This document shows positions 1-62,643 of a stretch of DNA of 62,643 bases, in pieces. Numbering within the stretch: the stretch's first letter is position 1; every line of letters starts with the position of its first letter. Location: positions 1 to 62,643 of the forward strand of contig JAYUUS010000020.1 in NCBI GenBank assembly GCA_043754435.1, written 5' to 3'. The translations under genes and the position numbers were made by a program. The notes under the pieces were generated by a model. That model made no database searches, was not told the origin of the DNA, and saw nothing but the letters and a program-made list of their open reading frames with translations. Source of the stretch: Rhodanobacteraceae bacterium (GTDB taxonomy: Bacteria; Pseudomonadota; Gammaproteobacteria; Xanthomonadales; SZUA-5).

Positions 1-254
1 CTCGCGGTGCGGCGATGACGCGTCAAGCGTTCTGGTATTTGCTCAAACGCTATGCCCTGCTTGCCGGCGTGCGCACGCTATCGCCGCACGTATTGCGGCA
101 TTCTTTCGCCACGCATTTACTGAATCATGGCGCGGACTTACGGGTTGTGCAGCTTCTGCTTGGGCATGTGGATTTGTCCACCACGCAAATTTATACCTAT
201 ATCGCGCGGGAGAATTTGAAGAAGCTGCACGCGCTGCATCACCCGCGGGGGTGA
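1..254 (+). CDS. xerD: Tyrosine recombinase XerD, C-terminal part (5' end outside window)
   Basis: The frame is open from the window edge. [36 protein letters not shown] matches the conserved XerD catalytic C-terminus. Confidence 0.85.
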
Positions 255-257
255 GGG

Positions 258-572
258 CTATGCTGCATGCTTAAATTTTGCCATGAATTTAAGTTTTGGC
301 TGTAAACCAGCGCGTGCTGCCAGCCGCACCAACATATCCAAGCTGAAAACGTTGATTTTCCCGCGCTTTAGATCCGAAACCCGCGCCTGGGTCAAGCCTA
401 ATAATTTTGCTGCGGCCACTTGGGTCAAACCGCTTTGGGTGAGCCATTCACGCATTCCCATTAACGCTTCGGCACGGATAGTCATTTCCGCCGCTTTGTC
501 TGCCTCGTACAAGTCATAGAAGACGCCACGAGGGTCGCCTGGAATACCGGGAAGTTGCTTCTCAATGGTCAT
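258..572 (-). CDS. XRE-family HTH antitoxin (HigA-like)
   Basis: 104 aa with HTH segment LTQVAAAKLLGLTQARVSDLKRGK. It lies 3 bp downstream of a small toxin-like ORF. Confidence 0.7.
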   Translation of the reverse strand: MTIEKQLPGIPGDPRGVFYDLYEADKAAEMTIRAEALMGMREWLTQSGLTQVAAAKLLGLTQARVSDLKRGKINVFSLDMLVRLAARAGLQPKLKFMAKFKHAA

Positions 573-575
573 TAG

Positions 576-893
576 TTAGGCCTTAATTTCAAGGAGCCGA
601 CTTTTGGCGACTCGCAAATCTTGCAGTGAGGTTTGTTGTGAATTCTTTTGGAATGCGTGCAGTACATAAATCGCTTCAGCACGTCGGGCGTAATAAATAA
701 CTCGAAAAGCACCTGTCGTATCACGAACTCTGATTTCCTCCACACCTTTTGCGACGGTCTGCATCGGCTTCCAATCATCAGGGCGTTTGCCTTGTTGAAG
801 ATAGAACAACTGCAGGCCGATTTCGCTCTGGATCGCATCCGGGAACCCTCGAAGGTCCGCCCGGCTACTGCCAAGCCATTGGACGTTTTTCAT
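576..893 (-). CDS. RelE/HigB-superfamily toxin (phage Gp49-like)
   Basis: 105 aa. The core AFRVIYYARRAEAIYVLHAFQK is typical of Gp49/HigB-type toxins. The toxin-first gene order matches higBA. Confidence 0.65.
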   Translation of the reverse strand: MKNVQWLGSSRADLRGFPDAIQSEIGLQLFYLQQGKRPDDWKPMQTVAKGVEEIRVRDTTGAFRVIYYARRAEAIYVLHAFQKNSQQTSLQDLRVAKSRLLEIKA

Positions 894-923
894 GAGTCAT
901 GATATGCAGATAACCGCATAATA

Positions 924-1919
924 TCAAGGCGATTTTTCGCGTCTTTCAACTATGGCGTCTTCAACTGTGGCGTCTTCACCTGTGGCGTCTTCAATTAGTC
1001 TAAACCCAAAAAACCGCCCCAGTAGCTGCTCAACAATCACCCCACTCGCCCGTAACGGCACCGCCGCCTGATTTGCCTGCAGCCTGCCCGCCAAACTCGC
1101 CAAAAAAATCGCGATTTTGCCGCGCGCGGCAGCAGAAAATACGACTTCGACTTGCGCATACGTTGCACAGGCTTCGCTTATCATATTGACCGAGTCGGGT
1201 GTGACAATAATTCTAGCGGCGCTGCTAAGCCACGCTTGATAGGGGTTTTCGCCATCCTCAGCACTCGTCCAAACGCGAGCGCCTGAGGCACGAATCAGCG
1301 CTAAAAATTCGGGCGGTGTGCGGCGTGAGGCGCTGATGCAAAGGGCTTTGGCATCAAGCCTTTGCAGCAAATGTGCAAATTGCGCGGCTGTGTAGGGCGC
1401 GTTGCGGGTAGGCGCGCCAACTAATAGCAAGGTGTTTGCGGATCCCACTTGATCGGCTTGAGCGCGCCCTGCGGCTAGCCAGGCATCGTCAACATCGTTG
1501 AGTGCGCCGATCATGGCAAGCACATTCGGGGCGCTTAAACGATCATGCTCTGGGCACACAATCGCATCAAAACGGGCCGGGTCGCAGCGCGGCGCTAAAA
1601 TTTGCACCGTGCGCACCGCTGGCCGCGCGCGTTTGAGCGCGTCGAGCGCAATTGCGCCAGCGCGTCCACAGCCAATAGCGAATGTGCAATCTAGTGAATC
1701 CGCCAAATCGGGCATGGGCGTTAGATTGAGCGCAGCAAAGCGGGCACGGCGAAATCGCGGCGCAAAGGCGCGCTCCAGCGCGTTCAATTTGACGACAAAT
1801 TCGCGGCTTTGCAGGCCCAAACCGCGCGCAAGCACACGCGCCTGCTTGACATTACCGGCGGCACCGTCGGTTAAAATCCAGCAGTTCAAATTTCCACTCC
1901 GCTCAATCGTCATTGGCAC
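924..1919 (-). CDS. ELM1/DUF1022-family protein (putative glycosyltransferase-like)
   Basis: 331 aa. The N-terminus NCWILTDGAAGNVKQARVLARGLGL and overall layout resemble the ELM1 family. The C-terminus carries EDAT-type pentapeptide repeats. Confidence 0.55.
   Translation of the reverse strand: MPMTIERSGNLNCWILTDGAAGNVKQARVLARGLGLQSREFVVKLNALERAFAPRFRRARFAALNLTPMPDLADSLDCTFAIGCGRAGAIALDALKRARPAVRTVQILAPRCDPARFDAIVCPEHDRLSAPNVLAMIGALNDVDDAWLAAGRAQADQVGSANTLLLVGAPTRNAPYTAAQFAHLLQRLDAKALCISASRRTPPEFLALIRASGARVWTSAEDGENPYQAWLSSAARIIVTPDSVNMISEACATYAQVEVVFSAAARGKIAIFLASLAGRLQANQAAVPLRASGVIVEQLLGRFFGFRLIEDATGEDATVEDAIVERREKSP
951..995. repeat. Three tandem 15-bp units (tRtggcgtcttcaMY) inside the 3' end of the ELM1-like gene
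   Basis: Read directly: tatggcgtcttcaac / tgtggcgtcttcacc / tgtggcgtcttcaat. The units are in frame (15 bp, 5 codons). Confidence 0.9.
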
Positions 1920-2023
1920 ATTCCAGCCGCAACGGCGTATCCTGCGCGCTCAGCACAACGATTGCCGACCTCGCGGAAACGCGAATGCGGGCTCAAGTGC
2001 GACTGATAAATAAGTGAGAAATC

Positions 2024-2605
2024 ATGCCTGACGATGCTGCCTTAAATTTACTGTTTACCCAAGCCCGAACCCATAATGCCTGGCTGCCACGCGCAATTGA
2101 AAGCGGTGTGCTTGAACGCCTGTACGAGCTTGCCAAAATGGGCCCGACCAGCGCCAATTGCTCGCCCGCGCGCTTTGTATTTGTGCAAACGGCGGCGGCC
2201 AAAGCTAGGCTCAAGCCGACGCTGTTAGCCTCGAACGTGGAAAAAACCATGAGCGCGCCGGTGACCGTCATTATTGGCAGCGACCAAGCATTTTATGAGC
2301 GTCTGCCCGAGCTGTTTCCGCACGCTGACGCGAAAAGCTGGTTTGTCGGCAATCAAGCGTTGATTGAGGAGACGGCGTTTCGCAACTCCAGCCTGCAAGC
2401 GGCCTATCTAATGTTCGCCGCGCGTGCGCTGGGTTTGGACTGCGGGCCGATGAGTGGCTTCGATCAGGCAAAAGTGGACACTGAGTTTTTTGCGGGCACC
2501 TCGATCAAGTCCAACTTTCTGATTAACCTAGGCTACGGCGATGTGGCTGGTCTATTTCCGCGCAGCCCACGTTTGAGTTTTGCTGACGCATGCCAAGTGC
2601 TTTAA
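2024..2605 (+). CDS. Nitroreductase-fold malonic semialdehyde reductase RutE-like protein
   Basis: 193 aa. [16 protein letters not shown]...[16 protein letters not shown] matches the RutE/YdjA-type nitroreductase N-terminus. Confidence 0.7.
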
Positions 2606-3306
2606 TGCCGTCGGATACGCCAAACACGCTAGAACTTTTAAGCGTGTTGGGCGTGCGCACCTTGGGGTTAACGCCTTATTTGCCGGTTTGGCGCGCGATG
2701 CAGAACTTTACCGACAGCCGCGATGAAAATACGCCGGACGAGCTATGGCTGACCGAGCACGAACCCATTTACACGCTTGGGCAAGCGGGCAAATTGGAAC
2801 ATGTGCTGAACCCCGGCGATATTCCCGTCTTGCCGGTGGACCGCGGCGGGCAGGTGACGTATCACGGGCCGGGCCAGTTGATGGCTTATCCACTAATTGA
2901 TTTACGCCGCCGTTCTTTAGGCGTGCGGGCGCTGGTCGATCTGATTGAAACCGCGACTTTAAATATGCTGCGCAGCTTTTGTATTGACGCGCAGCTAAAA
3001 CAAGGTGCGCCCGGCGTGTATGTAGGCGGTCAAAAAATTATGGCGCTGGGCCTGCGAATACGGCGCGGTGCCAGTTTTCACGGCCTTGCGCTGAATGTCT
3101 GCATGGATTTACAGCCGTTTTCGCGCATCAATCCCTGTGGCTATATCGGGCTGCGCCACACCAATTTGGTCGATGAAGGCGGGCCGGGCGATTTAAGTTT
3201 TGTCGGCGAGATGCTGCTGCAGGAATGGGCAAAAGCGTTGGCGTGTCAGCACATTGTGCGTCTGCCTAGCGAAATTCCTCAACCTCTGGAGCTAGCACAT
3301 GCTTGA
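2590..3306 (+). CDS. lipB: Octanoyltransferase LipB
   Basis: 238 aa with [17 protein letters not shown] and [25 protein letters not shown] motifs. The start is ambiguous (2590 or 2605). Confidence 0.9.
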
Positions 3307-4162
3307 ATGGGAAACCGACTTAGGCGCGTATCGACTGAATGGTTTGTTCGCACCAAATTTAGCCGCGTCGAACCAAGTTACGCCCCGCTTGGCGCTGCAC
3401 GGTTGGCTCGATAATGCGGCCAGCATGACTGGGCTATTGACCGCATTGAATGCAAGCCATCCCGCACCGTCATTAGCGCTAGATTTTCCCGGCCACGGGC
3501 TGAGTAGCCATACCGCGCCCAATCACCACGCGCCGTTTGTGGATTATTTGGACGCGGTGCTGGCGGTGTTGGACGCACAAAATTGGCCGCAGGTCGATCT
3601 AATCGGGCATTCCATGGGCGGTGGTGTGGCGACATTGTTCGCGGCCGCATTCCCAGAAAAAGTGCGGCGCTTGCTGCTGTTGGACTCGATTGGGCCGCTT
3701 TCGGCCTCGCCGAACACCTTTGCCAGCGATTTGCGCCGGGGCTTAAACGCGCGCCGCCCGCCAAAAAAATCAGTCCCCACTTATGCTGACCCACAAAGCG
3801 CACTGACCGCGCGCGTCGGCGCGATTGGCATCAGCGAAGCGCAGGCCGCACCCATCGTTGAGCGCGGCATCATGCAGCTAAGCGACGGCCTTTGGCGCTG
3901 GCGCAGCGATGCGCGCTTAACCCAGCCATCGCCAACGCGCTTTAGCGAGGCGCAAGTGCTCAATGCCATCAGCGAAATCCGCGCGCCTACGCTCGTGATT
4001 TTAGCCGAACCGCGCGCCAGCTTTTTCGACCCAGCAACTGTTGACGCGCGCTTAAGCGCATTTAGCAACGCGGAAATCGTCAACATACCGGGTGGCCACC
4101 ATTTGCATGTGTGCCCGGATGCGGCGTTGGTTGACAAGGTGGCGGGGTTCTTTCGAGTTTAA
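3299..4162 (+). CDS. Alpha/beta-fold hydrolase
   Basis: 287 aa with nucleophile elbow GHSMGG and a C-terminal GGHHLH segment. Confidence 0.75.
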
Positions 4163-4177
4163 GGCAGCATTGGCGGC

Positions 4178-4627
4178 GTGCTGACCGTCTATCAAGCCGC
4201 TACCAATGGTGCCTTAAACGGCGAACGCGTGTATCAGTTCATGGATCACTTGGGTTCTATTGAAGTGCTGACCGATCAAAACGCCAACATTACTCAAGGC
4301 AGTAGCTTTGACGCCTGGGGAGAGCGGCGCCAATACAACGGTGTGGCGATGGATCAACTGGCGCAAATGGCAGCCAACACCCGCAAAACCCGACGTGGGT
4401 TTACCGGCCACGAACAGGTGGATAGCGTCAATATTATCCACATGAACGGACGTATTTATGACCCTAAATTGGGCCGCTTCCCGCAAAGACGCCAAAGACA
4501 GCCAAGCTTAAATCGCTATAGCCTGCGTATCGAGGAACAATCAATTTTTCAATTAGGCCTAGCTAACACCAAAGGGCGCATGCTCCAAAATATTATTTTT
4601 GCAATCTTTTCTAGACTTGGAGTTTGA
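4178..4627 (+). pseudogene. Orphan remnant of an Rhs/YD-repeat core C-terminus
   Basis: YQFMDHLGSIEVLTD...FDAWGERR...RGFTGHEQVDSVNIIHMNGRIYDPKLGRF is the end of an RHS repeat-associated core. The LNRYS motif is still visible, then the frame decays. No upstream YD repeats and no toxin tip are present. Confidence 0.7.
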
Positions 4628-5658
4628 TAATGGCTCAATTTGCGATCACTGCAGCATGCGCAGGGATTTTTTTTACGGTTTGCTTGGTGCCGTATAGCGC
4701 GGCCCAGCGACCAATAGCAGCACCTAGCACCTACCGCGTATTAGAAAGTATCCAGCTAGTCGGCCCGGTGCGCTGGGATTACGTGGTGTTTGCACCGGAA
4801 ACACAACAGCTTTTTTTGTCGCGTTCTGATCATGTCGATGTTTACGATACTAAAGCTAAACGATTGCTGGGGATGGTTGAGAATACTCCAGGCATACACG
4901 GTATTGCCTTAGCGTCGGCTCTTAATCGCGGTTTTACCAGTAACGGTCACAGCGACAGCGTCAGCGTGTTTGCGCTAGACACCCTAAAAACGCTTGCTAC
5001 TGTGCCGGTAGGGAAACAGCCAGATGCGATTGTCTACGATGCTTTCAGCAAGCGGATTTTTACTGCCAATGAAGATGGGCACAACTTAACCACCATCGAT
5101 GCGGCATCATTGAAAGTGCTGGGTACTATTACGCTACCCGGCAAGCCTGAGTTTGCGGTGGTGGATGGCGCAGGCACGCTTTATGTCAATATTGAAACAA
5201 AAAATCAAATCGCTGTGGTCGATACCAAAAGCCTTAAGATAATCAGCACGATTGATGTTTCAGCAGCCTGCGTAGAACCTACTGGCTTGGCCATTGACGT
5301 AGTGAAGCGGCGGCTTTTTGCCAGCTGTCAAAATCAAAAAATGGTTATCGTGGACATTCAAACGGGTGCTTTGCTTATGGCTGTGGACATTGGCAAAGGT
5401 ACGGATGGCGCGGGTTTTGATAGCTCGCTGGGCCTAGCCTTCAGCGCGAACGGTGCGGGTACGCTTAGTGTTATTGCAGAAGATAAACCAGGGCATTTCG
5501 TACTTGCGCAAACGCTAAAGACTATTCCCAGCGCCCGCACGCTGGCGTTGGACGCCGTAAGTCATAAAATTTATTTGCCCGCAGCCGAACGTGAGCCCGG
5601 CAATAGTGGTCATAAGGCCAAAGCCGATTCATTTCGTGTGCTGGTGATTGGCCTATAG
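4624..5658 (+). CDS. YncE/YVTN-type beta-propeller repeat protein, secreted
   Basis: 344 aa with an N-terminal signal-like hydrophobic segment. Repeated blades are visible (GIALA.., PDAIVYD.., EFAVVDGAGTLYVN.., PTGLAID..). Confidence 0.6.
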   Translation: MIMAQFAITAACAGIFFTVCLVPYSAAQRPIAAPSTYRVLESIQLVGPVRWDYVVFAPETQQLFLSRSDHVDVYDTKAKRLLGMVENTPGIHGIALASALNRGFTSNGHSDSVSVFALDTLKTLATVPVGKQPDAIVYDAFSKRIFTANEDGHNLTTIDAASLKVLGTITLPGKPEFAVVDGAGTLYVNIETKNQIAVVDTKSLKIISTIDVSAACVEPTGLAIDVVKRRLFASCQNQKMVIVDIQTGALLMAVDIGKGTDGAGFDSSLGLAFSANGAGTLSVIAEDKPGHFVLAQTLKTIPSARTLALDAVSHKIYLPAAEREPGNSGHKAKADSFRVLVIGL

Positions 5659-5841
5659 CGCTAGTCCAAAACGCAGATCGGTCGGCCGAATTTGAGTGCC
5701 TACACCGATACCGATTTTGACGAGCGCCAAAAATTGGCTTGACTCGTCGCCAGCCCCATAGATCACCGGCAATATAAAAAGACGTGGCAGCCACGTAAAA
5801 ATCAGTACAGTTCAGGCTGAATCTTAAAAATAAGGCCATAA

Positions 5842-6537
5842 ATGCCACGTCTACATAAAGAACGCCACCTAGTTTCACGCATAGGCTGGCTGCGCGCCGC
5901 AGTGCTGGGGGCTAATGACGGCATTGTTTCCACCGCCAGCTTGATTCTAGGTGTTGCGGCAGCGTCTGCAGCGCGTGCCGATATTCTGGTGGCGGGCATT
6001 GCCGGATTAGTGGCGGGTGCGATGTCAATGGCGGCGGGCGAATACGTGTCGGTCAGTTCGCAATCCGATACTGAGCAAGCCGACTTAGCGCGGGAAAGCG
6101 CTGAGTTGGCAAGTCAGCCCGAGCATGAGCGCGAAGAATTGGCGCATATTTATGTTAAACGCGGCGTCGAAATTGGCTTGGCGCGGCAAGTGGCCGAGCA
6201 GCTGATGGCGAAAGATGCACTTGCCGCACATGCACACGATGAGCTGGGTATTTCAGATTTCAGCACCGCCCGGCCTATTCAAGCGGCGTTGACTTCCGCC
6301 GCGACCTTTTCCATCGGTGCCGCGATGCCGCTGATTTTGGTACTGGCGGCACCCGTTAAATCCCTAACCATTATGGTGTCGCTGGGTTCGCTCATGTTTC
6401 TGGCGTTGCTGGGTGCTGTGGGTGCGCGCGTGGGTGGCGCAAACGTTATGCGCGCTACGATTAGAGTCACGTTTTGGGGTGCGTTTGCAATGGCGCTGAC
6501 GGCGGGAATCGGTGCTTTGGTGGGTAAGGCGGTGTGA
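5842..6537 (+). CDS. VIT1/CCC1-family iron/manganese transporter
   Basis: 231 aa. WLRAAVLGANDGIVSTASLILGVAAA is followed by an acidic loop and C-terminal TM helices. Confidence 0.8.
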   Translation: MPRLHKERHLVSRIGWLRAAVLGANDGIVSTASLILGVAAASAARADILVAGIAGLVAGAMSMAAGEYVSVSSQSDTEQADLARESAELASQPEHEREELAHIYVKRGVEIGLARQVAEQLMAKDALAAHAHDELGISDFSTARPIQAALTSAATFSIGAAMPLILVLAAPVKSLTIMVSLGSLMFLALLGAVGARVGGANVMRATIRVTFWGAFAMALTAGIGALVGKAV

Positions 6538-6548
6538 GCTGCGCTGAG

Positions 6549-8048
6549 CTATTTTAGCTCTAAAACCAGATCCTGATCCGCCTGCATGAGTTTACGTACC
6601 GTTTCTATCCTGGGCTTACAGCTGTAGCAGCCATATTCAAGCTGGTATTGTTGGCCACGAAATGCAGCCACTTTTAACTGCCTAGTGCTGCTGCTACTGG
6701 TGCTTACCGAATATCCTATGCCAACACATCGTGGCGACACGTTTACCTCACCATCGTTTTTCTGCGCATGCGTGAACTCCAAGTTCACCCGCGACGATTC
6801 TGGAATTTCTGCCAGAACCACGGAGTGACCCACCGGAATGTCGTGCTCATTTGCGAGCGCACCCGCGCCGATACGCCAACGCACAGGAATTTTCTCAGTG
6901 CGCAGTAATTCGCATGTGATGTTATAGGGCCATATTGGGGGCGCATAGGATTTCACTACCCAATGCAGTTGATAGCGCCCAGGCACGATCTCGCTGCCAT
7001 AGCGCTCATCAAGTTTGTCTAATTCATCCGCATCTATATTGGAGTGCTGCGATGCAGCCTGATTCGGCTCGGCCAAATTGGACTCTGGCGCATCAATGCG
7101 CAGCCATTCTAGTTCGCCCAATAGGTTTATCGGTGTGCCAGCAGCGGTGATTGGCACCAAAGTAATTTTCGCCGTAGGCTGATAGCGCATATACACGCGT
7201 GCACTGGTGCCAGCGACCAAATCGAGCTCGCAGTTCCGCTTTTCATGCTCGGTGGAACAGGCGGGTTGATATCCTGGCAACTCTGGCCAAAGCAAGCGGT
7301 AATGTCCAGCGGGCAAATCGAGTGGAATGCCTGACGGTGTTACGCGAACGGTTCTAATGGGCTTTGCGATGGTAATCGCCTCAATCGTAAGCGAAACTTC
7401 TGCGGATGCTTTAGCGGTCGCGCCCGCTAGAGCGAACGAAAGTGTCAGACTTGCAGGTGCCAATTTGTCGTTGGCTAGCTGGCGCACAAACTGCACCAGA
7501 TAGGCGTTTTCGGGTGCTGCAAGCTGATAGATCGGATTAGTACAAGCGCCCTGCGCATACCAAATACGCTGCGTCCAGGTCGTAGGAATTTGATGAGTTG
7601 GCTGGACAGCTTCGGGATCAAGCGGAACCAAGCGCGCTTCCCAGGTCGCCTTTGGTTCGGCACGCGCAAAAAACAGAATCGAGTCGTTGACATGCAGAGC
7701 ATCGGGGATAGCGGTAATGTAATAGCGATCCTGAATTTGCTTGGTCGTTGGCGCACGTAGATAGCGCGTTACCGCGACTTCCACCAGTTGGGACGACGTC
7801 CAGTCCATCCGAGCTGTGTCACCTAAGCTGACTACTTTGGCCTCTGCGACGATCTCTGCTGCGCCAAATTCCTCTCGCGTCTGGGCATCGAATCGCTCTC
7901 GCATTTGGGCATCAATTTGCTGTCGCAGCTGGGGATCCATTTTCTGTATCACTTCAGGTGGCACGCTGACGGCACATTCGAGCGCCCATGCGCCGCTTGA
8001 CTGCAAAGTAAGTGCAATCAGACCAAAAACCGACGCAAATGATTTCAT
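6549..8048 (-). CDS. Hypothetical secreted protein (no family recognised)
   Basis: 499-aa uninterrupted ORF. It has an N-terminal signal peptide MKSFASVFGLIALTLQSSGAWA and no motif I can assign. Confidence 0.55.
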   Translation of the reverse strand: MKSFASVFGLIALTLQSSGAWALECAVSVPPEVIQKMDPQLRQQIDAQMRERFDAQTREEFGAAEIVAEAKVVSLGDTARMDWTSSQLVEVAVTRYLRAPTTKQIQDRYYITAIPDALHVNDSILFFARAEPKATWEARLVPLDPEAVQPTHQIPTTWTQRIWYAQGACTNPIYQLAAPENAYLVQFVRQLANDKLAPASLTLSFALAGATAKASAEVSLTIEAITIAKPIRTVRVTPSGIPLDLPAGHYRLLWPELPGYQPACSTEHEKRNCELDLVAGTSARVYMRYQPTAKITLVPITAAGTPINLLGELEWLRIDAPESNLAEPNQAASQHSNIDADELDKLDERYGSEIVPGRYQLHWVVKSYAPPIWPYNITCELLRTEKIPVRWRIGAGALANEHDIPVGHSVVLAEIPESSRVNLEFTHAQKNDGEVNVSPRCVGIGYSVSTSSSSTRQLKVAAFRGQQYQLEYGCYSCKPRIETVRKLMQADQDLVLELK

Positions 8049-8072
8049 TGCTTGCTCCGAACAGGATTTTAG

Positions 8073-8939
8073 TTATGCCGCCTGATCGCGCCCTGCATCC
8101 CGATACGCCACATAAATCAGCCAAATCCCAAATGCAATCATCGGCAGGCACAGGATTTGCCCCATAGTCAGCCATTTCAGCGCAACGAAGCCCAGCTGCG
8201 CATCAGGTTCGCGGAAAAATTCGACGATAAAACGCTGTATTCCATAAACTGCTACGAACATGCCGCCAGCGGCGCGGTACGGCCTAGGTTTGACGGTGTA
8301 AAACCACATGATCGCGGCTAGCACCACGCCTTCCAAAAACGCTTGGTAAAGCTGGGACGGGTGACGGGTAAAACCGTTCAGCGCACCGCTTTGATAGGCC
8401 TGCATTAGCGCTTCATGGCTATAACTTTCCAGCTCTGGCTGGCGTGGAAACAGCATGCCGATAGCCGCGTCCGTGCGCCGCCCCCACAGTTCACCGCCGA
8501 AGAAATTACCAAATAGCCGCACTGCGCCTAAACCGACCGGAATCAGCGGCGCGACAAAATCCAGTGCCGCAAAAGTCTTGTGGTCGTGCCGTCTAGCCCA
8601 AATGGCAAGCCCGATAATCACGCCAGCAAGGCCGCCGTGAAAGCTCATGCCGCCATCCCAGACTTTAAAGATTGAAAGTGGGTGCGCCTGAAATTCAGCG
8701 AAGTTGTAAAACAGCACATAGCCGATGCGCCCGCCAAGCACCCCAGACAGCAGCCCGAGGTAGCACATATCTTCCGCGTCCTGGCGGGTGAAGCCGCGCC
8801 AGCTGTCGCGTACGCGGCGGGTTGCTAAAAAGTACGCGAAGCCAACCGCGAATAAATAGCTTAAACCATACCAGCGCAGCGGTATTGGCCCCAAATGCAG
8901 AAGTACCGGGTCAATTTGATGCAAATAGGGCAGTGCCAT
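8073..8939 (-). CDS. lgt: Prolipoprotein diacylglyceryl transferase
   Basis: YGLSYLFAVGFAYFL..., HGGLAGVI and FGNFFGGELWGR motifs. The start is moved to the internal ATG (MALPYLHQIDPV...) at 8939. Confidence 0.9.
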   Translation of the reverse strand: MALPYLHQIDPVLLHLGPIPLRWYGLSYLFAVGFAYFLATRRVRDSWRGFTRQDAEDMCYLGLLSGVLGGRIGYVLFYNFAEFQAHPLSIFKVWDGGMSFHGGLAGVIIGLAIWARRHDHKTFAALDFVAPLIPVGLGAVRLFGNFFGGELWGRRTDAAIGMLFPRQPELESYSHEALMQAYQSGALNGFTRHPSQLYQAFLEGVVLAAIMWFYTVKPRPYRAAGGMFVAVYGIQRFIVEFFREPDAQLGFVALKWLTMGQILCLPMIAFGIWLIYVAYRDAGRDQAA

Positions 8940-8967
8940 ATTAGTCTCTAAGTCTTGGAATAGCATA

Positions 8968-9050
8968 TCGTCATTGCGAACGCAGTGAAGCAATCTCAAC
9001 GCGCGTCGAGTTGAAATCCAGATTGCTTCGCTTTGCTCGCAAAGACGAAG
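8968..9050. repeat. MITE/REP-like palindromic element, copy A (about 29-bp inverted arms)
   Basis: tcgtcattgcgaacgcagtgaagcaatct ... agattgcttcgctttgctcgcaaagacga. A second copy lies at 46397-46470. Confidence 0.85.
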
Positions 9051-9058
9051 TTAAAGTT

Positions 9059-9901
9059 CTACTGAGTCCAGCGGCCTTCGCGTTGGGTCAGATTTCCTTT
9101 GCTGGTCAGCTCCGTGCCAAACACGGTTGCTTTGATCTGCACTTCACCTGGCTTTGCCAAGTCGGTTACTTTCACCGAACCCAAAATCCCATCAAGGTCA
9201 AAATCATAGGCTTTTAAAACCTTTTTGAAGCCGCCCAGGCACACGCCCACTTTGTCCATAGCCTGCTCAAAGCTTAGCGCTTTCACGTCTTCTGGGGTTT
9301 TTAAGTTGATCGAGTTCGCCGCATCGACCAGTGCGGTTACCGCGTTGCGCGCACGTTTGGGGTCGGCGAAATCGGTTTTGCTGGCCCAAGTCTGGATCGC
9401 GGTGATGGCTTTGGTAGCAGACTCTTTTTCCTCGGCACTAACTGAGCTGTTGGCCACTTGCATCTGCAGCGCGCCTGCGCCCATCGCAATGTAGCCAGGT
9501 AGCTGGTTTTTGTATTCGGCTAACTTCGGCTCAATTTCTTTCATAATCGAATCAACCGCGCCCGCTGCGGTCAAGCGCCCAAAAGACTCGGTGAATTGGC
9601 GGCGATCATCGGCACTGACGGGCTGCTTTTTCATGTCAGCGAATTTAGTCTGCATTTCCGCGAAGTCGGTTTTGCTTGAAACCAACTCAATCAAATGCCG
9701 CACATCATTTTGCTTGAGCGCATCGGCATAAGCGTTCATCGCGCCAGCGGCGGTCAATTTGCCAGCATTTTGCTCAGCAATTGCTTTTTCGGCAAGCGTG
9801 GAATGACCAGCGCTGTCACTGCCACACGCGGTAAAAGCCAATAGGGAGAGGGCCGCAGTAGCACCCAATAGCGCGCTGCGTAAAGTGGACGAAATGATCA
9901 T
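9059..9901 (-). CDS. Hypothetical lipoprotein
   Basis: 280 aa with signal peptide and lipobox (LLAFTAC). The mature part is alanine/lysine-rich and helical-looking. Confidence 0.6.
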   Translation of the reverse strand: MIISSTLRSALLGATAALSLLAFTACGSDSAGHSTLAEKAIAEQNAGKLTAAGAMNAYADALKQNDVRHLIELVSSKTDFAEMQTKFADMKKQPVSADDRRQFTESFGRLTAAGAVDSIMKEIEPKLAEYKNQLPGYIAMGAGALQMQVANSSVSAEEKESATKAITAIQTWASKTDFADPKRARNAVTALVDAANSINLKTPEDVKALSFEQAMDKVGVCLGGFKKVLKAYDFDLDGILGSVKVTDLAKPGEVQIKATVFGTELTSKGNLTQREGRWTQ

Positions 9902-9942
9902 AATGCTTCCTTAAATAAAATAAATGCGAAGAATGGGGGGGA

Positions 9943-10503
9943 TTAAAAATGACTGAGCTTTTCGCTTAAAGGCGGACGCGTCCTATCCGGCGCGGCCGTG
10001 TCAGTGCTACCAATATGGATAAAGCCGCTGATGTGCTCATTTGCGCGCAAGCCCAAACTTGCAGTAATCACCGCGTCGTAGGCGGCCCAGCCGGTTAGCC
10101 ACTGCGCGCCGAAATGGGCCGCAAATGCGGCGTTTAGCAGCTGCATACACACGGCGGATGCGCTCGCCGTTTGCTCGGCTTCAGGAATTTTGTGCCCCGC
10201 GCTAAGGCTTGCGATTACCACCACAATCACCGGCGCATGCAAAAACCGCAGGGCATCTTTTTCCAGCGCTTGCGCCGTAACGTCAGGCTCCACGCTTTTG
10301 CGCCGCACCACAATCATATCGGCAAGCCGTTGCCGCGCATCGCCTTGTATGACGACAAAGCGCCACGGTGCCAATTTGCCATGATCGGGCACGCGCATAG
10401 CGCTTTGCAGCAACGCTTGTAGCTCCAGCGTATTGGGGCCGGGTGATTTAAGCAGACGTGAGGGCGTGGATGCCCGCGCTGTTAACAATTCATGCGCTAA
10501 CAC
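9943..10503 (-). CDS. NAD(P)H nitroreductase, YdjA-like
   Basis: 186 aa. The N-terminus has the MRVPDHGKLAPWRFVVIQG motif typical of YdjA-type nitroreductases. Confidence 0.75.
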   Translation of the reverse strand: MLAHELLTARASTPSRLLKSPGPNTLELQALLQSAMRVPDHGKLAPWRFVVIQGDARQRLADMIVVRRKSVEPDVTAQALEKDALRFLHAPVIVVVIASLSAGHKIPEAEQTASASAVCMQLLNAAFAAHFGAQWLTGWAAYDAVITASLGLRANEHISGFIHIGSTDTAAPDRTRPPLSEKLSHF

Positions 10504-10506
10504 GAC

Positions 10507-11304
10507 TCAAAACTTGTTCGGCGCAAAATCAACTGCGGCTTTATAGCTTTCCACGGACAACGTTTTTTTCTTGAGCTTAGGAAACTCAATCACTTCCGCT
10601 GCCACCTTATGATCGGGTATGGAATCCAATAAATGCCGCAGCAAATTCAGTCGCCCACGCTTTTGGTCATTCATATCCACCACGATCCAGGGTGCCACGG
10701 GTTTATGGGTGGCGGTAAACATCGCTTCGCGTGCAATGGTGTAATCGTCGTATTTTTTCCGGCTGGTCAAATCAATCGGCGATATTTTCCAGCGCTTGAG
10801 TGGATCTTCGATGCGGTCTTTAAAGCGTTTTTCTTGCTTTTCCTGATCGCAAGAAAGATAGTATTTGCGCAATAACACGCCTTCGCTGACCAGCATCTGC
10901 TCAAACACCGGCACGTCCGTCAAAAATTGCTGATATTGCGCATCGGTACAAAAGCCCATCACCTTTTCCACGCCTGCGCGGTTGTACCAACTGCGGTCAA
11001 ATAAAACGATTTCGCCGGCGGCCGGTAAATACTGCACGTAGCGTTGAAAATACCACTGCGTGCGTTCACGTTCGTTCGGCTTGCTCAGCGCCACCACTTT
11101 GCAGCTGCGTGGATTCAAACAGGTAGAAATACTTTCAATTGCGCCGCCTTTGCCGGCGGCATCGCGGCCCTCAAAGATTACCAAAACGCGCTTTGCTTCG
11201 GCGCTAACCCAACGTGCCAAGTGATTTAGCTCCACTTGCAGCTCGGTCAGCGCTTCCTCGTAGTCTTGGCGATCAAGCTTCGTTGGTTTTTCTACTTTTG
11301 CCAT
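10507..11304 (-). CDS. ppk2: Polyphosphate kinase 2
   Basis: 265 aa. VLVIFEGRDAAGKGG (Walker A) and YFQRYVQYLPAAGEIVLFDRSWYNRAGVE match PPK2. Confidence 0.9.
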   Translation of the reverse strand: MAKVEKPTKLDRQDYEEALTELQVELNHLARWVSAEAKRVLVIFEGRDAAGKGGAIESISTCLNPRSCKVVALSKPNERERTQWYFQRYVQYLPAAGEIVLFDRSWYNRAGVEKVMGFCTDAQYQQFLTDVPVFEQMLVSEGVLLRKYYLSCDQEKQEKRFKDRIEDPLKRWKISPIDLTSRKKYDDYTIAREAMFTATHKPVAPWIVVDMNDQKRGRLNLLRHLLDSIPDHKVAAEVIEFPKLKKKTLSVESYKAAVDFAPNKF

Positions 11305-11313
11305 TGTCCGCTC

Positions 11314-12228
11314 CTAAACGTAGTCAAGCCAGCCAAAGCGATCCGGCGTGGTGTGTTTAAATAGCCCGAAAAACCGTTCCTGCAAGAGCTTAGTGATCGG
11401 GCCGGGCCTGCCATTCGCGACCTGTTTGCGATCCACCGAGCGCAACGGCGTGATTTCAGCAGCGGTGCCGGTCATAAACAGCTCGTCAGCCAAATACAGC
11501 ATTTCGCGCGGAATATTTTGCTCAATCACTTCGATGCCTTCTGCGCGCGCCAGCTTGATCGCTGATTCACGCGTAATGCCGTGCAGAATGGAGGCTGCCA
11601 TCGGTGGCGTATGAATGATGCCGTCTTTAACGATAAAGACGTTTTCGCCCGCACCTTCACTGACAAAACCATCCACCGTCAGCGCAATGCCTTCTTGAAA
11701 ACCTAAGCGTTTGGCTTCGCGTGAAATCAGAATGCTGGAAAGATAGTTGCCGCCCGCTTTGGCAGTCACCGGCAATGTGCCCGCAGCCGCGCGTCGCCAA
11801 GTGGAAATACAGGCGTCAATTCCATCTGTTACCGCGTCTGCACCCAAATACGGGCCCCAAACCCAGGCCGCGATTGCGCATTCGGTTGGATTATCCGCAC
11901 CCAAACCGAAGCCACCGGCACCGCGCCAAGCGATTGGGCGCAAGTAGGCGGACGTCAAATTATTAACTTTCAGCACTTCGCGGCAGGCGGCATTGATCTC
12001 ATCCGGGCTAAAGCCGATGTCCAAGTCATACATGCGCGCCGAATTAAAAAAGCGTTTGGTATGTTCGCCCAAGCGAAAAATTGCCGGGCCTTTCGGCGTT
12101 TCGTAGCTGCGAATGCCTTCAAACACGCTAGAACCATAGTGCAGCGCATGCGACATGACGTGCACATTCGCTTCCGCCCACGGCACAATTTTGCCTTTAA
12201 ACCAAATTTTCTCCGGAAAATTGCTCAT
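11314..12228 (-). CDS. ilvE: Branched-chain amino acid aminotransferase
   Basis: 304 aa. IWFKGKIVPWAEANVHVMSHALHYGSSVFEGIR and ..AKAGGNYLSS.. are class IV aminotransferase signatures. Confidence 0.9.
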   Translation of the reverse strand: MSNFPEKIWFKGKIVPWAEANVHVMSHALHYGSSVFEGIRSYETPKGPAIFRLGEHTKRFFNSARMYDLDIGFSPDEINAACREVLKVNNLTSAYLRPIAWRGAGGFGLGADNPTECAIAAWVWGPYLGADAVTDGIDACISTWRRAAAGTLPVTAKAGGNYLSSILISREAKRLGFQEGIALTVDGFVSEGAGENVFIVKDGIIHTPPMAASILHGITRESAIKLARAEGIEVIEQNIPREMLYLADELFMTGTAAEITPLRSVDRKQVANGRPGPITKLLQERFFGLFKHTTPDRFGWLDYV

Positions 12229-12305
12229 AGCAGCACGCCCTTGTTTGCATAGAAAAGAGCGCGATCATAGCGTTCGGGGCGCGTGATGGCGAGCCGTTTT
12301 GTTAA

Positions 12306-12575
12306 TACCGCAATGGTTCAGCGAGCAAACAGTGGCAACAAGAATTGGCGGATAAGTTTTTGCTGCACGCCGACATCGTGGACGGACAATCAACTCGCGG
12401 CAGTGACTGCGTATTCTCGCGTGAAAGCGTCGTTATCGTCAGCTATGAATTTGCCAGCAAACGCCATCAAGAAATCGCGCAAGTCGACTGGCATTTGGTC
12501 GTTTTCGATGAAGCGCATCGATTGCGCAATTTGCGCAAGCTTTCCAAAAGTGCGTTCGCCGTTAGCGGTAGATTT
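12306..12575 (+). pseudogene. Remnant of an SNF2/RapA-like helicase (internal fragment around the DEAH box)
   Basis: The frame reads ..KQWQQELADKFLLHADIVDG...VVIVSYEFASKRHQEIAQVDWHLVVFDEAHRLRN.. with a stop just upstream and no N- or C-terminal domains. It overlaps the 3' end of the PIN ORF in antisense. Confidence 0.6.
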
Positions 12576-12947
12576 TTGAGTTGCTGGCGCATGGCATGGA
12601 CGGCGGTCGGTCACGTTATAAGTCATGATCACACCCGCATGGCAGCGAATCACTGCGGCAAGTACATGTCGATCATCAGGGTCGGGCAACTCTAATTCTG
12701 GAATAAGCGATGCGTAGTTGCGCACTAGGCAATCAGGCACAGACGCGTTAATTAGCTCGCGCGTGCGCTGGATTCTGGCCGGATCAATGTCTGGCCGGTT
12801 CTTCTGCAAATTACGCGTCCATTCGTCGTGGATTTGCTCCGTCCAACGCGCTTTGAATAGATCAGTCAGTGCCACACGCATCAGCAAGTCACGCACCTGC
12901 GCTGGGTAAAACACGCAGGCATCATAGACTGCTATGAAATTCGCCAT
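12390..12947 (-). CDS. PIN-domain toxin; C-terminal third probably non-native
   Basis: 185 aa. The PIN-like core runs VYDACVFYP...DPDDRHVLAAVIRCHAGVIMTYNVTD. After about residue 115 the ORF runs antisense through the helicase remnant. Confidence 0.6.
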   Translation of the reverse strand: MANFIAVYDACVFYPAQVRDLLMRVALTDLFKARWTEQIHDEWTRNLQKNRPDIDPARIQRTRELINASVPDCLVRNYASLIPELELPDPDDRHVLAAVIRCHAGVIMTYNVTDRRPCHAPATQKSTANGERTFGKLAQIAQSMRFIENDQMPVDLRDFLMAFAGKFIADDNDAFTREYAVTAAS

Positions 12948-12950
12948 TGT

Positions 12951-13460
12951 TTAGTAACCCAAACCCAGCTCTTGCGCTTCTTGCGTCAACTGATCCAAAG
13001 CGGATTTTCGTGCAATGGTGGATTGCGCGCGATAGGTCAATAAATCTTTGTACTGCACGCGCCGGTGCGACCCAACTTTGCGATGCGCTAGCACACCGCT
13101 TTCCAGCAGTTGCACGACAAAAGGGCGCGAAACATTCAGGAAATCAGCGGCCTGTTGCGTGGTTAGCTCGGCATGGATAGGAACGATGCTGACCGCGTTG
13201 CCACGCCCGATTTGCGCCAGAATATCGACGAGCAAAGTCAGTGCCGAAGCGGGCACGTCAATCTTGTTCTCCCCGTGAATCACCTGTAGGCGTGCAGTTT
13301 CGCCATGGCCAATGCACGCCGCCAACAATCGACTGCTCTGGCTAGCCAAACGCACGTCTTGCTCGCTGGGCAAAGTTGCGGGAAGTCCTACCGGAAGATG
13401 GCGCGGAAAAACAGCTTGGATTTTGCGTGCGGGACTCATGGGTGCTCTCCGTTTTGACAA
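12951..13460 (-). CDS. Excisionase/MerR-type HTH DNA-binding antitoxin partner of the PIN protein
   Basis: 169 aa. LTTQQAADFLNVSRPFVVQLLESGVLAHRKVGSHRRV is an excisionase-family HTH. There is a 3-bp gap to the PIN gene. Confidence 0.65.
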   Translation of the reverse strand: MSKRRAPMSPARKIQAVFPRHLPVGLPATLPSEQDVRLASQSSRLLAACIGHGETARLQVIHGENKIDVPASALTLLVDILAQIGRGNAVSIVPIHAELTTQQAADFLNVSRPFVVQLLESGVLAHRKVGSHRRVQYKDLLTYRAQSTIARKSALDQLTQEAQELGLGY

Positions 13461-13728
13461 AATAAAGCTAACACAATAGCGCGCATAAACGAAATAAACA
13501 AATTAAACGCATAATACGAATTGCGACCTACGTCACCGAGATCAGTGCGTGGCAAAATATTTGCTATTCTGGCGCGCAACCTTGCGCTTTTCGATCAGCG
13601 CCCGCGCTATGAAATGGTGGCGGAAGAGGAGTTGCGATTGACGATATTTGGGGCTTCGGATCGCGATAAAGCATGATCAGAAGCCTCGAAAATCCAACCG
13701 ATAACCGCCGCAAAACGCTCCAACCAGT

Positions 13729-13912
13729 TCCCTCTCCACGCCCGCAAATACCAATAAAAACAATACCTTAGCGCGGGGAGAGGGTTAGGGTGAGGGGCAA
13801 AATGCGCCGATACTTACCTGCCTTGTCGCGGGTTCGATACTACCCCTCACCCCCGCCCTCTCCCCGCACTAACTCTCTGATTCAATTGATAATTTATGGC
13901 GTGGAGAGGGAG
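13729..13912. repeat. Nested palindromic REP-like element
   Basis: Outer arms are tccctctccacgcc (13729-13742) and ggcgtggagaggga (13898-13911), a 14/14 match. Inner arms are gcggggagagggttagggtgagggg (13773-13797) and cccctcacccccgccctctccccgc (13843-13867), 22/25 complementary. Confidence 0.85.
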
Positions 13913-13965
13913 CCGTTTGAGGCAAATTCACGTAGCTATTCACCCCCATCAACTTAAATCGTAAC

Positions 13966-14000
13966 CCTCCGCCCAAACGGGTGGGCGGAGGCTTACTTTT
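13966..14000. terminator. GC-rich hairpin downstream of accA, possibly a bidirectional terminator
   Basis: cctccgccca-aacggg-tgggcggagg is a perfect 10-bp stem, followed by cttactttt on the + strand. Confidence 0.5.
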
Positions 14001-14150
14001 CAGCCAGCAGCTGCACAGCGAAGCTAAGCCGTTTAGCTATTTGCTAATCCCGCACCAGGGGTTCGGGGCGCAGTATGCGTTTGCAACATTGCGGGCGCAG
14101 TACGTGCAGAAAACTTAGGCCTGGAAATCGCCTTGTCCTAGCTTTCAAAC

Positions 14151-15110
14151 CTAAGCCGCCTTACTCGACCCATAGCCGCGCAAGCGCTTATACCGCCGCT
14201 CAGCGCGCTCGGCGTCCGAATAGCCACCTAGTGTTTTCAGCTGCTTCAACAGCGCGGCTTTTAAAGTCGCTGCGATCACTTCCGTGTTGCGATGCGCGCC
14301 ACCGAGCGGTTCTGGCACGATTTCGTCGATTAAGCCGAGTGCTTTGAGGCGGCCTGAGGTGATGCCCATCGCGTCCGCCGCATCGCGCGCATGCTCGGCG
14401 CTTTTCCACAAAATTGAGGCGCAGCCTTCTGGTGAAATCACGGAATAGGTGGCGTATTGCAGCATTAAGGTGACGTCACTGACGCCAATCGCCAGCGCCC
14501 CGCCCGAGCCGCCTTCGCCGATTACAGTAGCGATAATCGGCACGTTAAGTTCGCTCAGCGTCAGCAAATTGCGCGCAATGGCTTCAGATTGATTGCGCTC
14601 CTCGGCACCAATACCGGGGTACGCGCCGGGCGTGTCAATCAGGGTGATTAGCGGCAAATGAAAGCGCTCTGCCATTTGCATTAACCGCAGCGCTTTGCGA
14701 TAGCCCTCCGGGCGTGGCATGGCGAAGTTGCGCTTCACCTTTTGTTTGGTGTCGCGGCCTTTTTGCTGGCCCAAAACCACCACCGCTAGTCCATCAATAC
14801 GCGCTAAACCGCCCACAATTGCGGCATCGTCAGAAAAACTACGATCCCCGGCCAACTCGTGAAACTCACTAAAAATCAGCGGAATAAGATCCAGCGAATG
14901 CGGCCGCAATGGGTGGCGCGATAATTGTGCGGTCTGCCAAGCGGTTAAATTGGCAAAAATTTCCTTCGTTTTTTGCGCGATCTTGTCCTGCAGCGCGCAT
15001 ATTTCCGACTCGATATTGATCGCGCTGTCTAAAGCGTTCGCGCGTAATTCGACGATTTTCGCCTCCAATTCGGCGATTGGCTGTTCAAAGTCAAGAAAAT
15101 TCGGGTTCAT
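14151..15110 (-). CDS. accA: Acetyl-CoA carboxylase carboxyltransferase alpha subunit
   Basis: [19 protein letters not shown]... and ..[25 protein letters not shown].. The start is set at the internal ATG at 15110. Confidence 0.92.
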
Positions 15111-15334
15111 GGGCGCAACACACAAGAAAGCAGATTCACGCATCGTAGAGCGTGGCGCACGGATGTCAATTGAATTGGCAAGTCGGTCAATACCCGCTAG
15201 TCCCTTAAACCTAGCAAATGTTTTAAATTTTGTTAACGCGGTGCGTCACATGAACGGCGTTAAGGCCTTAGGTTGTAGACTTCACCCTCCAGTGCGAGCC
15301 TAATCGGCTAACTAAAATTTAAGGGTGCCCACTT

Positions 15335-17740
15335 ATGTCGGACGAAATTACCATTACCTTCAACGACTTAGGCCTGCCCGACACCCTGTTGGCATCGCTG
15401 TTAGCCGTTGGTTACGAAACACCTACGCCAATTCAAGCGGCCACCATTCCGCCTTTATTGGAAGGCCGCGACGTTTTAGGCACTGCGCAAACCGGCACCG
15501 GTAAAACCGCTGCGTTCGCTTTGCCGATTTTGGCGCACATTGATTTAAGCGCGCGCGCCACGCACAACCCGCAGGCGCTGGTGTTGGCACCCACGCGCGA
15601 ATTAGCAATTCAAGTCGCCGAAGCGTTCCAACGTTACGCCAGCCATATTCCTGGTTTCCATGTGCTGCCAATTTACGGCGGCCAAAGCTACACGCCGCAA
15701 CTGCGCGGCCTTCAGCGCGGCGCGCACGTCGTGGTTGGCACGCCAGGGCGGGTGATTGATCACATGGAAAAGGGCTCGCTTGATCTGAGTCATATCAAGA
15801 CATTAGTGCTGGACGAAGCCGACGAGATGTTGCGCATGGGCTTTGTCGATGATGTTGAAGCCGTGCTCAAACGTATTCCCGACGAACGCCGCATTGCGCT
15901 ATTTTCCGCGACCATGCCACGCCCCATCGCACGCATTGCTGAAACCTATCTGCGCAACCCGGTGCGCGTCGCCATTGTCTCCAAAACCACCACGCCCGGC
16001 ACCGTGCGCCAGCGCTATTGGCAGGTCAGCGGCATGCATAAGTTGGATGCACTGACGCGCATTTTGGAAGTCGAACCGTTTGAAGCAATGATCGTATTTA
16101 GCCGCACCAAATTGGGCACAGAAGAGTTGGCACAAAAATTAGAAGCACGTGGTTTTGCCGCCGCCGCCATCAATGGTGACGTGCAGCAAGCGGTGCGTGA
16201 GCGCACGATTGGCAAGTTGAAAGATGGCTCGATTGATATTTTGGTCGCCACCGACGTTGCCGCACGCGGTTTGGACGTTGAACGCATCAGCCATGTGATC
16301 AACTTTGATATTCCAGTGGATACCGAATCCTATGTGCACCGCATTGGCCGCACCGGCCGCGCCGGGCGCGCTGGGGATGCGATTTTGTTTGTGACGCCGC
16401 GTGAACGGCATTTATTGCGCGCGATTGAACGCGCAACGCGTCAGCCGATTGAAGAAATGACGCTGCCGAGCGTGGGTGATGTGAACGACGTGCGCATTGC
16501 GCGCTTCAAAGAACGCATCGTTGAAACCTTGGCGGAGGGTGGTCTGGATACCTTCCAGCAAATGATTGAAAGTTTTGAGACCGAAAAAAATGTGCCTGCG
16601 GTCGAAATTGCCGCAGCACTCGCGAAAATGGTGCAGGGCAAAAAGCCGCTGTTGCTGAAAGCTGAGCGTGAAGGTGGCGCAGCTTGGGGTGGCGACGCAT
16701 CGGCGCGCAGCGAACGGCCTGCACGCAGTGATAAGCCTGAGCGCCCCGTACGTGAGCGCGCCCCGCGTGAGTTTGATGCCCCGCGTGCACCGCGTGAGTT
16801 TGAAGCGCCCCGTGCACCACGCGAATTTGACGCCCCGCGTGCACCACGCGAGTTTGACGCCCCGCGTGCGCCACGCGAGTTTGACGACAGCGTGCCTAGC
16901 TTGCGTCCACGCGTCAAAACCTCAGTAGAAGATCGCTTTGCGCAGTATGAAGGTGCCCCGCCACGTGCGGACGATGTTGAACCACGCGAACGTCCGCGTA
17001 AATCCGCACCGCGTGATGACGATAAGCAAACCTACAAAGTTGCGGTCGGGCATGCGCATCAGGTCAAGCCCGGCAATATCGTCGGTGCCATTGCCAATGA
17101 AGCGGGTTTAGACAGCGCACACATCGGACGGATTGAAATTTTCGACGACTACACCCTGGTGGACTTGCCAGCCGGCATGCCCGCCGAAACCTTTCAGCTG
17201 CTGAAAAAGGTTCGCGTTGCCCAACAAATGCTGATGATTGAGCCGTGGGACGGCAAGCAATCCGCGCCCGCGCCGCGCCGCAGCTTTGACGATGCCAGCG
17301 AGCGTGGCGGCGAACGTCCAGCAAAATCACATTTTGATGCACCGCGCTTCGCCAAAACCCCGTTTGGTGCCGCGCGCGACGCAGGTTTTAAAAAGCCCGG
17401 TTTTGCCCGTCCGGATGATGGCTTCAAGCCGCGTTTTAAAGCCGATGGCGATGCACCTAGAAAGTCCTTTGGTGATAAGCCAAGCTTTGGCGACAAACCA
17501 AGCTACGGTAAAGCCAGCTTTGCGAAACCGGCGTTTGCTAAGCCTAGCTTTGACAAGCCGAGCTCTGAGCGTCCAAGCTTTGCCAAGCCCGGATTTAAAA
17601 AAGCTGATGCCAGCGACCGCCCAGCGCGCGCCGGTTTCAATAAGTCCGGCCCCGGCGGTTTCGACAAACCGCGTGGCCCAGAAGGCGGCTTTGCGCCCCC
17701 AGGCAAGCGTAAATTTGGGGCGAATCCGTTTAAGAAGTAG
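15335..17740 (+). CDS. deaD: DEAD-box RNA helicase (DeaD/CsdA-like) with a long repeat-rich basic C-terminal tail
   Basis: Q motif, AQTGTGKT, DEADEML, SAT and HRIGRTGRAG motifs plus a DbpA-like segment. The 801-aa protein has about 170 extra C-terminal residues of low complexity. Confidence 0.9.
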   Translation: MSDEITITFNDLGLPDTLLASLLAVGYETPTPIQAATIPPLLEGRDVLGTAQTGTGKTAAFALPILAHIDLSARATHNPQALVLAPTRELAIQVAEAFQRYASHIPGFHVLPIYGGQSYTPQLRGLQRGAHVVVGTPGRVIDHMEKGSLDLSHIKTLVLDEADEMLRMGFVDDVEAVLKRIPDERRIALFSATMPRPIARIAETYLRNPVRVAIVSKTTTPGTVRQRYWQVSGMHKLDALTRILEVEPFEAMIVFSRTKLGTEELAQKLEARGFAAAAINGDVQQAVRERTIGKLKDGSIDILVATDVAARGLDVERISHVINFDIPVDTESYVHRIGRTGRAGRAGDAILFVTPRERHLLRAIERATRQPIEEMTLPSVGDVNDVRIARFKERIVETLAEGGLDTFQQMIESFETEKNVPAVEIAAALAKMVQGKKPLLLKAEREGGAAWGGDASARSERPARSDKPERPVRERAPREFDAPRAPREFEAPRAPREFDAPRAPREFDAPRAPREFDDSVPSLRPRVKTSVEDRFAQYEGAPPRADDVEPRERPRKSAPRDDDKQTYKVAVGHAHQVKPGNIVGAIANEAGLDSAHIGRIEIFDDYTLVDLPAGMPAETFQLLKKVRVAQQMLMIEPWDGKQSAPAPRRSFDDASERGGERPAKSHFDAPRFAKTPFGAARDAGFKKPGFARPDDGFKPRFKADGDAPRKSFGDKPSFGDKPSYGKASFAKPAFAKPSFDKPSSERPSFAKPGFKKADASDRPARAGFNKSGPGGFDKPRGPEGGFAPPGKRKFGANPFKK
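16760..16885 (+). repeat. Tandem 27-bp coding repeat (APREF[D/E]APR, about 4.7 copies) within deaD
   Basis: Read directly. The protein shows APREFDAPRAPREFEAPRAPREFDAPRAPREFDAPRAPREFD. Confidence 0.9.
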
Positions 17741-17748
17741 TTAGGCAC

Positions 17749-18087
17749 ATGAGTGAAGTCGACGACGTTGCAAAGCTAGTCGCTGAGTACTTCGCGCAAG
17801 ATGGCGCCAAGGAAATAGTTGTTTCTCGGACAGGCGGCAGCCTCACAGCCGCGGGTGAACCGTTCTATGAGCGTGACAGGCTACTTGACACGCTTTCGAG
17901 GCGCTTGGTCGGCCTTTGCGAACAAGAGAATCCGGAAAAAATGTTGCTGGTTAGTGTTGCAAAGTTCGTCCGAGCACTCGTGCTCATGGAGTCTGCTGAA
18001 CAATTGTATTTCTTTACCTGCAACGTATCGGGCAAGCGGCAATCCGGATGGGCGTCGTCGGACAGAATTTTCTTTGTGCCCAACTAG
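17749..18087 (+). CDS. Hypothetical protein
   Basis: 112-aa ORF starting 9 bp after the deaD stop. No family recognised. Confidence 0.3.
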   Translation: MSEVDDVAKLVAEYFAQDGAKEIVVSRTGGSLTAAGEPFYERDRLLDTLSRRLVGLCEQENPEKMLLVSVAKFVRALVLMESAEQLYFFTCNVSGKRQSGWASSDRIFFVPN

Positions 18088-18446
18088 CCGACAATGCGGC
18101 ATTCGGTGATTTTGGCTTACACTGTAGTTTCCGTGCCGCATTGTGGCTTATTAAATCGTTGAGGCTGTAGAAAAAGTGATTTCCAGAAACCTTTTGGTCG
18201 GCAATTCTGGCGGCTGCAAGGCTCTTGTAAGCCAAATCTGGGCAAGTTTTCATCCTTAAAGGCGCTTTTTTCAGCCAAGAGCGGCATCAATGAGCGCAGA
18301 CGGGTTGTAAACCAGGCCCAATTTACTTTTCCTACAGCATCGTTAGGTGCCCAATGCAGTCCTTGAGTATTGACTCCCATCGCGCTGCAAATGGGTTTAC
18401 CTGAATTACGACGTTCTCGCGCCGAAGAAGGCTTTGGCTTGGTTTC

Positions 18447-18665
18447 TTGCTTATGTTTCGTTACGGTTTTCTGCGCTGGGGTGTCTGGATACCCCCGATC
18501 ACCGACGATGCGGTCTATCCTGACTTTATCCGTGGCAAGCTCCGAATCTATGCAGGTTATGACAATTGGTTCGGTTACGATCTACTGGCAAGCAATGCTC
18601 CGACCGATGCATTTCTGCAACGCTTTTACGAGAGGCATTGTAAGTCCGATGGCAACCTAGCGTAG
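18447..18665 (+). CDS. Hypothetical small protein
   Basis: 72-aa ORF rich in aromatic residues (..YAGYDNWFGYDLL..). An overlapping alternative frame also exists, so coding status is uncertain. Confidence 0.2.
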   Translation: MLMFRYGFLRWGVWIPPITDDAVYPDFIRGKLRIYAGYDNWFGYDLLASNAPTDAFLQRFYERHCKSDGNLA

Positions 18666-18720
18666 ATGTCCCGCCCGGAACGCTCAACAGCGTTCTGAAG
18701 CAGGCCAGTCTTAAGGAGTA
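18661..18720 (+). pseudogene. 3'-terminal remnant of a hicA toxin gene (19 codons)
   Basis: The frame reads VDVPPGTLNSVLKQASLKE-stop, which matches the conserved HicA C-terminus (..PxGTLxxILKQAGL). An in-frame stop lies immediately upstream at 18658-18660, and hicB follows after 6 bp. Confidence 0.5.
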
Positions 18721-18726
18721 ATTTAT

Positions 18727-18939
18727 ATGCGTTACATGGTCGTTTTAGAGCAAGGCCCAACAAGCTATGGGGCGTATGTCCCTGATCTTCCAGGTTGTAT
18801 TGCAGTCGGCGAGTCTCAACAAGAGGTGCTGGAGCTAATTCAAGAGGCTATCGAGATCCATCTTGAGGGTCTAAAGGAGGAAGGGCAGCGCATTCCCGCT
18901 CCGCATTCTTCAAGCGCATTCGTCGAGGTTTATGCCTAA
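18727..18939 (+). CDS. hicB: HicB-family antitoxin
   Basis: 70 aa. MRYMVVLEQGPTSYGAYVPDLPGCIAVGESQQEVLELIQEAIEIHLEGL is the HicB N-terminal fold signature. Confidence 0.75.
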   Translation: MRYMVVLEQGPTSYGAYVPDLPGCIAVGESQQEVLELIQEAIEIHLEGLKEEGQRIPAPHSSSAFVEVYA

Positions 18940-18973
18940 CATAGGCACACAGTCGGTACCTTAGCTTGTTCGG

Positions 18974-19516
18974 TTAAACCACAATCCCCGCCCAACGCTT
19001 CTTCCACGCTTGCGGGCGAAATTCTGGAATAGCGAGCGCGGTAATTTGGCGGGTATCGTCACGCCAGAAGGATCGAAACTCGCCTTTCAAACCGGTTTTG
19101 TAAAAATGCGAGAGATATGACCAATCGCAGTGGAAATAGTCGCTAAGCCATTGGTCGAAATTCGCCACGCCCGCCTCGTGAAACAGCGCCAATGAATAGC
19201 GCGCCGCCGCTAATTCGTATTCGTACAGCTCCAGCATGCGCTCGCGGCTTAGATTTGGATCGGGCGTTTGGTTGCCAATGGTGCGGCCCTGTTCGCTCAA
19301 ATTCCACTGCACCGTGTGCCCAAATAAATGCGCAATAATAAACAGCGCATCTTCGGCTGAATTGTCATAGTCGACTTTGATTTCAGCGCCGTCCAAGTCA
19401 CCGCTAAACGGGTCGCTAACATCCGCAATCACCACTGGAACGGCATATTTGGCTTCAATATGGCGCTCAATTTGATTGAACGCAGTGCGAAATTCAACCT
19501 CGCTATGTTTCGCCAC
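18974..19516 (-). CDS. Hypothetical protein downstream of minE
   Basis: 180-aa ORF 2 bp after the minE stop. It contains AHLFGH, an HxxxH that is not a canonical HExxH. Confidence 0.45.
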   Translation of the reverse strand: MAKHSEVEFRTAFNQIERHIEAKYAVPVVIADVSDPFSGDLDGAEIKVDYDNSAEDALFIIAHLFGHTVQWNLSEQGRTIGNQTPDPNLSRERMLELYEYELAAARYSLALFHEAGVANFDQWLSDYFHCDWSYLSHFYKTGLKGEFRSFWRDDTRQITALAIPEFRPQAWKKRWAGIVV

Positions 19517-19518
19517 GG

Positions 19519-19773
19519 CTAGGTCTTGTCGGGCAAGGTCACGGAAAGCTCGAAAATGTCTTGATTACCATCGGTTTGCATTTTTACAGTCACTGCGTCG
19601 CTATCGACGTTGACGTATTTGCGAATCACTTCAAGCAGTTCTTTGCGCAAAACCGGCAGATAATCGGGTGCACCGCGGTTTGAACGCGCTTGCGATACCA
19701 AAATCGTCAGGCGTTCGCGCGCTAAATTCGCGGTGCCGACGGGCCGGGCTTTAAAAAAATCAAATAGGCTCAT
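19519..19773 (-). CDS. minE: Cell division topological specificity factor MinE
   Basis: 84 aa. MSLFDFFKARP...ARERLTILVSQ is the MinE N-terminal motif, and the gene follows minD. Confidence 0.9.
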   Translation of the reverse strand: MSLFDFFKARPVGTANLARERLTILVSQARSNRGAPDYLPVLRKELLEVIRKYVNVDSDAVTVKMQTDGNQDIFELSVTLPDKT

Positions 19774-19776
19774 TGC

Positions 19777-20586
19777 TTAGCCTCCAAAAATACGCTGTAG
19801 AAAGCCTTTCTTCTTGGGCTCCAGAAAACGATACGGACGCGTTTCACCTAAAATTCGGCGCACCGCATCATCGTAAGCCATACCTGCTTCAGAGGCTTCT
19901 TCTAAAATGACCGGCGTACCTGCGTTCGATGCCTGCAGTACATCCGGGGATTCTGGAATCACGCCAATCACTTTCAACCCGAGAATATCCTCGACGTCTT
20001 TCACACTGAGCATTTCCCCACGCTCAACCCGATCTGGCGCGTAGCGTGTGAGCAGCAAGTGCTCAGCGATTTTTCCCTGGCCTAACTCTGCGCGTCGGCT
20101 TTTGCTCGCCATCAAGCCTAACACGCGGTCTGAATCCCGTACGCTCGATACTTCAGGGTTGACCACGACCACCGCGCGGTCGGCAAAATACATTGCCATG
20201 TGTGCACCGTGTTCAATGCCAGCAGGTGAATCACACAGCACAATGTCAAAACTCGCTTTCAGATCGTTCAATACCCGCTCAACCCCTGCGACGGTCAGCG
20301 CGTCTTTATCGCGGGTTTGACTGGCCGCCAAAATGGCTAAGTTATCAAAACGTTTGTCCTTGATAAGCGCTTGCTTAAGCGTGCAATCGCCATTGATGAC
20401 GTTGACAAAGTCGTACACCACGCGGCGTTCGCAGCCCATGATTAAATCTAAATTACGCAGGCCAATGTCAAAATCGACGACCGCGACGCGTTTGCCTAAA
20501 CGCGCGAAGCCGCAGGCAATCGACGCACTCGTGGTGGTTTTACCCACGCCGCCTTTGCCAGACGTGACTACAATAATTTCCGCCAA
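19777..20586 (-). CDS. minD: Septum site-determining ATPase MinD
   Basis: (L)AEIIVVTSGKGGVGKTT deviant Walker A. A TTG start at 20586 with GGAG 7 nt upstream gives 269 aa, close to the usual MinD length. The track ORF extends to 20634. Confidence 0.9.
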   Translation of the reverse strand: MAEIIVVTSGKGGVGKTTTSASIACGFARLGKRVAVVDFDIGLRNLDLIMGCERRVVYDFVNVINGDCTLKQALIKDKRFDNLAILAASQTRDKDALTVAGVERVLNDLKASFDIVLCDSPAGIEHGAHMAMYFADRAVVVVNPEVSSVRDSDRVLGLMASKSRRAELGQGKIAEHLLLTRYAPDRVERGEMLSVKDVEDILGLKVIGVIPESPDVLQASNAGTPVILEEASEAGMAYDDAVRRILGETRPYRFLEPKKKGFLQRIFGG

Positions 20587-20643
20587 GTTGTTCTCCAAAT
20601 GTCGTAGTTTCAGCGAACGCATCCAGGCGCACATCCGATTGGC

Positions 20644-20733
20644 GTGGCAAAACAGTTGAGTGAAAGTGTTTTTGCTTTGACAAAATAGTTAAATCAAGGT
20701 GTTTTCGCCTTGGCAAAACAGTTAAATCAAACG
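20644..20733. repeat. Three degenerate tandem units of about 33 bp in the minC-minD spacer
   Basis: The units are gtggcaaaacagttgagtgaaagtgttttt, ttgacaaaatagttaaatcaaggtgttttc and ttggcaaaacagttaaatcaaacg. Confidence 0.8.
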
Positions 20734-20773
20734 CCGCCAAGTTGTTTAGCACATTCGCTGAATGGGTAAATGA

Positions 20774-21661
20774 TTAATTAAGTATATCAAAGTGTAGTTT
20801 GTCGCCATCGAGACAAATTTGCACGGATTTACCCCTTAAATCTGTTGGAATCGCTTCAAAAACGCGAAATACGCCCGCGATCGACACCAGTTCAGCGGCA
20901 AAAGCTAAACAATAAATCCGCGCACTGCGATCGCCCGAGGCACCGGCAATCACTTTTCCCATTAGTCGACCGTAGATATGGATGCTGCCATCCGCAATGA
21001 CCTCACTGCTGGCCCCAGCTGTGCCAGTGACGATCAGGTCACGACCTTTGGCATAGAGCTGTTGACCAGAACGCACCTGACCTTCATAGCGCTGTACTGC
21101 TAGAACGAGTGGTGCGGCTGGCTCAACGCGGGCGCTCTCAATGCGGGCGCTTGGCATCGGCAGCTGCACGGCTTCCAGACGTGGTTGAACGGCCAATGCA
21201 GCGGGAACGGCAGCCAACTCAACTGGAGGCACTTTAGCAGCGATCGGTTCCGGAACGGCTATTGTCGCCTTCAGTGTAGGCGCATTTTTGCGCTGCGCAT
21301 CGCTGGCTTCCACACTCTCAGGTTTACCCTTTCCAGAACGCTTTAAAGGCGCTAACACTCCTAAACGCAAACCTTTGGCGATGGCTGCATGGGTCGAATC
21401 TGGCTCGGCAACAAGGGCGATGGGCTGCATGCCCGCGTAGCGCAAGCGTGTCACGATATCTTCAACAAACTCCGTATCCGCAGCCCTGCCGCAGGCGCTG
21501 AAATCCAGCGCCACCGGGGCGCCCTCCAATAACTCTGGTGCCGCAGAAACCTGATCGGCGACAAAATTTTGAATTGCGTTCGCATCCGTTTGATAAATCG
21601 CCAAACGCATTAGCGAGAATTGCGCGCTTTTAAGCTCACAAGCGCCTTTGGTCATAGTCAT
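20774..21661 (-). CDS. minC: Septum site-determining protein MinC (long Ala/Pro-rich linker)
   Basis: The C-terminal beta-helix RSGQQLYAKGRDLIVTGTAGASSEVIADGSIHIYGRLMGKVIAG is MinC-like. The 295-aa protein has an extended A/P/V-rich linker. Confidence 0.85.
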   Translation of the reverse strand: MTMTKGACELKSAQFSLMRLAIYQTDANAIQNFVADQVSAAPELLEGAPVALDFSACGRAADTEFVEDIVTRLRYAGMQPIALVAEPDSTHAAIAKGLRLGVLAPLKRSGKGKPESVEASDAQRKNAPTLKATIAVPEPIAAKVPPVELAAVPAALAVQPRLEAVQLPMPSARIESARVEPAAPLVLAVQRYEGQVRSGQQLYAKGRDLIVTGTAGASSEVIADGSIHIYGRLMGKVIAGASGDRSARIYCLAFAAELVSIAGVFRVFEAIPTDLRGKSVQICLDGDKLHFDILN

Positions 21662-21665
21662 CGGT

Positions 21666-22283
21666 TCAAGCCGACAGCTTTAGTTCGGGCCGCATGTTTA
21701 ACCGATCCTGCCATGCCCATGCCGGCAAAACTGCCTCCGGCCTGGATAGGTAAGAGTCGCGTACAAAAGTGTAAGGGTCGAGAGATTTGCACATCAGGCT
21801 AACGCGTCGGCCATTCGGCAATGTTTGTTGCCCCGCTTCGACAAAACCTTGGGTTTTGAAAAACAGCAGCGAGACTTCATCGCGGGGTTGAATGAAAACC
21901 TCGGTGACCAAAATAGGTTGGCGAACTTCGGCAAAACTCAAAATATCGGCGTAAAAAAGCCGCCCGATGCCGCTGCGCCGATGATCCTGCGTCATCACCA
22001 CGCGATCAATATAGACGAATTCCGGGTAGTGCGCCTTAAACCAGGTAAAATTCGGGCTGTCGTAGTCCGCATCAGGCGTCAAGGCAATTAAAAACCCGGC
22101 CACTTGGTCGTTAATCTCGGCGACGCGAAAGTAACGTGCAATATCCAAAAACCGGGCCATGCGTGCCCGATCAATCGGTAAAATGCTTTCGCCAGCGCTG
22201 TTGTTGATGGCTAAAATGGTATCAAGATCTGCGATGTTCACGTCCCGCAGGCAAATAGACAAGTCGGAAATCTTTGAAATCAT
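21666..22283 (-). CDS. GNAT-family N-acetyltransferase
   Basis: IDRVVMTQDHRRSGIGRLFYADI is an acetyl-CoA binding motif A-like segment. The start is set to the internal ATG (MISKISDL..) at 22283. Confidence 0.6.
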   Translation of the reverse strand: MISKISDLSICLRDVNIADLDTILAINNSAGESILPIDRARMARFLDIARYFRVAEINDQVAGFLIALTPDADYDSPNFTWFKAHYPEFVYIDRVVMTQDHRRSGIGRLFYADILSFAEVRQPILVTEVFIQPRDEVSLLFFKTQGFVEAGQQTLPNGRRVSLMCKSLDPYTFVRDSYLSRPEAVLPAWAWQDRLNMRPELKLSA

Positions 22284-22551
22284 AGGGTTACAGCCGCCAT
22301 AGTAATTCCTTGATTTGAATGTTTTGCTGGAGCAAAACACGTTAATGCTCAGGTGAGGTACGGTAAAAGCGCTGGTTATGCACGTCAAGCCATTATGCCC
22401 AGCGATTGAGCGCACGCCAAGGGAAAAGTTCGGGTGAGTGGGCTGTCAGTCTTTACTCAAACATTGAAATTAACTTGGCTAGTCAGAATTTTTGAAGAAA
22501 CTTCGCTTCTGCTGCACAATTCATTCCGCCGTTACGCATGACCTATGACGC

Positions 22552-23769
22552 ATGCAAATGCACGCTATAATCTGCGACCCTGAGTATCTGATGGCGCCAC
22601 GAACCTACTCGCACGCACAATTACTGCTCTATGCCGGCCTGTTTACACACGGCTGCGTCGGGCTGTTGCTGTTTGTTCTAGGCGGCAGCGACGGCCCCAT
22701 GCAGATAGCGCTTGCCGCGCGCATCTTGCTTTGGCTTTGCTATTTTGCATTTGGCATCGCGTATTTTGTCTTGCTTTCGGAGCGTAGCGCCAATGCCAAG
22801 CTTACCAACATTATGTTGCTTTTGATTTGCAGCGCGATGTTGACGTTTGCTTACGTGATCGCGAATGGCTTGGCGGCGGTATTGCTGATGGTTTCGGCGG
22901 CCGCCATTGCTTACGCCTTGCCATTGCGCCCGGCGCTGGTTTGGATGATCGGGCAAAACCTAGCGTTTTTGCCTATTTTGGCAGCGCAGGGAAAATTGCC
23001 GCTCATTGAAGTAGTGCTCACGGTTGCGATGTATTTGGGCGTGTCCAGTTTCGTGTTTATGACCGCGTGGATCGGCAAGCGGCAAATGCAGGCACGCGAA
23101 CAGCTGCGTTTAGTCAATATGGAGCTGCGCGCCGCGCAAGCAATGCTCTCCGATACTGAACGCACCGCTGAGCGTTTGCGCATCTCGCGTGAGCTGCACG
23201 ATTTGGTGGGTCATCACTTAACGGCGCTCGCACTCAACTTAGAGGTCGCCACGCATTTGACCGAAGGCAAAGCGCTGACACACGTACAGCAAGCGCAGAG
23301 TATCTCCAAACTCTTGTTGAGCGATGTGCGCGAAGTGGTGAGCACGCTGCGTGAAGGCGACCCGATGCAGCTTGACCGCACGCTTAAAGCGATGATCGCT
23401 GACGTGCCTATGCCAAAAGTGCACTTGAATTTACCGCACCCGTTTATCTTAAGCGATGCACCGCGCGCGCACGCGCTGCTGCGCTTAGCGCAAGAAGTGC
23501 TGACCAATGCGATAAAACATTCGGGCGCACGCAACTTGTGGCTCACTTTTGCGCTGCGTGACGCAGGCGTCGAGGTTAGCGCGCATGATGACGGGCATGG
23601 CACGGATCAATTAAAAGATGGCAATGGCCTTGCTGGCATGCGCGAGCGTTTGGCGGCATTTGGCGGCACAATTGTGTGTGAAAGCGCGGTTGGAAGAGGC
23701 TTTAATGTTGCGGCATTTCTACCGCTGCGAACGCATGTGGCGCTCATAAATGGAACTGGAGAACGATAA
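22552..23769 (+). CDS. Sensor histidine kinase, HisKA_3 (DesK/LiaS/NarX-like) with polytopic N-terminal membrane domain
   Basis: Several N-terminal TM helices, H-box RISRELHDLVGHHLTAL, and an ATPase domain with NAIKHSGA and GNGLAGMRERL. Confidence 0.85.
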   Translation: MQMHAIICDPEYLMAPRTYSHAQLLLYAGLFTHGCVGLLLFVLGGSDGPMQIALAARILLWLCYFAFGIAYFVLLSERSANAKLTNIMLLLICSAMLTFAYVIANGLAAVLLMVSAAAIAYALPLRPALVWMIGQNLAFLPILAAQGKLPLIEVVLTVAMYLGVSSFVFMTAWIGKRQMQAREQLRLVNMELRAAQAMLSDTERTAERLRISRELHDLVGHHLTALALNLEVATHLTEGKALTHVQQAQSISKLLLSDVREVVSTLREGDPMQLDRTLKAMIADVPMPKVHLNLPHPFILSDAPRAHALLRLAQEVLTNAIKHSGARNLWLTFALRDAGVEVSAHDDGHGTDQLKDGNGLAGMRERLAAFGGTIVCESAVGRGFNVAAFLPLRTHVALINGTGER

Positions 23770-24461
23770 TGACAACGCAATTTAAGCCAACGCTCGCACA
23801 CGGCGCGGATGGTGCAGCGCGCATTCGCGTGTGTTTAGTGGATGACCAAATGCTCGTGCGTGCAGGAATTCGCAGCTTGCTAGAGCTTTCAGATTCGGTA
23901 GAAGTCGTCGCGGAAGCGGTCGATGCCGACAGTGCCATCGCCATTATTCCCCAAATTAAACCCGATGTTGTTTTGCTGGACATGCAAATGCCGGGCAAGC
24001 TTGGGCTGGAAGTATTGCGCGAACTGGGGCCCAAAGGACTCTTGCCGCCAACCGTAATTTTAACGACGTTCGACGACGATCAGTATGTTTTGGCCGGCCT
24101 TCAGGCGGGCGCGCGCGGCTATTTACTGAAAGATGTATCGTTAGATCAGCTGGTCGATGCGATTAAAGCCGTTGCGGCAGGCGGCACGTTAGTCAAGCCC
24201 GCAATTACCCAACGATTGCTTTCAGGTTTGAGCCATTTGGAAAACAAATTTGCGGCACTCGATGTGCCGGATCACTTGACCGAGCGTGAAACCGAGATTT
24301 TGCGACTCATGAGCGCAGGTTACAGTAACAAAGAAATTGCGCGTGCTTTGGATGTGGCGGAAGGCACCGTCAAAAATCATGTGTCTAACATTCTTTCTAA
24401 GCTTGGCGTGCGTGATCGCACACGCGCGGTGTTAAAGGCGTTTGAGTTGAAATTAGTGTAG
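23769..24461 (+). CDS. NarL/LuxR-family response regulator
   Basis: Receiver domain (VCLVDDQ...VVLLDMQMPG) plus LuxR HTH (LTERETEILRLMSAGYSNKEIARAL..TVKNHVSNILSKLGV). The start overlaps the kinase stop. Confidence 0.9.
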   Translation: MTTQFKPTLAHGADGAARIRVCLVDDQMLVRAGIRSLLELSDSVEVVAEAVDADSAIAIIPQIKPDVVLLDMQMPGKLGLEVLRELGPKGLLPPTVILTTFDDDQYVLAGLQAGARGYLLKDVSLDQLVDAIKAVAAGGTLVKPAITQRLLSGLSHLENKFAALDVPDHLTERETEILRLMSAGYSNKEIARALDVAEGTVKNHVSNILSKLGVRDRTRAVLKAFELKLV

Positions 24462-24475
24462 TGCGTTAATATCGC

Positions 24476-24504
24476 TTGAGCTTCCGGCAATTGAATTCTA
24501 TAAT
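24476..24504 (+). promoter_or_regulatory. Candidate sigma70 promoter for the lasso-like operon
   Basis: TTGAGC (24476-24481), a 17-nt spacer, then TATAAT (24499-24504). This lies 34 nt upstream of the precursor ATG, and AAGG sits 9 nt before that ATG. Confidence 0.4.
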
Positions 24505-24537
24505 CGCGATCAAGTTTACCCTTTAAGGCACACGCAG

Positions 24538-24699
24538 ATGAGCAAAATACAACCGAACACAACTGTTGAATCACAGGTTGTCGTGCGCGAGGTCTATCAA
24601 GTGCCCGCATTAACTCTTTTGGGCGACGTGCGGGATTTGACGCTCGGTGGTTCGCCCGGCTCGGGTGACTCGGGCAACCCAGCTGCTGAGCGCTTCTAA
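24538..24699 (+). CDS. Lasso-peptide-type RiPP precursor (53 aa, absent from the ORF track)
   Basis: My translation is MSKIQPNTTVESQVVVREVYQVPALTLLGDVRDLTL-GGSPGSGDSGNPAAERF. With cleavage after TL the leader has Tyr-17, Pro-14, Leu-12 and Thr-2. The core starts with Gly1 and has Asp8. The ORF sits directly upstream of B2 and B1 homologues. Confidence 0.75.
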   Translation: MSKIQPNTTVESQVVVREVYQVPALTLLGDVRDLTLGGSPGSGDSGNPAAERF

Positions 24700-24706
24700 A
24701 CGCTGA

Positions 24707-25633
24707 ATGGTCGATTTGCGACTCACTGTCGCCGGACATACCGAATGCTATAGCGGAACCCTTGCAGGCCAGCGAACCCTAAGTTCACTGGCCTGCTCGC
24801 ATTTGGAGACGAATGAAAATGCCGAGCTGATGCTGCATGATCCTGGCGATCAGCGGCACGGTAGCGATGAGTTCGAGAATTTTTCAGAACACGATGCCAG
24901 CAAGAGCGTGGAAATCCACGCTGAACTTGAAGCGAACCCGGTCACACTACGTGCAATCCATACTTTGCAGCGCAGTTATTTTACCGGCCCAGATGCTTCG
25001 TTTTGGGTAGACACTAACGGCAGCTGTGCGGCCTTAACACATTGTGCGCACAATCCAGTGCCTTGGCTATTTGGCCCGGTACTGATTTTAGCTTTGGCGC
25101 GTTTAGGCGTGTACTGTTTGCATGCCAGTGCTGCCTTGACAGCCAAGGGTGACGCAGCCACTGTTTTTGTAGGACATAGTGGCGCCGGTAAATCGAGTTT
25201 GGCGCGCGCGATATCTAAGCGGGTCGGCGCGCAGCGCTTGTGTGATGACATCACGCCAATTGCACTGCGCGCGGGCAAGCTGTACGTGCTGCCCCGCTTT
25301 CCACAATTAAAACTGAGCGCGGTGGATCAAAATTTGCCGGAGCAGGTGCCATTAAAACGCTTAGTCTTGTTAAATGCAGCGCAGACATGGCTTGCAAGCG
25401 AGCATCAAGCTTTAACGCAGCGCGAGTTGTTTGAAGCGTTGACACGTCACACGGTGGCTACCCGGCTTTACTCAGCTACAGATACGCGTATTTGGTGGCA
25501 AGTATTGCCGCAGATCATGGCGGCACTGAGCGATTCTTGCTCAATTCGGCCGGGTTTCGATGCACAAGCGCCCGAACGCGCTATGCTTGCCGCGCTTGAC
25601 GCTTTGGATGCCTTGGATAGTTTATGTGGTTGA
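24707..25633 (+). CDS. HPr-kinase-related (HprK-like) P-loop kinase
   Basis: 308 aa. LHASAALTAKGDAATVFVGHSGAGKSSLA resembles the HprK C-terminal domain P-loop. It starts 7 bp after the precursor stop and overlaps B2 by 10 bp. Confidence 0.65.
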   Translation: MVDLRLTVAGHTECYSGTLAGQRTLSSLACSHLETNENAELMLHDPGDQRHGSDEFENFSEHDASKSVEIHAELEANPVTLRAIHTLQRSYFTGPDASFWVDTNGSCAALTHCAHNPVPWLFGPVLILALARLGVYCLHASAALTAKGDAATVFVGHSGAGKSSLARAISKRVGAQRLCDDITPIALRAGKLYVLPRFPQLKLSAVDQNLPEQVPLKRLVLLNAAQTWLASEHQALTQRELFEALTRHTVATRLYSATDTRIWWQVLPQIMAALSDSCSIRPGFDAQAPERAMLAALDALDALDSLCG

Positions 25634-26067
25634 ATTTACCTTCACTGCTTTTGCTTGACCTGCGGGTACGCGGGCAACTGCGCCGGTTTGGATTCGCAGC
25701 TGCATTGACTGCGTTTTCCCAACCTAAGGCGAAGCCCAGCCAGAAGTTTGCGCCTGGGCCTGCGGAGCTTGCGTTCGCACAGTCCGCAGCGCTATGGCTG
25801 CGCCGTTTCGCAAATTTACCTAAACGGCTGCCGCGCTTTGGACGCTGGGTGAATCAAGTGCTCGGGCCAAGCGCCTGCTTGGATCAAGCGATCGCGTTGC
25901 GGGCGTTTTTGCATGCTAGAGGTCTGCCCGCTGAGCTAAAAATTGGGACACGGCGCGTAGCCGATCAAGGTTTTGCAGCGCATGCTTGGGTCGAGTTGGC
26001 GGGCATTGCGCTGGGTGAGTCGCTTGATATGAAGGCGCAACACATACAGTTTGAAGGCAAGCTGTGA
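25624..26067 (+). CDS. Lasso peptide biosynthesis B2 protein (transglutaminase-like Cys protease)
   Basis: 147 aa. SACLDQAIALRAFLHARGLPAELKIGTRR....FAAHAWVELAG matches the B2 Cys...His signature. Confidence 0.8.
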   Translation: MWLNLPSLLLLDLRVRGQLRRFGFAAALTAFSQPKAKPSQKFAPGPAELAFAQSAALWLRRFANLPKRLPRFGRWVNQVLGPSACLDQAIALRAFLHARGLPAELKIGTRRVADQGFAAHAWVELAGIALGESLDMKAQHIQFEGKL

Positions 26068-26324
26068 GCTACTGTTTAGCCGAGGGTGTGCTGACCCAAA
26101 AACTTGGGTCCCAAGTGGTGTTGATGCATGTCCTAAAAGGTCAATACTTTGAACTCAACGATACCGGTGCGATGGTGCTGGAGGCGATTTTGGCGGGTGC
26201 CGACGAAATTGCAACGACGGCCCAACTCAGTCAACGGTTCGATGTGGATCAGATCAGCACGCAAGCGGATGTCTTGGCGTTGATAAAAAATTTAATAGAC
26301 AGAGAGCTGCTGTCGTTGAAGTGA
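26064..26324 (+). CDS. PqqD-family RRE chaperone (lasso B1)
   Basis: 86 aa. ..VVLMHVLKGQYFELNDTGAMVLEAI..LSQRFDVD...DVLALIKNLIDRELL is PqqD-like. It overlaps B2 by 4 bp. Confidence 0.8.
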   Translation: MSYCLAEGVLTQKLGSQVVLMHVLKGQYFELNDTGAMVLEAILAGADEIATTAQLSQRFDVDQISTQADVLALIKNLIDRELLSLK

Positions 26325-26374
26325 AAGTGCCTGTCAAGTCGGATGAAAAATCCAGTGAAGTAACGGCGCGGCCA

Positions 26375-27040
26375 ATGAACGCGGCGTCACGAAAATTACT
26401 TTTTGAACGCTTTCAGGCAGCAAACCCTACGCCAAAAACGGAGCTTGAATATCAAAACCCGTTTGAACTTTTGATTGCCGTGATGTTGTCTGCGCAGGCC
26501 ACTGACGTTAGCGTCAATAAAGCCACACGCAAGCTTTATGCAGTGGCAAATACGCCCGAAGCTATTGTGGCGCTTGGCCTAGATCGACTGCGGGAGTACA
26601 TCAAAACGATTGGCCTGTATCAGAATAAAGCCAAAAATGTAGCCGCTACCTGCGCGCTACTGATTGCGAACCATCAAAGTCAGGTGCCACAGGATCGCGC
26701 GGCACTTGAAGCTTTGCCGGGCGTCGGTCGAAAAACTGCTAACGTCGTGCTCAATACCGCGTTTGACCAGCCAACAATGGCGGTGGACACGCATATTTTC
26801 AGGCTCGCCAACCGCATGGGTCTAGCGCCGGGGAGTAATGTGCTAAATGTGGAAAATGCGCTATTAAAACGTATTCCAAAAGCTTATCTGCAAGATGCGC
26901 ATCATTGGCTGATCTTGCACGGACGCTATATCTGTAAGGCGCGCGCGCCAGATTGCTCAGCTTGCTTCGTCAGAGATTTATGCGGTTGGCGCGGCAAAAA
27001 TGCGATGATCAAAATTTCTGCTACGAACGCAATCACTTGA
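26375..27040 (+). CDS. nth: Endonuclease III
   Basis: ELEYQNPFELLIAVMLSAQATD, HhH-GPD LPGVGRKTANVVL and a C-terminal 4Fe-4S cluster loop C..C..C. The start is set at the internal ATG at 26375. Confidence 0.92.
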   Translation: MNAASRKLLFERFQAANPTPKTELEYQNPFELLIAVMLSAQATDVSVNKATRKLYAVANTPEAIVALGLDRLREYIKTIGLYQNKAKNVAATCALLIANHQSQVPQDRAALEALPGVGRKTANVVLNTAFDQPTMAVDTHIFRLANRMGLAPGSNVLNVENALLKRIPKAYLQDAHHWLILHGRYICKARAPDCSACFVRDLCGWRGKNAMIKISATNAIT

Positions 27041-27055
27041 TGGAAACCCAATGCT

Positions 27056-27409
27056 ATGTATGAAGGCAAAGCGACCCCGCTACTGAGCCATCGAGATTTT
27101 GCGTTGCGCATGTTTTGGCATTTCACTTTAGCAAGCCTTTTTATTCTGATCTCCTTAGGCTTAGGAATGTGGGGATATCACGCTCTTGAGGCGCTGTCGT
27201 GGATGGATTCTTTTCTCAATGCCTCGATGTTACTCGGCGGCATGGGGCCGGTAGACCCACCCCATACGCCCGACGGCAAACTTTTCGCGGGGCTTTATGC
27301 GCTGTATTCGGGGCTCGCTTTTTTAATACTGGCGGGCGTTATTTTTACACCTGTGCTGCATCGAATACTGCATAAGTTTCACTGGGACGCGGATTCCGAC
27401 TCTAAATAA
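27056..27409 (+). CDS. Small two-TM membrane protein with ion-channel-like pore loop
   Basis: 117 aa with layout TM1, WMDSFLNASMLLGGMGPVDP, TM2. This resembles a minimal K-channel pore module, but the filter sequence is degenerate. Confidence 0.4.
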   Translation: MYEGKATPLLSHRDFALRMFWHFTLASLFILISLGLGMWGYHALEALSWMDSFLNASMLLGGMGPVDPPHTPDGKLFAGLYALYSGLAFLILAGVIFTPVLHRILHKFHWDADSDSK

Positions 27410-27421
27410 TTCGACGCCTTG

Positions 27422-29377
27422 TTATTCTTCGGATTTGGAACCGGAATGAGCACTAACTTTTTTCACATCGCCTATGCGAAAAAATTCCTCAACCTGCGCA
27501 ATTTGATCGGTGCGCTGCATCGCTGGCAGGCTTTGTAGAAACGTCTTACCGTAGGATTTGGTGTAAAGGCGCGGATCACACAGCATCAGCAGACCACGAT
27601 CCGTGACCGTGCGAATTAAGCGCCCAACGCCTTGCTTGAGTGCCAAAACGGCCTGCGGCAATTGATAATGGGCAAACGGGTTGCCGCCGCGCGCGCGAAT
27701 ATCTTCGAGTTTCGCTTCCAACACCGGATCACCAATTTGGCGAAAGGGCAGTTTGTCGATAATCACCACGCTCAACGCCTCGCCCGGCACATCCACGCCT
27801 TCCCAGAAACTTGCCGCACCCAACAAGATGCCGTTGCCGGATTTTTGAAACCCCGCAAGCAGCTGCCCGCGCGGTGCGCTACCCTGCACGAACAGCGGAA
27901 AGTGAAGGCGTGAGCTCAAGTATTCCGCTGCTTCTTTGAGCGCGCGGTGGCTGGTAAACAGCATAAATGCGCGCCCCCCGCTGGCTTGCAGCACCGGAAT
28001 CGCCGCCGTCAAAACCGCTTGCGTATAGCCTTCTTGGGTAGGATCAATGCCTAATTTGGGTATAAACAAAAGCGCTTGCTTAGCGTAGTCAAACGGGCTG
28101 TCTAACCGCAGCGTTTGGGCCTCAAAAGCGCCGGTTTCATGTTGAAAATGCTGGAAATCAGCGCCCACCGCCAAGGTTGCAGAGGTATAAATCCAGGCCG
28201 CCCCCGTCTTGGCGCGAAATTCACCGAGCGGGCCAGCGACGTCCAGCGGCGTCGCATTGAGGGCAAAGCCGGTGGCGAATAGCTCGTACCAACGCACTTC
28301 ATCTGGGGCATCAACAATAATGGTTTGCAGCCGCTGCAAGAGTTCCTCCGCGCGCGCTGAGCAGCTTTTCAAGCCATCGCTGCGTTCACTTTGTGTCGCT
28401 AGCACCGCTGCCAAGTCGCTTAACGCCTCAGTCATGCTCGTAAGCGCTGCCGCCACCGCAGGTTCCGCCAATACCGGCATCAGCGGCGCTTTCGCGGCAT
28501 ACGGATTTAGGCTCAAGCGAAAGTCTTTGAGCGTGCGCTCCAGCAACAGCGCCGGGTCGCGCACGCTCGCCATCGCGCCGGTGGCGACGGCGGCTTCGGT
28601 CGTGGCATCGCGGCTGAGCTCTAAAATCTGCCGATAACCAACCGTGGTCGAGAAAAAGCTGGTCGCCGCGTCCGCAATCTGGTGCGCTTCATCCAAGACA
28701 TACACTTGCGCACCGGGCAGAACTTCGCCAAAACCTTCGCGCCGCACCGCCATGTCGGAAAACAGCAAATGATGATTCACCACCACCAAATCCGCCGCCT
28801 GCGCGCGTCGGCGCGCTTTGACGACATAACAATCTTCCCAAAACGCGCATTCCACGCCTAAGCAATTTTCTGCGTTCGAGGTCACTAGCGGCCAAATCGC
28901 GGCGTCCTCAGCCAAGCCCGGAATTTCCGCACGATCACCGGATTTTGACTTCGGCGTCCATTCGCGCACCCGTTTGAGTTCGTTCAACAGTTCGCGCTGG
29001 GTAACGCCTTCTTTGATCGTGCGCTCCAGCCGATGCAGGCACACGTAATTCGCGCGGCCTTTCAAAAGCGCTAACTTGGCGTCATTCAAACCCAGCGTGC
29101 GCCGCACCTGCGGTAAATCCCGGTGAAATAGCTGATCCTGCAGCGCTTTAGTGCCGGTGGAAATAATGGTTTTTTTGCCCGACACTAGTGCTGGCACCAG
29201 ATACGCATAGGTTTTACCCGTGCCAGTGCCGGCCTCGGCAATCAGCTGCCCGCGCGTTTCGATGCAGTGCTCAATCGCCTGCGCCAACTCTTGCTGCGCC
29301 ACGCGCGGTCTAAAGCCATCAATACTTTGCGCGAACGGGCCGGTGGCACCCAGTAAGGCGAATGCGCGCGCGGTCAT
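27422..29377 (-). CDS. ATP-dependent DNA helicase, DinG/YoaA (XPD/Rad3) family
   Basis: AGTGTGKTYAYLVPAL (Walker A), VLDEAHQI (DEAH) and C-terminal helicase motifs. The start is set at ATG 29377 (MTARAF...). Confidence 0.85.
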   Translation of the reverse strand: MTARAFALLGATGPFAQSIDGFRPRVAQQELAQAIEHCIETRGQLIAEAGTGTGKTYAYLVPALVSGKKTIISTGTKALQDQLFHRDLPQVRRTLGLNDAKLALLKGRANYVCLHRLERTIKEGVTQRELLNELKRVREWTPKSKSGDRAEIPGLAEDAAIWPLVTSNAENCLGVECAFWEDCYVVKARRRAQAADLVVVNHHLLFSDMAVRREGFGEVLPGAQVYVLDEAHQIADAATSFFSTTVGYRQILELSRDATTEAAVATGAMASVRDPALLLERTLKDFRLSLNPYAAKAPLMPVLAEPAVAAALTSMTEALSDLAAVLATQSERSDGLKSCSARAEELLQRLQTIIVDAPDEVRWYELFATGFALNATPLDVAGPLGEFRAKTGAAWIYTSATLAVGADFQHFQHETGAFEAQTLRLDSPFDYAKQALLFIPKLGIDPTQEGYTQAVLTAAIPVLQASGGRAFMLFTSHRALKEAAEYLSSRLHFPLFVQGSAPRGQLLAGFQKSGNGILLGAASFWEGVDVPGEALSVVIIDKLPFRQIGDPVLEAKLEDIRARGGNPFAHYQLPQAVLALKQGVGRLIRTVTDRGLLMLCDPRLYTKSYGKTFLQSLPAMQRTDQIAQVEEFFRIGDVKKVSAHSGSKSEE

Positions 29378-29724
29378 GGTGGGGTATCGCTCGGTGTGAC
29401 AGCGTCCGCATTGCCGCTCTGGCGTTCTTCCAGCTGATGCCAAATGCGTAGAATCACGACAGCATCGGCGTGCATCGAATAGCGCACGACATAACTGCCA
29501 AAAGCCATATCGCGTAGCGAAAATTTGTTAGCAATGCCCAAACTTATGGAGCTTGATATTTTGGGCATCACCACGCCCATCTCAGGAAAGATCCGCAATT
29601 TCTCGATACGATCAACTAATTCCAAGCCAATACGCTTGGCTGCCACCGGATTTTTTTGGGAAATGAAGTGCCGTAATCGAATTAAATCGTCGCGCGCCTT
29701 TTCTGAATAGTTGAGCCGCTTCAT
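29374..29724 (-). CDS. RelE/ParE-family toxin
   Basis: 116 aa. ..ARDDLIRLRHFI...YVVRYSMHADAVVILRIWH is ParE-like. Its TGA overlaps the helicase ATG (ATGA). Confidence 0.7.
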   Translation of the reverse strand: MKRLNYSEKARDDLIRLRHFISQKNPVAAKRIGLELVDRIEKLRIFPEMGVVMPKISSSISLGIANKFSLRDMAFGSYVVRYSMHADAVVILRIWHQLEERQSGNADAVTPSDTPP

Positions 29725-29993
29725 TGCCCTACTTTTGGCGGCATAAGTTCATCGCTGCTGCCCCAAGATTGCAGCCATTGGTGCATTGCATCGCCTGAAA
29801 TAATGCGACCGGCTGCAACTGATTCCATCGCTTCTGTAGTATCGTCCCAGCGGCTTTGTAGCAATTTTTCGCGCTCAAGAAATTCCTTCAGTGCTTGATT
29901 GATTAACCAACTTTTGCTGCGCTGAAGTTTTTGCGCGGCATCAGACAGGGCATGATCAATTTCCGACGGTAATCGCACACTGGTGATGCTCAT
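29721..29993 (-). CDS. Ribbon-helix-helix (CopG/ParD-like) antitoxin
   Basis: 90 aa. MSITSVRLPSEIDHALSDAAQKLQRSKSWLINQALKEFLE is an RHH fold signature. It overlaps the toxin by 4 bp. Confidence 0.7.
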   Translation of the reverse strand: MSITSVRLPSEIDHALSDAAQKLQRSKSWLINQALKEFLEREKLLQSRWDDTTEAMESVAAGRIISGDAMHQWLQSWGSSDELMPPKVGQ

Positions 29994-30090
29994 GGAATTT
30001 ACTCCTCTACTAATGACTACAGTGTATTACTTTGCAGTCGTCTTTTGCGCATAACCTATGTTTGCAAGAGCTAGGTTTGCAAGAGATTAC

Positions 30091-30759
30091 TCATGAAAGA
30101 TTGAGCTGCGCCAAACGCTCCGGCGTACCGACATCCGTCCAAAATCCATCAAAACGCTCGCCAGTGACATTACCGAACGCCATCGCTTCGCGCAGCAGCG
30201 GGGCCAGCTTAAACGCGCCGCTAGGCGTACCGGACAAAAGTTTCGGGCTGTATACGCCAATGCCGGAAAACGTGAGCTTGTTCGGGCCGCAGGTGTAGAG
30301 CTTGCTCGCCGTCAGTACAAAATCCCCGTGTGGGTGGTGGTTCGGGTTCGCCACCATAACCAGATGCGCCAGCGCGTCATTCAGCATGCTCGGCAGACCC
30401 AGCAGACGGGCAAAATCAAAGTCAACGAAAATATCGCTATTCACAGCGATAAACGGCGCATCACCCAACAAGGGCAGCGCATGACGCATACCACCGCCGG
30501 TTTCCAAAGGAATTGCACCTTCCTCGCTGTAGCGAATACGCACGCCAAACTGCGCGCCATCGCCCAATGCGGCTTTAATTAAATCGCCCAAATAAGATAG
30601 GTTGATAACCAAATCCCGCATCTCAGCACGCGCCAACGCCTCAATGTGATGCACGATCAGCGGCTTGCCGTATACCTGCAGCAGGGCTTTAGGTGTGGTC
30701 AGGGTCAGCGGCCGCATACGCTCACCGATGCCGGCGGCAAATATCAGCGCTTTCATCAT
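30091..30759 (-). CDS. murU: N-acetylmuramate alpha-1-phosphate uridylyltransferase (MurU-like nucleotidyltransferase)
   Basis: MKALIFAAGIGERMRPLTLTTPKALL is a sugar nucleotidyltransferase N-terminus. The gene is coupled to an AmgK-like kinase. Confidence 0.75.
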   Translation of the reverse strand: MMKALIFAAGIGERMRPLTLTTPKALLQVYGKPLIVHHIEALARAEMRDLVINLSYLGDLIKAALGDGAQFGVRIRYSEEGAIPLETGGGMRHALPLLGDAPFIAVNSDIFVDFDFARLLGLPSMLNDALAHLVMVANPNHHPHGDFVLTASKLYTCGPNKLTFSGIGVYSPKLLSGTPSGAFKLAPLLREAMAFGNVTGERFDGFWTDVGTPERLAQLNLS

Positions 30760-31766
30760 TGCTCTCTAGCTTTAGCCAAATCAACACCATCAGTCCGCAG
30801 TTTTAGCCAACGCCCAAAGGCTTCTAGCTCAGGGTATTGCGCGCAAACGCTCAAGGTGTAGTGCAACACCAACGCCAAATCCGGCAAATAGCCGGGCTTG
30901 CCATCCCGGTAGTTCAGCCGCGCAAAGATACCCAACACTTTTAGGTGCCGCTGCACGCCCATCCAATCAAACCAGCGTCGAAATAGAGCAGATTCCGCGC
31001 GATGCAGGCCGGCCTCGCTACTTAAAATTCGATAGTGTTCTACCCAGCGCGCAACGTCGGCCTCGGGCCAGCTGATATAGCAATCGCGCAGCAGTGAAAC
31101 CAAATCATAGGTAATCGGCCCGCGCACCGCGTCTTGAAAATCAATAATTGCCAAGCGCCGCATTGCGGTGTCCGTGGGCTCAGCAAGCATCAAATTACGC
31201 GAATGAAAATCCCGGTGCACAAACACTTTCGGCTGCGTCAACGCCAAGTTGCGCAGCTGCATCATCGTGGCTTCAATGATGTCAAAGTCCTCACAGCTTG
31301 GGGTAATTCCTAAGTGTCGCTTGAGAAACCACTCGGGAAACAGCTCCATTTCAGCGTCCAAGCGCGGCGCATCATAGTTCGGCAAACCGGTAACATCCGC
31401 GTGCAGCTGCATTTGCAAAATCGCCGCCATTGCCGCTTGATAGTGAGGCTCTACGCGGGTCGCGTTTAACTCTGGCAACAGTGTGCGCGTGCCAAGATCG
31501 GGCAGCAGCAAAAAGCCTTGCGCTAAATCCTTTGCCAGCACCGTCGGCACCCGCAGTCCGGCCGCGTGCAGGCGCGCACTGATATCAATGAAGGGTGCGC
31601 AGTTTTCGAGCGACGGCGGCGCATCCATGACGATGTGGGTCGCATCGTTTTCATCCGTCACACGCCAATAGCTGCGAAAGCTTGCATCGCTGCTGGCAGG
31701 CGCTAGCTGTAAAGGGCTTGATAACGCGGTTTCAGCAAATAGGAGACGGGCGGCGGCTCGATCCAT
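30756..31766 (-). CDS. amgK: Anomeric MurNAc/GlcNAc kinase (AmgK-like aminoglycoside phosphotransferase fold)
   Basis: APH-fold motifs VFVHRDFHSRNLM and IIDFQDA. It overlaps murU by 4 bp. The start is set at ATG 31766. Confidence 0.75.
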   Translation of the reverse strand: MDRAAARLLFAETALSSPLQLAPASSDASFRSYWRVTDENDATHIVMDAPPSLENCAPFIDISARLHAAGLRVPTVLAKDLAQGFLLLPDLGTRTLLPELNATRVEPHYQAAMAAILQMQLHADVTGLPNYDAPRLDAEMELFPEWFLKRHLGITPSCEDFDIIEATMMQLRNLALTQPKVFVHRDFHSRNLMLAEPTDTAMRRLAIIDFQDAVRGPITYDLVSLLRDCYISWPEADVARWVEHYRILSSEAGLHRAESALFRRWFDWMGVQRHLKVLGIFARLNYRDGKPGYLPDLALVLHYTLSVCAQYPELEAFGRWLKLRTDGVDLAKAREQ

Positions 31767-31904
31767 AACAAATATATTTAACGGAATGAAAGTAAGAAGG
31801 TTAACGAAATTAAGGGGCAATTGCGAATGCCTCAGGAGCTAGATTGGCAAGCGCATTCCCGGCAATCCTGTGCTTAAATGCGCCACCTAACCTGAGATCC
31901 TAAA

Positions 31905-32126
31905 ATGAACCCTACTAAACTTATTGGCATTGTGCTGATCATCGCTGGCGCGCTCGGCTTGATCTATGGCGGCTTTAGCTACACCCAAGACAAAACAGCT
32001 GTCAAAGTGGGGCCGATAGAGCTGACTGTGCAGGAAAAGAAATCGATCAATATTCCACTCTGGGCGGGCATCGGCGCGCTGGTGGTGGGCGTTGTTTTGG
32101 TCGGTGTCGGCGGAAAAGGCAAATAG
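31905..32126 (+). CDS. Small two-TM membrane protein (DUF3185-like)
   Basis: 73 aa with two hydrophobic helices flanking a short loop. Confidence 0.5.
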   Translation: MNPTKLIGIVLIIAGALGLIYGGFSYTQDKTAVKVGPIELTVQEKKSINIPLWAGIGALVVGVVLVGVGGKGK

Positions 32127-32150
32127 CGCTTTGCTTTGACGCCTAAAAAA

Positions 32151-33050
32151 TCACCTCGGCTGCTCCAACTTCTCCATCACATCCCGCAGCGCAAAGACGT
32201 GTTCTAAAAAACCAGCCTCGCGCTGCGCAAGCCGTGCGGGCAAGGTGCAACGTGGCATTTCGCGCTGTTCGAGAATGGTGCCGGGGGCAGGCGACATAAT
32301 CAGCACATGATCCGCCAGAAACACTGCTTCTTCGACGTCGTGGGTGATGAAAAACACGCTCGCTTGCTGCTCAGCCCATAGTTTTAGCAACAGATCCTGC
32401 ATCGACAGCCGTGTGGCTGGATCAAGTGCTCCAAAAGGCTCGTCCATTAAAATAATGCGGGGCTTCAAAATCAGCGTGCGCGCAATCGCAACCCGCTGGC
32501 GCATGCCGCCAGACAGTTGATGCGGATATTTCAGCGCATCTTTGTCGCGGCTCAAGCCGACTTTGCCGATCCAATCCATCGCTAAGGCATGCCGCTCTGG
32601 CTTATACATGCCCTGGCATTCCAAGCCAAAGGCAATGTTGTCCAGCACCGTGCGGTGATCAAAGCTGCTGTAGTCCTGAAACACCATGCCGCGATCAGCA
32701 CTAGAAGGCGTGACTGGCCTGCCAAACACTGCTACGTCGCCACTGGTTTGCGGGTATTGCGGCGTCAAGCCCGCAATGGTGCGCAACACCGTGCTTTTGC
32801 CACAGCCTGAAGGGCCAAGGATGCAGACGAATTCGCCGCGCTCGGGGTGATCTTCAATTTTGAAAGTCACGTTTTTGATCGCAGTAAACGGCTTTTCACC
32901 TTCAAAAATTTTGCTTACATTGCGAAACTCAACCACCGCTGGCCGCGCCACCTTTGGTATAGGTGCCGGTATTGCCGTGTTGCTCACAATCGGTGCGGGC
33001 GCAGCGTCTGGCTGGGCGCTATCGCCCGGAGTTTGAGGGTCAGTATTCAT
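32151..33050 (-). CDS. ABC transporter ATP-binding protein (nitrate/sulfonate/taurine NitT/TauT type)
   Basis: GPSGCGKST Walker A, LSGGMRQRVAIAR signature and ILMDEPFGALD Walker B. Confidence 0.85.
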   Translation of the reverse strand: MNTDPQTPGDSAQPDAAPAPIVSNTAIPAPIPKVARPAVVEFRNVSKIFEGEKPFTAIKNVTFKIEDHPERGEFVCILGPSGCGKSTVLRTIAGLTPQYPQTSGDVAVFGRPVTPSSADRGMVFQDYSSFDHRTVLDNIAFGLECQGMYKPERHALAMDWIGKVGLSRDKDALKYPHQLSGGMRQRVAIARTLILKPRIILMDEPFGALDPATRLSMQDLLLKLWAEQQASVFFITHDVEEAVFLADHVLIMSPAPGTILEQREMPRCTLPARLAQREAGFLEHVFALRDVMEKLEQPR

Positions 33051-33868
33051 ACGTTTTTATACGGAAATAAAAAGCGCTGTAGCCATGCTAAACCGTGGTC
33101 AATCAACCAAGCCAACAGTGCAATTACAATCAGTGTCATGTACACATCTTGGGTCAACCCGCGCCGCTGAGATATATTAATCAGCGCGCCTAAACCTATG
33201 GACGTGTTGATGAGCTCCGCCAACATGATGTAGCCAAAGGCAAGTCCAAACAGCGCACGCAAACTTGAGAAAATGTCAGGTAGTGCAAGTGGTACCAATA
33301 CCTTTTGTACAATTTGCCATCCATTTGCACCCAGCGTACGAGCAGTATCAACGTAGCGCTCCGGCACGTTAAGTACCGCCAAACATGCGTCAGCAAAAAT
33401 AAAAGGGAAGCAAGCGAGAAATATAAACATAATTTTTTGTTTTTCGGCGATGCCAAACCAAAGTAGCGTTATCGGGATCAATGCGGCAATCGGGACATTT
33501 CGCAAACCAATAATGGCGGGCTGAATTAACGCTTCAAACCATCGCTGCGAAGCCGCTAAAATACCGAGCGGTACGGCAATCGCCACGGCCAGCAAAAAGC
33601 CAGACAGCACGCGGCCCAGTGTGGCGGCAATCGCAGGCAGCAAACCCCGCTCACTTAATAAACTCGGCAAACTGCCGAACACTTCAATCGGCGATGGCAA
33701 CAGCGCGGGGGAAATAATGCGCCGCTCTGCCTCACCCACAGTCAAAACAAACCAAATAAAAAGCAGCAGCAGCACAAACGTGATCGCCAAGAGCTTTGAC
33801 GTCATCGGCTGCGGCGTTTGGCGCAACGCAAGCGGCTTAAACATGTTGTTCCAACATAATCTGGTCAT
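33047..33868 (-). CDS. ABC transporter permease (NitT/TauT type)
   Basis: 273 aa, polytopic, with an EAA-like loop ..VDTARTLGANGWQIVQKVLVPLALP... It overlaps the ATPase gene by 4 bp. No binding-protein gene is adjacent. Confidence 0.8.
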   Translation of the reverse strand: MTRLCWNNMFKPLALRQTPQPMTSKLLAITFVLLLLFIWFVLTVGEAERRIISPALLPSPIEVFGSLPSLLSERGLLPAIAATLGRVLSGFLLAVAIAVPLGILAASQRWFEALIQPAIIGLRNVPIAALIPITLLWFGIAEKQKIMFIFLACFPFIFADACLAVLNVPERYVDTARTLGANGWQIVQKVLVPLALPDIFSSLRALFGLAFGYIMLAELINTSIGLGALINISQRRGLTQDVYMTLIVIALLAWLIDHGLAWLQRFLFPYKNV

Positions 33869-34037
33869 CCTTTGACTGGTTTGGACAGGGCACTAGCGTA
33901 GCTGGAATTGTAGCAATGTGCGCTAGGCTGAAAGTAGGTTCAGTTTTCACGCGCTCTAGAGTTGCCGCTCGGATTGCCTAAATGTTATTCTTTTATGGCT
34001 TTGCTGAGCGGATGTTTGAGTAATTTAGGAATACACA

Positions 34038-34400
34038 ATGAAACAAACATGGCGAGTGCTTTTGCACACCGCAGTTTTTCAATGTGTCGTCGCGTTACTA
34101 GGCGCTCTAATCTTGCTGACTCTGCTTCACAAACAAGCGGCATCTGCGTTTTTAGTGGGAATCGCTTCGATGTTGATTGCGACGCTGGCTGCAGCAGCTT
34201 TAGGGCTTCGGCGCGCAACATCACCGATGGATTCTTTAGCGAAAGTGCTAGGCGCAAGTTTTTCGAAGTGGCTGTTGGTTGTAGCAGCGGTGTATTTGGC
34301 GCTCACGCGTTGGCAAATGGCGGCACTGCCGCTAATGCTAGGTGTGCTCGCCGCGCAGTTAAGCGCGATCATCGTAGGTTTGCGCCAGCCAAAGTACTAG
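34038..34400 (+). CDS. atpI: ATP synthase protein I
   Basis: 120-aa hydrophobic protein immediately upstream of atpB. Confidence 0.6.
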   Translation: MKQTWRVLLHTAVFQCVVALLGALILLTLLHKQAASAFLVGIASMLIATLAAAALGLRRATSPMDSLAKVLGASFSKWLLVVAAVYLALTRWQMAALPLMLGVLAAQLSAIIVGLRQPKY

Positions 34401-34419
34401 TTAATCAAGCATTAGTTAG

Positions 34420-35397
<978 letters not shown>

Positions 35398-35455
35398 AAC
35401 CCCGTCGTTCTATTGTTTTTGCAACACCCAAGTTTTTTAAGCCCTTAAACCGTAG

Positions 35456-35812
<357 letters not shown>

Positions 35813-35830
35813 GCGCTGGGTTTGCTGGAG

Positions 35831-35963
35831 ATAAGCCCGATCTTGGTCGGACTGGTCAGTTTCACATAAGCCCGGTCATTAGCCGAGCGATCAAATCAGG
35901 TAAGTCCGGCTTCGGCCGGACAATCAATCAGGTAGCTTTGGCCTCGGCCGACGATCAAATTAG
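35831..35963 (+). repeat. Four tandem 32-35-bp hairpin-containing units in the atpE-atpF spacer
   Basis: Units start at 35831, 35866, 35900 and 35932. The consensus is roughly (a/g)taagYccgg..hairpin..gatcaaatcag. Unit 3 contains tccggc-ttcg-gccgga. Confidence 0.8.
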
Positions 35964-35977
35964 GAGACTCACACGCC

Positions 35978-36448
35978 ATGGATATAAATGCGACCTTGCT
36001 CGCCCAGGCGCTCGCGTTCGCGATTTTAATCGCGTTCACGGTCAAATTCATTTGGCCGCCTTTGATAAATGCCATCGAAGAGCGCCAGAAGAAAATCGCC
36101 GACGGCCTTGCGGCTGCGGATAACGCGCGCAAAGAAGTTGCCGACGCCAAGCGTAAAGAAGAAGACATCATTACGGCGGCACGTGCCAAAGCGCAAGAAA
36201 TTTTGGATCGCGCGCACTCCACCGCGAATCAAATGGTGGATCAAGCTAAAGGCGAGGGCGCTGCGGAAAAGGCACGTCAATTGACCGCAGCGGGTGTCGA
36301 AGTGGAAACCTTGGCGCATCACGCCAAAGCTGAGCTGCGCACGAAGTTGGCAGATTTGGTTATCGCTGGTGCGGGCCGCTTGATCAAAAAAGAAATTGAT
36401 CCAGCCACGCACAAGCAGCTGATTGACCAACTGATTACTGAGATTTAA
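35978..36448 (+). CDS. atpF: F0F1 ATP synthase subunit b
   Basis: 156 aa with an N-terminal TM helix followed by a long charged helix. Position in the operon fits. Confidence 0.9.
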
Positions 36449-36450
36449 CC

Positions 36451-36987
36451 ATGAGCTCAACGATCACGCTGGCACGGCCATACGCAAAAGCAGCTTTTGA
36501 GTTGGCGCAAAAAGCCAATGAAGGCTTGGCATCTTGGTCCGCTAAAATTGCTCAAAGTGCTGCTCTTTGCCGCGATAGCCGCATTTTGGCCTTGGTATCT
36601 AGCCCGCGCTTGAAGCCTACGGAACGGGTGGCTTTGTTGCTCCCTAAAGATGAAGCGCCCGATTCCAGCTACACGCATTATTTGAGCGCGATGGCGGAAA
36701 ATGATCGTTTGAGTTTATTGCCCGACGTGCAATCTGAGTTTGAGCAGCTTCGTGCCACCGCCGAGCGCACGCTCAAAGTCAACGTGCGCAGCGCATTGCC
36801 GATTGAAGCGTCGCAGCAGCAGCAGTTGGTTGAAAAGCTGACTCAGCGCTTTCAACGTGCGGTGACGCTTGAAATCGTGCTGCAGCCCGACTTGATCGGT
36901 GGCGCGGTGCTGGATGCTGGCTCAATTGTGATCGACGGCTCGCTGAGCGGCAAACTTGCACGCTTGCACACAGAGCTGGCCGCATAA
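36451..36987 (+). CDS. atpH: F0F1 ATP synthase subunit delta
   Basis: 178 aa. ARPYAKAAFELA is the OSCP/delta N-terminal motif. Confidence 0.9.
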   Translation: MSSTITLARPYAKAAFELAQKANEGLASWSAKIAQSAALCRDSRILALVSSPRLKPTERVALLLPKDEAPDSSYTHYLSAMAENDRLSLLPDVQSEFEQLRATAERTLKVNVRSALPIEASQQQQLVEKLTQRFQRAVTLEIVLQPDLIGGAVLDAGSIVIDGSLSGKLARLHTELAA

Positions 36988-37102
36988 GCCAAAAAACGCG
37001 CAGCAAAAAATATATTAAGCAAAATATTCAAAGAAGCAAATTGTAGTCCCACCGTTTTTGTATCCAAACAAAACAAACAACCCTTTTTAAACTGGAAAGC
37101 GC

Positions 37103-38650
37103 ATGCAAGCCAGCCTGAATCCCTCTGAGATCAGCGATTTAATTCGTTCGCGAATTGATAACTTCAAAACCACTTCTGAAGCCCGCAACGAAGGCACGGT
37201 AACATCCGTATCCGACGGTATTGCGCGCGTGCACGGCTTGGCCGACGCCATGCAGGGCGAAATGATCGAATTCCCGGGCAACACCTTCGGCCTCGCGCTG
37301 AATTTGGAGCGCGATTCGGTTGGCGCCGTGATCTTGGGTGCGTACGAGCAAATCAAAGAAGGCGACGTTTGCAAAACTACCGGTCGCATTCTGGAAGTGC
37401 CAGTTGGTGTTGAGCTGCTTGGCCGCGTGGTAAACGCGCTGGGTGAGCCTATCGACGGCAAAGGCCCGATTGGCGCTAAGCTCAACAGCCCAATTGAACG
37501 CGTCGCACCCGGCGTGCTCTGGCGTAAGTCGGTAGACCAACCCGTGCAAACCGGCTTTAAGGCACTCGATGCAATGGTGCCAGTGGGTCGCGGTCAACGC
37601 GAGCTGATTATCGGCGACCGTCAAACCGGCAAAACTGCGGTTGCGATTGACGCCATCATCAATCAAAAAAGCACCGGTATCAAATGTATCTATGTCGCGA
37701 TTGGGCAAAAACGCAGCTCGATTTCCAACGTGGTGCGCAAGTTAGAAGAGCACGGTGCATTAGCACACACGATTATTGTGGTTGCTTCCGCGTCTGAATC
37801 CGCCGCAATGCAATATATCGCGCCCTATTCTGGCTGCGCGATGGGCGAATACTTCATGGACCGCGGTCAAGATGCGCTGATCGTGTATGACGATTTGTCG
37901 AAGCACGCGGTGGCCTACCGTCAAATTTCGCTATTGCTGCGTCGTCCGCCCGGTCGTGAAGCGTATCCAGGCGACGTGTTCTATCTCCACAGCCGCTTGT
38001 TAGAGCGCGCCGCGCGCGTCAACGCTGATTACGTTGAAAAGTTCACCAACGGCGAAGTCAAGGGCCAAACTGGTTCATTGACCGCACTGCCCGTGATCGA
38101 AACCCAAGCGGGTGACGTTTCCGCGTTCGTGCCAACCAACGTGATCTCGATTACCGACGGCCAGATCTTTTTGGAAACCGATTTATTCAACGCTGGTATC
38201 CGCCCTGCAATTAACGCCGGTATTTCGGTATCGCGCGTCGGTGGCGCAGCGCAAACCAAGGCGATCAAAAAACTTGGCGGCGGCGTGCGCTTGGTGTTGG
38301 CGCAATATCGTGAGCTCGCGGCATTCGCACAGTTCGCATCCGATTTGGACGAAACCACGCGTAAGCAGCTGGAACGCGGCCAACGCGTAACCGAATTAAT
38401 GAAGCAAAAGCAATATTCGCCATTGTCCGTCGCTGAAATTGCGCTGTCGCTGTACGCCGCGAATGAAGGCTATTTGGACAACCTACCGTTGAACAAAATT
38501 CTGCCGTTTGAAGCGGGCATGCATCAGTTTTTCCGTAATTCGTACAAAGATTTGATGGCAGCAATGGACAAATCGGGCGACTGGGATAAAGAGATCGAAG
38601 GCAAATTCCAAGCCGGGATCACTGAGTTCAAGAAAACCGGTAGCTACTAA
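37103..38650 (+). CDS. atpA: F0F1 ATP synthase subunit alpha
   Basis: GDRQTGKT Walker A. 515 aa, highly conserved throughout. Confidence 0.97.
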
Positions 38651-38696
38651 GCTTTCAAGCTTTGAAGCGTTTGTTGATTAGTTAAGGCGAAACCAG

Positions 38697-39557
38697 ATGG
38701 CCGGCGGCAGAGAAATTAAAACCAAAATCAAGAGCGTGCAAAACACCCGCAAGGTGACGCGCGCGCTTGAAATGGTCAGCGCAAGCAAAATTCGTAAAGC
38801 GCAAGAGCAAATGCGCCAGTCGCGCCCGTATGTGCAGGCGATGCGCACCATCATTGGGCACTTGGCGCTTGCGCAAAGCGACTATAAACACCCGTTTTTA
38901 GCGGAACGTCCGGTCAAACGCGTTGGCTTTTTAGTGGTGTCCTCAGATCGCGGTTTGTGCGGCGGCTTGAACTCAAATCAGTTCAAGTTGCTCTTAGGCG
39001 AAATGCGTAAATTCCAGGAAGCGGGCTGCGAAATTGACGTGGTCTGCGTCGGCAACAAAGCGTCTGCATTTTTCCGTCGCTTAAAAGTCAATATGATCGC
39101 CGCGCAATCGGGCTTGGGCGACAAGCCACAGCTGGCTAAGCTTGTTGGCACCATCAAAATTATGTTGGACGCCTACAGCGAAGGCAAAATTGACCGTTTA
39201 TTCATTAGCTACAACGATTTTGTTAACACCATGTCGCAGCAGGCCAAGGTCGATCAATTGCTGCCACTGCTAACGTCTGATCGCTTGCACACCCGCCACG
39301 CCTGGGATTATTTGTACGAGCCTGATGCCAAGACGGTGTTGGATCACACGTTGACCCGCTACGTCGAATCGCTGGCGTTTCAAGCGGTTTTGGAAAATTT
39401 AGCTTCCGAACACGCGGCGCGCATGGTGGCGATGAAGTCCGCTAGCGACAACGCGGGCAGCCTGATTCAAACGCTGACCTTGATCTATAACAAGGCGCGT
39501 CAGGCCGCGATTACCCAAGAAATTTCAGAAATCGTTGGCGGCGCAGCAGCGGTCTAA
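38697..39557 (+). CDS. atpG: F0F1 ATP synthase subunit gamma
   Basis: [32 protein letters not shown]-terminus and ..[16 protein letters not shown]-terminus. Confidence 0.95.
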
Positions 39558-39604
39558 TCGCACACCGATTTAGTTCACACCTCTTTAGTCCACACCCATT
39601 TTAA

Positions 39605-41065
<1,461 letters not shown>

Positions 41066-41241
41066 GCTACGGCGCAGGCCGCTCGCTGCGTTGAGCCTGC
41101 GCTTGGACCCCAGTCACTCACTACAGTGAGCTCCTGGGGCTTCGCGCTGGTCTCGCCTTGCGATCAGCCTTGCTCGTGACGCTTATTTCTTCGTCGTAAT
41201 TGTTAGAAAAACAGAACTAAACATCGCTGATCGGGATATCC

Positions 41242-41664
41242 ATGGCCACCATTCAATGCAATATCGTTTCTGCAGAACGCGAGATTTTTTCGGGTTTAGC
41301 AACTATGGTCGTCGTCAGTGGCGAAATGGGTGAATTGGGCATAGCACCCCATCACGCGCCGCTGATTACGCGTATTAAGCCTGGTCAAGTGCGTGTGCTG
41401 AATGGCGATTCTGAGGAGCAACACTTTTACGTGTCGGGCGGTATTTTGGAAGTGCAGCCGGACTTGATCACGATACTTGCCGATACCGCGCTGCGTGCTG
41501 CGGATATTGACGAAAGTAAAGCGCTAGAAGCGAAAGCGGAAGCCGAACGTCTTCTGGCTGGACGCGATGCCTCAATGGAAATTGCCGCTGCTCAGCAGCA
41601 GTTGATGCAGGCCGTGGCGCAATTGCAGGCCCTGGAGCGATTGCGCAAGAATTTGAAGCATTAA
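41242..41664 (+). CDS. atpC: F0F1 ATP synthase subunit epsilon
   Basis: 140 aa. ..[11 protein letters not shown]... and a C-terminal helical hairpin. It is the last gene of the operon. Confidence 0.9.
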
Positions 41665-41686
41665 GTTAGCGCCATTGCGAATCTCC

Positions 41687-41719
41687 AAAAAACCTCGCCA
41701 AAAGCGAGGTTTTTGTTTT
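41687..41719 (+). terminator. Rho-independent terminator of the atp operon
   Basis: aaaaaacctcgcc-aaaa-gcgaggtttttgtttt: stem aacctcgc/gcgaggtt followed by a T-run. Confidence 0.85.
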
Positions 41720-41847
41720 CTGGAATAGGGCAGGAAGCAAACGAACGCGCGCAGCTGCATAGCTTTTTTTCTTTTTTTTGCGGCTAAACTGGGTGCATGC
41801 CGAAATCACCCCAACCGGGAATTGCAGCCCACAATGTTAGGCAAACG

Positions 41848-43155
41848 ATGATCAGTCGCACCGAATTTCAACGCCGCCGCAAGCTTTTGATGGCCTTGGC
41901 ACAGGCACCTGCAGCCATTATTGTGCCCGCCGCCCCCGCGCGGGTGCGCAGCGTTGATGCCTTTTACGCTTACCGCCAAGACAGTGATTTGGCATATTTG
42001 ACCGGGTTCGAAGAGCCTGACGCAGTACTGGTGTTGATTCCAGGACGGGCAGCGGCGCAAAGCATTCTATTTTGCCGTGAGCGCTCCGCTGAACGCGAAC
42101 GCTGGAATGGCGAAGTAATCGGGCCGGAGCGTGCGCCTGCGCTGTTGGGTGTGGATGATGCGTTTCCAATTGAAGATATCGACGATATTTTGCCAAACTT
42201 GATTGATGGCCGCGAACGCGTCTACTACCACTTTGGACGCGACGCCGAGTTCGATTTGAAAGTGTTGAGCTGGATTAATCGCTTACGCGCGCAAAAACCG
42301 CGTGGCGCACGCGCCCCGGAAAGCATTATCGCGCTGGGGCATTTATTAGGCGATTTACGCCTGTTTAAAAGCAAGGGCGAGCTGAAGTTAATGCGCCAAG
42401 CGGTCGCGATTTCCGCGCTCGCGCATCAGCAAGTCATGCGCACCGCGCGCCCAGGTTTGAGTGAAAATCAAATCGAAGCAGAAATAATGTATATCTTTCG
42501 CTCGCACAACGCCGTTGCTGCGTATGAACCGACGGTTGCAGCTGGCAGAAATGCCTGCACGCTGCACTATCGCGGCAATAAAAGCCCCTTGATTGCGGGC
42601 GAATTATTGCTAGTCGATGCCGGCTGCGAAGTTTCCTGCTACGCCTCCGACATTACCCGAACCATGCCGATTTCCGGCCGGTTCAGCACAGCCCAACGCG
42701 ATCTTTATCAAGTCGTTTTAAGCGCACAAGAAGCCGGCATTGCCGCCGCCAAAATGGGCAATGCTTGGCGCAACATTCACGACGCCGCGTTGCGTGAAAT
42801 AGTGCGCGGTTTGATTGCGCTAAAGCTGCTGCGGGGCAATTTAGATAAAGCCATTGCCAGCGGCAGCTATAAAACCTATTTCCCACATAAAACCGGGCAT
42901 TGGTTAGGTTTAGACGTACACGATGTGGGGGATTACCATATTGAAGGCAGCTCCAGAATTTTGGAATCTGGCATGGTGTTAACGGTCGAACCGGGTATAT
43001 ACATTGCACACGATGATACAAAAGCCAGCAAAGCCCTGCGCGGGCAGGCGGTGCGCATTGAAGACGAAGTAGCGATAACGCCGCTGGGGCCACAGCTTTT
43101 GACAGGCGCCGTGCCGCGCTCGGCTGAGGCGATTGAAGGATTTATGCGAGGGTAA
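41848..43155 (+). CDS. pepP: Xaa-Pro aminopeptidase
   Basis: MISRTEFQRRRKLLMA N-terminus and M24 metal ligands (..LVDAGCE..YASDITRT.., HKTGHWLGLDVHD, ..LTVEPG..). The start is set at ATG 41848. Confidence 0.88.
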   Translation: MISRTEFQRRRKLLMALAQAPAAIIVPAAPARVRSVDAFYAYRQDSDLAYLTGFEEPDAVLVLIPGRAAAQSILFCRERSAERERWNGEVIGPERAPALLGVDDAFPIEDIDDILPNLIDGRERVYYHFGRDAEFDLKVLSWINRLRAQKPRGARAPESIIALGHLLGDLRLFKSKGELKLMRQAVAISALAHQQVMRTARPGLSENQIEAEIMYIFRSHNAVAAYEPTVAAGRNACTLHYRGNKSPLIAGELLLVDAGCEVSCYASDITRTMPISGRFSTAQRDLYQVVLSAQEAGIAAAKMGNAWRNIHDAALREIVRGLIALKLLRGNLDKAIASGSYKTYFPHKTGHWLGLDVHDVGDYHIEGSSRILESGMVLTVEPGIYIAHDDTKASKALRGQAVRIEDEVAITPLGPQLLTGAVPRSAEAIEGFMRG

Positions 43156-43162
43156 GGCCCGA

Positions 43163-43219
43163 GTGTTCCACGTGGAACACCCCGACCGCAATGTTCCACG
43201 TGGAACCCCCCGACTGCCA
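43163..43219. repeat. Two tandem 28-bp units, each carrying the palindrome GTTCCACGTGGAAC
   Basis: The palindromes lie at 43165-43178 and 43193-43206, between the convergent 3' ends of pepP and gyrB. Confidence 0.9.
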
Positions 43220-43233
43220 AATCCAACCCGCAA

Positions 43234-45789
<2,556 letters not shown>

Positions 45790-46018
45790 TCAATTGAATG
45801 AAATCACCTTCATTGTTTGACTTTTAGAGTATAGCGCGTGCGGGGTTAAGGCGCAGCGCAAGATAGGGCGAGCTATGCGTCACCTCAGATAAATCTGAGC
45901 TTGAGTTCCGACTGCCCTGAGTTCGCCAATGTTTGTGGCGGCTTAAAGTTTCTCTACCCCGTCAACTGCGGCGGGTAGCTTGAAACACATACGCCAAACT
46001 CAAACTTAAGGAAAACCC

Positions 46019-46324
46019 ATGAACGCATTCAATCGCATTTTAGCCGCCCTCGCTGTTGCCGCACTCACCCTCAGCCACGGCGCCTTCGCTGGCAAACCCG
46101 TCAACATTAATGCGGCAAGCGCCAGCGAACTCGCCGACTCACTCGACGGCATCGGCGACGCTAAGGCGCAAGCCATCGTTGCCTATCGCACCGCGCACGG
46201 TGCGTTTAAATCCGCCGACGCGCTAGTCGAAGTGAAAGGGATTGGCCTAAAAACCGTCGAAAAGAATTCCGCGTTTATTAAGTTGGGTGCGGTTGCACCA
46301 GCGCCAGCGGTTGCGGAGAAGTAA
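46019..46324 (+). CDS. comEA: ComEA-family helix-hairpin-helix DNA-binding protein (periplasmic DNA receptor)
   Basis: 101 aa with a signal peptide, then NINAASASELA..LDGIGDAKAQAIVAYR...F.S.DALVEVKGIGLKTVEKN. Confidence 0.8.
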   Translation: MNAFNRILAALAVAALTLSHGAFAGKPVNINAASASELADSLDGIGDAKAQAIVAYRTAHGAFKSADALVEVKGIGLKTVEKNSAFIKLGAVAPAPAVAEK

Positions 46325-46374
46325 AGGTCGTGCTGAGCGAAATGATGGCGCGGCGATGGGCCATCATTTGGTTG

Positions 46375-46388
46375 GTTCCACGTGGAAC
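46375..46388. repeat. GTTCCACGTGGAAC palindrome copy
   Basis: Perfect 14-mer. A 10-bp-stem hairpin (46340-46369) precedes it and MITE copy B follows it. Confidence 0.9.
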
Positions 46389-46396
46389 AAAGAACC

Positions 46397-46470
46397 TCGT
46401 CTTTGCGAGCGCAGCGAAGCAATCTAGCTTTAAACGACGAGATTGCTTCTCTGCGTTCGCAAAGACGAAT
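46397..46470. repeat. MITE/REP-like palindromic element, copy B
   Basis: tcgtctttgcgagcgcagcgaagcaatct ... agattgcttctctgcgttcgcaaagacga. The arms match copy A at 8968-9050. Confidence 0.85.
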
Positions 46471-46532
46471 CTTAGGCAGTTCATGGAGAGCCTGTCGAAG
46501 AACAGAGCCGAATCATTACTAACGCAGCGCTG

Positions 46533-46589
46533 TCACGTCACGCCACGCCACGCACTATCGCTTAAATTATTGGAGTTAATGGCAATCAC
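46533..46589 (-). pseudogene. Possible 5' remnant of a vapC (PIN) toxin gene
   Basis: GTG overlaps the vapB TGA (GTGA). The frame reads VIAINSNNLSDSAWRGVT-stop, which resembles a decayed PIN N-terminus (MIxLDTNVL..). Confidence 0.3.
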
Positions 46590-46825
46590 CGCCCCTTTGC
46601 CTCTGTTAAAACCGCACTCAGCCCACCTGCACGCTGCGCATCTTCTGTGAGCCACCCTTGACCGCCAAAAACAGGGGTGAATTGGTAGTTGTTCGGTGTC
46701 GAACGTTTCTCAATTGCTAAGCGCAACCCCTCCTCGACAAGCGCTTTGAAGATTATGGAGTCGCGGCTCTGAATAATTTTTGAGCGCGCTATTAAATCGT
46801 CAGAGATCGCTAAAGTTGTTTTCAC
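46586..46825 (-). CDS. vapB: VapB-type antitoxin (DUF2191-like)
   Basis: 79 aa. MKTTLAISDDLIARSK is the characteristic MRTTLDIDDxL-type N-terminus. Confidence 0.65.
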   Translation of the reverse strand: MKTTLAISDDLIARSKIIQSRDSIIFKALVEEGLRLAIEKRSTPNNYQFTPVFGGQGWLTEDAQRAGGLSAVLTEAKGR

Positions 46826-46905
46826 ATGGTTTACCCAGAACCGATAGTGTGACCAACCATATCACACGACCATAATTCCTCGAAAACATGACGTGACGCA
46901 CGGTC

Positions 46906-46955
46906 GTTCCACGTGGAACAAAGCTAAGGCCTAAGCCATTGGTTCCACGTGAAAC
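46906..46955. repeat. Two further copies of the GTTCCACGTGGAAC palindrome
   Basis: 46906-46919 is perfect. 46942-46955 reads gttccacgtgaaac (one mismatch). They lie between the vapB 5' end and the AIM24 operon 3' end. Confidence 0.85.
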
Positions 46956-46998
46956 ATTCAATTCACTAGCTAATCCGTTTCCCAGCTTCCCAAACCTT

Positions 46999-47730
46999 TC
47001 AGTTGCGCGAATTCTGTGAAATTGCGCCACTGACGGTGCTCAATTCACTGCGGCTGAGGAACGGCAGTTGCGAAATAATCTGTTCCAGTATCGATCCGGT
47101 TTTCAAACCCAACTCTGACGATTGAATCAGCACTGTGCCTTGACCGGTAAAATCAATCTGCTTTTCCTCACCTGAAAGCGTGATGCCGGTTACCGCGCCC
47201 ACCATGGACATCACACCCGCAACGTGCTCGTAATCATAACGATAGGATGGGCTTGGGCAATCCGCCCAGCCAAGCACCGCTTGCTCGTCGACTCGGCAAG
47301 GTAATTCCAAAAAATGTACCGGGCCATTACTGGAGACAATGATTTTGCCGTTGCCAAGCATCGTTAAATAGCCGGGCAAGGTCGATTCTTGGCAGATAAC
47401 ATCCTTGGTAAAGCCAAGCAGATTGCCAGCTTTTACCGTCATATTGGCGTTGTCCAGATCGTAACACCCGATGTCATTGCCGTTATCCCCCAAAATCAGC
47501 TGACCGTGGCCTTTAGCTACAACAAAATGGTGGATATAAGCGGGCGCGTTAAAGGTGTTTTTGATGAGGATATCCAACAGGCTGGAGCCCATCGACTCAA
47601 ACTCCAATTCGCCGTAGAAGGCAATCATTTTGCCTTTTCGAATAAAGATTTCTTCATGCACATCGACAACAAAAGCAAACCGGTTCAAGTTATCGTTTTT
47701 TGGCAGGTTGATAGGGTTATAGATAATCAT
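46999..47730 (-). CDS. AIM24/DUF124-family protein, divergent third paralogue
   Basis: 243 aa. GKMIAFYGELEFE... and ..IDFTGQGTVLIQSSE align with the two upstream paralogues. It has an extra C-terminal tail. Confidence 0.6.
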   Translation of the reverse strand: MIIYNPINLPKNDNLNRFAFVVDVHEEIFIRKGKMIAFYGELEFESMGSSLLDILIKNTFNAPAYIHHFVVAKGHGQLILGDNGNDIGCYDLDNANMTVKAGNLLGFTKDVICQESTLPGYLTMLGNGKIIVSSNGPVHFLELPCRVDEQAVLGWADCPSPSYRYDYEHVAGVMSMVGAVTGITLSGEEKQIDFTGQGTVLIQSSELGLKTGSILEQIISQLPFLSRSELSTVSGAISQNSRN

Positions 47731-47732
47731 GA

Positions 47733-48374
47733 TTAGCGCTCGCTCGCTTGGATATACACCGTGCCCTGGCCCATGAATTTGACTTGGTAGGACTCCCCTG
47801 AGGCCTGGCCCACGAACGTTTTCCAGTTGAGGTCGGTTACGATTGTAGAGGTCAAATTGCCTTTATGGCCAAGGTAGGCATTCGGGTCAACAAACACCGG
47901 CTGTTCGGCGCTAACCTCTAGCCCAATGGCATTGCCATCGGAAAGCATTGCCAGTTCGCCGCTGCCCTGCAAAGTCGTGGTGAATAGCCCCTGGCCACTC
48001 ACGGCACCCCGCACCATGCTTTGCACGCCACCCTGATTGCCTAAAAACATCGTGCCAGTGCGTAGACGGCCATCGTAAGCCAGCAGGTTTTCGCTTTCGA
48101 CATACATGGTTTCATTGGCTAGACTGATTAGCTTGACGAATAGCCCGTTATAGCCGTAGAAAATCTTGCCCGTGCCGCGCGCTGACATGAGCGCGTTGCC
48201 TTCATTCGTCGCGGTGCGCATCGCAAAGTCGTTCACGTTACCACCGCCTAGAAAGGAGCGAGCAAAATTGACGTTACCCTGATAGGCAATCATCGAGCCT
48301 CTTTTGGCAAAAAGCTCCTCATTGTTTAGCGTCACTTCGATGAGCTTTTCATTGAGTTGATTATAGGAAGGCAT
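47733..48374 (-). CDS. AIM24/DUF124-family protein, second paralogue
   Basis: 213 aa from the ATG at 48374 (GGAG upstream). GSMIAYQGNVNF..., SGQGLFTTTLQGSGELAML and GQASGESYQVKFMGQGTVYIQASER. Confidence 0.7.
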   Translation of the reverse strand: MPSYNQLNEKLIEVTLNNEELFAKRGSMIAYQGNVNFARSFLGGGNVNDFAMRTATNEGNALMSARGTGKIFYGYNGLFVKLISLANETMYVESENLLAYDGRLRTGTMFLGNQGGVQSMVRGAVSGQGLFTTTLQGSGELAMLSDGNAIGLEVSAEQPVFVDPNAYLGHKGNLTSTIVTDLNWKTFVGQASGESYQVKFMGQGTVYIQASER

Positions 48375-48384
48375 CGCTTGCTCC

Positions 48385-49035
48385 TTAGCGTTCGGCGGGC
48401 TGGATATAAACCAGCCCTTGGCCGGTAAATTTAAGTTGATAGGACTCGCCGGATGCTTGCCCAACCATGGTGCGCCAATTCACATCAAAGATGAATTCCT
48501 GCTGGATATTGCCTTTGTAGCCAATGAAAGCATCGGGATCAACAAATAACGGGTATTTAGGACTGACTTCCAGCGTGATCAAATTGCCGCGCGAGATCAC
48601 CGCGATATTGCCCGTTCCTTCTACCGTTGAGGTAAACAAACCCTGCCCAGATGTAGCACCCCGCAAACCAGCAAAGATGGTTTTAGTTTTGAGCGCGACG
48701 TCATATGCCAATAGGCTGCTGCTTTCAATGAATAATTTTTCTGCTGCCAGCGGAATCACCGCTATTTCAGCCGCGTTCTGCGCGAAATAGACCGTGCCGG
48801 TGCCGGTGGTCTGCATCAAAGACATGCCTTCATTCGTCACTTTGCGTTTTAAGGCCCCGAAAAATCCTTCACCGCCCAATATAGACTTCTCAAATTTCAT
48901 GCTGCCGGTATAGGCGACCATGGAGCCTGCGATCGCCATCACCTTTTCGTTTTGCAGGCCAACCTCCAGCAAACGATCTGTATTGATCTTAAAACTGCTC
49001 ACGACTTTGCTCCGTAGTGTGTGGATCTTTGCCAA
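48385..49035 (-). CDS. AIM24/DUF124-family protein, first paralogue
   Basis: 216 aa. GSMVAYTGSMKFEKS.., SGQGLFTSTVEGTGNIAVIS and GQASGESYQLKFTGQGLVYIQPAER. Confidence 0.7.
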   Translation of the reverse strand: MAKIHTLRSKVVSSFKINTDRLLEVGLQNEKVMAIAGSMVAYTGSMKFEKSILGGEGFFGALKRKVTNEGMSLMQTTGTGTVYFAQNAAEIAVIPLAAEKLFIESSSLLAYDVALKTKTIFAGLRGATSGQGLFTSTVEGTGNIAVISRGNLITLEVSPKYPLFVDPDAFIGYKGNIQQEFIFDVNWRTMVGQASGESYQLKFTGQGLVYIQPAER

Positions 49036-49378
49036 CTGACCTATCCCAACCGGCGCTTATTCCAATTCTAAATCATTCGGCTAACTTCGTTGCCTCGATC
49101 CGGTCTTCTAGACGCACATATAGTGCGCCGTCGTCGATCCTCACATCGGCGCCTTGTTATCCTTCTGATTTAAAACCGGAATCTGATTTAAAACCGGAAT
49201 TACAACAACGCTGTGGAATACCAAAAGCAATCGTGGCACACAACACCATCAATTGTGCGCCTAGCGGGGTTTAGAAGAAAATTCAGATAATTCAGATGGC
49301 TCTGAACAATCAGTTCCTGCAACTCCATAAAGCGGAAATCATCATCGCAAAGGATTGCAATGTAATAACGCAATTCGC

Positions 49379-51226
49379 TCAAAACAGCATATTGACCATC
49401 GCTACCGAAATCACAATAAACATGACGGTAATCGGCAGGCCGACGCGTAGCAAATCGCGTTTTTGGTAGCCACCGGGGCCTTGAATCATTGCAATGACCG
49501 GGTTCGAGGCAGTTAGGAAATTATTCGACGCCGCTAGACTAACAATCAGCGCGAATTGCGCGGGGTTGGCATTCACAGCGAGTGCGATGTTGATCGCGAT
49601 GGGCACCATTAGTACAGTGGAGCCGACTTGCCCCATGGACAGTGCTGTGACCGTCGTCAGTAATGCCAGCGCTATTTGCAGCGGTATCGCACCAACGAGG
49701 CCCACATGTTTTGCGATTTGCGCCGCTATCCAGCCAGCGGTGCCGGTTTGATCAATGGCGATGCTGATTGGGATTAGGCAGCTAAGCGAAAAAATCGTCT
49801 TCCAGTTGATCGCGCGATACGCTTCTTCTGTGGACAGCACGCCGGTGGCTAACATTCCGCATGCCCCCGCCATCAGCGCGATCGGCAAGGAAACATGCCC
49901 AGCAAACGCCAGCGTAAAGGCACCAATAAAGAAAAACAGCGCGAAACCCTGTTTGTGCGGGCGCTTCTCATCTTTTGGATAATCGGTGATGACAATAAAA
50001 TCACGATCTAAGGTGTGGTCGTTCAGCTCTTTCCAGCTGCTGTGAAAGATCAGCGTATCGCCGGACTGGAAGTTTAAGGTGCGGACTTGATCGCGAATCG
50101 TCACACCCGCCCGCACCAGCGCCAGCAGGTTCATGCCATAGCGTCGGCGCAGGCGCAGCTCCATCGCCGACTTGCCTAACCAAGCCGAGTTGGGCGGCAG
50201 CACCGCTTCAGAAACGCCCGCCGCAGTCGGGTCAAACAAAGCGCCTAAGTGATGCTTGCCGGGCAATATGCCCAAGCCAAACTCCGCTGCGAAACGTTCA
50301 ATTTGCGCAGGCGGCCCCAGCACGGCAAAAACGCAGCCCGCCTCAATTAGCTCGTCCATCGGCGGCGCAAGTCGCGTTTCTTCGCCGCGCTTCAACGCCA
50401 AAAATAGCGGCGCGGTGGGCAATAGTTCGGCTTCCCCTAAAGTTAACCCGACTACACGGCTATCAGGATAGACGCGCAACTCCAGCAATTGCCCAGTAAT
50501 GCCGTACAAATGCTCGAAATAGGCTTCCGTGGTGCGCGGTGTTACCGATTCCTCGGCATCTTCAACGGGCAGTTTTTTGAGGCCGAAAAAATAGAAATAC
50601 AGCAAGCCACACACAAGCAGCGCGGCACCGATTGGAAACACCGAAAACAGCTTGAAGGTGCTCAGAACCTGCGCACCTTGCGGCAAATTTTTATTCGTGC
50701 TTTCAATGAGATCACCCAGCAAGATCATGGGTGAGTTACCGATGGTGGTCATTGTGCCACCCAACACGATACAGGTTGCCATCGGCAGCAATAGATGCCC
50801 CAACGGAAACCCAGTGCGCGCAGCGATACGGCTGGCGACCGGTAAAAACAGCGCCATTACCGCCGGGTTTTGCATAACCCCAGAAACCGTGCCAGCAACC
50901 GCTGAAAGCGCCAACACCAAACGCCGCTCGGTATCCCCGGCTAGCCGCAAAATGAAATCCGCCGCGCGTCCCATCAAGCCAGTGTGCTCCATCCCAGCAC
51001 TCAGAATCATGACCGCCAAGATTGACATCACTGCATTGGATGCGAAGCCAGAAAACAGCTGCGTTAACGGCACCAAACCGGTTAACCCCAACACCACCAG
51101 CAGCAGCATCGCAGCAAGATCGACGCTCACCCACTCCGTTACAAACAAGCAAACCGTTAGCGCCAATACGCACAGCACCAGCAACATATCCAAGTTCAGT
51201 ACAATGCTGGTGTCCAAAACGCCCAT
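49379..51226 (-). CDS. SLC13/DASS-family permease with central TrkA-C domains
   Basis: 615 aa. Polytopic N- and C-terminal halves flank two soluble TrkA-C-like segments. Confidence 0.75.
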   Translation of the reverse strand: MGVLDTSIVLNLDMLLVLCVLALTVCLFVTEWVSVDLAAMLLLVVLGLTGLVPLTQLFSGFASNAVMSILAVMILSAGMEHTGLMGRAADFILRLAGDTERRLVLALSAVAGTVSGVMQNPAVMALFLPVASRIAARTGFPLGHLLLPMATCIVLGGTMTTIGNSPMILLGDLIESTNKNLPQGAQVLSTFKLFSVFPIGAALLVCGLLYFYFFGLKKLPVEDAEESVTPRTTEAYFEHLYGITGQLLELRVYPDSRVVGLTLGEAELLPTAPLFLALKRGEETRLAPPMDELIEAGCVFAVLGPPAQIERFAAEFGLGILPGKHHLGALFDPTAAGVSEAVLPPNSAWLGKSAMELRLRRRYGMNLLALVRAGVTIRDQVRTLNFQSGDTLIFHSSWKELNDHTLDRDFIVITDYPKDEKRPHKQGFALFFFIGAFTLAFAGHVSLPIALMAGACGMLATGVLSTEEAYRAINWKTIFSLSCLIPISIAIDQTGTAGWIAAQIAKHVGLVGAIPLQIALALLTTVTALSMGQVGSTVLMVPIAINIALAVNANPAQFALIVSLAASNNFLTASNPVIAMIQGPGGYQKRDLLRVGLPITVMFIVISVAMVNMLF

Positions 51227-51413
51227 TCGATTGGTGGCAAGGTGGGAAGTGTAGCCTTGCTTTGGCTAGTCCGCTGGGAATTAAGGTGCCGTGCGGCACG
51301 TGGATCCCCGATCAAAACTTTCGGGGATGACGAATAATCCTTAACCCCGAAGATTGGTGAGCACAGGCGAATTCACATCAGTTTGAATCGCACCCGTGAT
51401 GTTTGTTTCGAAA

Positions 51414-52019
51414 CTACGCCGCCGCTTCCGCCGCCATCGCTTCCATCACTTTTGGACGCGCTGCGATGAGTTCTACATAGCTGACCAATGTCGGCCATTG
51501 CGCGATATCAACGCCAGTCCATTTGCCCCAGCCTAGCACCGTAAACAGATAGGCATCGGCAATCGTAAAAGTATCGCCCGTCAAATACGGCTTGTCGCCT
51601 AATTGCTTGACAATCCAGTCCAAACGCCCGCCTAACTTGGTGCGGGCCATCGTTTTGAGCTCTTCGGTCATGCTGGGGTTGAACAGCGGGCCAAAACCTT
51701 TGTGAACTTCGGTCGAAATAAACGCCATCCATTCACGCAAACGCGTGCGCGCCATGGTGCCTACTGGCGGCGCTAAATTGGCGGCGGGATTGAGATCGGC
51801 GATGTATTCGGAGATCACCGAGCCTTCGGTGAGCAGCTCGCCATTATCCAGCATCAGCACCGGCACATAGCCTTTGGGGTTGATTTGATAATAATCGCTG
51901 CCATCGGCTACGGTGTGCGCACGAATATCGACTTTGACCAAATCAAATTTAAGTCCGGCTTCGCGCAGGGCAATATGCGGCGCGAGCGAGCAAACCGATG
52001 GATTGAAATACAGTTTCAT
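51414..52019 (-). CDS. gstA: Glutathione S-transferase (GstA-like, beta class)
   Basis: MKLYFNPSVCSLAPHIALREAGLKFDLVKVD closely parallels the GstA N-terminus. 201 aa. Confidence 0.8.
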   Translation of the reverse strand: MKLYFNPSVCSLAPHIALREAGLKFDLVKVDIRAHTVADGSDYYQINPKGYVPVLMLDNGELLTEGSVISEYIADLNPAANLAPPVGTMARTRLREWMAFISTEVHKGFGPLFNPSMTEELKTMARTKLGGRLDWIVKQLGDKPYLTGDTFTIADAYLFTVLGWGKWTGVDIAQWPTLVSYVELIAARPKVMEAMAAEAAA

Positions 52020-52189
52020 GGGTGTTTCCTTTTTTACGGTGGAGTGACAAAAACGCGCGTTTTGTTGGGTAATTTTGGACGCAAAGATGTTCTACAAATG
52101 ACCAGTGTCCTTTTGCGCGCATATTCAAGTCGCCTTCGCAGTGGCTTCGTGGTCAAATTGGGGCATCCGTTCGTTTCCACAAGCCCACC

Positions 52190-52924
52190 ATGTCAATTCG
52201 TATCCAAGATAAAGATGGCGTACGCACCATCGCCTTTGCTCGCCCTGAAAAGAAAAACGCCATTACCGGCGAGATGTATTTAAAAATCGTTGATGCCATG
52301 AGAAACGCAGCGGAAAACCCGGAAATTAAGGTGATTTTGTTCGCCAGCACCAATGAAAATTTCACCGCCGGTAACGACGTTGGCGATTTTGCCGCGAATC
52401 CGCCGAGCGGGCCGGAAGCACCGGTGATTCAGTTGCTAAAGCTGTTGTGCGAGTATAAAAAGCCGCTGGTGGCGGCGGTGCCGGGGCTTGCGATTGGTAT
52501 CGGCACGACGTTGCTGCTGCACTGCGATTTGGTTTATGCCAGCGATACCGCAAAATTCAAAATGCCGTTTGTCGACTTAGCTTTGGTACCGGAAGCGGGC
52601 TCCAGCCAGCTGTTAGTGCAGCTTATGGGGCATCAGCGTGCCGCTGAATTGCTGCTGTTGGGCGAAGCATTTGATGCACCGCGCGCGCTGGCACTGGGCA
52701 TTGTCAATCAAGTGGTACCGCAAACGGAATTGCTCAACTTGGCGCGCGCCAAGGCAGCGCAGCTGGCCGCCAAGCCGACCAATGCCTTGATCGCCAGCAA
52801 AGCTCTGATGAAATGCGCACCCGAGCCACTTTGGGATCGCGTGCAGCGCGAGCTTGTGGTTTTTTCGGAGGCGTTGAACAGCCCGGAAGCGAAGGCCGCG
52901 TTTGCACGTTTTCTGAGTAAGTAA
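52190..52924 (+). CDS. Enoyl-CoA hydratase/isomerase family protein
   Basis: RPEKKNAIT..., F.AGNDVGDF and PLVAAVPGLAIGIGTTLLLHCDLVYAS are crotonase-fold motifs. Confidence 0.8.
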   Translation: MSIRIQDKDGVRTIAFARPEKKNAITGEMYLKIVDAMRNAAENPEIKVILFASTNENFTAGNDVGDFAANPPSGPEAPVIQLLKLLCEYKKPLVAAVPGLAIGIGTTLLLHCDLVYASDTAKFKMPFVDLALVPEAGSSQLLVQLMGHQRAAELLLLGEAFDAPRALALGIVNQVVPQTELLNLARAKAAQLAAKPTNALIASKALMKCAPEPLWDRVQRELVVFSEALNSPEAKAAFARFLSK

Positions 52925-52988
52925 GCGAAAACGAAGTTTTCTGTAACGTAAATAACGTCTACTACTAGTTTGCTAAGAGCCTGAAATT

Positions 52989-53195
52989 ATGTCGGATATG
53001 ACGCCCGGTGAAGTATTTAGAAAGCTGCACGAGCTGCGCCACGAGCATCGTGACTTGGATGTTGCCATCGAGCAATTGGGGGTCAGCATTAGCAATGATG
53101 AAGTCACGATCAAGCGTTTGAAAAAACGCAAATTGCTGTTGAAGGATCAAATTGCGGTGCTGGAAAATAAGCTGATTCCGGATCAACCCGCTTGA
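52989..53195 (+). CDS. YdcH/DUF465-family small protein
   Basis: 68 aa. ..LRHEHRDLDVAI......IKRLKKRKLLLKDQI is a DUF465 coiled-coil signature. Confidence 0.6.
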   Translation: MSDMTPGEVFRKLHELRHEHRDLDVAIEQLGVSISNDEVTIKRLKKRKLLLKDQIAVLENKLIPDQPA

Positions 53196-54142
53196 GTGAG
53201 ACGACTATTGCGCGCACCGGGGAGGGTTGGTTGCCCTGGTTTGCGTTCGCCGCGATCAGCCTGATTTGGGGTTCGACTTGGCTGGCGCACAAGTGGGCAC
53301 TGGCGGACTTTACCCCCGTGGGTTTATTGACCGTGCGCTTGCTGATCGCCTCGGTCGCGTGTTTTACGCTGGGCCGAATCCGCCGGGAAAGTTTTCCTGA
53401 TCGGGCGCAGCTGAAGCCTATTCTTTTGGCGGGCCTGATTTTGACCGGGTTTGCCAACGTGTCCACAGCTTGGTCATTAACCCATATTCCATCCGGTGTG
53501 GGCGCGGTGTTGCAAGCCCCGATTCCCGTTTGGATGGCGCTGTTTAGCTTGCGCACTGATCCTTTAAGTAAAATCGGCTGGCTCGCCGCAGGACTGGGAT
53601 TGGTGGGCGTGGCACTGGTCAGTATTCCCGAACACAGCACTGGCGAGTTTAGTGTGCTGCCGAGTTTAGTCTGCATTTTTGCGGCGGCCAGCTGGTCTTG
53701 GGCGTCGCTGTATCAGCGCAAAAACGTCAGCAGTGGCGGTTTACTGACCAACGCCAGCCTGCAAATGCTGCAAGGCGGGTTGTTGGGCTTGCTGATGCTG
53801 GGCTTAGGCTTTCCCGCCACTACGCACGGTACGGTAAGTTCAACGGCTTGGTATGCAGTGGCTTATTTGGTCGGCTTTGGGTCGTGCATTGCCTTTGCCG
53901 CATATTTGTATTTGACCCAAGTGTGGCACCCAGCCCGCGCCGGTAGTTTTTCCTATCTCAACCCGGTGGTCGCGGTCGCGTTAGGGGCCTGGATCGGTGG
54001 CGAGCCGCTGAGCTGGCGCATCGGCATCGGCTTAGCCGTGATTTTATTGGCCGTGGCAGTATTGCAATACGCGACGATTCGAGTCGCTCGGCGCGACGCG
54101 AAACGTTTGCTTGATACCGCCGCAGGCGAACCTGGAAACTAG
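53192..54142 (+). CDS. EamA/DMT-family transporter
   Basis: 316 aa, about 10 TM, with two EamA-like halves (..ISLIWGSTWLA.. and ..LNPVVAVALGAWIGGEPL..). Confidence 0.7.
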   Translation: MSETTIARTGEGWLPWFAFAAISLIWGSTWLAHKWALADFTPVGLLTVRLLIASVACFTLGRIRRESFPDRAQLKPILLAGLILTGFANVSTAWSLTHIPSGVGAVLQAPIPVWMALFSLRTDPLSKIGWLAAGLGLVGVALVSIPEHSTGEFSVLPSLVCIFAAASWSWASLYQRKNVSSGGLLTNASLQMLQGGLLGLLMLGLGFPATTHGTVSSTAWYAVAYLVGFGSCIAFAAYLYLTQVWHPARAGSFSYLNPVVAVALGAWIGGEPLSWRIGIGLAVILLAVAVLQYATIRVARRDAKRLLDTAAGEPGN

Positions 54143-54168
54143 CAGCTTTTAATTGAGTGTAAATATCG

Positions 54169-54870
54169 ATGCTGACCCAAAATAACTTTTTTGTTGGTTT
54201 GTTTGCCGAGACAAACAAAATCCCACTCGCAGTAAAACTGCTCTACACCGCCTTCATGGCCGTGCTGATTCCGTTTTATCTAAAAGAATACGGTGCAACT
54301 AATTTCCTGTATTTTTGCGATGTCGCGCTATTTTTTACGCTGGCCGCCGTCTGGACCGAGAAGCCAATTTTGGCGGCGATGCCGGCAGTGGGCATTTTGT
54401 TGCCGCAAACGCTGTGGTGCGCCGATTTTATTGGCACCGCGATGAATTTACCGGTCAATGGCATGACCGCGTATATGTTTGATGCCACTATCCCAAAATT
54501 TGCGCGTTCACTGTCGTTTTTCCATTTTTGGCTGCCGTTTTTGCTGGTGTATTTGGTTTACAAACTCGGCTATGACCGGCGTGCGCTGAAATATTGGACG
54601 CTGCTTGCTTGGGTATTATTATTAGTTTGCTATTTTTTTATGCCCGCGCCGCCAGCACCGAATAGCGCCACGCCGGTCAATATCAATTATGTTTTCGGCA
54701 TGAATGATAAGGCCGCACAAACTTACATGCACCCGCTTAGCTGGCTAGCGATGCTGATGCTGGTGCTGCCGATCGCGCTGTATTTACCTACGCATTGGGC
54801 GTTAAAGCGCTGGTTTGGGCAGCCTGTGGCAGATACGGCACCGAATCAAACCGCATCACCAGCGCATTGA
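54169..54870 (+). CDS. Hypothetical polytopic membrane protein
   Basis: 233-aa ORF with multiple hydrophobic helices. No family recognised. Confidence 0.4.
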   Translation: MLTQNNFFVGLFAETNKIPLAVKLLYTAFMAVLIPFYLKEYGATNFLYFCDVALFFTLAAVWTEKPILAAMPAVGILLPQTLWCADFIGTAMNLPVNGMTAYMFDATIPKFARSLSFFHFWLPFLLVYLVYKLGYDRRALKYWTLLAWVLLLVCYFFMPAPPAPNSATPVNINYVFGMNDKAAQTYMHPLSWLAMLMLVLPIALYLPTHWALKRWFGQPVADTAPNQTASPAH

Positions 54871-54904
54871 CGAACTTTTGCAGCTCGTGTGGTAATCTTG
54901 TCAG

Positions 54905-55099
54905 GCAAGCGGGAGAGACTGTCAAGGTCAAGCCCAGGCAGCGCCGAAGGAGCAACCGCCCCGGAAACTCTCAGGCAAAAGGACCGCTTGCAGCCCAAAT
55001 ACACGTTTTTTAGCGTGTGCTTGGAAAAAACTCTGGAAAATTGCGCGTTTAAGCACGCGCGTGCCGACGGGATAACGCTCTCAGGCAACACAGACAGAG
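54905..55099 (+). promoter_or_regulatory. Tandem glycine riboswitch (two aptamers) in the gcvP leader
   Basis: Aptamer 1 (54905-54991): gcaagcGGGAGAG...CGCCGAAGGAGCAA...CCGGAAACTCTCAGGCAAAAGGACcgcttgc. Aptamer 2 (55031-55099): CTCTGGAAAA...GCCGACGGGATAA..CTCTCAGGCAACACAGACAGAG. Confidence 0.85.
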
Positions 55100-55158
55100 G
55101 GGGCATGAAATATCGGCTTGTTCAAAGCTGGCCACCTCATGCCCAACTCAGGATTTTT

Positions 55159-58068
55159 ATGCCCACCCACAAGCAATATACGCCTTCGGCGTTTGACTTC
55201 GCTGCGCGCCACATTGGCCCAGCACCCTTTGAAGTCGACCAAATGCTGGAAACCATTGGTGCCAGCTCCCTCGAAGCGTTAATCCAAGAAACCGTGCCGA
55301 ATGATATTCGGCCGCTACATCCGCTTTCAAAATACATTGGTGCACCGCTATCGGAAGTCGAAGCAATCGCAAAAATGCGCGGCCTTGCCGAGCAAAATCA
55401 GGTGTTTACCTCCTTGATTGGTCAAGGCTATTACGGCACGCACCTACCGTTTGTGATTCAGCGCAATATCTTGGAAAACCCAGCTTGGTATACCGCCTAC
55501 ACGCCGTATCAGCCGGAAATCTCGCAGGGCCGCTTGGAAGCGCTGTTGAACTACCAAACCATGATTGTGGAGCTGACCGGCTTGGATGTATCCAATGCGT
55601 CTTTGCTCGATGAAGCAACCGCTGGCGCAGAAGCAATGGCGGTCGCCAAGCGCGTTGGCAAATCTGGCGCGAACGCGTTTTTTATTGACGAAAATTGCCA
55701 CGCACAAACCATTGCAGTGATGCGCACACGCGCCGAGCCCTTGGGTTGGAGCCTGATCGTCGGTAATCCACACACCGATCTGGACGCCAGCAAGGTTTTC
55801 GGCGCGATTTTTCAATATCCAGGCACAGACGGCGAAATTCGTGACTTCCGCCCCGCCATTGCGGCACTGAAAGCTGCGGGCGCAATTTCCATTATGGCGG
55901 CGGATTTACTCGCCTTGGTGGTATTGACGCCGCCCGGCGCACTGGGTGCGGATATCGCGATTGGCTGTACGCAACGATTTGGCGTGCCGATGGGTTTTGG
56001 CGGCCCGCACGCCGCTTATATGGCGGTGAAAGACGCGCATAAACGCGCAATTCCAGGGCGCTTAATTGGCGTCAGCATTGATTCCGCCGGCAAGCCTGCC
56101 TATCGCTTGAGCCTACAAACGCGCGAGCAACATATACGTCGCGAAAAAGCCACGTCCAATATCTGCACCGCACAAGTCTTGCTGGCCGTGATCGCTTCGA
56201 TGTATGCGGTTTATCACGGCCCGGACGGCCTACATGAAATTGCGTCCAAGGTGCATCAGCGCACGGCGATCTTAGCGGCGGGCTTGCAAAAACTGGGCGT
56301 AGTGATTGAAAACGCCAGCTATTTCGATACCTTGACGCTCAATGTAGGCCCGAAGCGCGATGCAATTATTGCGTCGGCGGCAGCCCGCAAAATCAATTTC
56401 CGCCTGATTGACGACGCCCGCATTGGCATATCGCTGGATGAAACCAGCACGCCAGCCTTGATTGAAACCCTGCTTACCATTTTCGCAGATGTGCTGAAAT
56501 GCGCCACACTGAAATATAGCGAGCTCCAAGCAGCGCTTGCGATTCCCGCTGAATTGACCCGTGCGGGCGCTTGTTTACGCCACCCGGTCTTCCAAACGCA
56601 CCACTCGGAAACCGAATTGCTGCGCTATATGCGCAAACTTTCCGATCGCGACTTGGCGCTAGACCGCGCGATGATTCCGTTAGGCTCGTGCACCATGAAG
56701 CTCAATGCCACCGCTGAAATGATGCCCGTCACTTGGCCGGAATTTGGCGCGCTGCATCCGTTTGCACCTGCATCACAAACTCGCGGCTATCAGCAGCTAT
56801 TTGATGAGCTGAGCCAATGGCTAATCGATATCACCGGCTACGAAGCCATCAGCCTACAGCCTAATTCGGGCGCGCAAGGTGAATACGCCGGGCTGCTGGC
56901 GATTCGCGGCTACCATCTCAGCCGCGGTGAAGGGCACCGTAAAATTTGCTTGATTCCGCAATCCGCACACGGCACCAACCCGGCGTCCGCGCACATGGTG
57001 GGCATGGACGTGGTGGTGGTGAATTGCGATGCCGAGGGCAATGTCGATCTAGCGGATTTGACCGCGAAAGCCGAGCTACACAGCAAGAATCTAGCGGCGC
57101 TGATGGTCACCTACCCATCTACGCACGGCGTATTTGAAGAAGCGATTCGCGCCATTTGCGATCTGACCCACAAGCACGGCGGCCAAGTGTATATGGACGG
57201 CGCGAACATGAACGCGCAAGTGGGCGTGTCGCGGCCGGGCGATTTCGGTGCCGATGTCAGCCACTTAAATCTACACAAAACCTTTTGCATCCCGCACGGC
57301 GGCGGTGGCCCCGGCATGGGCCCAATTGGCGTGAAAGCACACCTTGCACCGTTTTTGTGTGGGCATCCCATGCTTGACGGCGGCAAGCCAATTTCGGCTG
57401 ACGCAAAAGGTATTTACGTCGGGCCAGTGTCGGCGGCACCGTTTGGCTCCGCCAGTATTTTGCCGATTTCTTACGCCTATATTGTGATGATGGGCGGTGC
57501 TGGCTTGACGCGCGCCACCGAGGTCGCCATTTTGAGCGCCAACTACATCGCCACACGTTTAGAGCCGCACTTTCCGCTGCTGTATAAAAACCACAACGGC
57601 CGCGTTGCGCACGAATGTATTTTGGATCCACGCGCCATGAAAGATAAATACGGGGTGTCGGTAGACGATATTGCCAAGCGCTTGATCGACTTTGGCTTTC
57701 ACGCCCCGACCATGAGTTTCCCAGTGGTGGGAACCTTGATGGTGGAACCGACCGAATCGGAGGCAAAGGTCGAGATTGACCGTTTTTGCGATGCGATGAT
57801 TCAAATTCGCCATGAAATTGATGAGGTTGCAAATGGCCGCTTCGCCATCGAAGACAGCCCATTACGGCATGCGCCACACACGGTGTTCGACTTGGCGAAA
57901 GACGACTGGAACCGCAAATACAGTCGCTCTGAAGGCTGTTTTCCGAAGGGTTCAAGCCTGCAAGACAAGTATTGGAGCCCGGTTGGCCGCGTCGATAATG
58001 TCTATGGTGATAAAAATCTAGTGTGCTCGTGCCCGACGCCGGATAGTTATCGGGATGGGGCGGCTTAA
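55159..58068 (+). CDS. gcvP: Glycine dehydrogenase (decarboxylating), glycine cleavage P protein
   Basis: 969 aa from ATG 55159 ([21 protein letters not shown]..). The PLP-site region [16 protein letters not shown] is present. The 90 upstream codons of the track ORF are the riboswitch. Confidence 0.95.
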
Positions 58069-58096
58069 TTCCAATTTAGAACCGAACAACAATCGG

Positions 58097-58127
58097 CCGG
58101 GTAAGCTGCACGCTAACCCGGTTTTTT
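58097..58127. terminator. Hairpin with T-run between convergent gcvP and pgk
   Basis: ccgggt-aagctgcacgcta-acccgg followed by tttttt. Confidence 0.6.
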
Positions 58128-58146
58128 ACTATATTAAGCCGACAAA

Positions 58147-59349
58147 TTACGCCGTTTCCGCCGCCCGCTCCGCTAAAACCCTGACCGCAGGCAAAGTCTT
58201 ACCTTCCAGAAACTCCAAAAACGCGCCGCCGCCGGTAGAAACGTAGCTAATTTTGCCGTCCACGCCAAACTTCTCAATCGCAGCTAACGTATCGCCACCG
58301 CCGGCGATGGAAAATGCGGCGCTGTCCGCTATCGCCAGCGCGACCGCTTTTGTACCGGCGGCAAAATTTTCGAACTCAAATACACCGACCGGGCCATTCC
58401 AAACGACGGTGCCCGCATCTGCAATCAATTGCGCGTAAAGCGCGGCGGTTTTTGGCCCGATATCCAAAATCATCTCATTCGCATCAATGCTATCTATGCC
58501 TTCAATGTTTGCCTGGGCGCTGGCGCTGAATTCGGCGGCGCTGGCGACATCCAGCGGCAAAGGAATCGTGGCACCGCGTGCTTTCGCTTTCGCCATAATC
58601 TCGCGCGCGGTTTGCAGCAAATCTGGCTCATACAGCGATTTGCCGACGGCAAAACCACTCGCGGCCAGAAAAGTATTGGCGATTCCACCGCCAACGATCA
58701 GCTGATCAACTTTTTCAACCAAAGCGCTTAATAGCTCCAGCTTGCTCGACACCTTGCTGCCCGCAACGATGGCCAACAGCGGCCGCTTAGGGCTTTCCAG
58801 CGCCAAACCTAGCGCGTCTAGCTCCGCCGTCAATAACGGCCCAGCGCAGGCGATTTTGGCAAAACGCGCCACCCCGTGCGTGCTGGCCTGCGCGCGGTGC
58901 GCGGTGCCAAAGGCATCCATCACAAACACATCGCACAGCGCCGCATATTGACGGCTCAAGGCTTCAGCGTCTTTGCCCTCGCCGACATTCATCCGCACAT
59001 TTTCCAACAGCACCAACGCGCCCGGCGCCACTACAACGCCATCCAGATAGTCCCGAATCAGCGCCACTTTGAAACCTAAATGCTGGCTCAGCCAGTCGGC
59101 CACCGGGCTTAGTGACTCTGAAGCCTCAAACACGCCTTCTTTGGGGCGCCCCAAATGGCTCATGACCATCACCGCCGCACCTTTTTCCAGCGCCAGCCGC
59201 AGCGTCGGCAAGGCCGCCTCCAGCCGCTGGCTGGCAGTGATGTGCGGCACGCCTGCAGCGTCCAGCGCAATCGGCACATTAAGATCTTCCCGGATCAGCA
59301 CGCGCTTACCGTCAAGAGCTAAATCAGTCATACGAATAAAGTTGGGCAT
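58147..59349 (-). CDS. pgk: Phosphoglycerate kinase
   Basis: [23 protein letters not shown]-terminus and ..[14 protein letters not shown].. C-terminus. Confidence 0.95.
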
Positions 59350-59462
59350 GGCGGTGTCTTAAGACTAAATAGGGGCGCGAATCATACGACCATCTGATCG
59401 CGCAAATCCGAACAACATTGGCCTTGCGCTGTATAACTGGTGTATAAGACCCTGCATAAGTA

Positions 59463-59602
59463 CGTGGATAAGCCTTTAGTAGTGCGGTGGAAAAAGTTAT
59501 CCACGCATGCTGCACCGATTTTGCCATTCTTGTTAAGATCGATACCCACGCGTTTTGAGCGATAATCATTCGATCAATCAAAGACTTGTAAAGTTACCCA
59601 CA
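59463..59602. promoter_or_regulatory. Cluster of DnaA-box-like 9-mers upstream of dnaN
   Basis: cgtggataa (59463-59471, reverse complement TTATCCACG), ttatccacg (59497-59505) and ttacccaca (59594-59602). GATC sites are nearby, followed by (ACT)5 at 59615-59629 and an AT-rich stretch before dnaN. Confidence 0.5.
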
Positions 59603-59666
59603 AAATTAGTGAACACTACTACTACTACTATTTTCTTTATAAATAAGAACTAAAAGAAGAGTTGCT

Positions 59667-60767
59667 ATGCGCTTTGCCGTACCTAGAGAAATCCTGCTTA
59701 AGCCACTCCAACAAGTTATTGGCGTTGTTGAAAAACGCCAAACGATGCCGGTGTTAGCAAATATCTTGATTCAAGTGAAAGCTAACGAAGTGAGGCTTAC
59801 TACAACTGATCTTGAAGTTGAAATGCAGGGTCGAATGGCGGTGGTAGGTGCTGAAGAAGGCGAAATTACGGTTCCCGGACGTAAGTTCTTTGACATCATC
59901 CGCGCCCTTCCGGATGGCACAAATATTGATATGAAGCTTACAAAAGATAAGGTAAGCCTCAGCGCTGGGCGCAGTCGTTACACATTAGCGACTTTGCCCG
60001 CGACAGAATTTCCACCGGTAGATATCGGCGAAATTCAATATCGTTCAACTGTTGCGGGCGCATCACTGAAAGAGTTAATTGATCGCACGGGTTTTGCGAT
60101 GGCGGTGCAAGACGTTCGTTACTATCTAAACGGTCTGCTGTTGGAGCTGCGGGGCAGTAACCTGCGTGCAGTCGCCACAGACGGCCACCGCTTGGCGTTG
60201 TGCGATTCCAGCGTAGAGGCCGGTAGTGCAGCAGAGCGGCAAGTGATCGTGCCGCGCAAGGGCATCCTAGAGCTTGCTAAGCTGATCGGCGGTGGTGAAG
60301 ACCAGGTCGAGCTAGAATTTTCGCGAAACCATCTGCGCGTAAAAGTCGGCAATGCGGTAATGACGACTAAATTAATTGATGGACGTTTCCCTGATTATGA
60401 CGCTGTCATTCCGATTGGTGCCGATAAAACTGCACTGATGAATAAAGATGAGTTGAAATCAGCGCTACAGCGCGCAGCGATTTTAAGTAATGAAAAATAT
60501 CGCGGCGTACGCATTGAGTTAAACCCAGGCGTGGTGCGAATTGTGGCCACCAATGCTGAGCAAGATGAAGCGGTCGAAGAAATTGCCGCAGAAACCGTTG
60601 TTAGCAACTTAGGCATCGGCTTTAACGTTAATTACCTAATGGATGCGGTAAACGCATTGGAAGGCTCGGAAGTATTGCTTTGCCTACGTGACTCTGCAAG
60701 TTCTGGGCTAGTGCGCGGCAAAGATAATTCGCGTGTGCGACATGTAGTCATGCCACTGCGTTTGTAA
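59667..60767 (+). CDS. dnaN: DNA polymerase III beta sliding clamp
   Basis: 366 aa. MRFAVPREILLKPLQQVIGVVEKRQTMPVLANILI and C-terminal ..VVMPLRL. Confidence 0.95.
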   Translation: MRFAVPREILLKPLQQVIGVVEKRQTMPVLANILIQVKANEVRLTTTDLEVEMQGRMAVVGAEEGEITVPGRKFFDIIRALPDGTNIDMKLTKDKVSLSAGRSRYTLATLPATEFPPVDIGEIQYRSTVAGASLKELIDRTGFAMAVQDVRYYLNGLLLELRGSNLRAVATDGHRLALCDSSVEAGSAAERQVIVPRKGILELAKLIGGGEDQVELEFSRNHLRVKVGNAVMTTKLIDGRFPDYDAVIPIGADKTALMNKDELKSALQRAAILSNEKYRGVRIELNPGVVRIVATNAEQDEAVEEIAAETVVSNLGIGFNVNYLMDAVNALEGSEVLLCLRDSASSGLVRGKDNSRVRHVVMPLRL

Positions 60768-60774
60768 TTGATAA

Positions 60775-61413
60775 GTGAGTATCGGTGGGGTGATTAAAGA
60801 GCGTCGAAATTTGGCGCTCTTTGATTTTGACGGGACAATTACGAGCCGCGATGTCTATGGCGTTTTTGTGGCATTGGCGGTGCCACGTTGGCGGTTAATT
60901 TTAGCGCTGGTGTTTACTTGGCCGCTTATTCTTGCGTATCGCTATGGTTGGCTAAAAGGCACCACTGGGCGGGCAAGTGTGGCTTGGGTTGGCTTTTATC
61001 GCGCGCGCTGCGCGACGGTTGAAGCAGTTGCGCAACAGGTAGCGACGAAGCACATTCCGGCATTGATTCGTCCGGAAATATGGGCCAAGTTAGCGGCGCA
61101 TTTGGCTCAAGGCGATCAGGTTGCGGTAGTTTCTGGGTCGTTTGATCTGTATTTGCGGCCTTGGTGTGAGGCGCATGGTTTACAGTTATTTTGCTCGTCA
61201 TTAGAACGTTCAGGGGATCGATTCACTGGCCGCTATCAAGGCTTTCAGTGCGTAGGCGCGGAAAAAGTGCGGCGGGTGTGTGAGTATTTTAATCTGAATC
61301 AGTTTGCGGAAATCTATGCCTACGGCGACACACCCGACGACCGAGAACTATTGGCTTTAGCGCACCGGAAGTTTTATCGCGGCAAAGAGATCCACGATTT
61401 GGCGGTGGTTTAG
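60775..61413 (+). CDS. HAD-IB family hydrolase (phosphoserine-phosphatase-like)
   Basis: LALFDFDGTIT (motif I), ..VAVVSGS.. (motif II) and ..YGDTPDDRELL (motif IV). The track start is not an ATG, so the start is uncertain. Confidence 0.65.
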   Translation: MSIGGVIKERRNLALFDFDGTITSRDVYGVFVALAVPRWRLILALVFTWPLILAYRYGWLKGTTGRASVAWVGFYRARCATVEAVAQQVATKHIPALIRPEIWAKLAAHLAQGDQVAVVSGSFDLYLRPWCEAHGLQLFCSSLERSGDRFTGRYQGFQCVGAEKVRRVCEYFNLNQFAEIYAYGDTPDDRELLALAHRKFYRGKEIHDLAVV

Positions 61414-61415
61414 CG

Positions 61416-62498
61416 ATGCACATTCAGCGGCTATTGATTGATCGCTTACGCTGCTTAGATAAAGTTGAACTTAATCTTGGGCCGGGTTTGCATGTTTTTG
61501 TTGGGTCAAACGGTTCGGGCAAAACCTCAGTTTTAGAAGCGGCGGCGCTGCTTGGGTCGGGCCGCTCGTTTCGTGCGGGTGCTCAGGACGCTTTGATCGC
61601 GCGTGGCGCGGATAAGCTTTCTGTCTTTGCTGAGCTTGAGATATTCAGTGATGTGCACCAAGTCGGTTTTGAGCGCTCGCGTAAAGGTTGGCGGGGGCGT
61701 TTGAACGGCTTAGACATCACTCAGCTGACGCAATTGGTACGCCTTGCCCCAATTTGGGTGGTTGAACCCAACTCACATGAATTGATTTCCGGGGGTTCTG
61801 AAGCACGCCGGGCGCTGATCGACTGGCTTTTGTTCCACGTAGAACCTAGTTTTGCGGGAATCGCGGCGCGCTACAAGGCGGCATTGAGGCAGCGTAATGC
61901 CCTGTTAAAATTTGAAAGCGATGCTAAGGAACTTGAAGCTTGGACGGCGATGGTGGTCGTTTTGGGCACTGAGTTAGCGGAGCTACGCAATCGTTATATA
62001 CCGGAGTGGATCAGTGCGGTGCGGGAAAGTGCTGCGCGTTTGTTGCCGGAGTTGGGTGCGGTGTCACTGAGCTTTAAATCGGGTTGGCCCAGCGAGCTGA
62101 GTGCGACTGAAGCAATGGCGGCGCGATTAGTGCGTGATCGCGCTTTAGGGTACACCAGCGCTGGCCCGCATCGTGCCGATTGGAGTTTGAGTTTCGAGCA
62201 TGCGCCAGCGCGTGAGCAATTTTCGCGCGGTCAAACAAAAAATGCCTGCTTAAGCGCGGTGTTTGGCACGCTCAGCAGCTATCATGCGCACAGTGGTGAA
62301 AAGCCGGTTTTATGCTTAGATGATTTGTTTTCAGAGTTAGATATAGAGCACCAAGCGCACTGTTTAAGACTTGCGTTTGAAGTCGCCGATCAGGTGTTGG
62401 TGACAGGTGTGGCGTTGAGTGAAGCGATCAGCGCTTGGCCCGGAAAGCTCAAGGTATGGGAAGTTAATCTTGGTGCGGTTACTTCACGGTTCAATTAG
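61416..62498 (+). CDS. recF: DNA replication and repair protein RecF
   Basis: VGSNGSGKTSVLEA Walker A, LLFHVEP, ..GPHRADW.. and LCLDDLFSELD. Confidence 0.93.
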   Translation: MHIQRLLIDRLRCLDKVELNLGPGLHVFVGSNGSGKTSVLEAAALLGSGRSFRAGAQDALIARGADKLSVFAELEIFSDVHQVGFERSRKGWRGRLNGLDITQLTQLVRLAPIWVVEPNSHELISGGSEARRALIDWLLFHVEPSFAGIAARYKAALRQRNALLKFESDAKELEAWTAMVVVLGTELAELRNRYIPEWISAVRESAARLLPELGAVSLSFKSGWPSELSATEAMAARLVRDRALGYTSAGPHRADWSLSFEHAPAREQFSRGQTKNACLSAVFGTLSSYHAHSGEKPVLCLDDLFSELDIEHQAHCLRLAFEVADQVLVTGVALSEAISAWPGKLKVWEVNLGAVTSRFN

Positions 62499-62512
62499 TC
62501 GGCACATTATTT

Positions 62513-62526
62513 CTTCCACGTGGAAC
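62513..62526. repeat. Near-perfect copy of the GTTCCACGTGGAAC palindrome downstream of recF
   Basis: cttccacgtggaac. The inner 12 bp, ttccacgtggaa, are a perfect palindrome. It lies 15 bp after the recF stop. Confidence 0.8.
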
Positions 62527-62643
62527 GTCTCGAACCTATGTGGAGCTAGCAGGCTGTTGAAATTCACGCACCCATTTCCCCGACAGCGTCAAGCCCACTA
62601 AAAAATTAGCAATTTTCAGGTTTATTTAACTTAAAAACCGCCT

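Follow-up and report, generated by a model that had tools for sequence, protein, structure and literature searches.

Both the definition of lasso peptides and the mining of genomes for them rely on B and C genes occurring together. The window analysed in this work, a stretch of 62,643 nucleotides from a Rhodanobacteraceae bacterium, contains a lasso-type precursor gene (A), followed by genes encoding a kinase (K), a leader peptidase (B2) and a RiPP recognition element (RRE, B1), but lacks a cyclase gene (C). Operons of the type A-K-B2-B1 without C are likely missed by those mining procedures that require both B and C. Which peptide does such an operon produce, if a lasso cyclase is not encoded with it?

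Precursor gene A and its operon

The initial annotation had placed a precursor ORF of 53 codons at positions 24538-24699 of the plus strand, and its coordinates, sequence and translation were found to be exactly right (ATG at 24538, TAA at 24697-24699, read from the window sequence). Its reported absence from the ORF track fits the default threshold of the ORF tool, since the 53 residues stay below 60 amino acids. The translation consists of MSKIQPNTTVESQVVVREVYQVPALTLLGDVRDLTL and GGSPGSGDSGNPAAERF, separated by the predicted cleavage site after Leu36, and the full leader is YQVPALTLLGDVRDLTL. With this cleavage site the proposed numbering is correct: the leader carries Tyr-17, Pro-14, Leu-12 and Thr-2 and the core Gly1, Asp8, Arg16 and Phe17. 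The leader thereby contains the RRE-binding motif YxxPxL and the penultimate Thr of lasso leaders, and the core has a residue of the set Gly/Ala/Ser/Cys at its start and an acidic residue (Asp/Glu) within positions 7-9, as lasso cores do. Compared with the NCBIfam model NF033521 (lasso_leader_L3), A reached 25.6 bits (cutoff 19, E-value 8.4e-6).

Homologues of A form 33 protein clusters, and their alignment comprises 20 invariant columns. Y20, P23, L25 and T35 of the leader are invariant in 34 sequences, and the invariant or nearly invariant stretch of the family reads YxxPxLxxLGDVRDLTL/GGSPGSGDSG (the slash marks the cleavage site). Core position 8 is always Asp, except for Glu in L015, Gly1 is kept even in divergent members, and position 3 is conserved as Ser or Thr. 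The C-terminus is ERF, QRF or QQF, and none of the clade members examined ends in Ser. Arg16 and Phe17, suggested earlier as plug residues, could serve this function. To our knowledge, neither the ring sequence GGSPGSGD, rich in Gly, Ser and Pro, nor the tail NPAAERF has a counterpart among lasso peptides, and a literature search on lasso peptides from Xanthomonadales genera returned nothing relevant.

The invariant block of A is written with many different synonymous codons across the loci and the dN/dS of A is about 0.07-0.13, so the conserved block is maintained by purifying selection at the protein level. Moreover, A is decisively conserved upstream of homologous kinase, B2 and B1 genes, the point on which the initial annotation had made its proposal depend. 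A is a real, conserved precursor gene of the lasso peptide family, and in the best explanation it is genuinely translated, as the first gene of an operon. The designation as a lasso-peptide-type precursor stands as far as the family is concerned (NF033521, B2, RRE and cyclase-linked homologues), but neither operon nor window adds a cyclase to it.

The reading frames of the operon, arranged in the order A-K-B2-B1-nth, overlap or nearly abut (Table 1).

Table 1. Features of the precursor operon and its upstream region; positions refer to the window.
Feature	Position	Strand	Remarks
HisKA_3 sensor kinase	22552-23769	+	directly upstream of the operon
NarL/LuxR-type response regulator	23769-24461	+	between sensor kinase and A
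Candidate sigma70 promoter, TTGAGC-17 nt-TATAAT	24476-24504	+	sole promoter-like match in 24300-27600
Weak Shine-Dalgarno-like AAGG	24526-24529	+	8 nt before ATG of A
Leader peptide of A	24538-24645	+	residues 1-36; Y20-x-x-P23-x-L25, L28GDVRDLTL36; NF033521 covers residues 20-39
Core peptide GGSPGSGDSGNPAAERF and stop codon	24646-24699	+	17 aa; Gly1, Ser3, Ser6, Asp8, Ser9, Arg16, Phe17
K, HprK/ScmC-like P-loop kinase	24707-25633	+	308 aa; relatives carry precomputed PF27840 (ScmC)
B2, transglutaminase-like lasso leader peptidase	25624-26067	+	147 aa; overlaps end of K by 10 nt
B1, PqqD-family RiPP recognition element	26064-26324	+	86 aa; 4-nt overlap with B2
nth, endonuclease III	26321-27040	+	TIGR01083, 269.6 bits (cutoff 211.7); start overlaps B1 stop by 4 nt
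orf117, small protein	27056-27409	+	weak cytochrome-b561-like match, 24.1 bits, below cutoff

In local Pfam and NCBIfam searches K gave weak matches to P-loop and HprK_rel_A models only, and a literature search for "ScmC" found nothing relevant. Its invariant motifs are LH139AS, G156xSGxGK162S and D180D181, with H139, K162, D180 and D181 invariant in 19 homologues. The AlphaFold model (pLDDT 86.6), whose best matches in the PDB are PEPCK-type P-loop kinases, confidently predicts a fold of the PEPCK/HprK type. B2 matched NF033537 (lasso_biosyn_B2) with 56.8 bits (cutoff 33) and PF13471 with 55.3 bits; Cys85 and His120 are intact and invariant among the homologues, and a comparison of the sequence with the PDB gave only spurious antibody matches. 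B1 was recognized by PF05402 (47.6 bits, cutoff 23.4) and reached 59.2 bits with NF033530 (lasso_PqqD_Strm), which is under the cutoff of 70 of that model. Both the lasso RRE and the B2 peptidase are encoded together with the precursor.

The gene following B1 is nth in all cyclase-less loci, and nth is translationally coupled to B1. The conservation of the subsequent orf117 is limited to the closest relatives (L001, L009 and L028); it is possibly the last gene of the operon. Neither an exporter nor an immunity gene was found in the operon, and an ABC exporter (D) is lacking in operon and window. Further downstream, at 30091-30759, an NTP_transferase gene (PF00483, not of the PF14907 type) is part of an unrelated minus-strand pair.

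The hexamers TTGAGC and TATAAT with a spacing of 17 nt, as well as the AAGG upstream of A, are present as the initial annotation had described them. Within 24300-27600 one sigma70-like match was found compared to 2.7 expected, a count not above chance. Both hexamers are kept in the five orthologous intergenic regions of L028, L001, L009, L011 and L005, in which the flanks drift, and they represent a candidate for the operon promoter with an inferred function. At the position of the Shine-Dalgarno-like element the relatives carry AGAG or AGGA. The order sensor kinase-response regulator-A is kept in most low-GC relatives, though not in L003/L004 or L020, and regulation of the operon by this pair is a possibility.

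Distribution of the operon and of the lasso cyclase

An Asn_synthase-type lasso cyclase was found neither in the operon nor among the window ORFs of at least 450 amino acids, and tblastn with two related cyclases gave no match across the whole window. Likewise, no cyclase gene lies within up to 10 kb on either side (less on short contigs) of any orthologous operon examined (L001, L003, L005, L009, L016, L020, L023, L028 and the contig P0051). The absence of a gene for C from the cluster covers 62.6 kb of this genome and the orthologous loci. The closure of an 8-membered macrolactam in this organism, as proposed initially, is hypothetical, because the cyclase is absent from the operon, the 62.6 kb and every orthologous operon examined. 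The initial annotation, although naming A a lasso precursor, had itself hinted at the missing enzyme by suggesting co-expression "with and without a heterologous cyclase".

The architecture A-K-(B2)-B1-nth without cyclase is shared by 10 or more diverged loci of an uncultured low-GC (50-56%) Lysobacterales lineage, with 53% GC in the present case, and persists where the kinases are only 37-45% identical to K of the window. Some of these loci also lack B2, as does L001 with A-K-B1. The relatives are without exception MAGs of Lysobacterales. A scan of reference genomes with the pattern LGDVRDLTL, which is invariant in both locus types, detected a second precursor copy in none of five cyclase-less MAGs. 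The contig P0051 was examined for a common MAG origin with the C-A locus L008 and proved to carry just one more cyclase-less, B2-less operon. The best explanation is a chromosomal, vertically inherited operon of an uncultured low-GC, Rhodanobacteraceae-like lineage of the Lysobacterales. Neither an assembly accident nor a wreck, the architecture is a fixed part of the core chromosome throughout this lineage.

The homologous precursor of relatives with a higher GC content (61-72%) adjoins a dedicated Asn-synthase-type cyclase. These precursors (L008, L012/L027, L013, L025, L026, L015 and L017-19) lie 50-110 nt downstream of the cyclase gene, with L015 being convergent with it, and a precursor adjoins each of the 8 cyclases for which the downstream sequence was readable. 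In most of these loci K, B2 and B1 are absent from the vicinity, and the loci do not adjoin nth. B1 or B2 genes hidden next to the C-A loci were searched for and rejected, as the neighbors encode a haem peroxidase, a glucose dehydrogenase and a methyltransferase. The gene sets range from C-A (L008, L025 and L027) over C-A-x-K (L026) and C-A-K-B1 (L017) to the complete set in the far relative L021/22. Since the relatives show every partial gene set, gene loss is the simplest history, whereby the low-GC lineage would have lost the cyclase that accompanies the precursor family in its sister lineages. Compared to A, the cyclase-linked precursors have the same LGDVRDLTL and the same ring region G-G/A-S-x-G-x-x-D/E-S-G, with near-identical cores in the case of L025; they differ by their own cyclase, the missing nth neighbor and the GC content.

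By exhaustive hmmsearch the cyclase subfamily comprises about 35 clusters at 50% identity and is broadly distributed in Xanthomonadales. An earlier impression that cyclases are much rarer than kinases was withdrawn, as it derived from a word-indexed search that gave 9 clusters only. Some members of the subfamily have a low-GC-like composition, and the cyclase of L032 sits on a contig with 57% GC. The low-GC-like cyclases include P0287 (on a contig of 63.7 kb), P0159 (84.7 kb), P0168 (87.6 kb) and P0147. In a metagenome scan with the kinase profile, 10 loci among the matches listed represent distant canonical C-(A)-K arrangements or unrelated ScmC contexts (L036).

Possible products of the operon

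The reading we tentatively prefer, while granting it slightly less than an even chance, is that of a domesticated cyclase-less derivative, whose product would be a linear 17-mer, freed of its leader and phosphorylated at Ser. It would be a proteobacterial counterpart of the linear polyphosphorylated peptides (LPPs) of Bacillota. Its biochemical steps and its phosphosite are inferred throughout, as is the lack of a cyclase in the remainder of the genome. B1 would bind the leader of A via YxxPxL, K would phosphorylate a conserved serine of the core, and B2, given the B1-bound leader, would cleave after Leu36 with Thr at position -2. The released 17-mer GGSPGSGDSGNPAAERF would remain linear, because no cyclase acts on it. 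As the peptide ends in Phe, K cannot act like the characterized lasso kinases, which modify a C-terminal Ser, and Ser3 and Ser9 are candidate phosphosites because the core has no C-terminal Ser. Phosphorylation of a non-C-terminal Ser by the clade of K is hypothetical, which counts against this reading.

This linear product is supported by the lack of a cyclase in the window and the orthologous operons, by intact A, K, B2 and B1 genes under selection, by the precursor that each readable cyclase has of its own, by the missing second copy in the cyclase-less MAGs and by the precedent of the LPPs. Against it stands the core itself: with Gly1 at its start, an invariant Asp8, a length of 17 residues and bulky Arg and Phe at its end, it retains all hallmarks of a lasso core. 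The lack of an exporter and of an immunity gene counts against it as well. Moreover, the core of the cyclase-less L009 (GGSPGSGDSGDPGTQRF) and that of the cyclase-linked L025 (GGSPGTGDSGDPGTQQF) differ at only 2 of 17 positions, which suggests the same mature structure in both. Trans-acting partners also seem to exist in the clade, since the cyclase-linked loci mostly lacking B1/B2 nearby still retain the recognition motifs YxxPxL and Thr-2, and a lone cyclase elsewhere in these genomes is possible.

The same observations argue for a split lasso cluster, as the initial annotation's proposal would imply: once B1/B2 have removed the leader, the cognate cyclase, encoded at another locus, would join Gly1 to Asp8 around the tail. 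The result would be a class II lasso peptide of 17 residues, on which K might phosphorylate a Ser. We regard this as a serious contender with roughly one chance in three. Gly1 and Asp/Glu8 are conserved as in the cyclase-linked relatives, including the exchange of D to E in L015, the cyclase family is broad in Xanthomonadales and includes low-GC-like members, and a chromosomally domesticated system would presumably be less pressed to stay clustered. However, no cyclase was detected in the 62.6 kb or in about 10 orthologous neighborhoods, the known cyclases have their own adjacent precursors, the cyclase-less MAGs have no second one, the two locus types differ in GC content and B2 has been lost in several cyclase-less members. 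The C-A loci without B genes also need no split cluster as explanation, because in the related pseudomycoidin family C-A alone can be self-sufficient (PMC6993621). If a cyclase does act in trans, the lasso pathway would be a dispersed one, its 17-mer core rich in Gly and Ser would be new, and cluster-based mining would under-count the lasso class.

A third reading, in which K replaces the cyclase by forming an acyl-phosphate on Asp8 and the amine of Gly1, exposed through cleavage by B2, then completes the 8-membered macrolactam, is very improbable. It would yield lasso-type or branched-cyclic peptides without any Asn-synthetase homologue, and the evidence in its favor is circumstantial: K is the sole ATP-using enzyme in every cyclase-less locus, in company with the invariant Gly1 and Asp8. 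We know of no RiPP precedent for carboxylate activation by an HprK-like fold. In L017, L026 and L021/22 K is accompanied by a normal cyclase, from which tailoring follows as its ancestral role, and its characterized homologues are Ser O-kinases (PMC9266682, PMC13381572).

That the operon is a non-functional relic, kept only since nth depends on its promoter, is scarcely credible, even though the cyclase is missing, some relatives lack B2 and nth is translationally coupled to B1. For A, K (0.09-0.20), B2 (about 0.1) and B1 (0.10-0.18) the dN/dS values lie within 0.07-0.2, similar to nth and also in B2-less loci, at saturated synonymous divergence; the comparison covered A, K, B2, B1 and nth, and the rows of the sensor kinase were left out as a frame artefact. 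On account of these values the operon is not decaying. The relic is strongly disfavored as well by a block of 19 residues that does not vary in over 30 sequences although synonymous sites change freely, by intact frames throughout and by conserved catalytic residues.

Finally, a functional antisense ORF of 120 amino acids (24377-24739, minus strand), which is present in the window and overlaps A, or a cis-regulatory RNA in place of plus-strand A is effectively refuted and practically inconceivable, as stop codons interrupt the antisense frame in most relatives whereas the sense frame is open in all, the substitutions by codon position fit plus-strand coding, no Rfam family maps to the A region and the 7 nt between A and K contain no terminator or attenuator.

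Comparison with lasso peptides and linear phosphopeptides

Anantin (17 aa), sungsanpin and chaxapeptin are short class II lasso peptides of 15-17 residues with a Gly1-Asp8 ring and aromatic C-terminal residues; they are actinobacterial and have hydrophobic rings. The core of A shares the potential for an 8-residue Gly1-Asp8 ring, the similar length and the aromatic C-terminus, but its ring region is rich in Gly, Ser and Pro.

With class II clusters of the paeninodin/pseudomycoidin type the operon has in common the leader motif [Y/W]xxPx[L/V/I] with Thr at -2 (PMC9266682, PMC6993621), the split B1 (PqqD RRE) and B2 and the HprK-like kinase. The His-Lys-Asp-Asp motif, essential in lasso-tailoring kinases (PMC9266682), is present in K as H139, K162, D180 and D181, and the gene order C-A-K of this type is found in the relatives L017, L021/22 and L033. 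Unlike these clusters, the operon has neither cyclase C nor ABC exporter D, it belongs to a gammaproteobacterial host, it is joined to nth, a housekeeping gene, and its inheritance is vertical. The conserved C-terminal Ser of the precursor, which is the phosphosite of characterized lasso kinases (PMC9266682), is replaced by Phe in A.

LPPs are restricted to Bacillota according to the authors of their description (Popov et al., Nat Commun 2026; PMC13381572). Their precursors of 35-200 amino acids share the consensus YxxPxVLxHQxIxFETxxS but vary strongly towards the C-terminus, and their machinery includes the SpI/SipW-like leader peptidase LppS, the NTP-transferase LppN and the MsbA-like exporter LppD (PMC13381572). 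The present operon of Lysobacterales differs in the leader consensus and the host, keeps the B2 protease and a lasso-looking 17-mer core and contains, with K, B2, B1, nth and orf117 after A, no signal peptidase, PF14907-type NTP-transferase or ABC exporter. In these lasso-derived systems a discrete RRE binds the YxxP leader, an HprK-like kinase phosphorylates Ser3 of the core, and the product is linear, no cyclase being present (PMC13381572). The same set of RRE, HprK-like kinase and YxxP precursor without macrolactam cyclase is found in the window and the orthologous loci, and core position 3 likewise holds Ser or Thr. A linear product would mean that a lasso pathway has changed into a linear phosphopeptide pathway for a second time and independently, in a phylum other than that of the LPPs, i.e., a proteobacterial origin of LPP-like RiPPs that are B2-dependent and co-transcribed with endonuclease III. 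The retained B2 would make it a clean system for studying the roles of B1, B2 and K without a cyclase, and the purpose of the peptide.

The precursor gene and its operon

The 53-aa precursor (A), translated directly from the window sequence, had been proposed in the initial annotation as a lasso-type precursor with a 17-residue core. Its residue numbering is correct: with cleavage after Leu36, the leader, counted backwards, carries Tyr-17, Pro-14, Leu-12 and Thr-2 and the core carries Gly1, Asp8, Arg16 and Phe17; the AAGG is likewise present, 8 nt ahead of the ATG. The proposed promoter held in part. The TTGAGC-17-TATAAT element is the sole sigma70-like match across 24300-27600, a number not above chance (1 observed, 2.7 expected), but both hexamers are kept in the orthologous intergenic regions between response regulator and A of five loci (L028, L001, L009, L011, L005), while the remaining spacer is divergent. 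This phylogenetic footprint speaks in favour of a genuine promoter.

Four lines of evidence indicate that A is a gene. Residues 20-39 score 25.6 bits (cutoff 19, E 8.4e-6) against NF033521, the NCBIfam model of leader peptide-containing proteins of the lasso RiPP family, and a protein search yielded 33 homologous clusters of 52-76 aa. In their alignment Y20, P23, L25 and the entire stretch L28-S45 (LGDVRDLTL, then GGSPGSGDS) are invariant and the N-terminal leader and C-terminal tail are variable. Synonymous codons differ at the invariant residues (five codons for Leu, TCN and AGY for Ser, varying Gly and Pro codons), and dN/dS is 0.07-0.13 at a dS near saturation (Nei-Gojobori). That the region is instead a non-coding element or encodes the 120-aa antisense ORF is exceedingly improbable, as the antisense frame contains stops in most relatives, the sense frame is uninterrupted in every one of them and no Rfam family maps to the A locus.

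Starting 7 nt past the stop codon of A, a series of genes that overlap or nearly abut encodes an HprK-like kinase (K), a leader peptidase (B2), a PqqD-type RRE (B1) and endonuclease III (nth), followed by orf117. The overlaps comprise 10 nt (K/B2), 4 nt (B2/B1) and 4 nt (B1/nth, 26321-26324). Relatives of K are assigned to the HprK-like family PF27840 (ScmC) in precomputed Pfam annotations, B2 retains the invariant Cys85 (SAC-LDQ) and His120 (HAW), and K, B2 and B1 all look functional. A sensor kinase of the HisKA_3 type and a response regulator of the NarL type (HK-RR) lie upstream of A, and the wider window includes minCDE, GNAT, yoaA, ATP synthase genes, gyrB and gcvP. A, K, B2 and B1 have a GC3 of 0.53-0.61, in line with the 0.50-0.63 of their neighbors nth, RR and HK; the locus is core chromosome rather than an island.

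Features of the window and of related contigs.
Contig	Feature	Position	Strand	Remarks
Window	499-aa ORF	6549-8048	-	
Window	Antisense ORF	24377-24739	-	120 aa
Window	Candidate promoter	24476-24504		TTGAGC-17-TATAAT
Window	A	24538-24699	+	ATG to TAA; MSKIQPNTTVESQVVVREVYQVPALTLLGDVRDLTLGGSPGSGDSGNPAAERF
Window	K	24707-25633	+	308 aa; weak P-loop and HprK_rel_A matches locally
Window	B2	25624-26067	+	NF033537 lasso_biosyn_B2 56.8 bits (cutoff 33); Transglut_core3 55.3 bits
Window	B1	26064-26324	+	PqqD 47.6 bits; lasso PqqD model NF033530 59.2 bits, under cutoff 70
Window	nth	26321-27040	+	TIGR01083 269.6 bits, over cutoff
Window	orf117	27056-27409	+	After nth
Window	ParE toxin/ribbon-helix-helix antitoxin pair	29374-29724, 29721-29993	-	Downstream of yoaA
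Window	NTP_transferase (PF00483)	30091-30759	-	Overlaps APH-family kinase
Window	APH-family kinase	30756-31820	-	
Window	Tandem glycine riboswitch aptamers (RF00504)	54900-54996, 55023-55107	+	69 and 40 bits; upstream of gcvP
L001/L010	Site of B2 absence	~9805-9864		
L009	Site of B2 absence	~6497-6538		
L012	Possible IS3-family fragment	2528-2818	-	Just past C-A pair
L025	BLH/PTP-type phosphatase	9338-9892	-	Divergent, directly upstream of cyclase
L027	BLH/PTP-type phosphatase	52-615	-	Divergent, directly upstream of cyclase
L032	ORF	1-246	+	Ends 2 nt ahead of cyclase start
L032	Cyclase P0084	249-1976	+	Contig ends 24 nt past gene

The NTP_transferase/APH pair is similar to the amgK/murU pair of cell-wall recycling, and its NTP_transferase is unrelated to the NTP-transferase of linear polyphosphorylated peptides (LPPs). 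The mechanically called start of gcvP (GTG 54889) overlaps the riboswitch aptamers and is probably too far upstream, because the Pfam GDC-P match starts at residue 107.

Related loci with and without a cyclase

A precursor-profile scan of reference genomes returned 12 loci, all from uncultured Lysobacterales, Rhodanobacteraceae or Ahniellaceae MAGs. From these loci and from contigs fetched by exact-protein look-ups two locus types were drawn. Type II, to which the window belongs, has the order A-K-B2-B1-nth without a cyclase (window, L028-L031 as 98% identical strains, L005/L014, L023/L024, L003/L004, L016) or lacks B2 as well (A-K-B1-nth; L001/L010, L009, L020, P0051 contig). Conservation of A ahead of homologous kinase, B2 and B1 genes, on which the proposal of a precursor depended, was borne out: the order from A to nth is constant across type II loci, apart from the B2 absent in some, including those with a kinase of just 37-45% identity to that of the window. 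The outer flanks vary: upstream, most loci have HK-RR, but L003 has an ABC/Rce1-like pair and L020 has a hydrolase; the downstream genes vary as well. GC is 50-56% throughout.

In type I loci (GC 61-72% throughout) a homologous precursor adjoins a 560-600-aa Asn_synthase protein, the lasso cyclase (C). Four arrangements were found: C-A only (L008, L012/L027, L013, L025), C-A-methyltransferase-K-NTP_transf_5 (L026), C-A-K-B1-ThrE (L017-19) and A convergent with C (L015). No B2 is within reach in any type I locus, B1 occurs in L017 only, and the other neighbors are unrelated genes. The far relative L021/22 has a complete classical set (NTP_transf-B2, B1, ..., C, A, K). Just past the C-A pair of L012 lies a minus-strand translation containing GSVGDSYDNA, which looks like an IS3-family transposase fragment and suggests that C-A modules occur in mobile or rearranged contexts. 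It is intriguing for a kinase-associated peptide family that a phosphatase adjoins the cyclase in two C-A loci.

Gly1 and an acidic position 8 are kept in the cores of both types, which start with GGSPG[ST]GDSG, GGSAGTGDSG, GGSDGTGDSG, GGTDGTGDSG, GASPGTGDSG, GGSPGRGDSG or, with Glu8, GASQGVPESG. The type I core of L025 (GGSPGTGDSGDPGTQQF) and the type II core of L009 (GGSPGSGDSGDPGTQRF) differ at two positions. All members of the clade keep Ser/Thr3 and Ser9, except that L021/22 has Thr at position 9. We know of no characterized peptide with this core, and literature searches gave nothing relevant on one.

In the loci without B2 the gene is cleanly missing, with a K-B1 spacer of a few to ~50 nt. 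A, K and B1 of these loci are still under purifying selection (dN/dS 0.07-0.2) and thus seem to make up the functional core that the cyclase-less system conserves. In every cyclase-less locus (L001, L003, L005, L009, L016, L020, L023, L028) nth directly follows B1, even in those whose other flanks all differ and whose kinase is only ~40% identical; this may represent either a functional coupling or mere reliance of nth on the operon promoter.

Possible products of the cyclase-less operon

No Asn_synthase domain was found among window ORFs of at least 450 aa, and tblastn of the L017 and L015 cyclases gave no match in the 62.6 kb. The 499-aa ORF had no Pfam match at E<=1e-5 and no tblastn match to type I cyclases. 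Judged by these searches, an asparagine-synthetase-type lasso cyclase is absent from the window; the operon contains no ABC exporter either.

Our best explanation, still tentative in all its steps, is that the operon yields a leader-cleaved, Ser-phosphorylated linear 17-mer. The YxxPxL leader would be bound by B1, a conserved core Ser (Ser/Thr3 or Ser9, a C-terminal Ser being absent) would be phosphorylated by K, B2 would cleave after Leu36 and the 17-mer would stay linear. LH139AS, G156xSGxGK162S, D180D181 and FPQLK are invariant among 16-19 kinase homologs with identities down to 26%, and K carries the His-Lys-Asp-Asp set that mutagenesis identified as indispensable in the HprK-like kinases that tailor lasso peptides (review PMC9266682). 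For K, AlphaFold gives a confident model (pLDDT 86.6, pTM 0.85) with PEP carboxykinases as best PDB fold matches; their P-loop fold class also includes the HprK/P catalytic domain.

The main rival, which we regard as possible though somewhat doubtful, is a split cluster in which a cyclase encoded elsewhere acts in trans and a true Gly1-Asp8 lasso is formed. The core keeps all lasso hallmarks and is nearly identical to cyclase-linked cores, and type I leaders hold the B1/B2 recognition motifs though B1 and B2 are not local. However, all eight cyclases with readable downstream context have their own adjacent precursor, and a scan with the pattern LGDVRDLTL, which is invariant in both types, found no second precursor in the five type II MAGs. 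The partial states C-A-K-B1, C-A-x-K, C-A, A-K-B2-B1 and A-K-B1 also argue against it and would be explained most simply if a complete C-A-K-B2-B1 ancestor had undergone different deletions in different lineages. Nor do C-A loci without B genes prove splitting to be the norm, since psmC-A-D alone still yields the lasso pseudomycoidin, host proteases cutting off the leader (PMC6993621).

An argument from rarity of the cognate cyclase subfamily was withdrawn: the word-indexed search gave nine clusters and exhaustive hmmsearch ~35 full-length clusters at 50% identity, so that indexed counts are unfit as evidence of rarity. By the names of its sources the family belongs to Xanthomonadales, and some members have an amino acid composition compatible with lower-GC genomes. 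The cyclase P0084 lies on a contig whose GC of 57% is intermediate between those of type I and type II loci; contigs of up to 63.7 kb carry further members of its 90% cluster.

That K acts as a surrogate cyclase appears very improbable, and so does the reading of the operon as a relic. Within the cyclase-less lineage, dN/dS (K 0.09-0.20, B2 ~0.1, B1 0.10-0.18) is on a par with that of nth (0.07-0.12), and low values extend to the B2-less pair L001/L009. As reading frames and catalytic residues are also intact, the operon is kept by selection without a local cyclase.

Comparison with known systems

The claim of a lasso precursor stands at the sequence level, with the leader motif, the Gly1/Asp8 core, adjacent B1 and B2 and homology to lasso precursors; the cyclase, the defining feature at the enzyme level, is absent from the window. 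The locus is therefore not filed as a lasso peptide biosynthetic cluster but, by its predicted gene content, as a derivative operon that lacks a cyclase and contains a precursor of the lasso family. Two defining features of paeninodin-type clusters, the C-terminal Ser and the cyclase, are likewise absent.

A close precedent for the proposed mechanism is the LPP family, in which a discrete RRE and a YxxP leader occur together with an HprK-like kinase that polyphosphorylates core Ser3, no cyclase is present and the product is linear (Popov et al., 2026, PMC13381572). According to the authors, both LPPs and paeninodins occur in Bacillota only; Proteobacteria are not mentioned (PMC13381572). Most gene-content features of LPPs are absent from the window locus: in contrast to LPPs with their SpI peptidase, NTP-transferase and exporter, the operon keeps a canonical B2 protease and has neither of the latter two, its core is short, lasso-like and almost invariant, and it sits ahead of nth within the core chromosome. 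This conserved cyclase-less architecture is the main point of interest and poses a clear, directly testable question.

Follow-up and report, generated by a model that had tools for sequence, protein, structure and literature searches.

A kinase-bearing lasso-type operon retained without a linked cyclase gene in a clade of uncultured bacteria

Here we describe a clade of uncultured bacteria that retains, under purifying selection, an operon holding all the genes of a lasso peptide pathway minus the one for the ring-closing enzyme, and that so probably makes a linear phosphorylated peptide. To the reading as a whole, a RiPP cassette of lasso descent that functions with no macrolactam cyclase and has a linear phosphorylated product, we give about an even chance. 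The system is small (four genes, 1.8 kb) and lies in a window of 62,643 nt, the whole stretch of DNA that we analysed, which is a complete MAG contig.

The four genes lie on the forward strand: A, which encodes a precursor peptide of 53 residues (24538–24699); K, an HprK-like P-loop kinase of 308 residues (24707–25633); B2, a leader peptidase of 147 residues of the transglutaminase-like cysteine protease type (25624–26067); and B1, which starts with GTG and encodes a discrete RiPP recognition element (RRE) of 86 residues with a PqqD fold (26064–26324). The original prediction had described these genes as tightly coupled, and all open reading frames and spacings were confirmed: 7 nt separate the stop of A at 24699 from the start of K at 24707, K and B2 overlap by 10 nt (25624–25633) and B2 and B1 by 4 nt (26064–26067). 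The family assignments of A, B2 and B1 are far above chance. A scores above the curated cut-off against NF033521 (lasso_leader_L3; E value 8 × 10−6). For B2, the matches are NF033537 (lasso B2; E value 3 × 10−15, above the cut-off) and PF13471 (E value 8 × 10−15), and its catalytic Cys85 and His120, as well as Glu132, line up with those of cyclase-linked B2 proteins. B1 matches PF05402 (PqqD) with an E value of 2 × 10−12, and its matches to NF033530 (lasso_PqqD) and TIGR04353 (PqqD_rel_X; 16.8 bits, cut-off 35) fall below the cut-off and the equivalog threshold, respectively. The B2-before-B1 order, previously considered atypical, turned out to be the normal one in this group, its cyclase-bearing Gram-negative members included.

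K carries the P-loop GHSGAGKS as well as His139, Lys162, Asp180 and Asp181, four residues that do not vary among 21 homologues and that match the His-Lys-Asp-Asp motif described for lasso kinases (PMC9266682). Its match to HprK_rel_A is weak (TIGR04352, 24 bits with a cut-off of 200, and so below the equivalog threshold), and a sequence search of the PDB with a K profile returned generic P-loop matches only, so that its placement came from a fold search. There, the AlphaFold model of K (pLDDT 90.5) was matched by Foldseek to PEPCK and to HprK/P (1kkl), and the predicted fold matches the PEPCK or HprK/P type. Homologues of K carry the precomputed annotation PF27840 ‘ScmC’, a name that we take to denote the SynChlorMet cassette protein; literature searches for ‘ScmC’ gave nothing relevant. 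A scan of GTDB genomes with the kinase alignment was saturated by the P-loop pattern, with seven distant relatives among the matches listed.

In A, we followed the Thr(−2) rule of B2 peptidases (PMC10368454) and placed the leader/core boundary after Leu36, in preference to a boundary after Thr35 that would have the core start with Leu. The predicted leader spans residues 1–36 (24538–24645), with Y20-x-x-P23-x-L25 as its RRE-binding motif and Thr35 at position −2, whereas the predicted core, GGSPGSGDSGNPAAERF, spans residues 37–53 (24646–24696) and adds two further features of a lasso substrate, Gly37 at core position 1 and Asp44 at core position 8. The core is almost invariant in the precursor family (n = 592), with the pattern G-G-[ST]-x-G-x-G-D-S-G; all 117 parsed precursors have Ser or Thr at position 3, and 91 of the 117 end in Phe. 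A itself ends in Phe and not in the C-terminal Ser that is the phosphorylation site in paeninodin-type peptides.

That no cyclase is encoded in the window had been claimed from the sequence and was borne out by Pfam, profile and tblastn searches, a result that holds for this contig only. Pfam scans of the large open reading frames found no lasso cyclase, an unfiltered search of all six-frame open reading frames of at least 35 residues with a profile built from 11 lasso cyclases had a best E value of 0.22, and the best tblastn match (E value 0.03) is noise. Because the window is a whole MAG contig, absence over 62 kb is uninformative on the rest of the genome. We also considered decay of a cyclase gene in place, which is ruled out, as only 76 nt lie between the stop of the upstream response-regulator gene and A, with no remnant found by tblastn. 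Profile and tblastn searches detected no cyclase in about 130 kb of the other loci of this kind; with Pfam added, no cyclase of the PF00733/NF033535 type was found in the window or in nine related loci, and the flanks of about 10 such loci, roughly 190 kb in all, hold none. Four related cyclases also served as seeds for a profile search, which recovered only one of these queries and distant asparagine-synthase-like proteins of at most 27% identity; this search depends on shared words, is insensitive and is too weak to count against a cyclase in trans. The claim that the window encodes neither an ABC exporter nor an isopeptidase also stood, its only ABC system (about 32.1–33.9 kb) being an importer-type pair of ABC_tran and BPD_transp_1. 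A missing exporter is not distinctive, contrary to what had been supposed, since the closest cyclase-bearing cluster (L024) is also without one.

A survey for cyclase-less A-K-B2-B1 cassettes in relatives, as the original prediction had suggested, found the A-K-(B2)-B1-nth block in about 10 independent assemblies, none of them with a cyclase (the window with L001 and L002, and L010, L011, L012, L013/14, L017/18, L020, L038 and L040). These loci come from separate assemblies with differing outer flanks, have a GC content of 0.51–0.56, and show identities to the window of 34–98% for K and 63–86% for Nth. Besides the MAG of the window, the assemblies that carry the cassette include GCA_031422315.1, GCA_031409855.1, GCA_031410115.1 and GCA_966193555.1. 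The dN/dS values are low throughout (A, 0.07–0.17; K, 0.16–0.21; B2, 0.09–0.16; B1, 0.10–0.18), and A, K and B1 have no frameshifts or stops across about 10 lineages.

In a neighbour-joining tree of K, all cyclase-less members group in a single clade, with the cyclase-linked L024 and L025 as its sister lineage. Loss or relocation of the cyclase was therefore a single event, and long retention followed. The sister clusters, arranged C-A-K-B2-B1 (L024, L025, L023, L027 and L030), share with the cyclase-less loci the precursor family and its core, the K-B2-B1 order and a promoter-like element before A. Whereas they carry a PF00733 cyclase (C) directly upstream of A, lie in genomes of higher GC content and have no linkage to nth or to a two-component system, the near-invariant core GGSPG[ST]GDSG...F is common to both groups, and Thr(−2), Gly1, Asp8 and the bulky C-terminal Phe are as strict in cyclase-less as in cyclase-linked members.

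B1 is found in all cyclase-less loci, whereas B2 has been lost twice independently: entirely in L012, and by a clean internal deletion that leaves 20 codons in L040, the latter known from one MAG contig. A, K and B1 are intact in both loci despite the loss of B2, and the selected unit is therefore A plus K plus B1. With B2 gone, these two lineages cannot follow the canonical lasso route.

The cassette sits in a conserved neighbourhood. A sigma-70-like promoter (TTGAGC-17-TATAAT, 24476–24504, forward strand; 10 of 12 consensus positions) ends 34 nt before the ATG of A. Its −35 and −10 hexamers are invariant in a five-locus alignment in which the surrounding bases vary, and a pattern search located the element upstream of A in nine of 10 cyclase-less loci; the tenth, L012, has the variant TTGAGT-17-TATACT, read by eye. 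Further upstream, also on the forward strand, lie genes for a sensor histidine kinase (22552–23769; HisKA_3 and HATPase_c by Pfam, with weak NCBIfam matches of the UhpB/MadS/LiaS type) and for a NarL/LuxR-type response regulator (23769–24461; Response_reg and GerE, with NarL/MadR-like NCBIfam matches below cut-offs), the start of the latter overlapping the stop of the former. A hydropathy scan found about five to six hydrophobic segments with short loops in the N-terminal 175 residues of the histidine kinase, which is thus predicted to be of the intramembrane-sensing type. It adjoins the cassette in the window and in L010, L011, L017, L020, L035, L038 and L040, and the response regulator is 81–96% identical across loci where K is only 34–77% identical; in L012 and L013 the cassette has no adjacent two-component system.

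Downstream, nth (26321–27040, forward strand) encodes endonuclease III (TIGR01083, 270 bits, above the cut-off). It had been placed about 50 bp after B1 at 26375, and the ATG at that position is indeed the start conserved among relatives; a GTG at 26321, from which nth would overlap the B1 stop by 4 nt, is also possible, and the NCBI annotation of the contig adopts this longer, 239-residue form of Nth. In all related loci nth comes directly after B1, with an overlap or a gap of no more than 95 nt. The concern that the contig is misassembled at about 26.33 kb is excluded, because many independent assemblies carry the identical B1–nth junction. The view that the operon ends after B1 found no support either: no forward-strand terminator was found between A and nth, and nth has no evident promoter of its own. 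We infer that nth is probably co-transcribed with the cassette.

Among known systems, the closest precedent is the linear polyphosphorylated peptides (LPPs) of Bacillota (lppAKBSDN; Popov et al. 2026), in which a linear peptide is polyphosphorylated on core Ser3 by machinery that pairs an HprK-like kinase with a discrete RRE and a leader peptidase and has no cyclase (PMC13381572). The cassette resembles them in its lasso-type origin, YxxP leader motif, discrete PqqD-type RRE, HprK-like kinase and lack of a cyclase (here on the contig only), and where Ser3 is phosphorylated in LPPs, core position 3 is invariably Ser or Thr in the present family. It differs in having the B2 cysteine protease and not the SpI/SipW-like signal peptidase LppS, a leader of the form ...LGDVRDLT-L as opposed to YxxPxVLxHQxIxFETxxS, and a near-invariant core of 17 residues, whereas LPP cores have long variable C-termini. 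LppS, the NTP-transferase LppN and the MsbA-like exporter LppD were all absent from the operon and from the gene tables of the window. The host, whose lineage is known solely from metagenomes, is Gram-negative and proteobacterium-like, as judged by an insert domain in GyrB, and the cassette belongs to a core-genome operon with nth, in contrast to the capsule loci of Bacillota that hold LPPs. The kinase tree indicates that the cassette originated independently of LPPs.

The clusters for phosphorylated lasso peptides, those of paeninodin (C-A-K-B1-B2-D) and the proteobacterial A-B1-B2-C-K-D clusters, are alike in the His-Lys-Asp-Asp kinase, the split B1/B2 pair, the YxxPxL motif, Thr(−2) and Gly1, but they have a cyclase, an ABC exporter and a C-terminal Ser that is phosphorylated by the kinase, whereas the present cassette has none of these and its precursor ends in Phe. 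A plasmid search with K found only one canonical A-B1-B2-C-K-D cluster, on a plasmid of Paracoccus sp. MC1862 (L042), and the precursor of this comparator ends in Ser.

In the pathway that we propose, the conserved sigma-70-type promoter would drive A-K-B2-B1, and probably nth too. B1 would bind the YxxPxL motif of the 36-residue leader, and K would use ATP to phosphorylate a conserved hydroxyl of the core, the candidates in GGSPGSGDSGNPAAERF being Ser3, a position that always has Ser or Thr, and Ser9. B2, with the substrate presented by B1, would cut after Leu(−1), guided by Thr(−2), and the linear (poly)phosphopeptide set free by this cleavage would be 17 residues long. That the core is phosphorylated and at which residue, the site of cleavage and the linearity of the product are all predictions of this scheme. 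A linear, possibly phosphorylated peptide made by an RRE-guided protease and a kinase is the best supported of the three explanations first put forward, with the LPP precedent and the two losses of B2 in its favour. Two points weigh on the other side: the lasso-defining residues of the core are unrelaxed, where relaxation would be expected had ring formation been abandoned, and characterised lasso kinases need a C-terminal Ser whereas A ends in Phe, which counts against the phosphorylation step.

Because the core keeps every lasso-defining residue, a cyclase acting in trans is a serious rival, which we regard as possible if clearly less probable. The cluster would then be split, with a distant cyclase, perhaps beside a second copy of the precursor, closing a Gly1–Asp8 ring to give a phosphorylated lasso. 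Besides Thr(−2), Gly1, Asp8, the 17-residue length and the C-terminal Phe, all as invariant as in cyclase-linked relatives, this is favoured by loci that carry C and A while lacking K, B1 and B2 (L039, L019 and L021), which show that the precursor family tolerates dispersed or partial gene sets, and by our view being restricted to 62.6 kb of the genome. Yet the roughly 190 kb of flanks at about 10 loci hold no cyclase, and all of the C-A-only loci found have a GC content of 0.55–0.66, compared to 0.51–0.56 in the clade, and other neighbours. The cyclase needs B2 to obtain a free N-terminus, and B2 has twice disappeared from loci that kept A, K and B1.

A third reading, which we consider doubtful, is that of a regulatory or ‘domesticated’ peptide, in which A, K and B1 would yield a modified peptide that is no secreted natural product but signals to the neighbouring two-component system, is its cofactor or acts within the cell. 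It concerns function and is compatible with a linear product. It draws on the seven-gene order HK-RR-A-K-B2-B1-nth, which is syntenic across deep divergence while the outer flanks change, on the predicted intramembrane sensing of the histidine kinase and the missing exporter, and on a core that is near-invariant in 592 family members, unlike those of typical antibiotic RiPPs. However, vertical inheritance alone could give such synteny, L012 and L013 have no two-component system beside the cassette, and, apart from the promoter hexamers, no conserved site for a regulator is conspicuous.

It is very improbable that the ring is still made, with K activating the Asp8 carboxylate as an acyl-phosphate in place of the asparagine-synthetase-type cyclase. 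Such a takeover of ring closure would account for the invariance of Gly1, Asp8 and the C-terminal plug after loss of the cyclase and, if true, there would be two unrelated enzymatic routes to lassos or macrolactams. Least credible of all is a non-functional remnant that survives only because its promoter drives nth: the cyclase is missing, L012 has no B2 and L040 a degraded one, and the downstream nth shows no obvious promoter, but the cassette recurs in about 10 assemblies with dN/dS values of 0.07–0.21, A, K and B1 are uninterrupted in all lineages, and the catalytic motifs and the promoter are intact, which refutes the decay that the original prediction had allowed for.

The lasso cyclase is treated as class-defining, and genome-mining tools detect lasso clusters through it; cassettes of the A-K-B2-B1 kind are therefore invisible to them. 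If the preferred reading of a linear phosphorylated product is right, a cyclase-free, kinase-bearing derivative of lasso pathways would have arisen in a Gram-negative lineage, independently of the LPPs of Bacillota, keeping the canonical B1/B2 pair and persisting under long purifying selection within a core-genome operon. From the conserved histidine kinase/NarL/housekeeping neighbourhood, the missing exporter and a core that hardly varies, we speculate that the peptide may have a physiological or signalling role and not be a variable antibiotic. The family of 592 precursors spans distant bacteria and at least three enzyme sets (C-A-K-B2-B1, C-A with C25 peptidases, and A-K-B2-B1-nth), and an invariant 17-residue core that is combined with several enzyme sets, which is unusual for RiPPs, suggests a conserved molecular target or physiological role.

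The cassette lies on the + strand and opens with the precursor gene A (24538-24699; 53 aa), whose product scores above the cut-off of the NCBIfam model NF033521 ‘lasso RiPP family leader’. It is followed by the kinase gene K (24707-25633; 308 aa), the leader peptidase gene B2 (25624-26067; 147 aa, matching NF033537 and PF13471 and retaining Cys85 and His120) and the RRE gene B1 (26064-26324; 86 aa, GTG start, matching PF05402, PqqD). The four open reading frames and their spacing are as originally described: A and K are 7 nt apart, K and B2 overlap by 10 nt, and B2 and B1 by 4 nt. At the sequence level K shows a P-loop and only a weak HprK_rel_A match; its AlphaFold model, built with 21 homologues as input, is confident (pLDDT 90.5) and has PEP carboxykinases and HprK/P as its best fold matches. 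His139, Lys162, Asp180 and Asp181, invariant in the 21-homologue alignment, are the counterparts of the His-Lys-Asp-Asp motif that, as mutagenesis has shown, lasso kinases cannot do without (PMC9266682). At E≤1e-30 the K family comprises 726 clusters (50% identity), with the cyclase-less clade described below making up only a handful of the top matches.

The absence of both a lasso cyclase (C) and an exporter from the 62 kb held up. Pfam scans of large ORFs, precomputed gene tables of overlapping contigs, a profile of 11 lasso cyclases run unfiltered on the ORFs of all six frames, and tblastn revealed no cyclase or cyclase remnant in the 62,643-nt window (best E values 0.22 for the profile and 0.03 for tblastn), and its sole ABC system is of the importer type. 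The window is one whole MAG contig, and the absence of a cyclase holds for that contig. Decay of a cyclase in place was rejected, since only 76 nt separate the response-regulator gene from A. The GC content is uniform (roughly 0.53) and the contig is core chromosome, with minCD, the atp operon, gyrB, dnaN and recF; its GyrB has the insert domain that characterises the Gram-negative form of the protein. The usual dnaA-dnaN-recF-gyrB order is broken, with dnaN and recF at the contig end (59667-62498, +) and gyrB 14 kb off on the opposite strand (43234-45780, -).

Elsewhere in the window, a tandem glycine riboswitch (54900-55107), whose two aptamers score 69 and 40 bits, is found immediately 5' of gcvP. 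The 1059-aa ORF from GTG 54889 therefore starts too far 5', and the genuine start codon must fall after about 55107. Three AIM24-family (PF01987) paralogues stand consecutively in tandem (46999-49035, -). An ORF of 499 aa whose N-terminus resembles a signal peptide (6549-8048, -) has no Pfam match, as is the case for the 223-aa gene at its position in the closely related contig L036. There are two toxin–antitoxin-like pairs, one of a PIN domain and an HTH_17 protein (12390-13460, -), the other of ParE and a RelB/RHH protein beside a DinG-like helicase (about 29374-30000, -), a spot where the related locus L010 carries two ParE/RHH pairs.

We gathered related loci by looking up K and A, both exactly and by homology, and by scanning metagenomes with an alignment of the precursors. 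The window's architecture, HK-RR-A-K-B2-B1-nth, with a two-component system upstream and the endonuclease III gene nth downstream, recurs in L001/L002, L010, L011, L017/L018, L020 and L038 (L035 is partial). L013/L014 have A-K-B2-B1-nth without the two-component system; L012 has A-K-B1-nth with no trace of B2, and its 134-aa PqqD/B1 protein (11007-11411) ends in three tandem KSRRSGDTAD copies. In L040, known from one MAG contig, a clean internal deletion has cut B2 to a 20-codon stub (9802-9864; MCLNLTSLFLHDLRVRTGQL*) that keeps the first 20 codons and runs on in frame into the CTGTGAGC stop/start junction normally formed with B1, leaving A, K, B1 and nth intact. A, K and B1 are therefore the genes kept in every locus of the clade, B2 having been lost twice. 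Profile and tblastn searches of the available flanks, up to 10 kb on either side, found no cyclase in any of these loci. Their outer flanks vary, their GC content is 0.51-0.56 throughout, and identity to the window ranges from 98% down to 34% for K, against a narrower 86% to 63% for Nth.

The same precursor family occurs directly 3' of a PF00733 cyclase, in the order C-A-K-B2-B1, in L024, L025, L023, L027 and L030; B2 before B1, at first taken for an oddity, is thus the family norm. The L024 cluster (TonB-dependent receptor, C, A, K, B2, B1, DUF1631) has no exporter either. In a neighbour-joining tree of K, all cyclase-less, nth-linked kinases group in a single clade whose sisters are L024 and L025, a pattern consistent with C having been lost or relocated once and the other genes long retained thereafter. 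In other organisms, mostly of higher GC, C-A adjoins giant Peptidase_C25 genes in L039 and L019, with K, B1 and B2 all absent over a distance of 10 kb, and L021 combines PqqD, NTP_transf_5, C and A.

The precursor family comprises 592 proteins at E≤1e-3, some labelled at NCBI as lasso leader peptides of Xanthomonadales MAGs, with the leader ...YxxPxLxxLGDVRDLT-L and the core GGSPG[ST]GDSG....F. Thr(-2), Gly1, Gly5, Gly7, Asp8 and Ser9 are invariant in 117 parsed precursors, although the parsing pattern, which fitted 117 of 120 sequences, itself imposed part of this invariance. Core position 3 is Ser or Thr in all 117, 90 have a 17-residue core and 91 a C-terminal Phe. A conserved core stretch, GDSGNPG (P0084-P0203; window 24646-24696), resembles GDSGGP, the motif that surrounds the catalytic serine in trypsin-like proteases. 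Cyclase and conserved precursor stand beside one or two large gingipain-like Peptidase_C25 genes in three unrelated loci (L039 8155-20168, L019 57-4339, L015 6699-10004). Likeness and neighbourhood together hint that the family may be connected with proteases.

The Thr(-2) rule that B2 peptidases follow (PMC10368454) would make residues 1-36 of A the leader and GGSPGSGDSGNPAAERF the core; in the cyclase-linked relatives the core is a textbook Gly1-Asp8 lasso substrate. B1 would bind the YxxPxL motif of A, K would phosphorylate the core at a conserved hydroxyl (Ser3 or Ser9), and B2, where present, would take off the leader and free a linear phosphopeptide. Constant retention of A, K and B1 alongside two losses of B2 favours such an autonomous, cyclase-free pathway in the window's clade, to which we give an even chance. 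Together with the precedent of the linear polyphosphorylated peptides (LPPs), this makes a linear, possibly phosphorylated product the best supported of the three explanations originally put forward. LPPs, reported in 2026 and restricted to Bacillota according to their authors, likewise pair an HprK-like kinase with a discrete RRE, have a leader peptidase and no cyclase, and yield a linear peptide polyphosphorylated at core Ser3 (PMC13381572). The window cassette is not a member of the LPP family: its peptidase is B2 instead of the SpI-like LppS, it lacks LppN and LppD, and its leader consensus differs. In characterised phosphorylated lasso peptides the kinase acts on a C-terminal Ser (PMC9266682), whereas the window precursor ends in Phe; the Paracoccus comparator (L042) ends in ...QLTFS. 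The cassette would represent a second case, of independent origin, in which lasso machinery has given rise to a cyclase-free offshoot.

A cyclase encoded elsewhere in the genome is plausible yet less probable: the cyclase-less clade keeps all ring-defining and plug-like residues as strictly as its cyclase-bearing relatives, and this precursor family often comes with incomplete gene sets, but the two B2 losses speak against canonical lasso formation, at least in the L012 and L040 lineages, the latter a single contig. A decayed remnant is refuted by the low dN/dS of all four genes (Nei-Gojobori, window versus L020, L010 and L011: A 0.07-0.17, K 0.16-0.21, B2 0.09-0.16, B1 0.10-0.18).

The gene after B1 encodes a true endonuclease III (TIGR01083, above cut-off), starting either at GTG 26321, which overlaps the B1 stop and is the NCBI annotation, or at ATG 26375, the start kept among relatives. 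In all cyclase-less relatives nth follows B1 directly, with an overlap or a gap of no more than 95 nt, and recurrence of this junction across independent assemblies excludes misassembly. We found no + strand terminator between A and nth in the window, and nth is likely co-transcribed with the cassette. A predicted sigma-70-like promoter (TTGAGC-17-TATAAT; 24476-24504, +) precedes A; its hexamers are invariant amid variable neighbouring bases in a five-locus alignment, and a pattern search recovered it in nine of ten cyclase-less loci, the tenth having a one-base variant read by eye. In L024, L025, L019 and L039, A has its own promoter-like element (CTTGC..N17..TAnAcT) 3' of C. From these motifs, strong, separate expression of A seems to be a trait of the precursor family.

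The syntenic histidine kinase is of the intramembrane type and its response regulator of the NarL type; both are absent beside the cassette in L012 and L013. The near-invariant core, the lack of an exporter and the conserved promoter, together with this synteny and the likely co-transcription of a housekeeping DNA glycosylase, point towards a peptide that may serve a physiological or signalling role rather than act as a classical secreted antibiotic.
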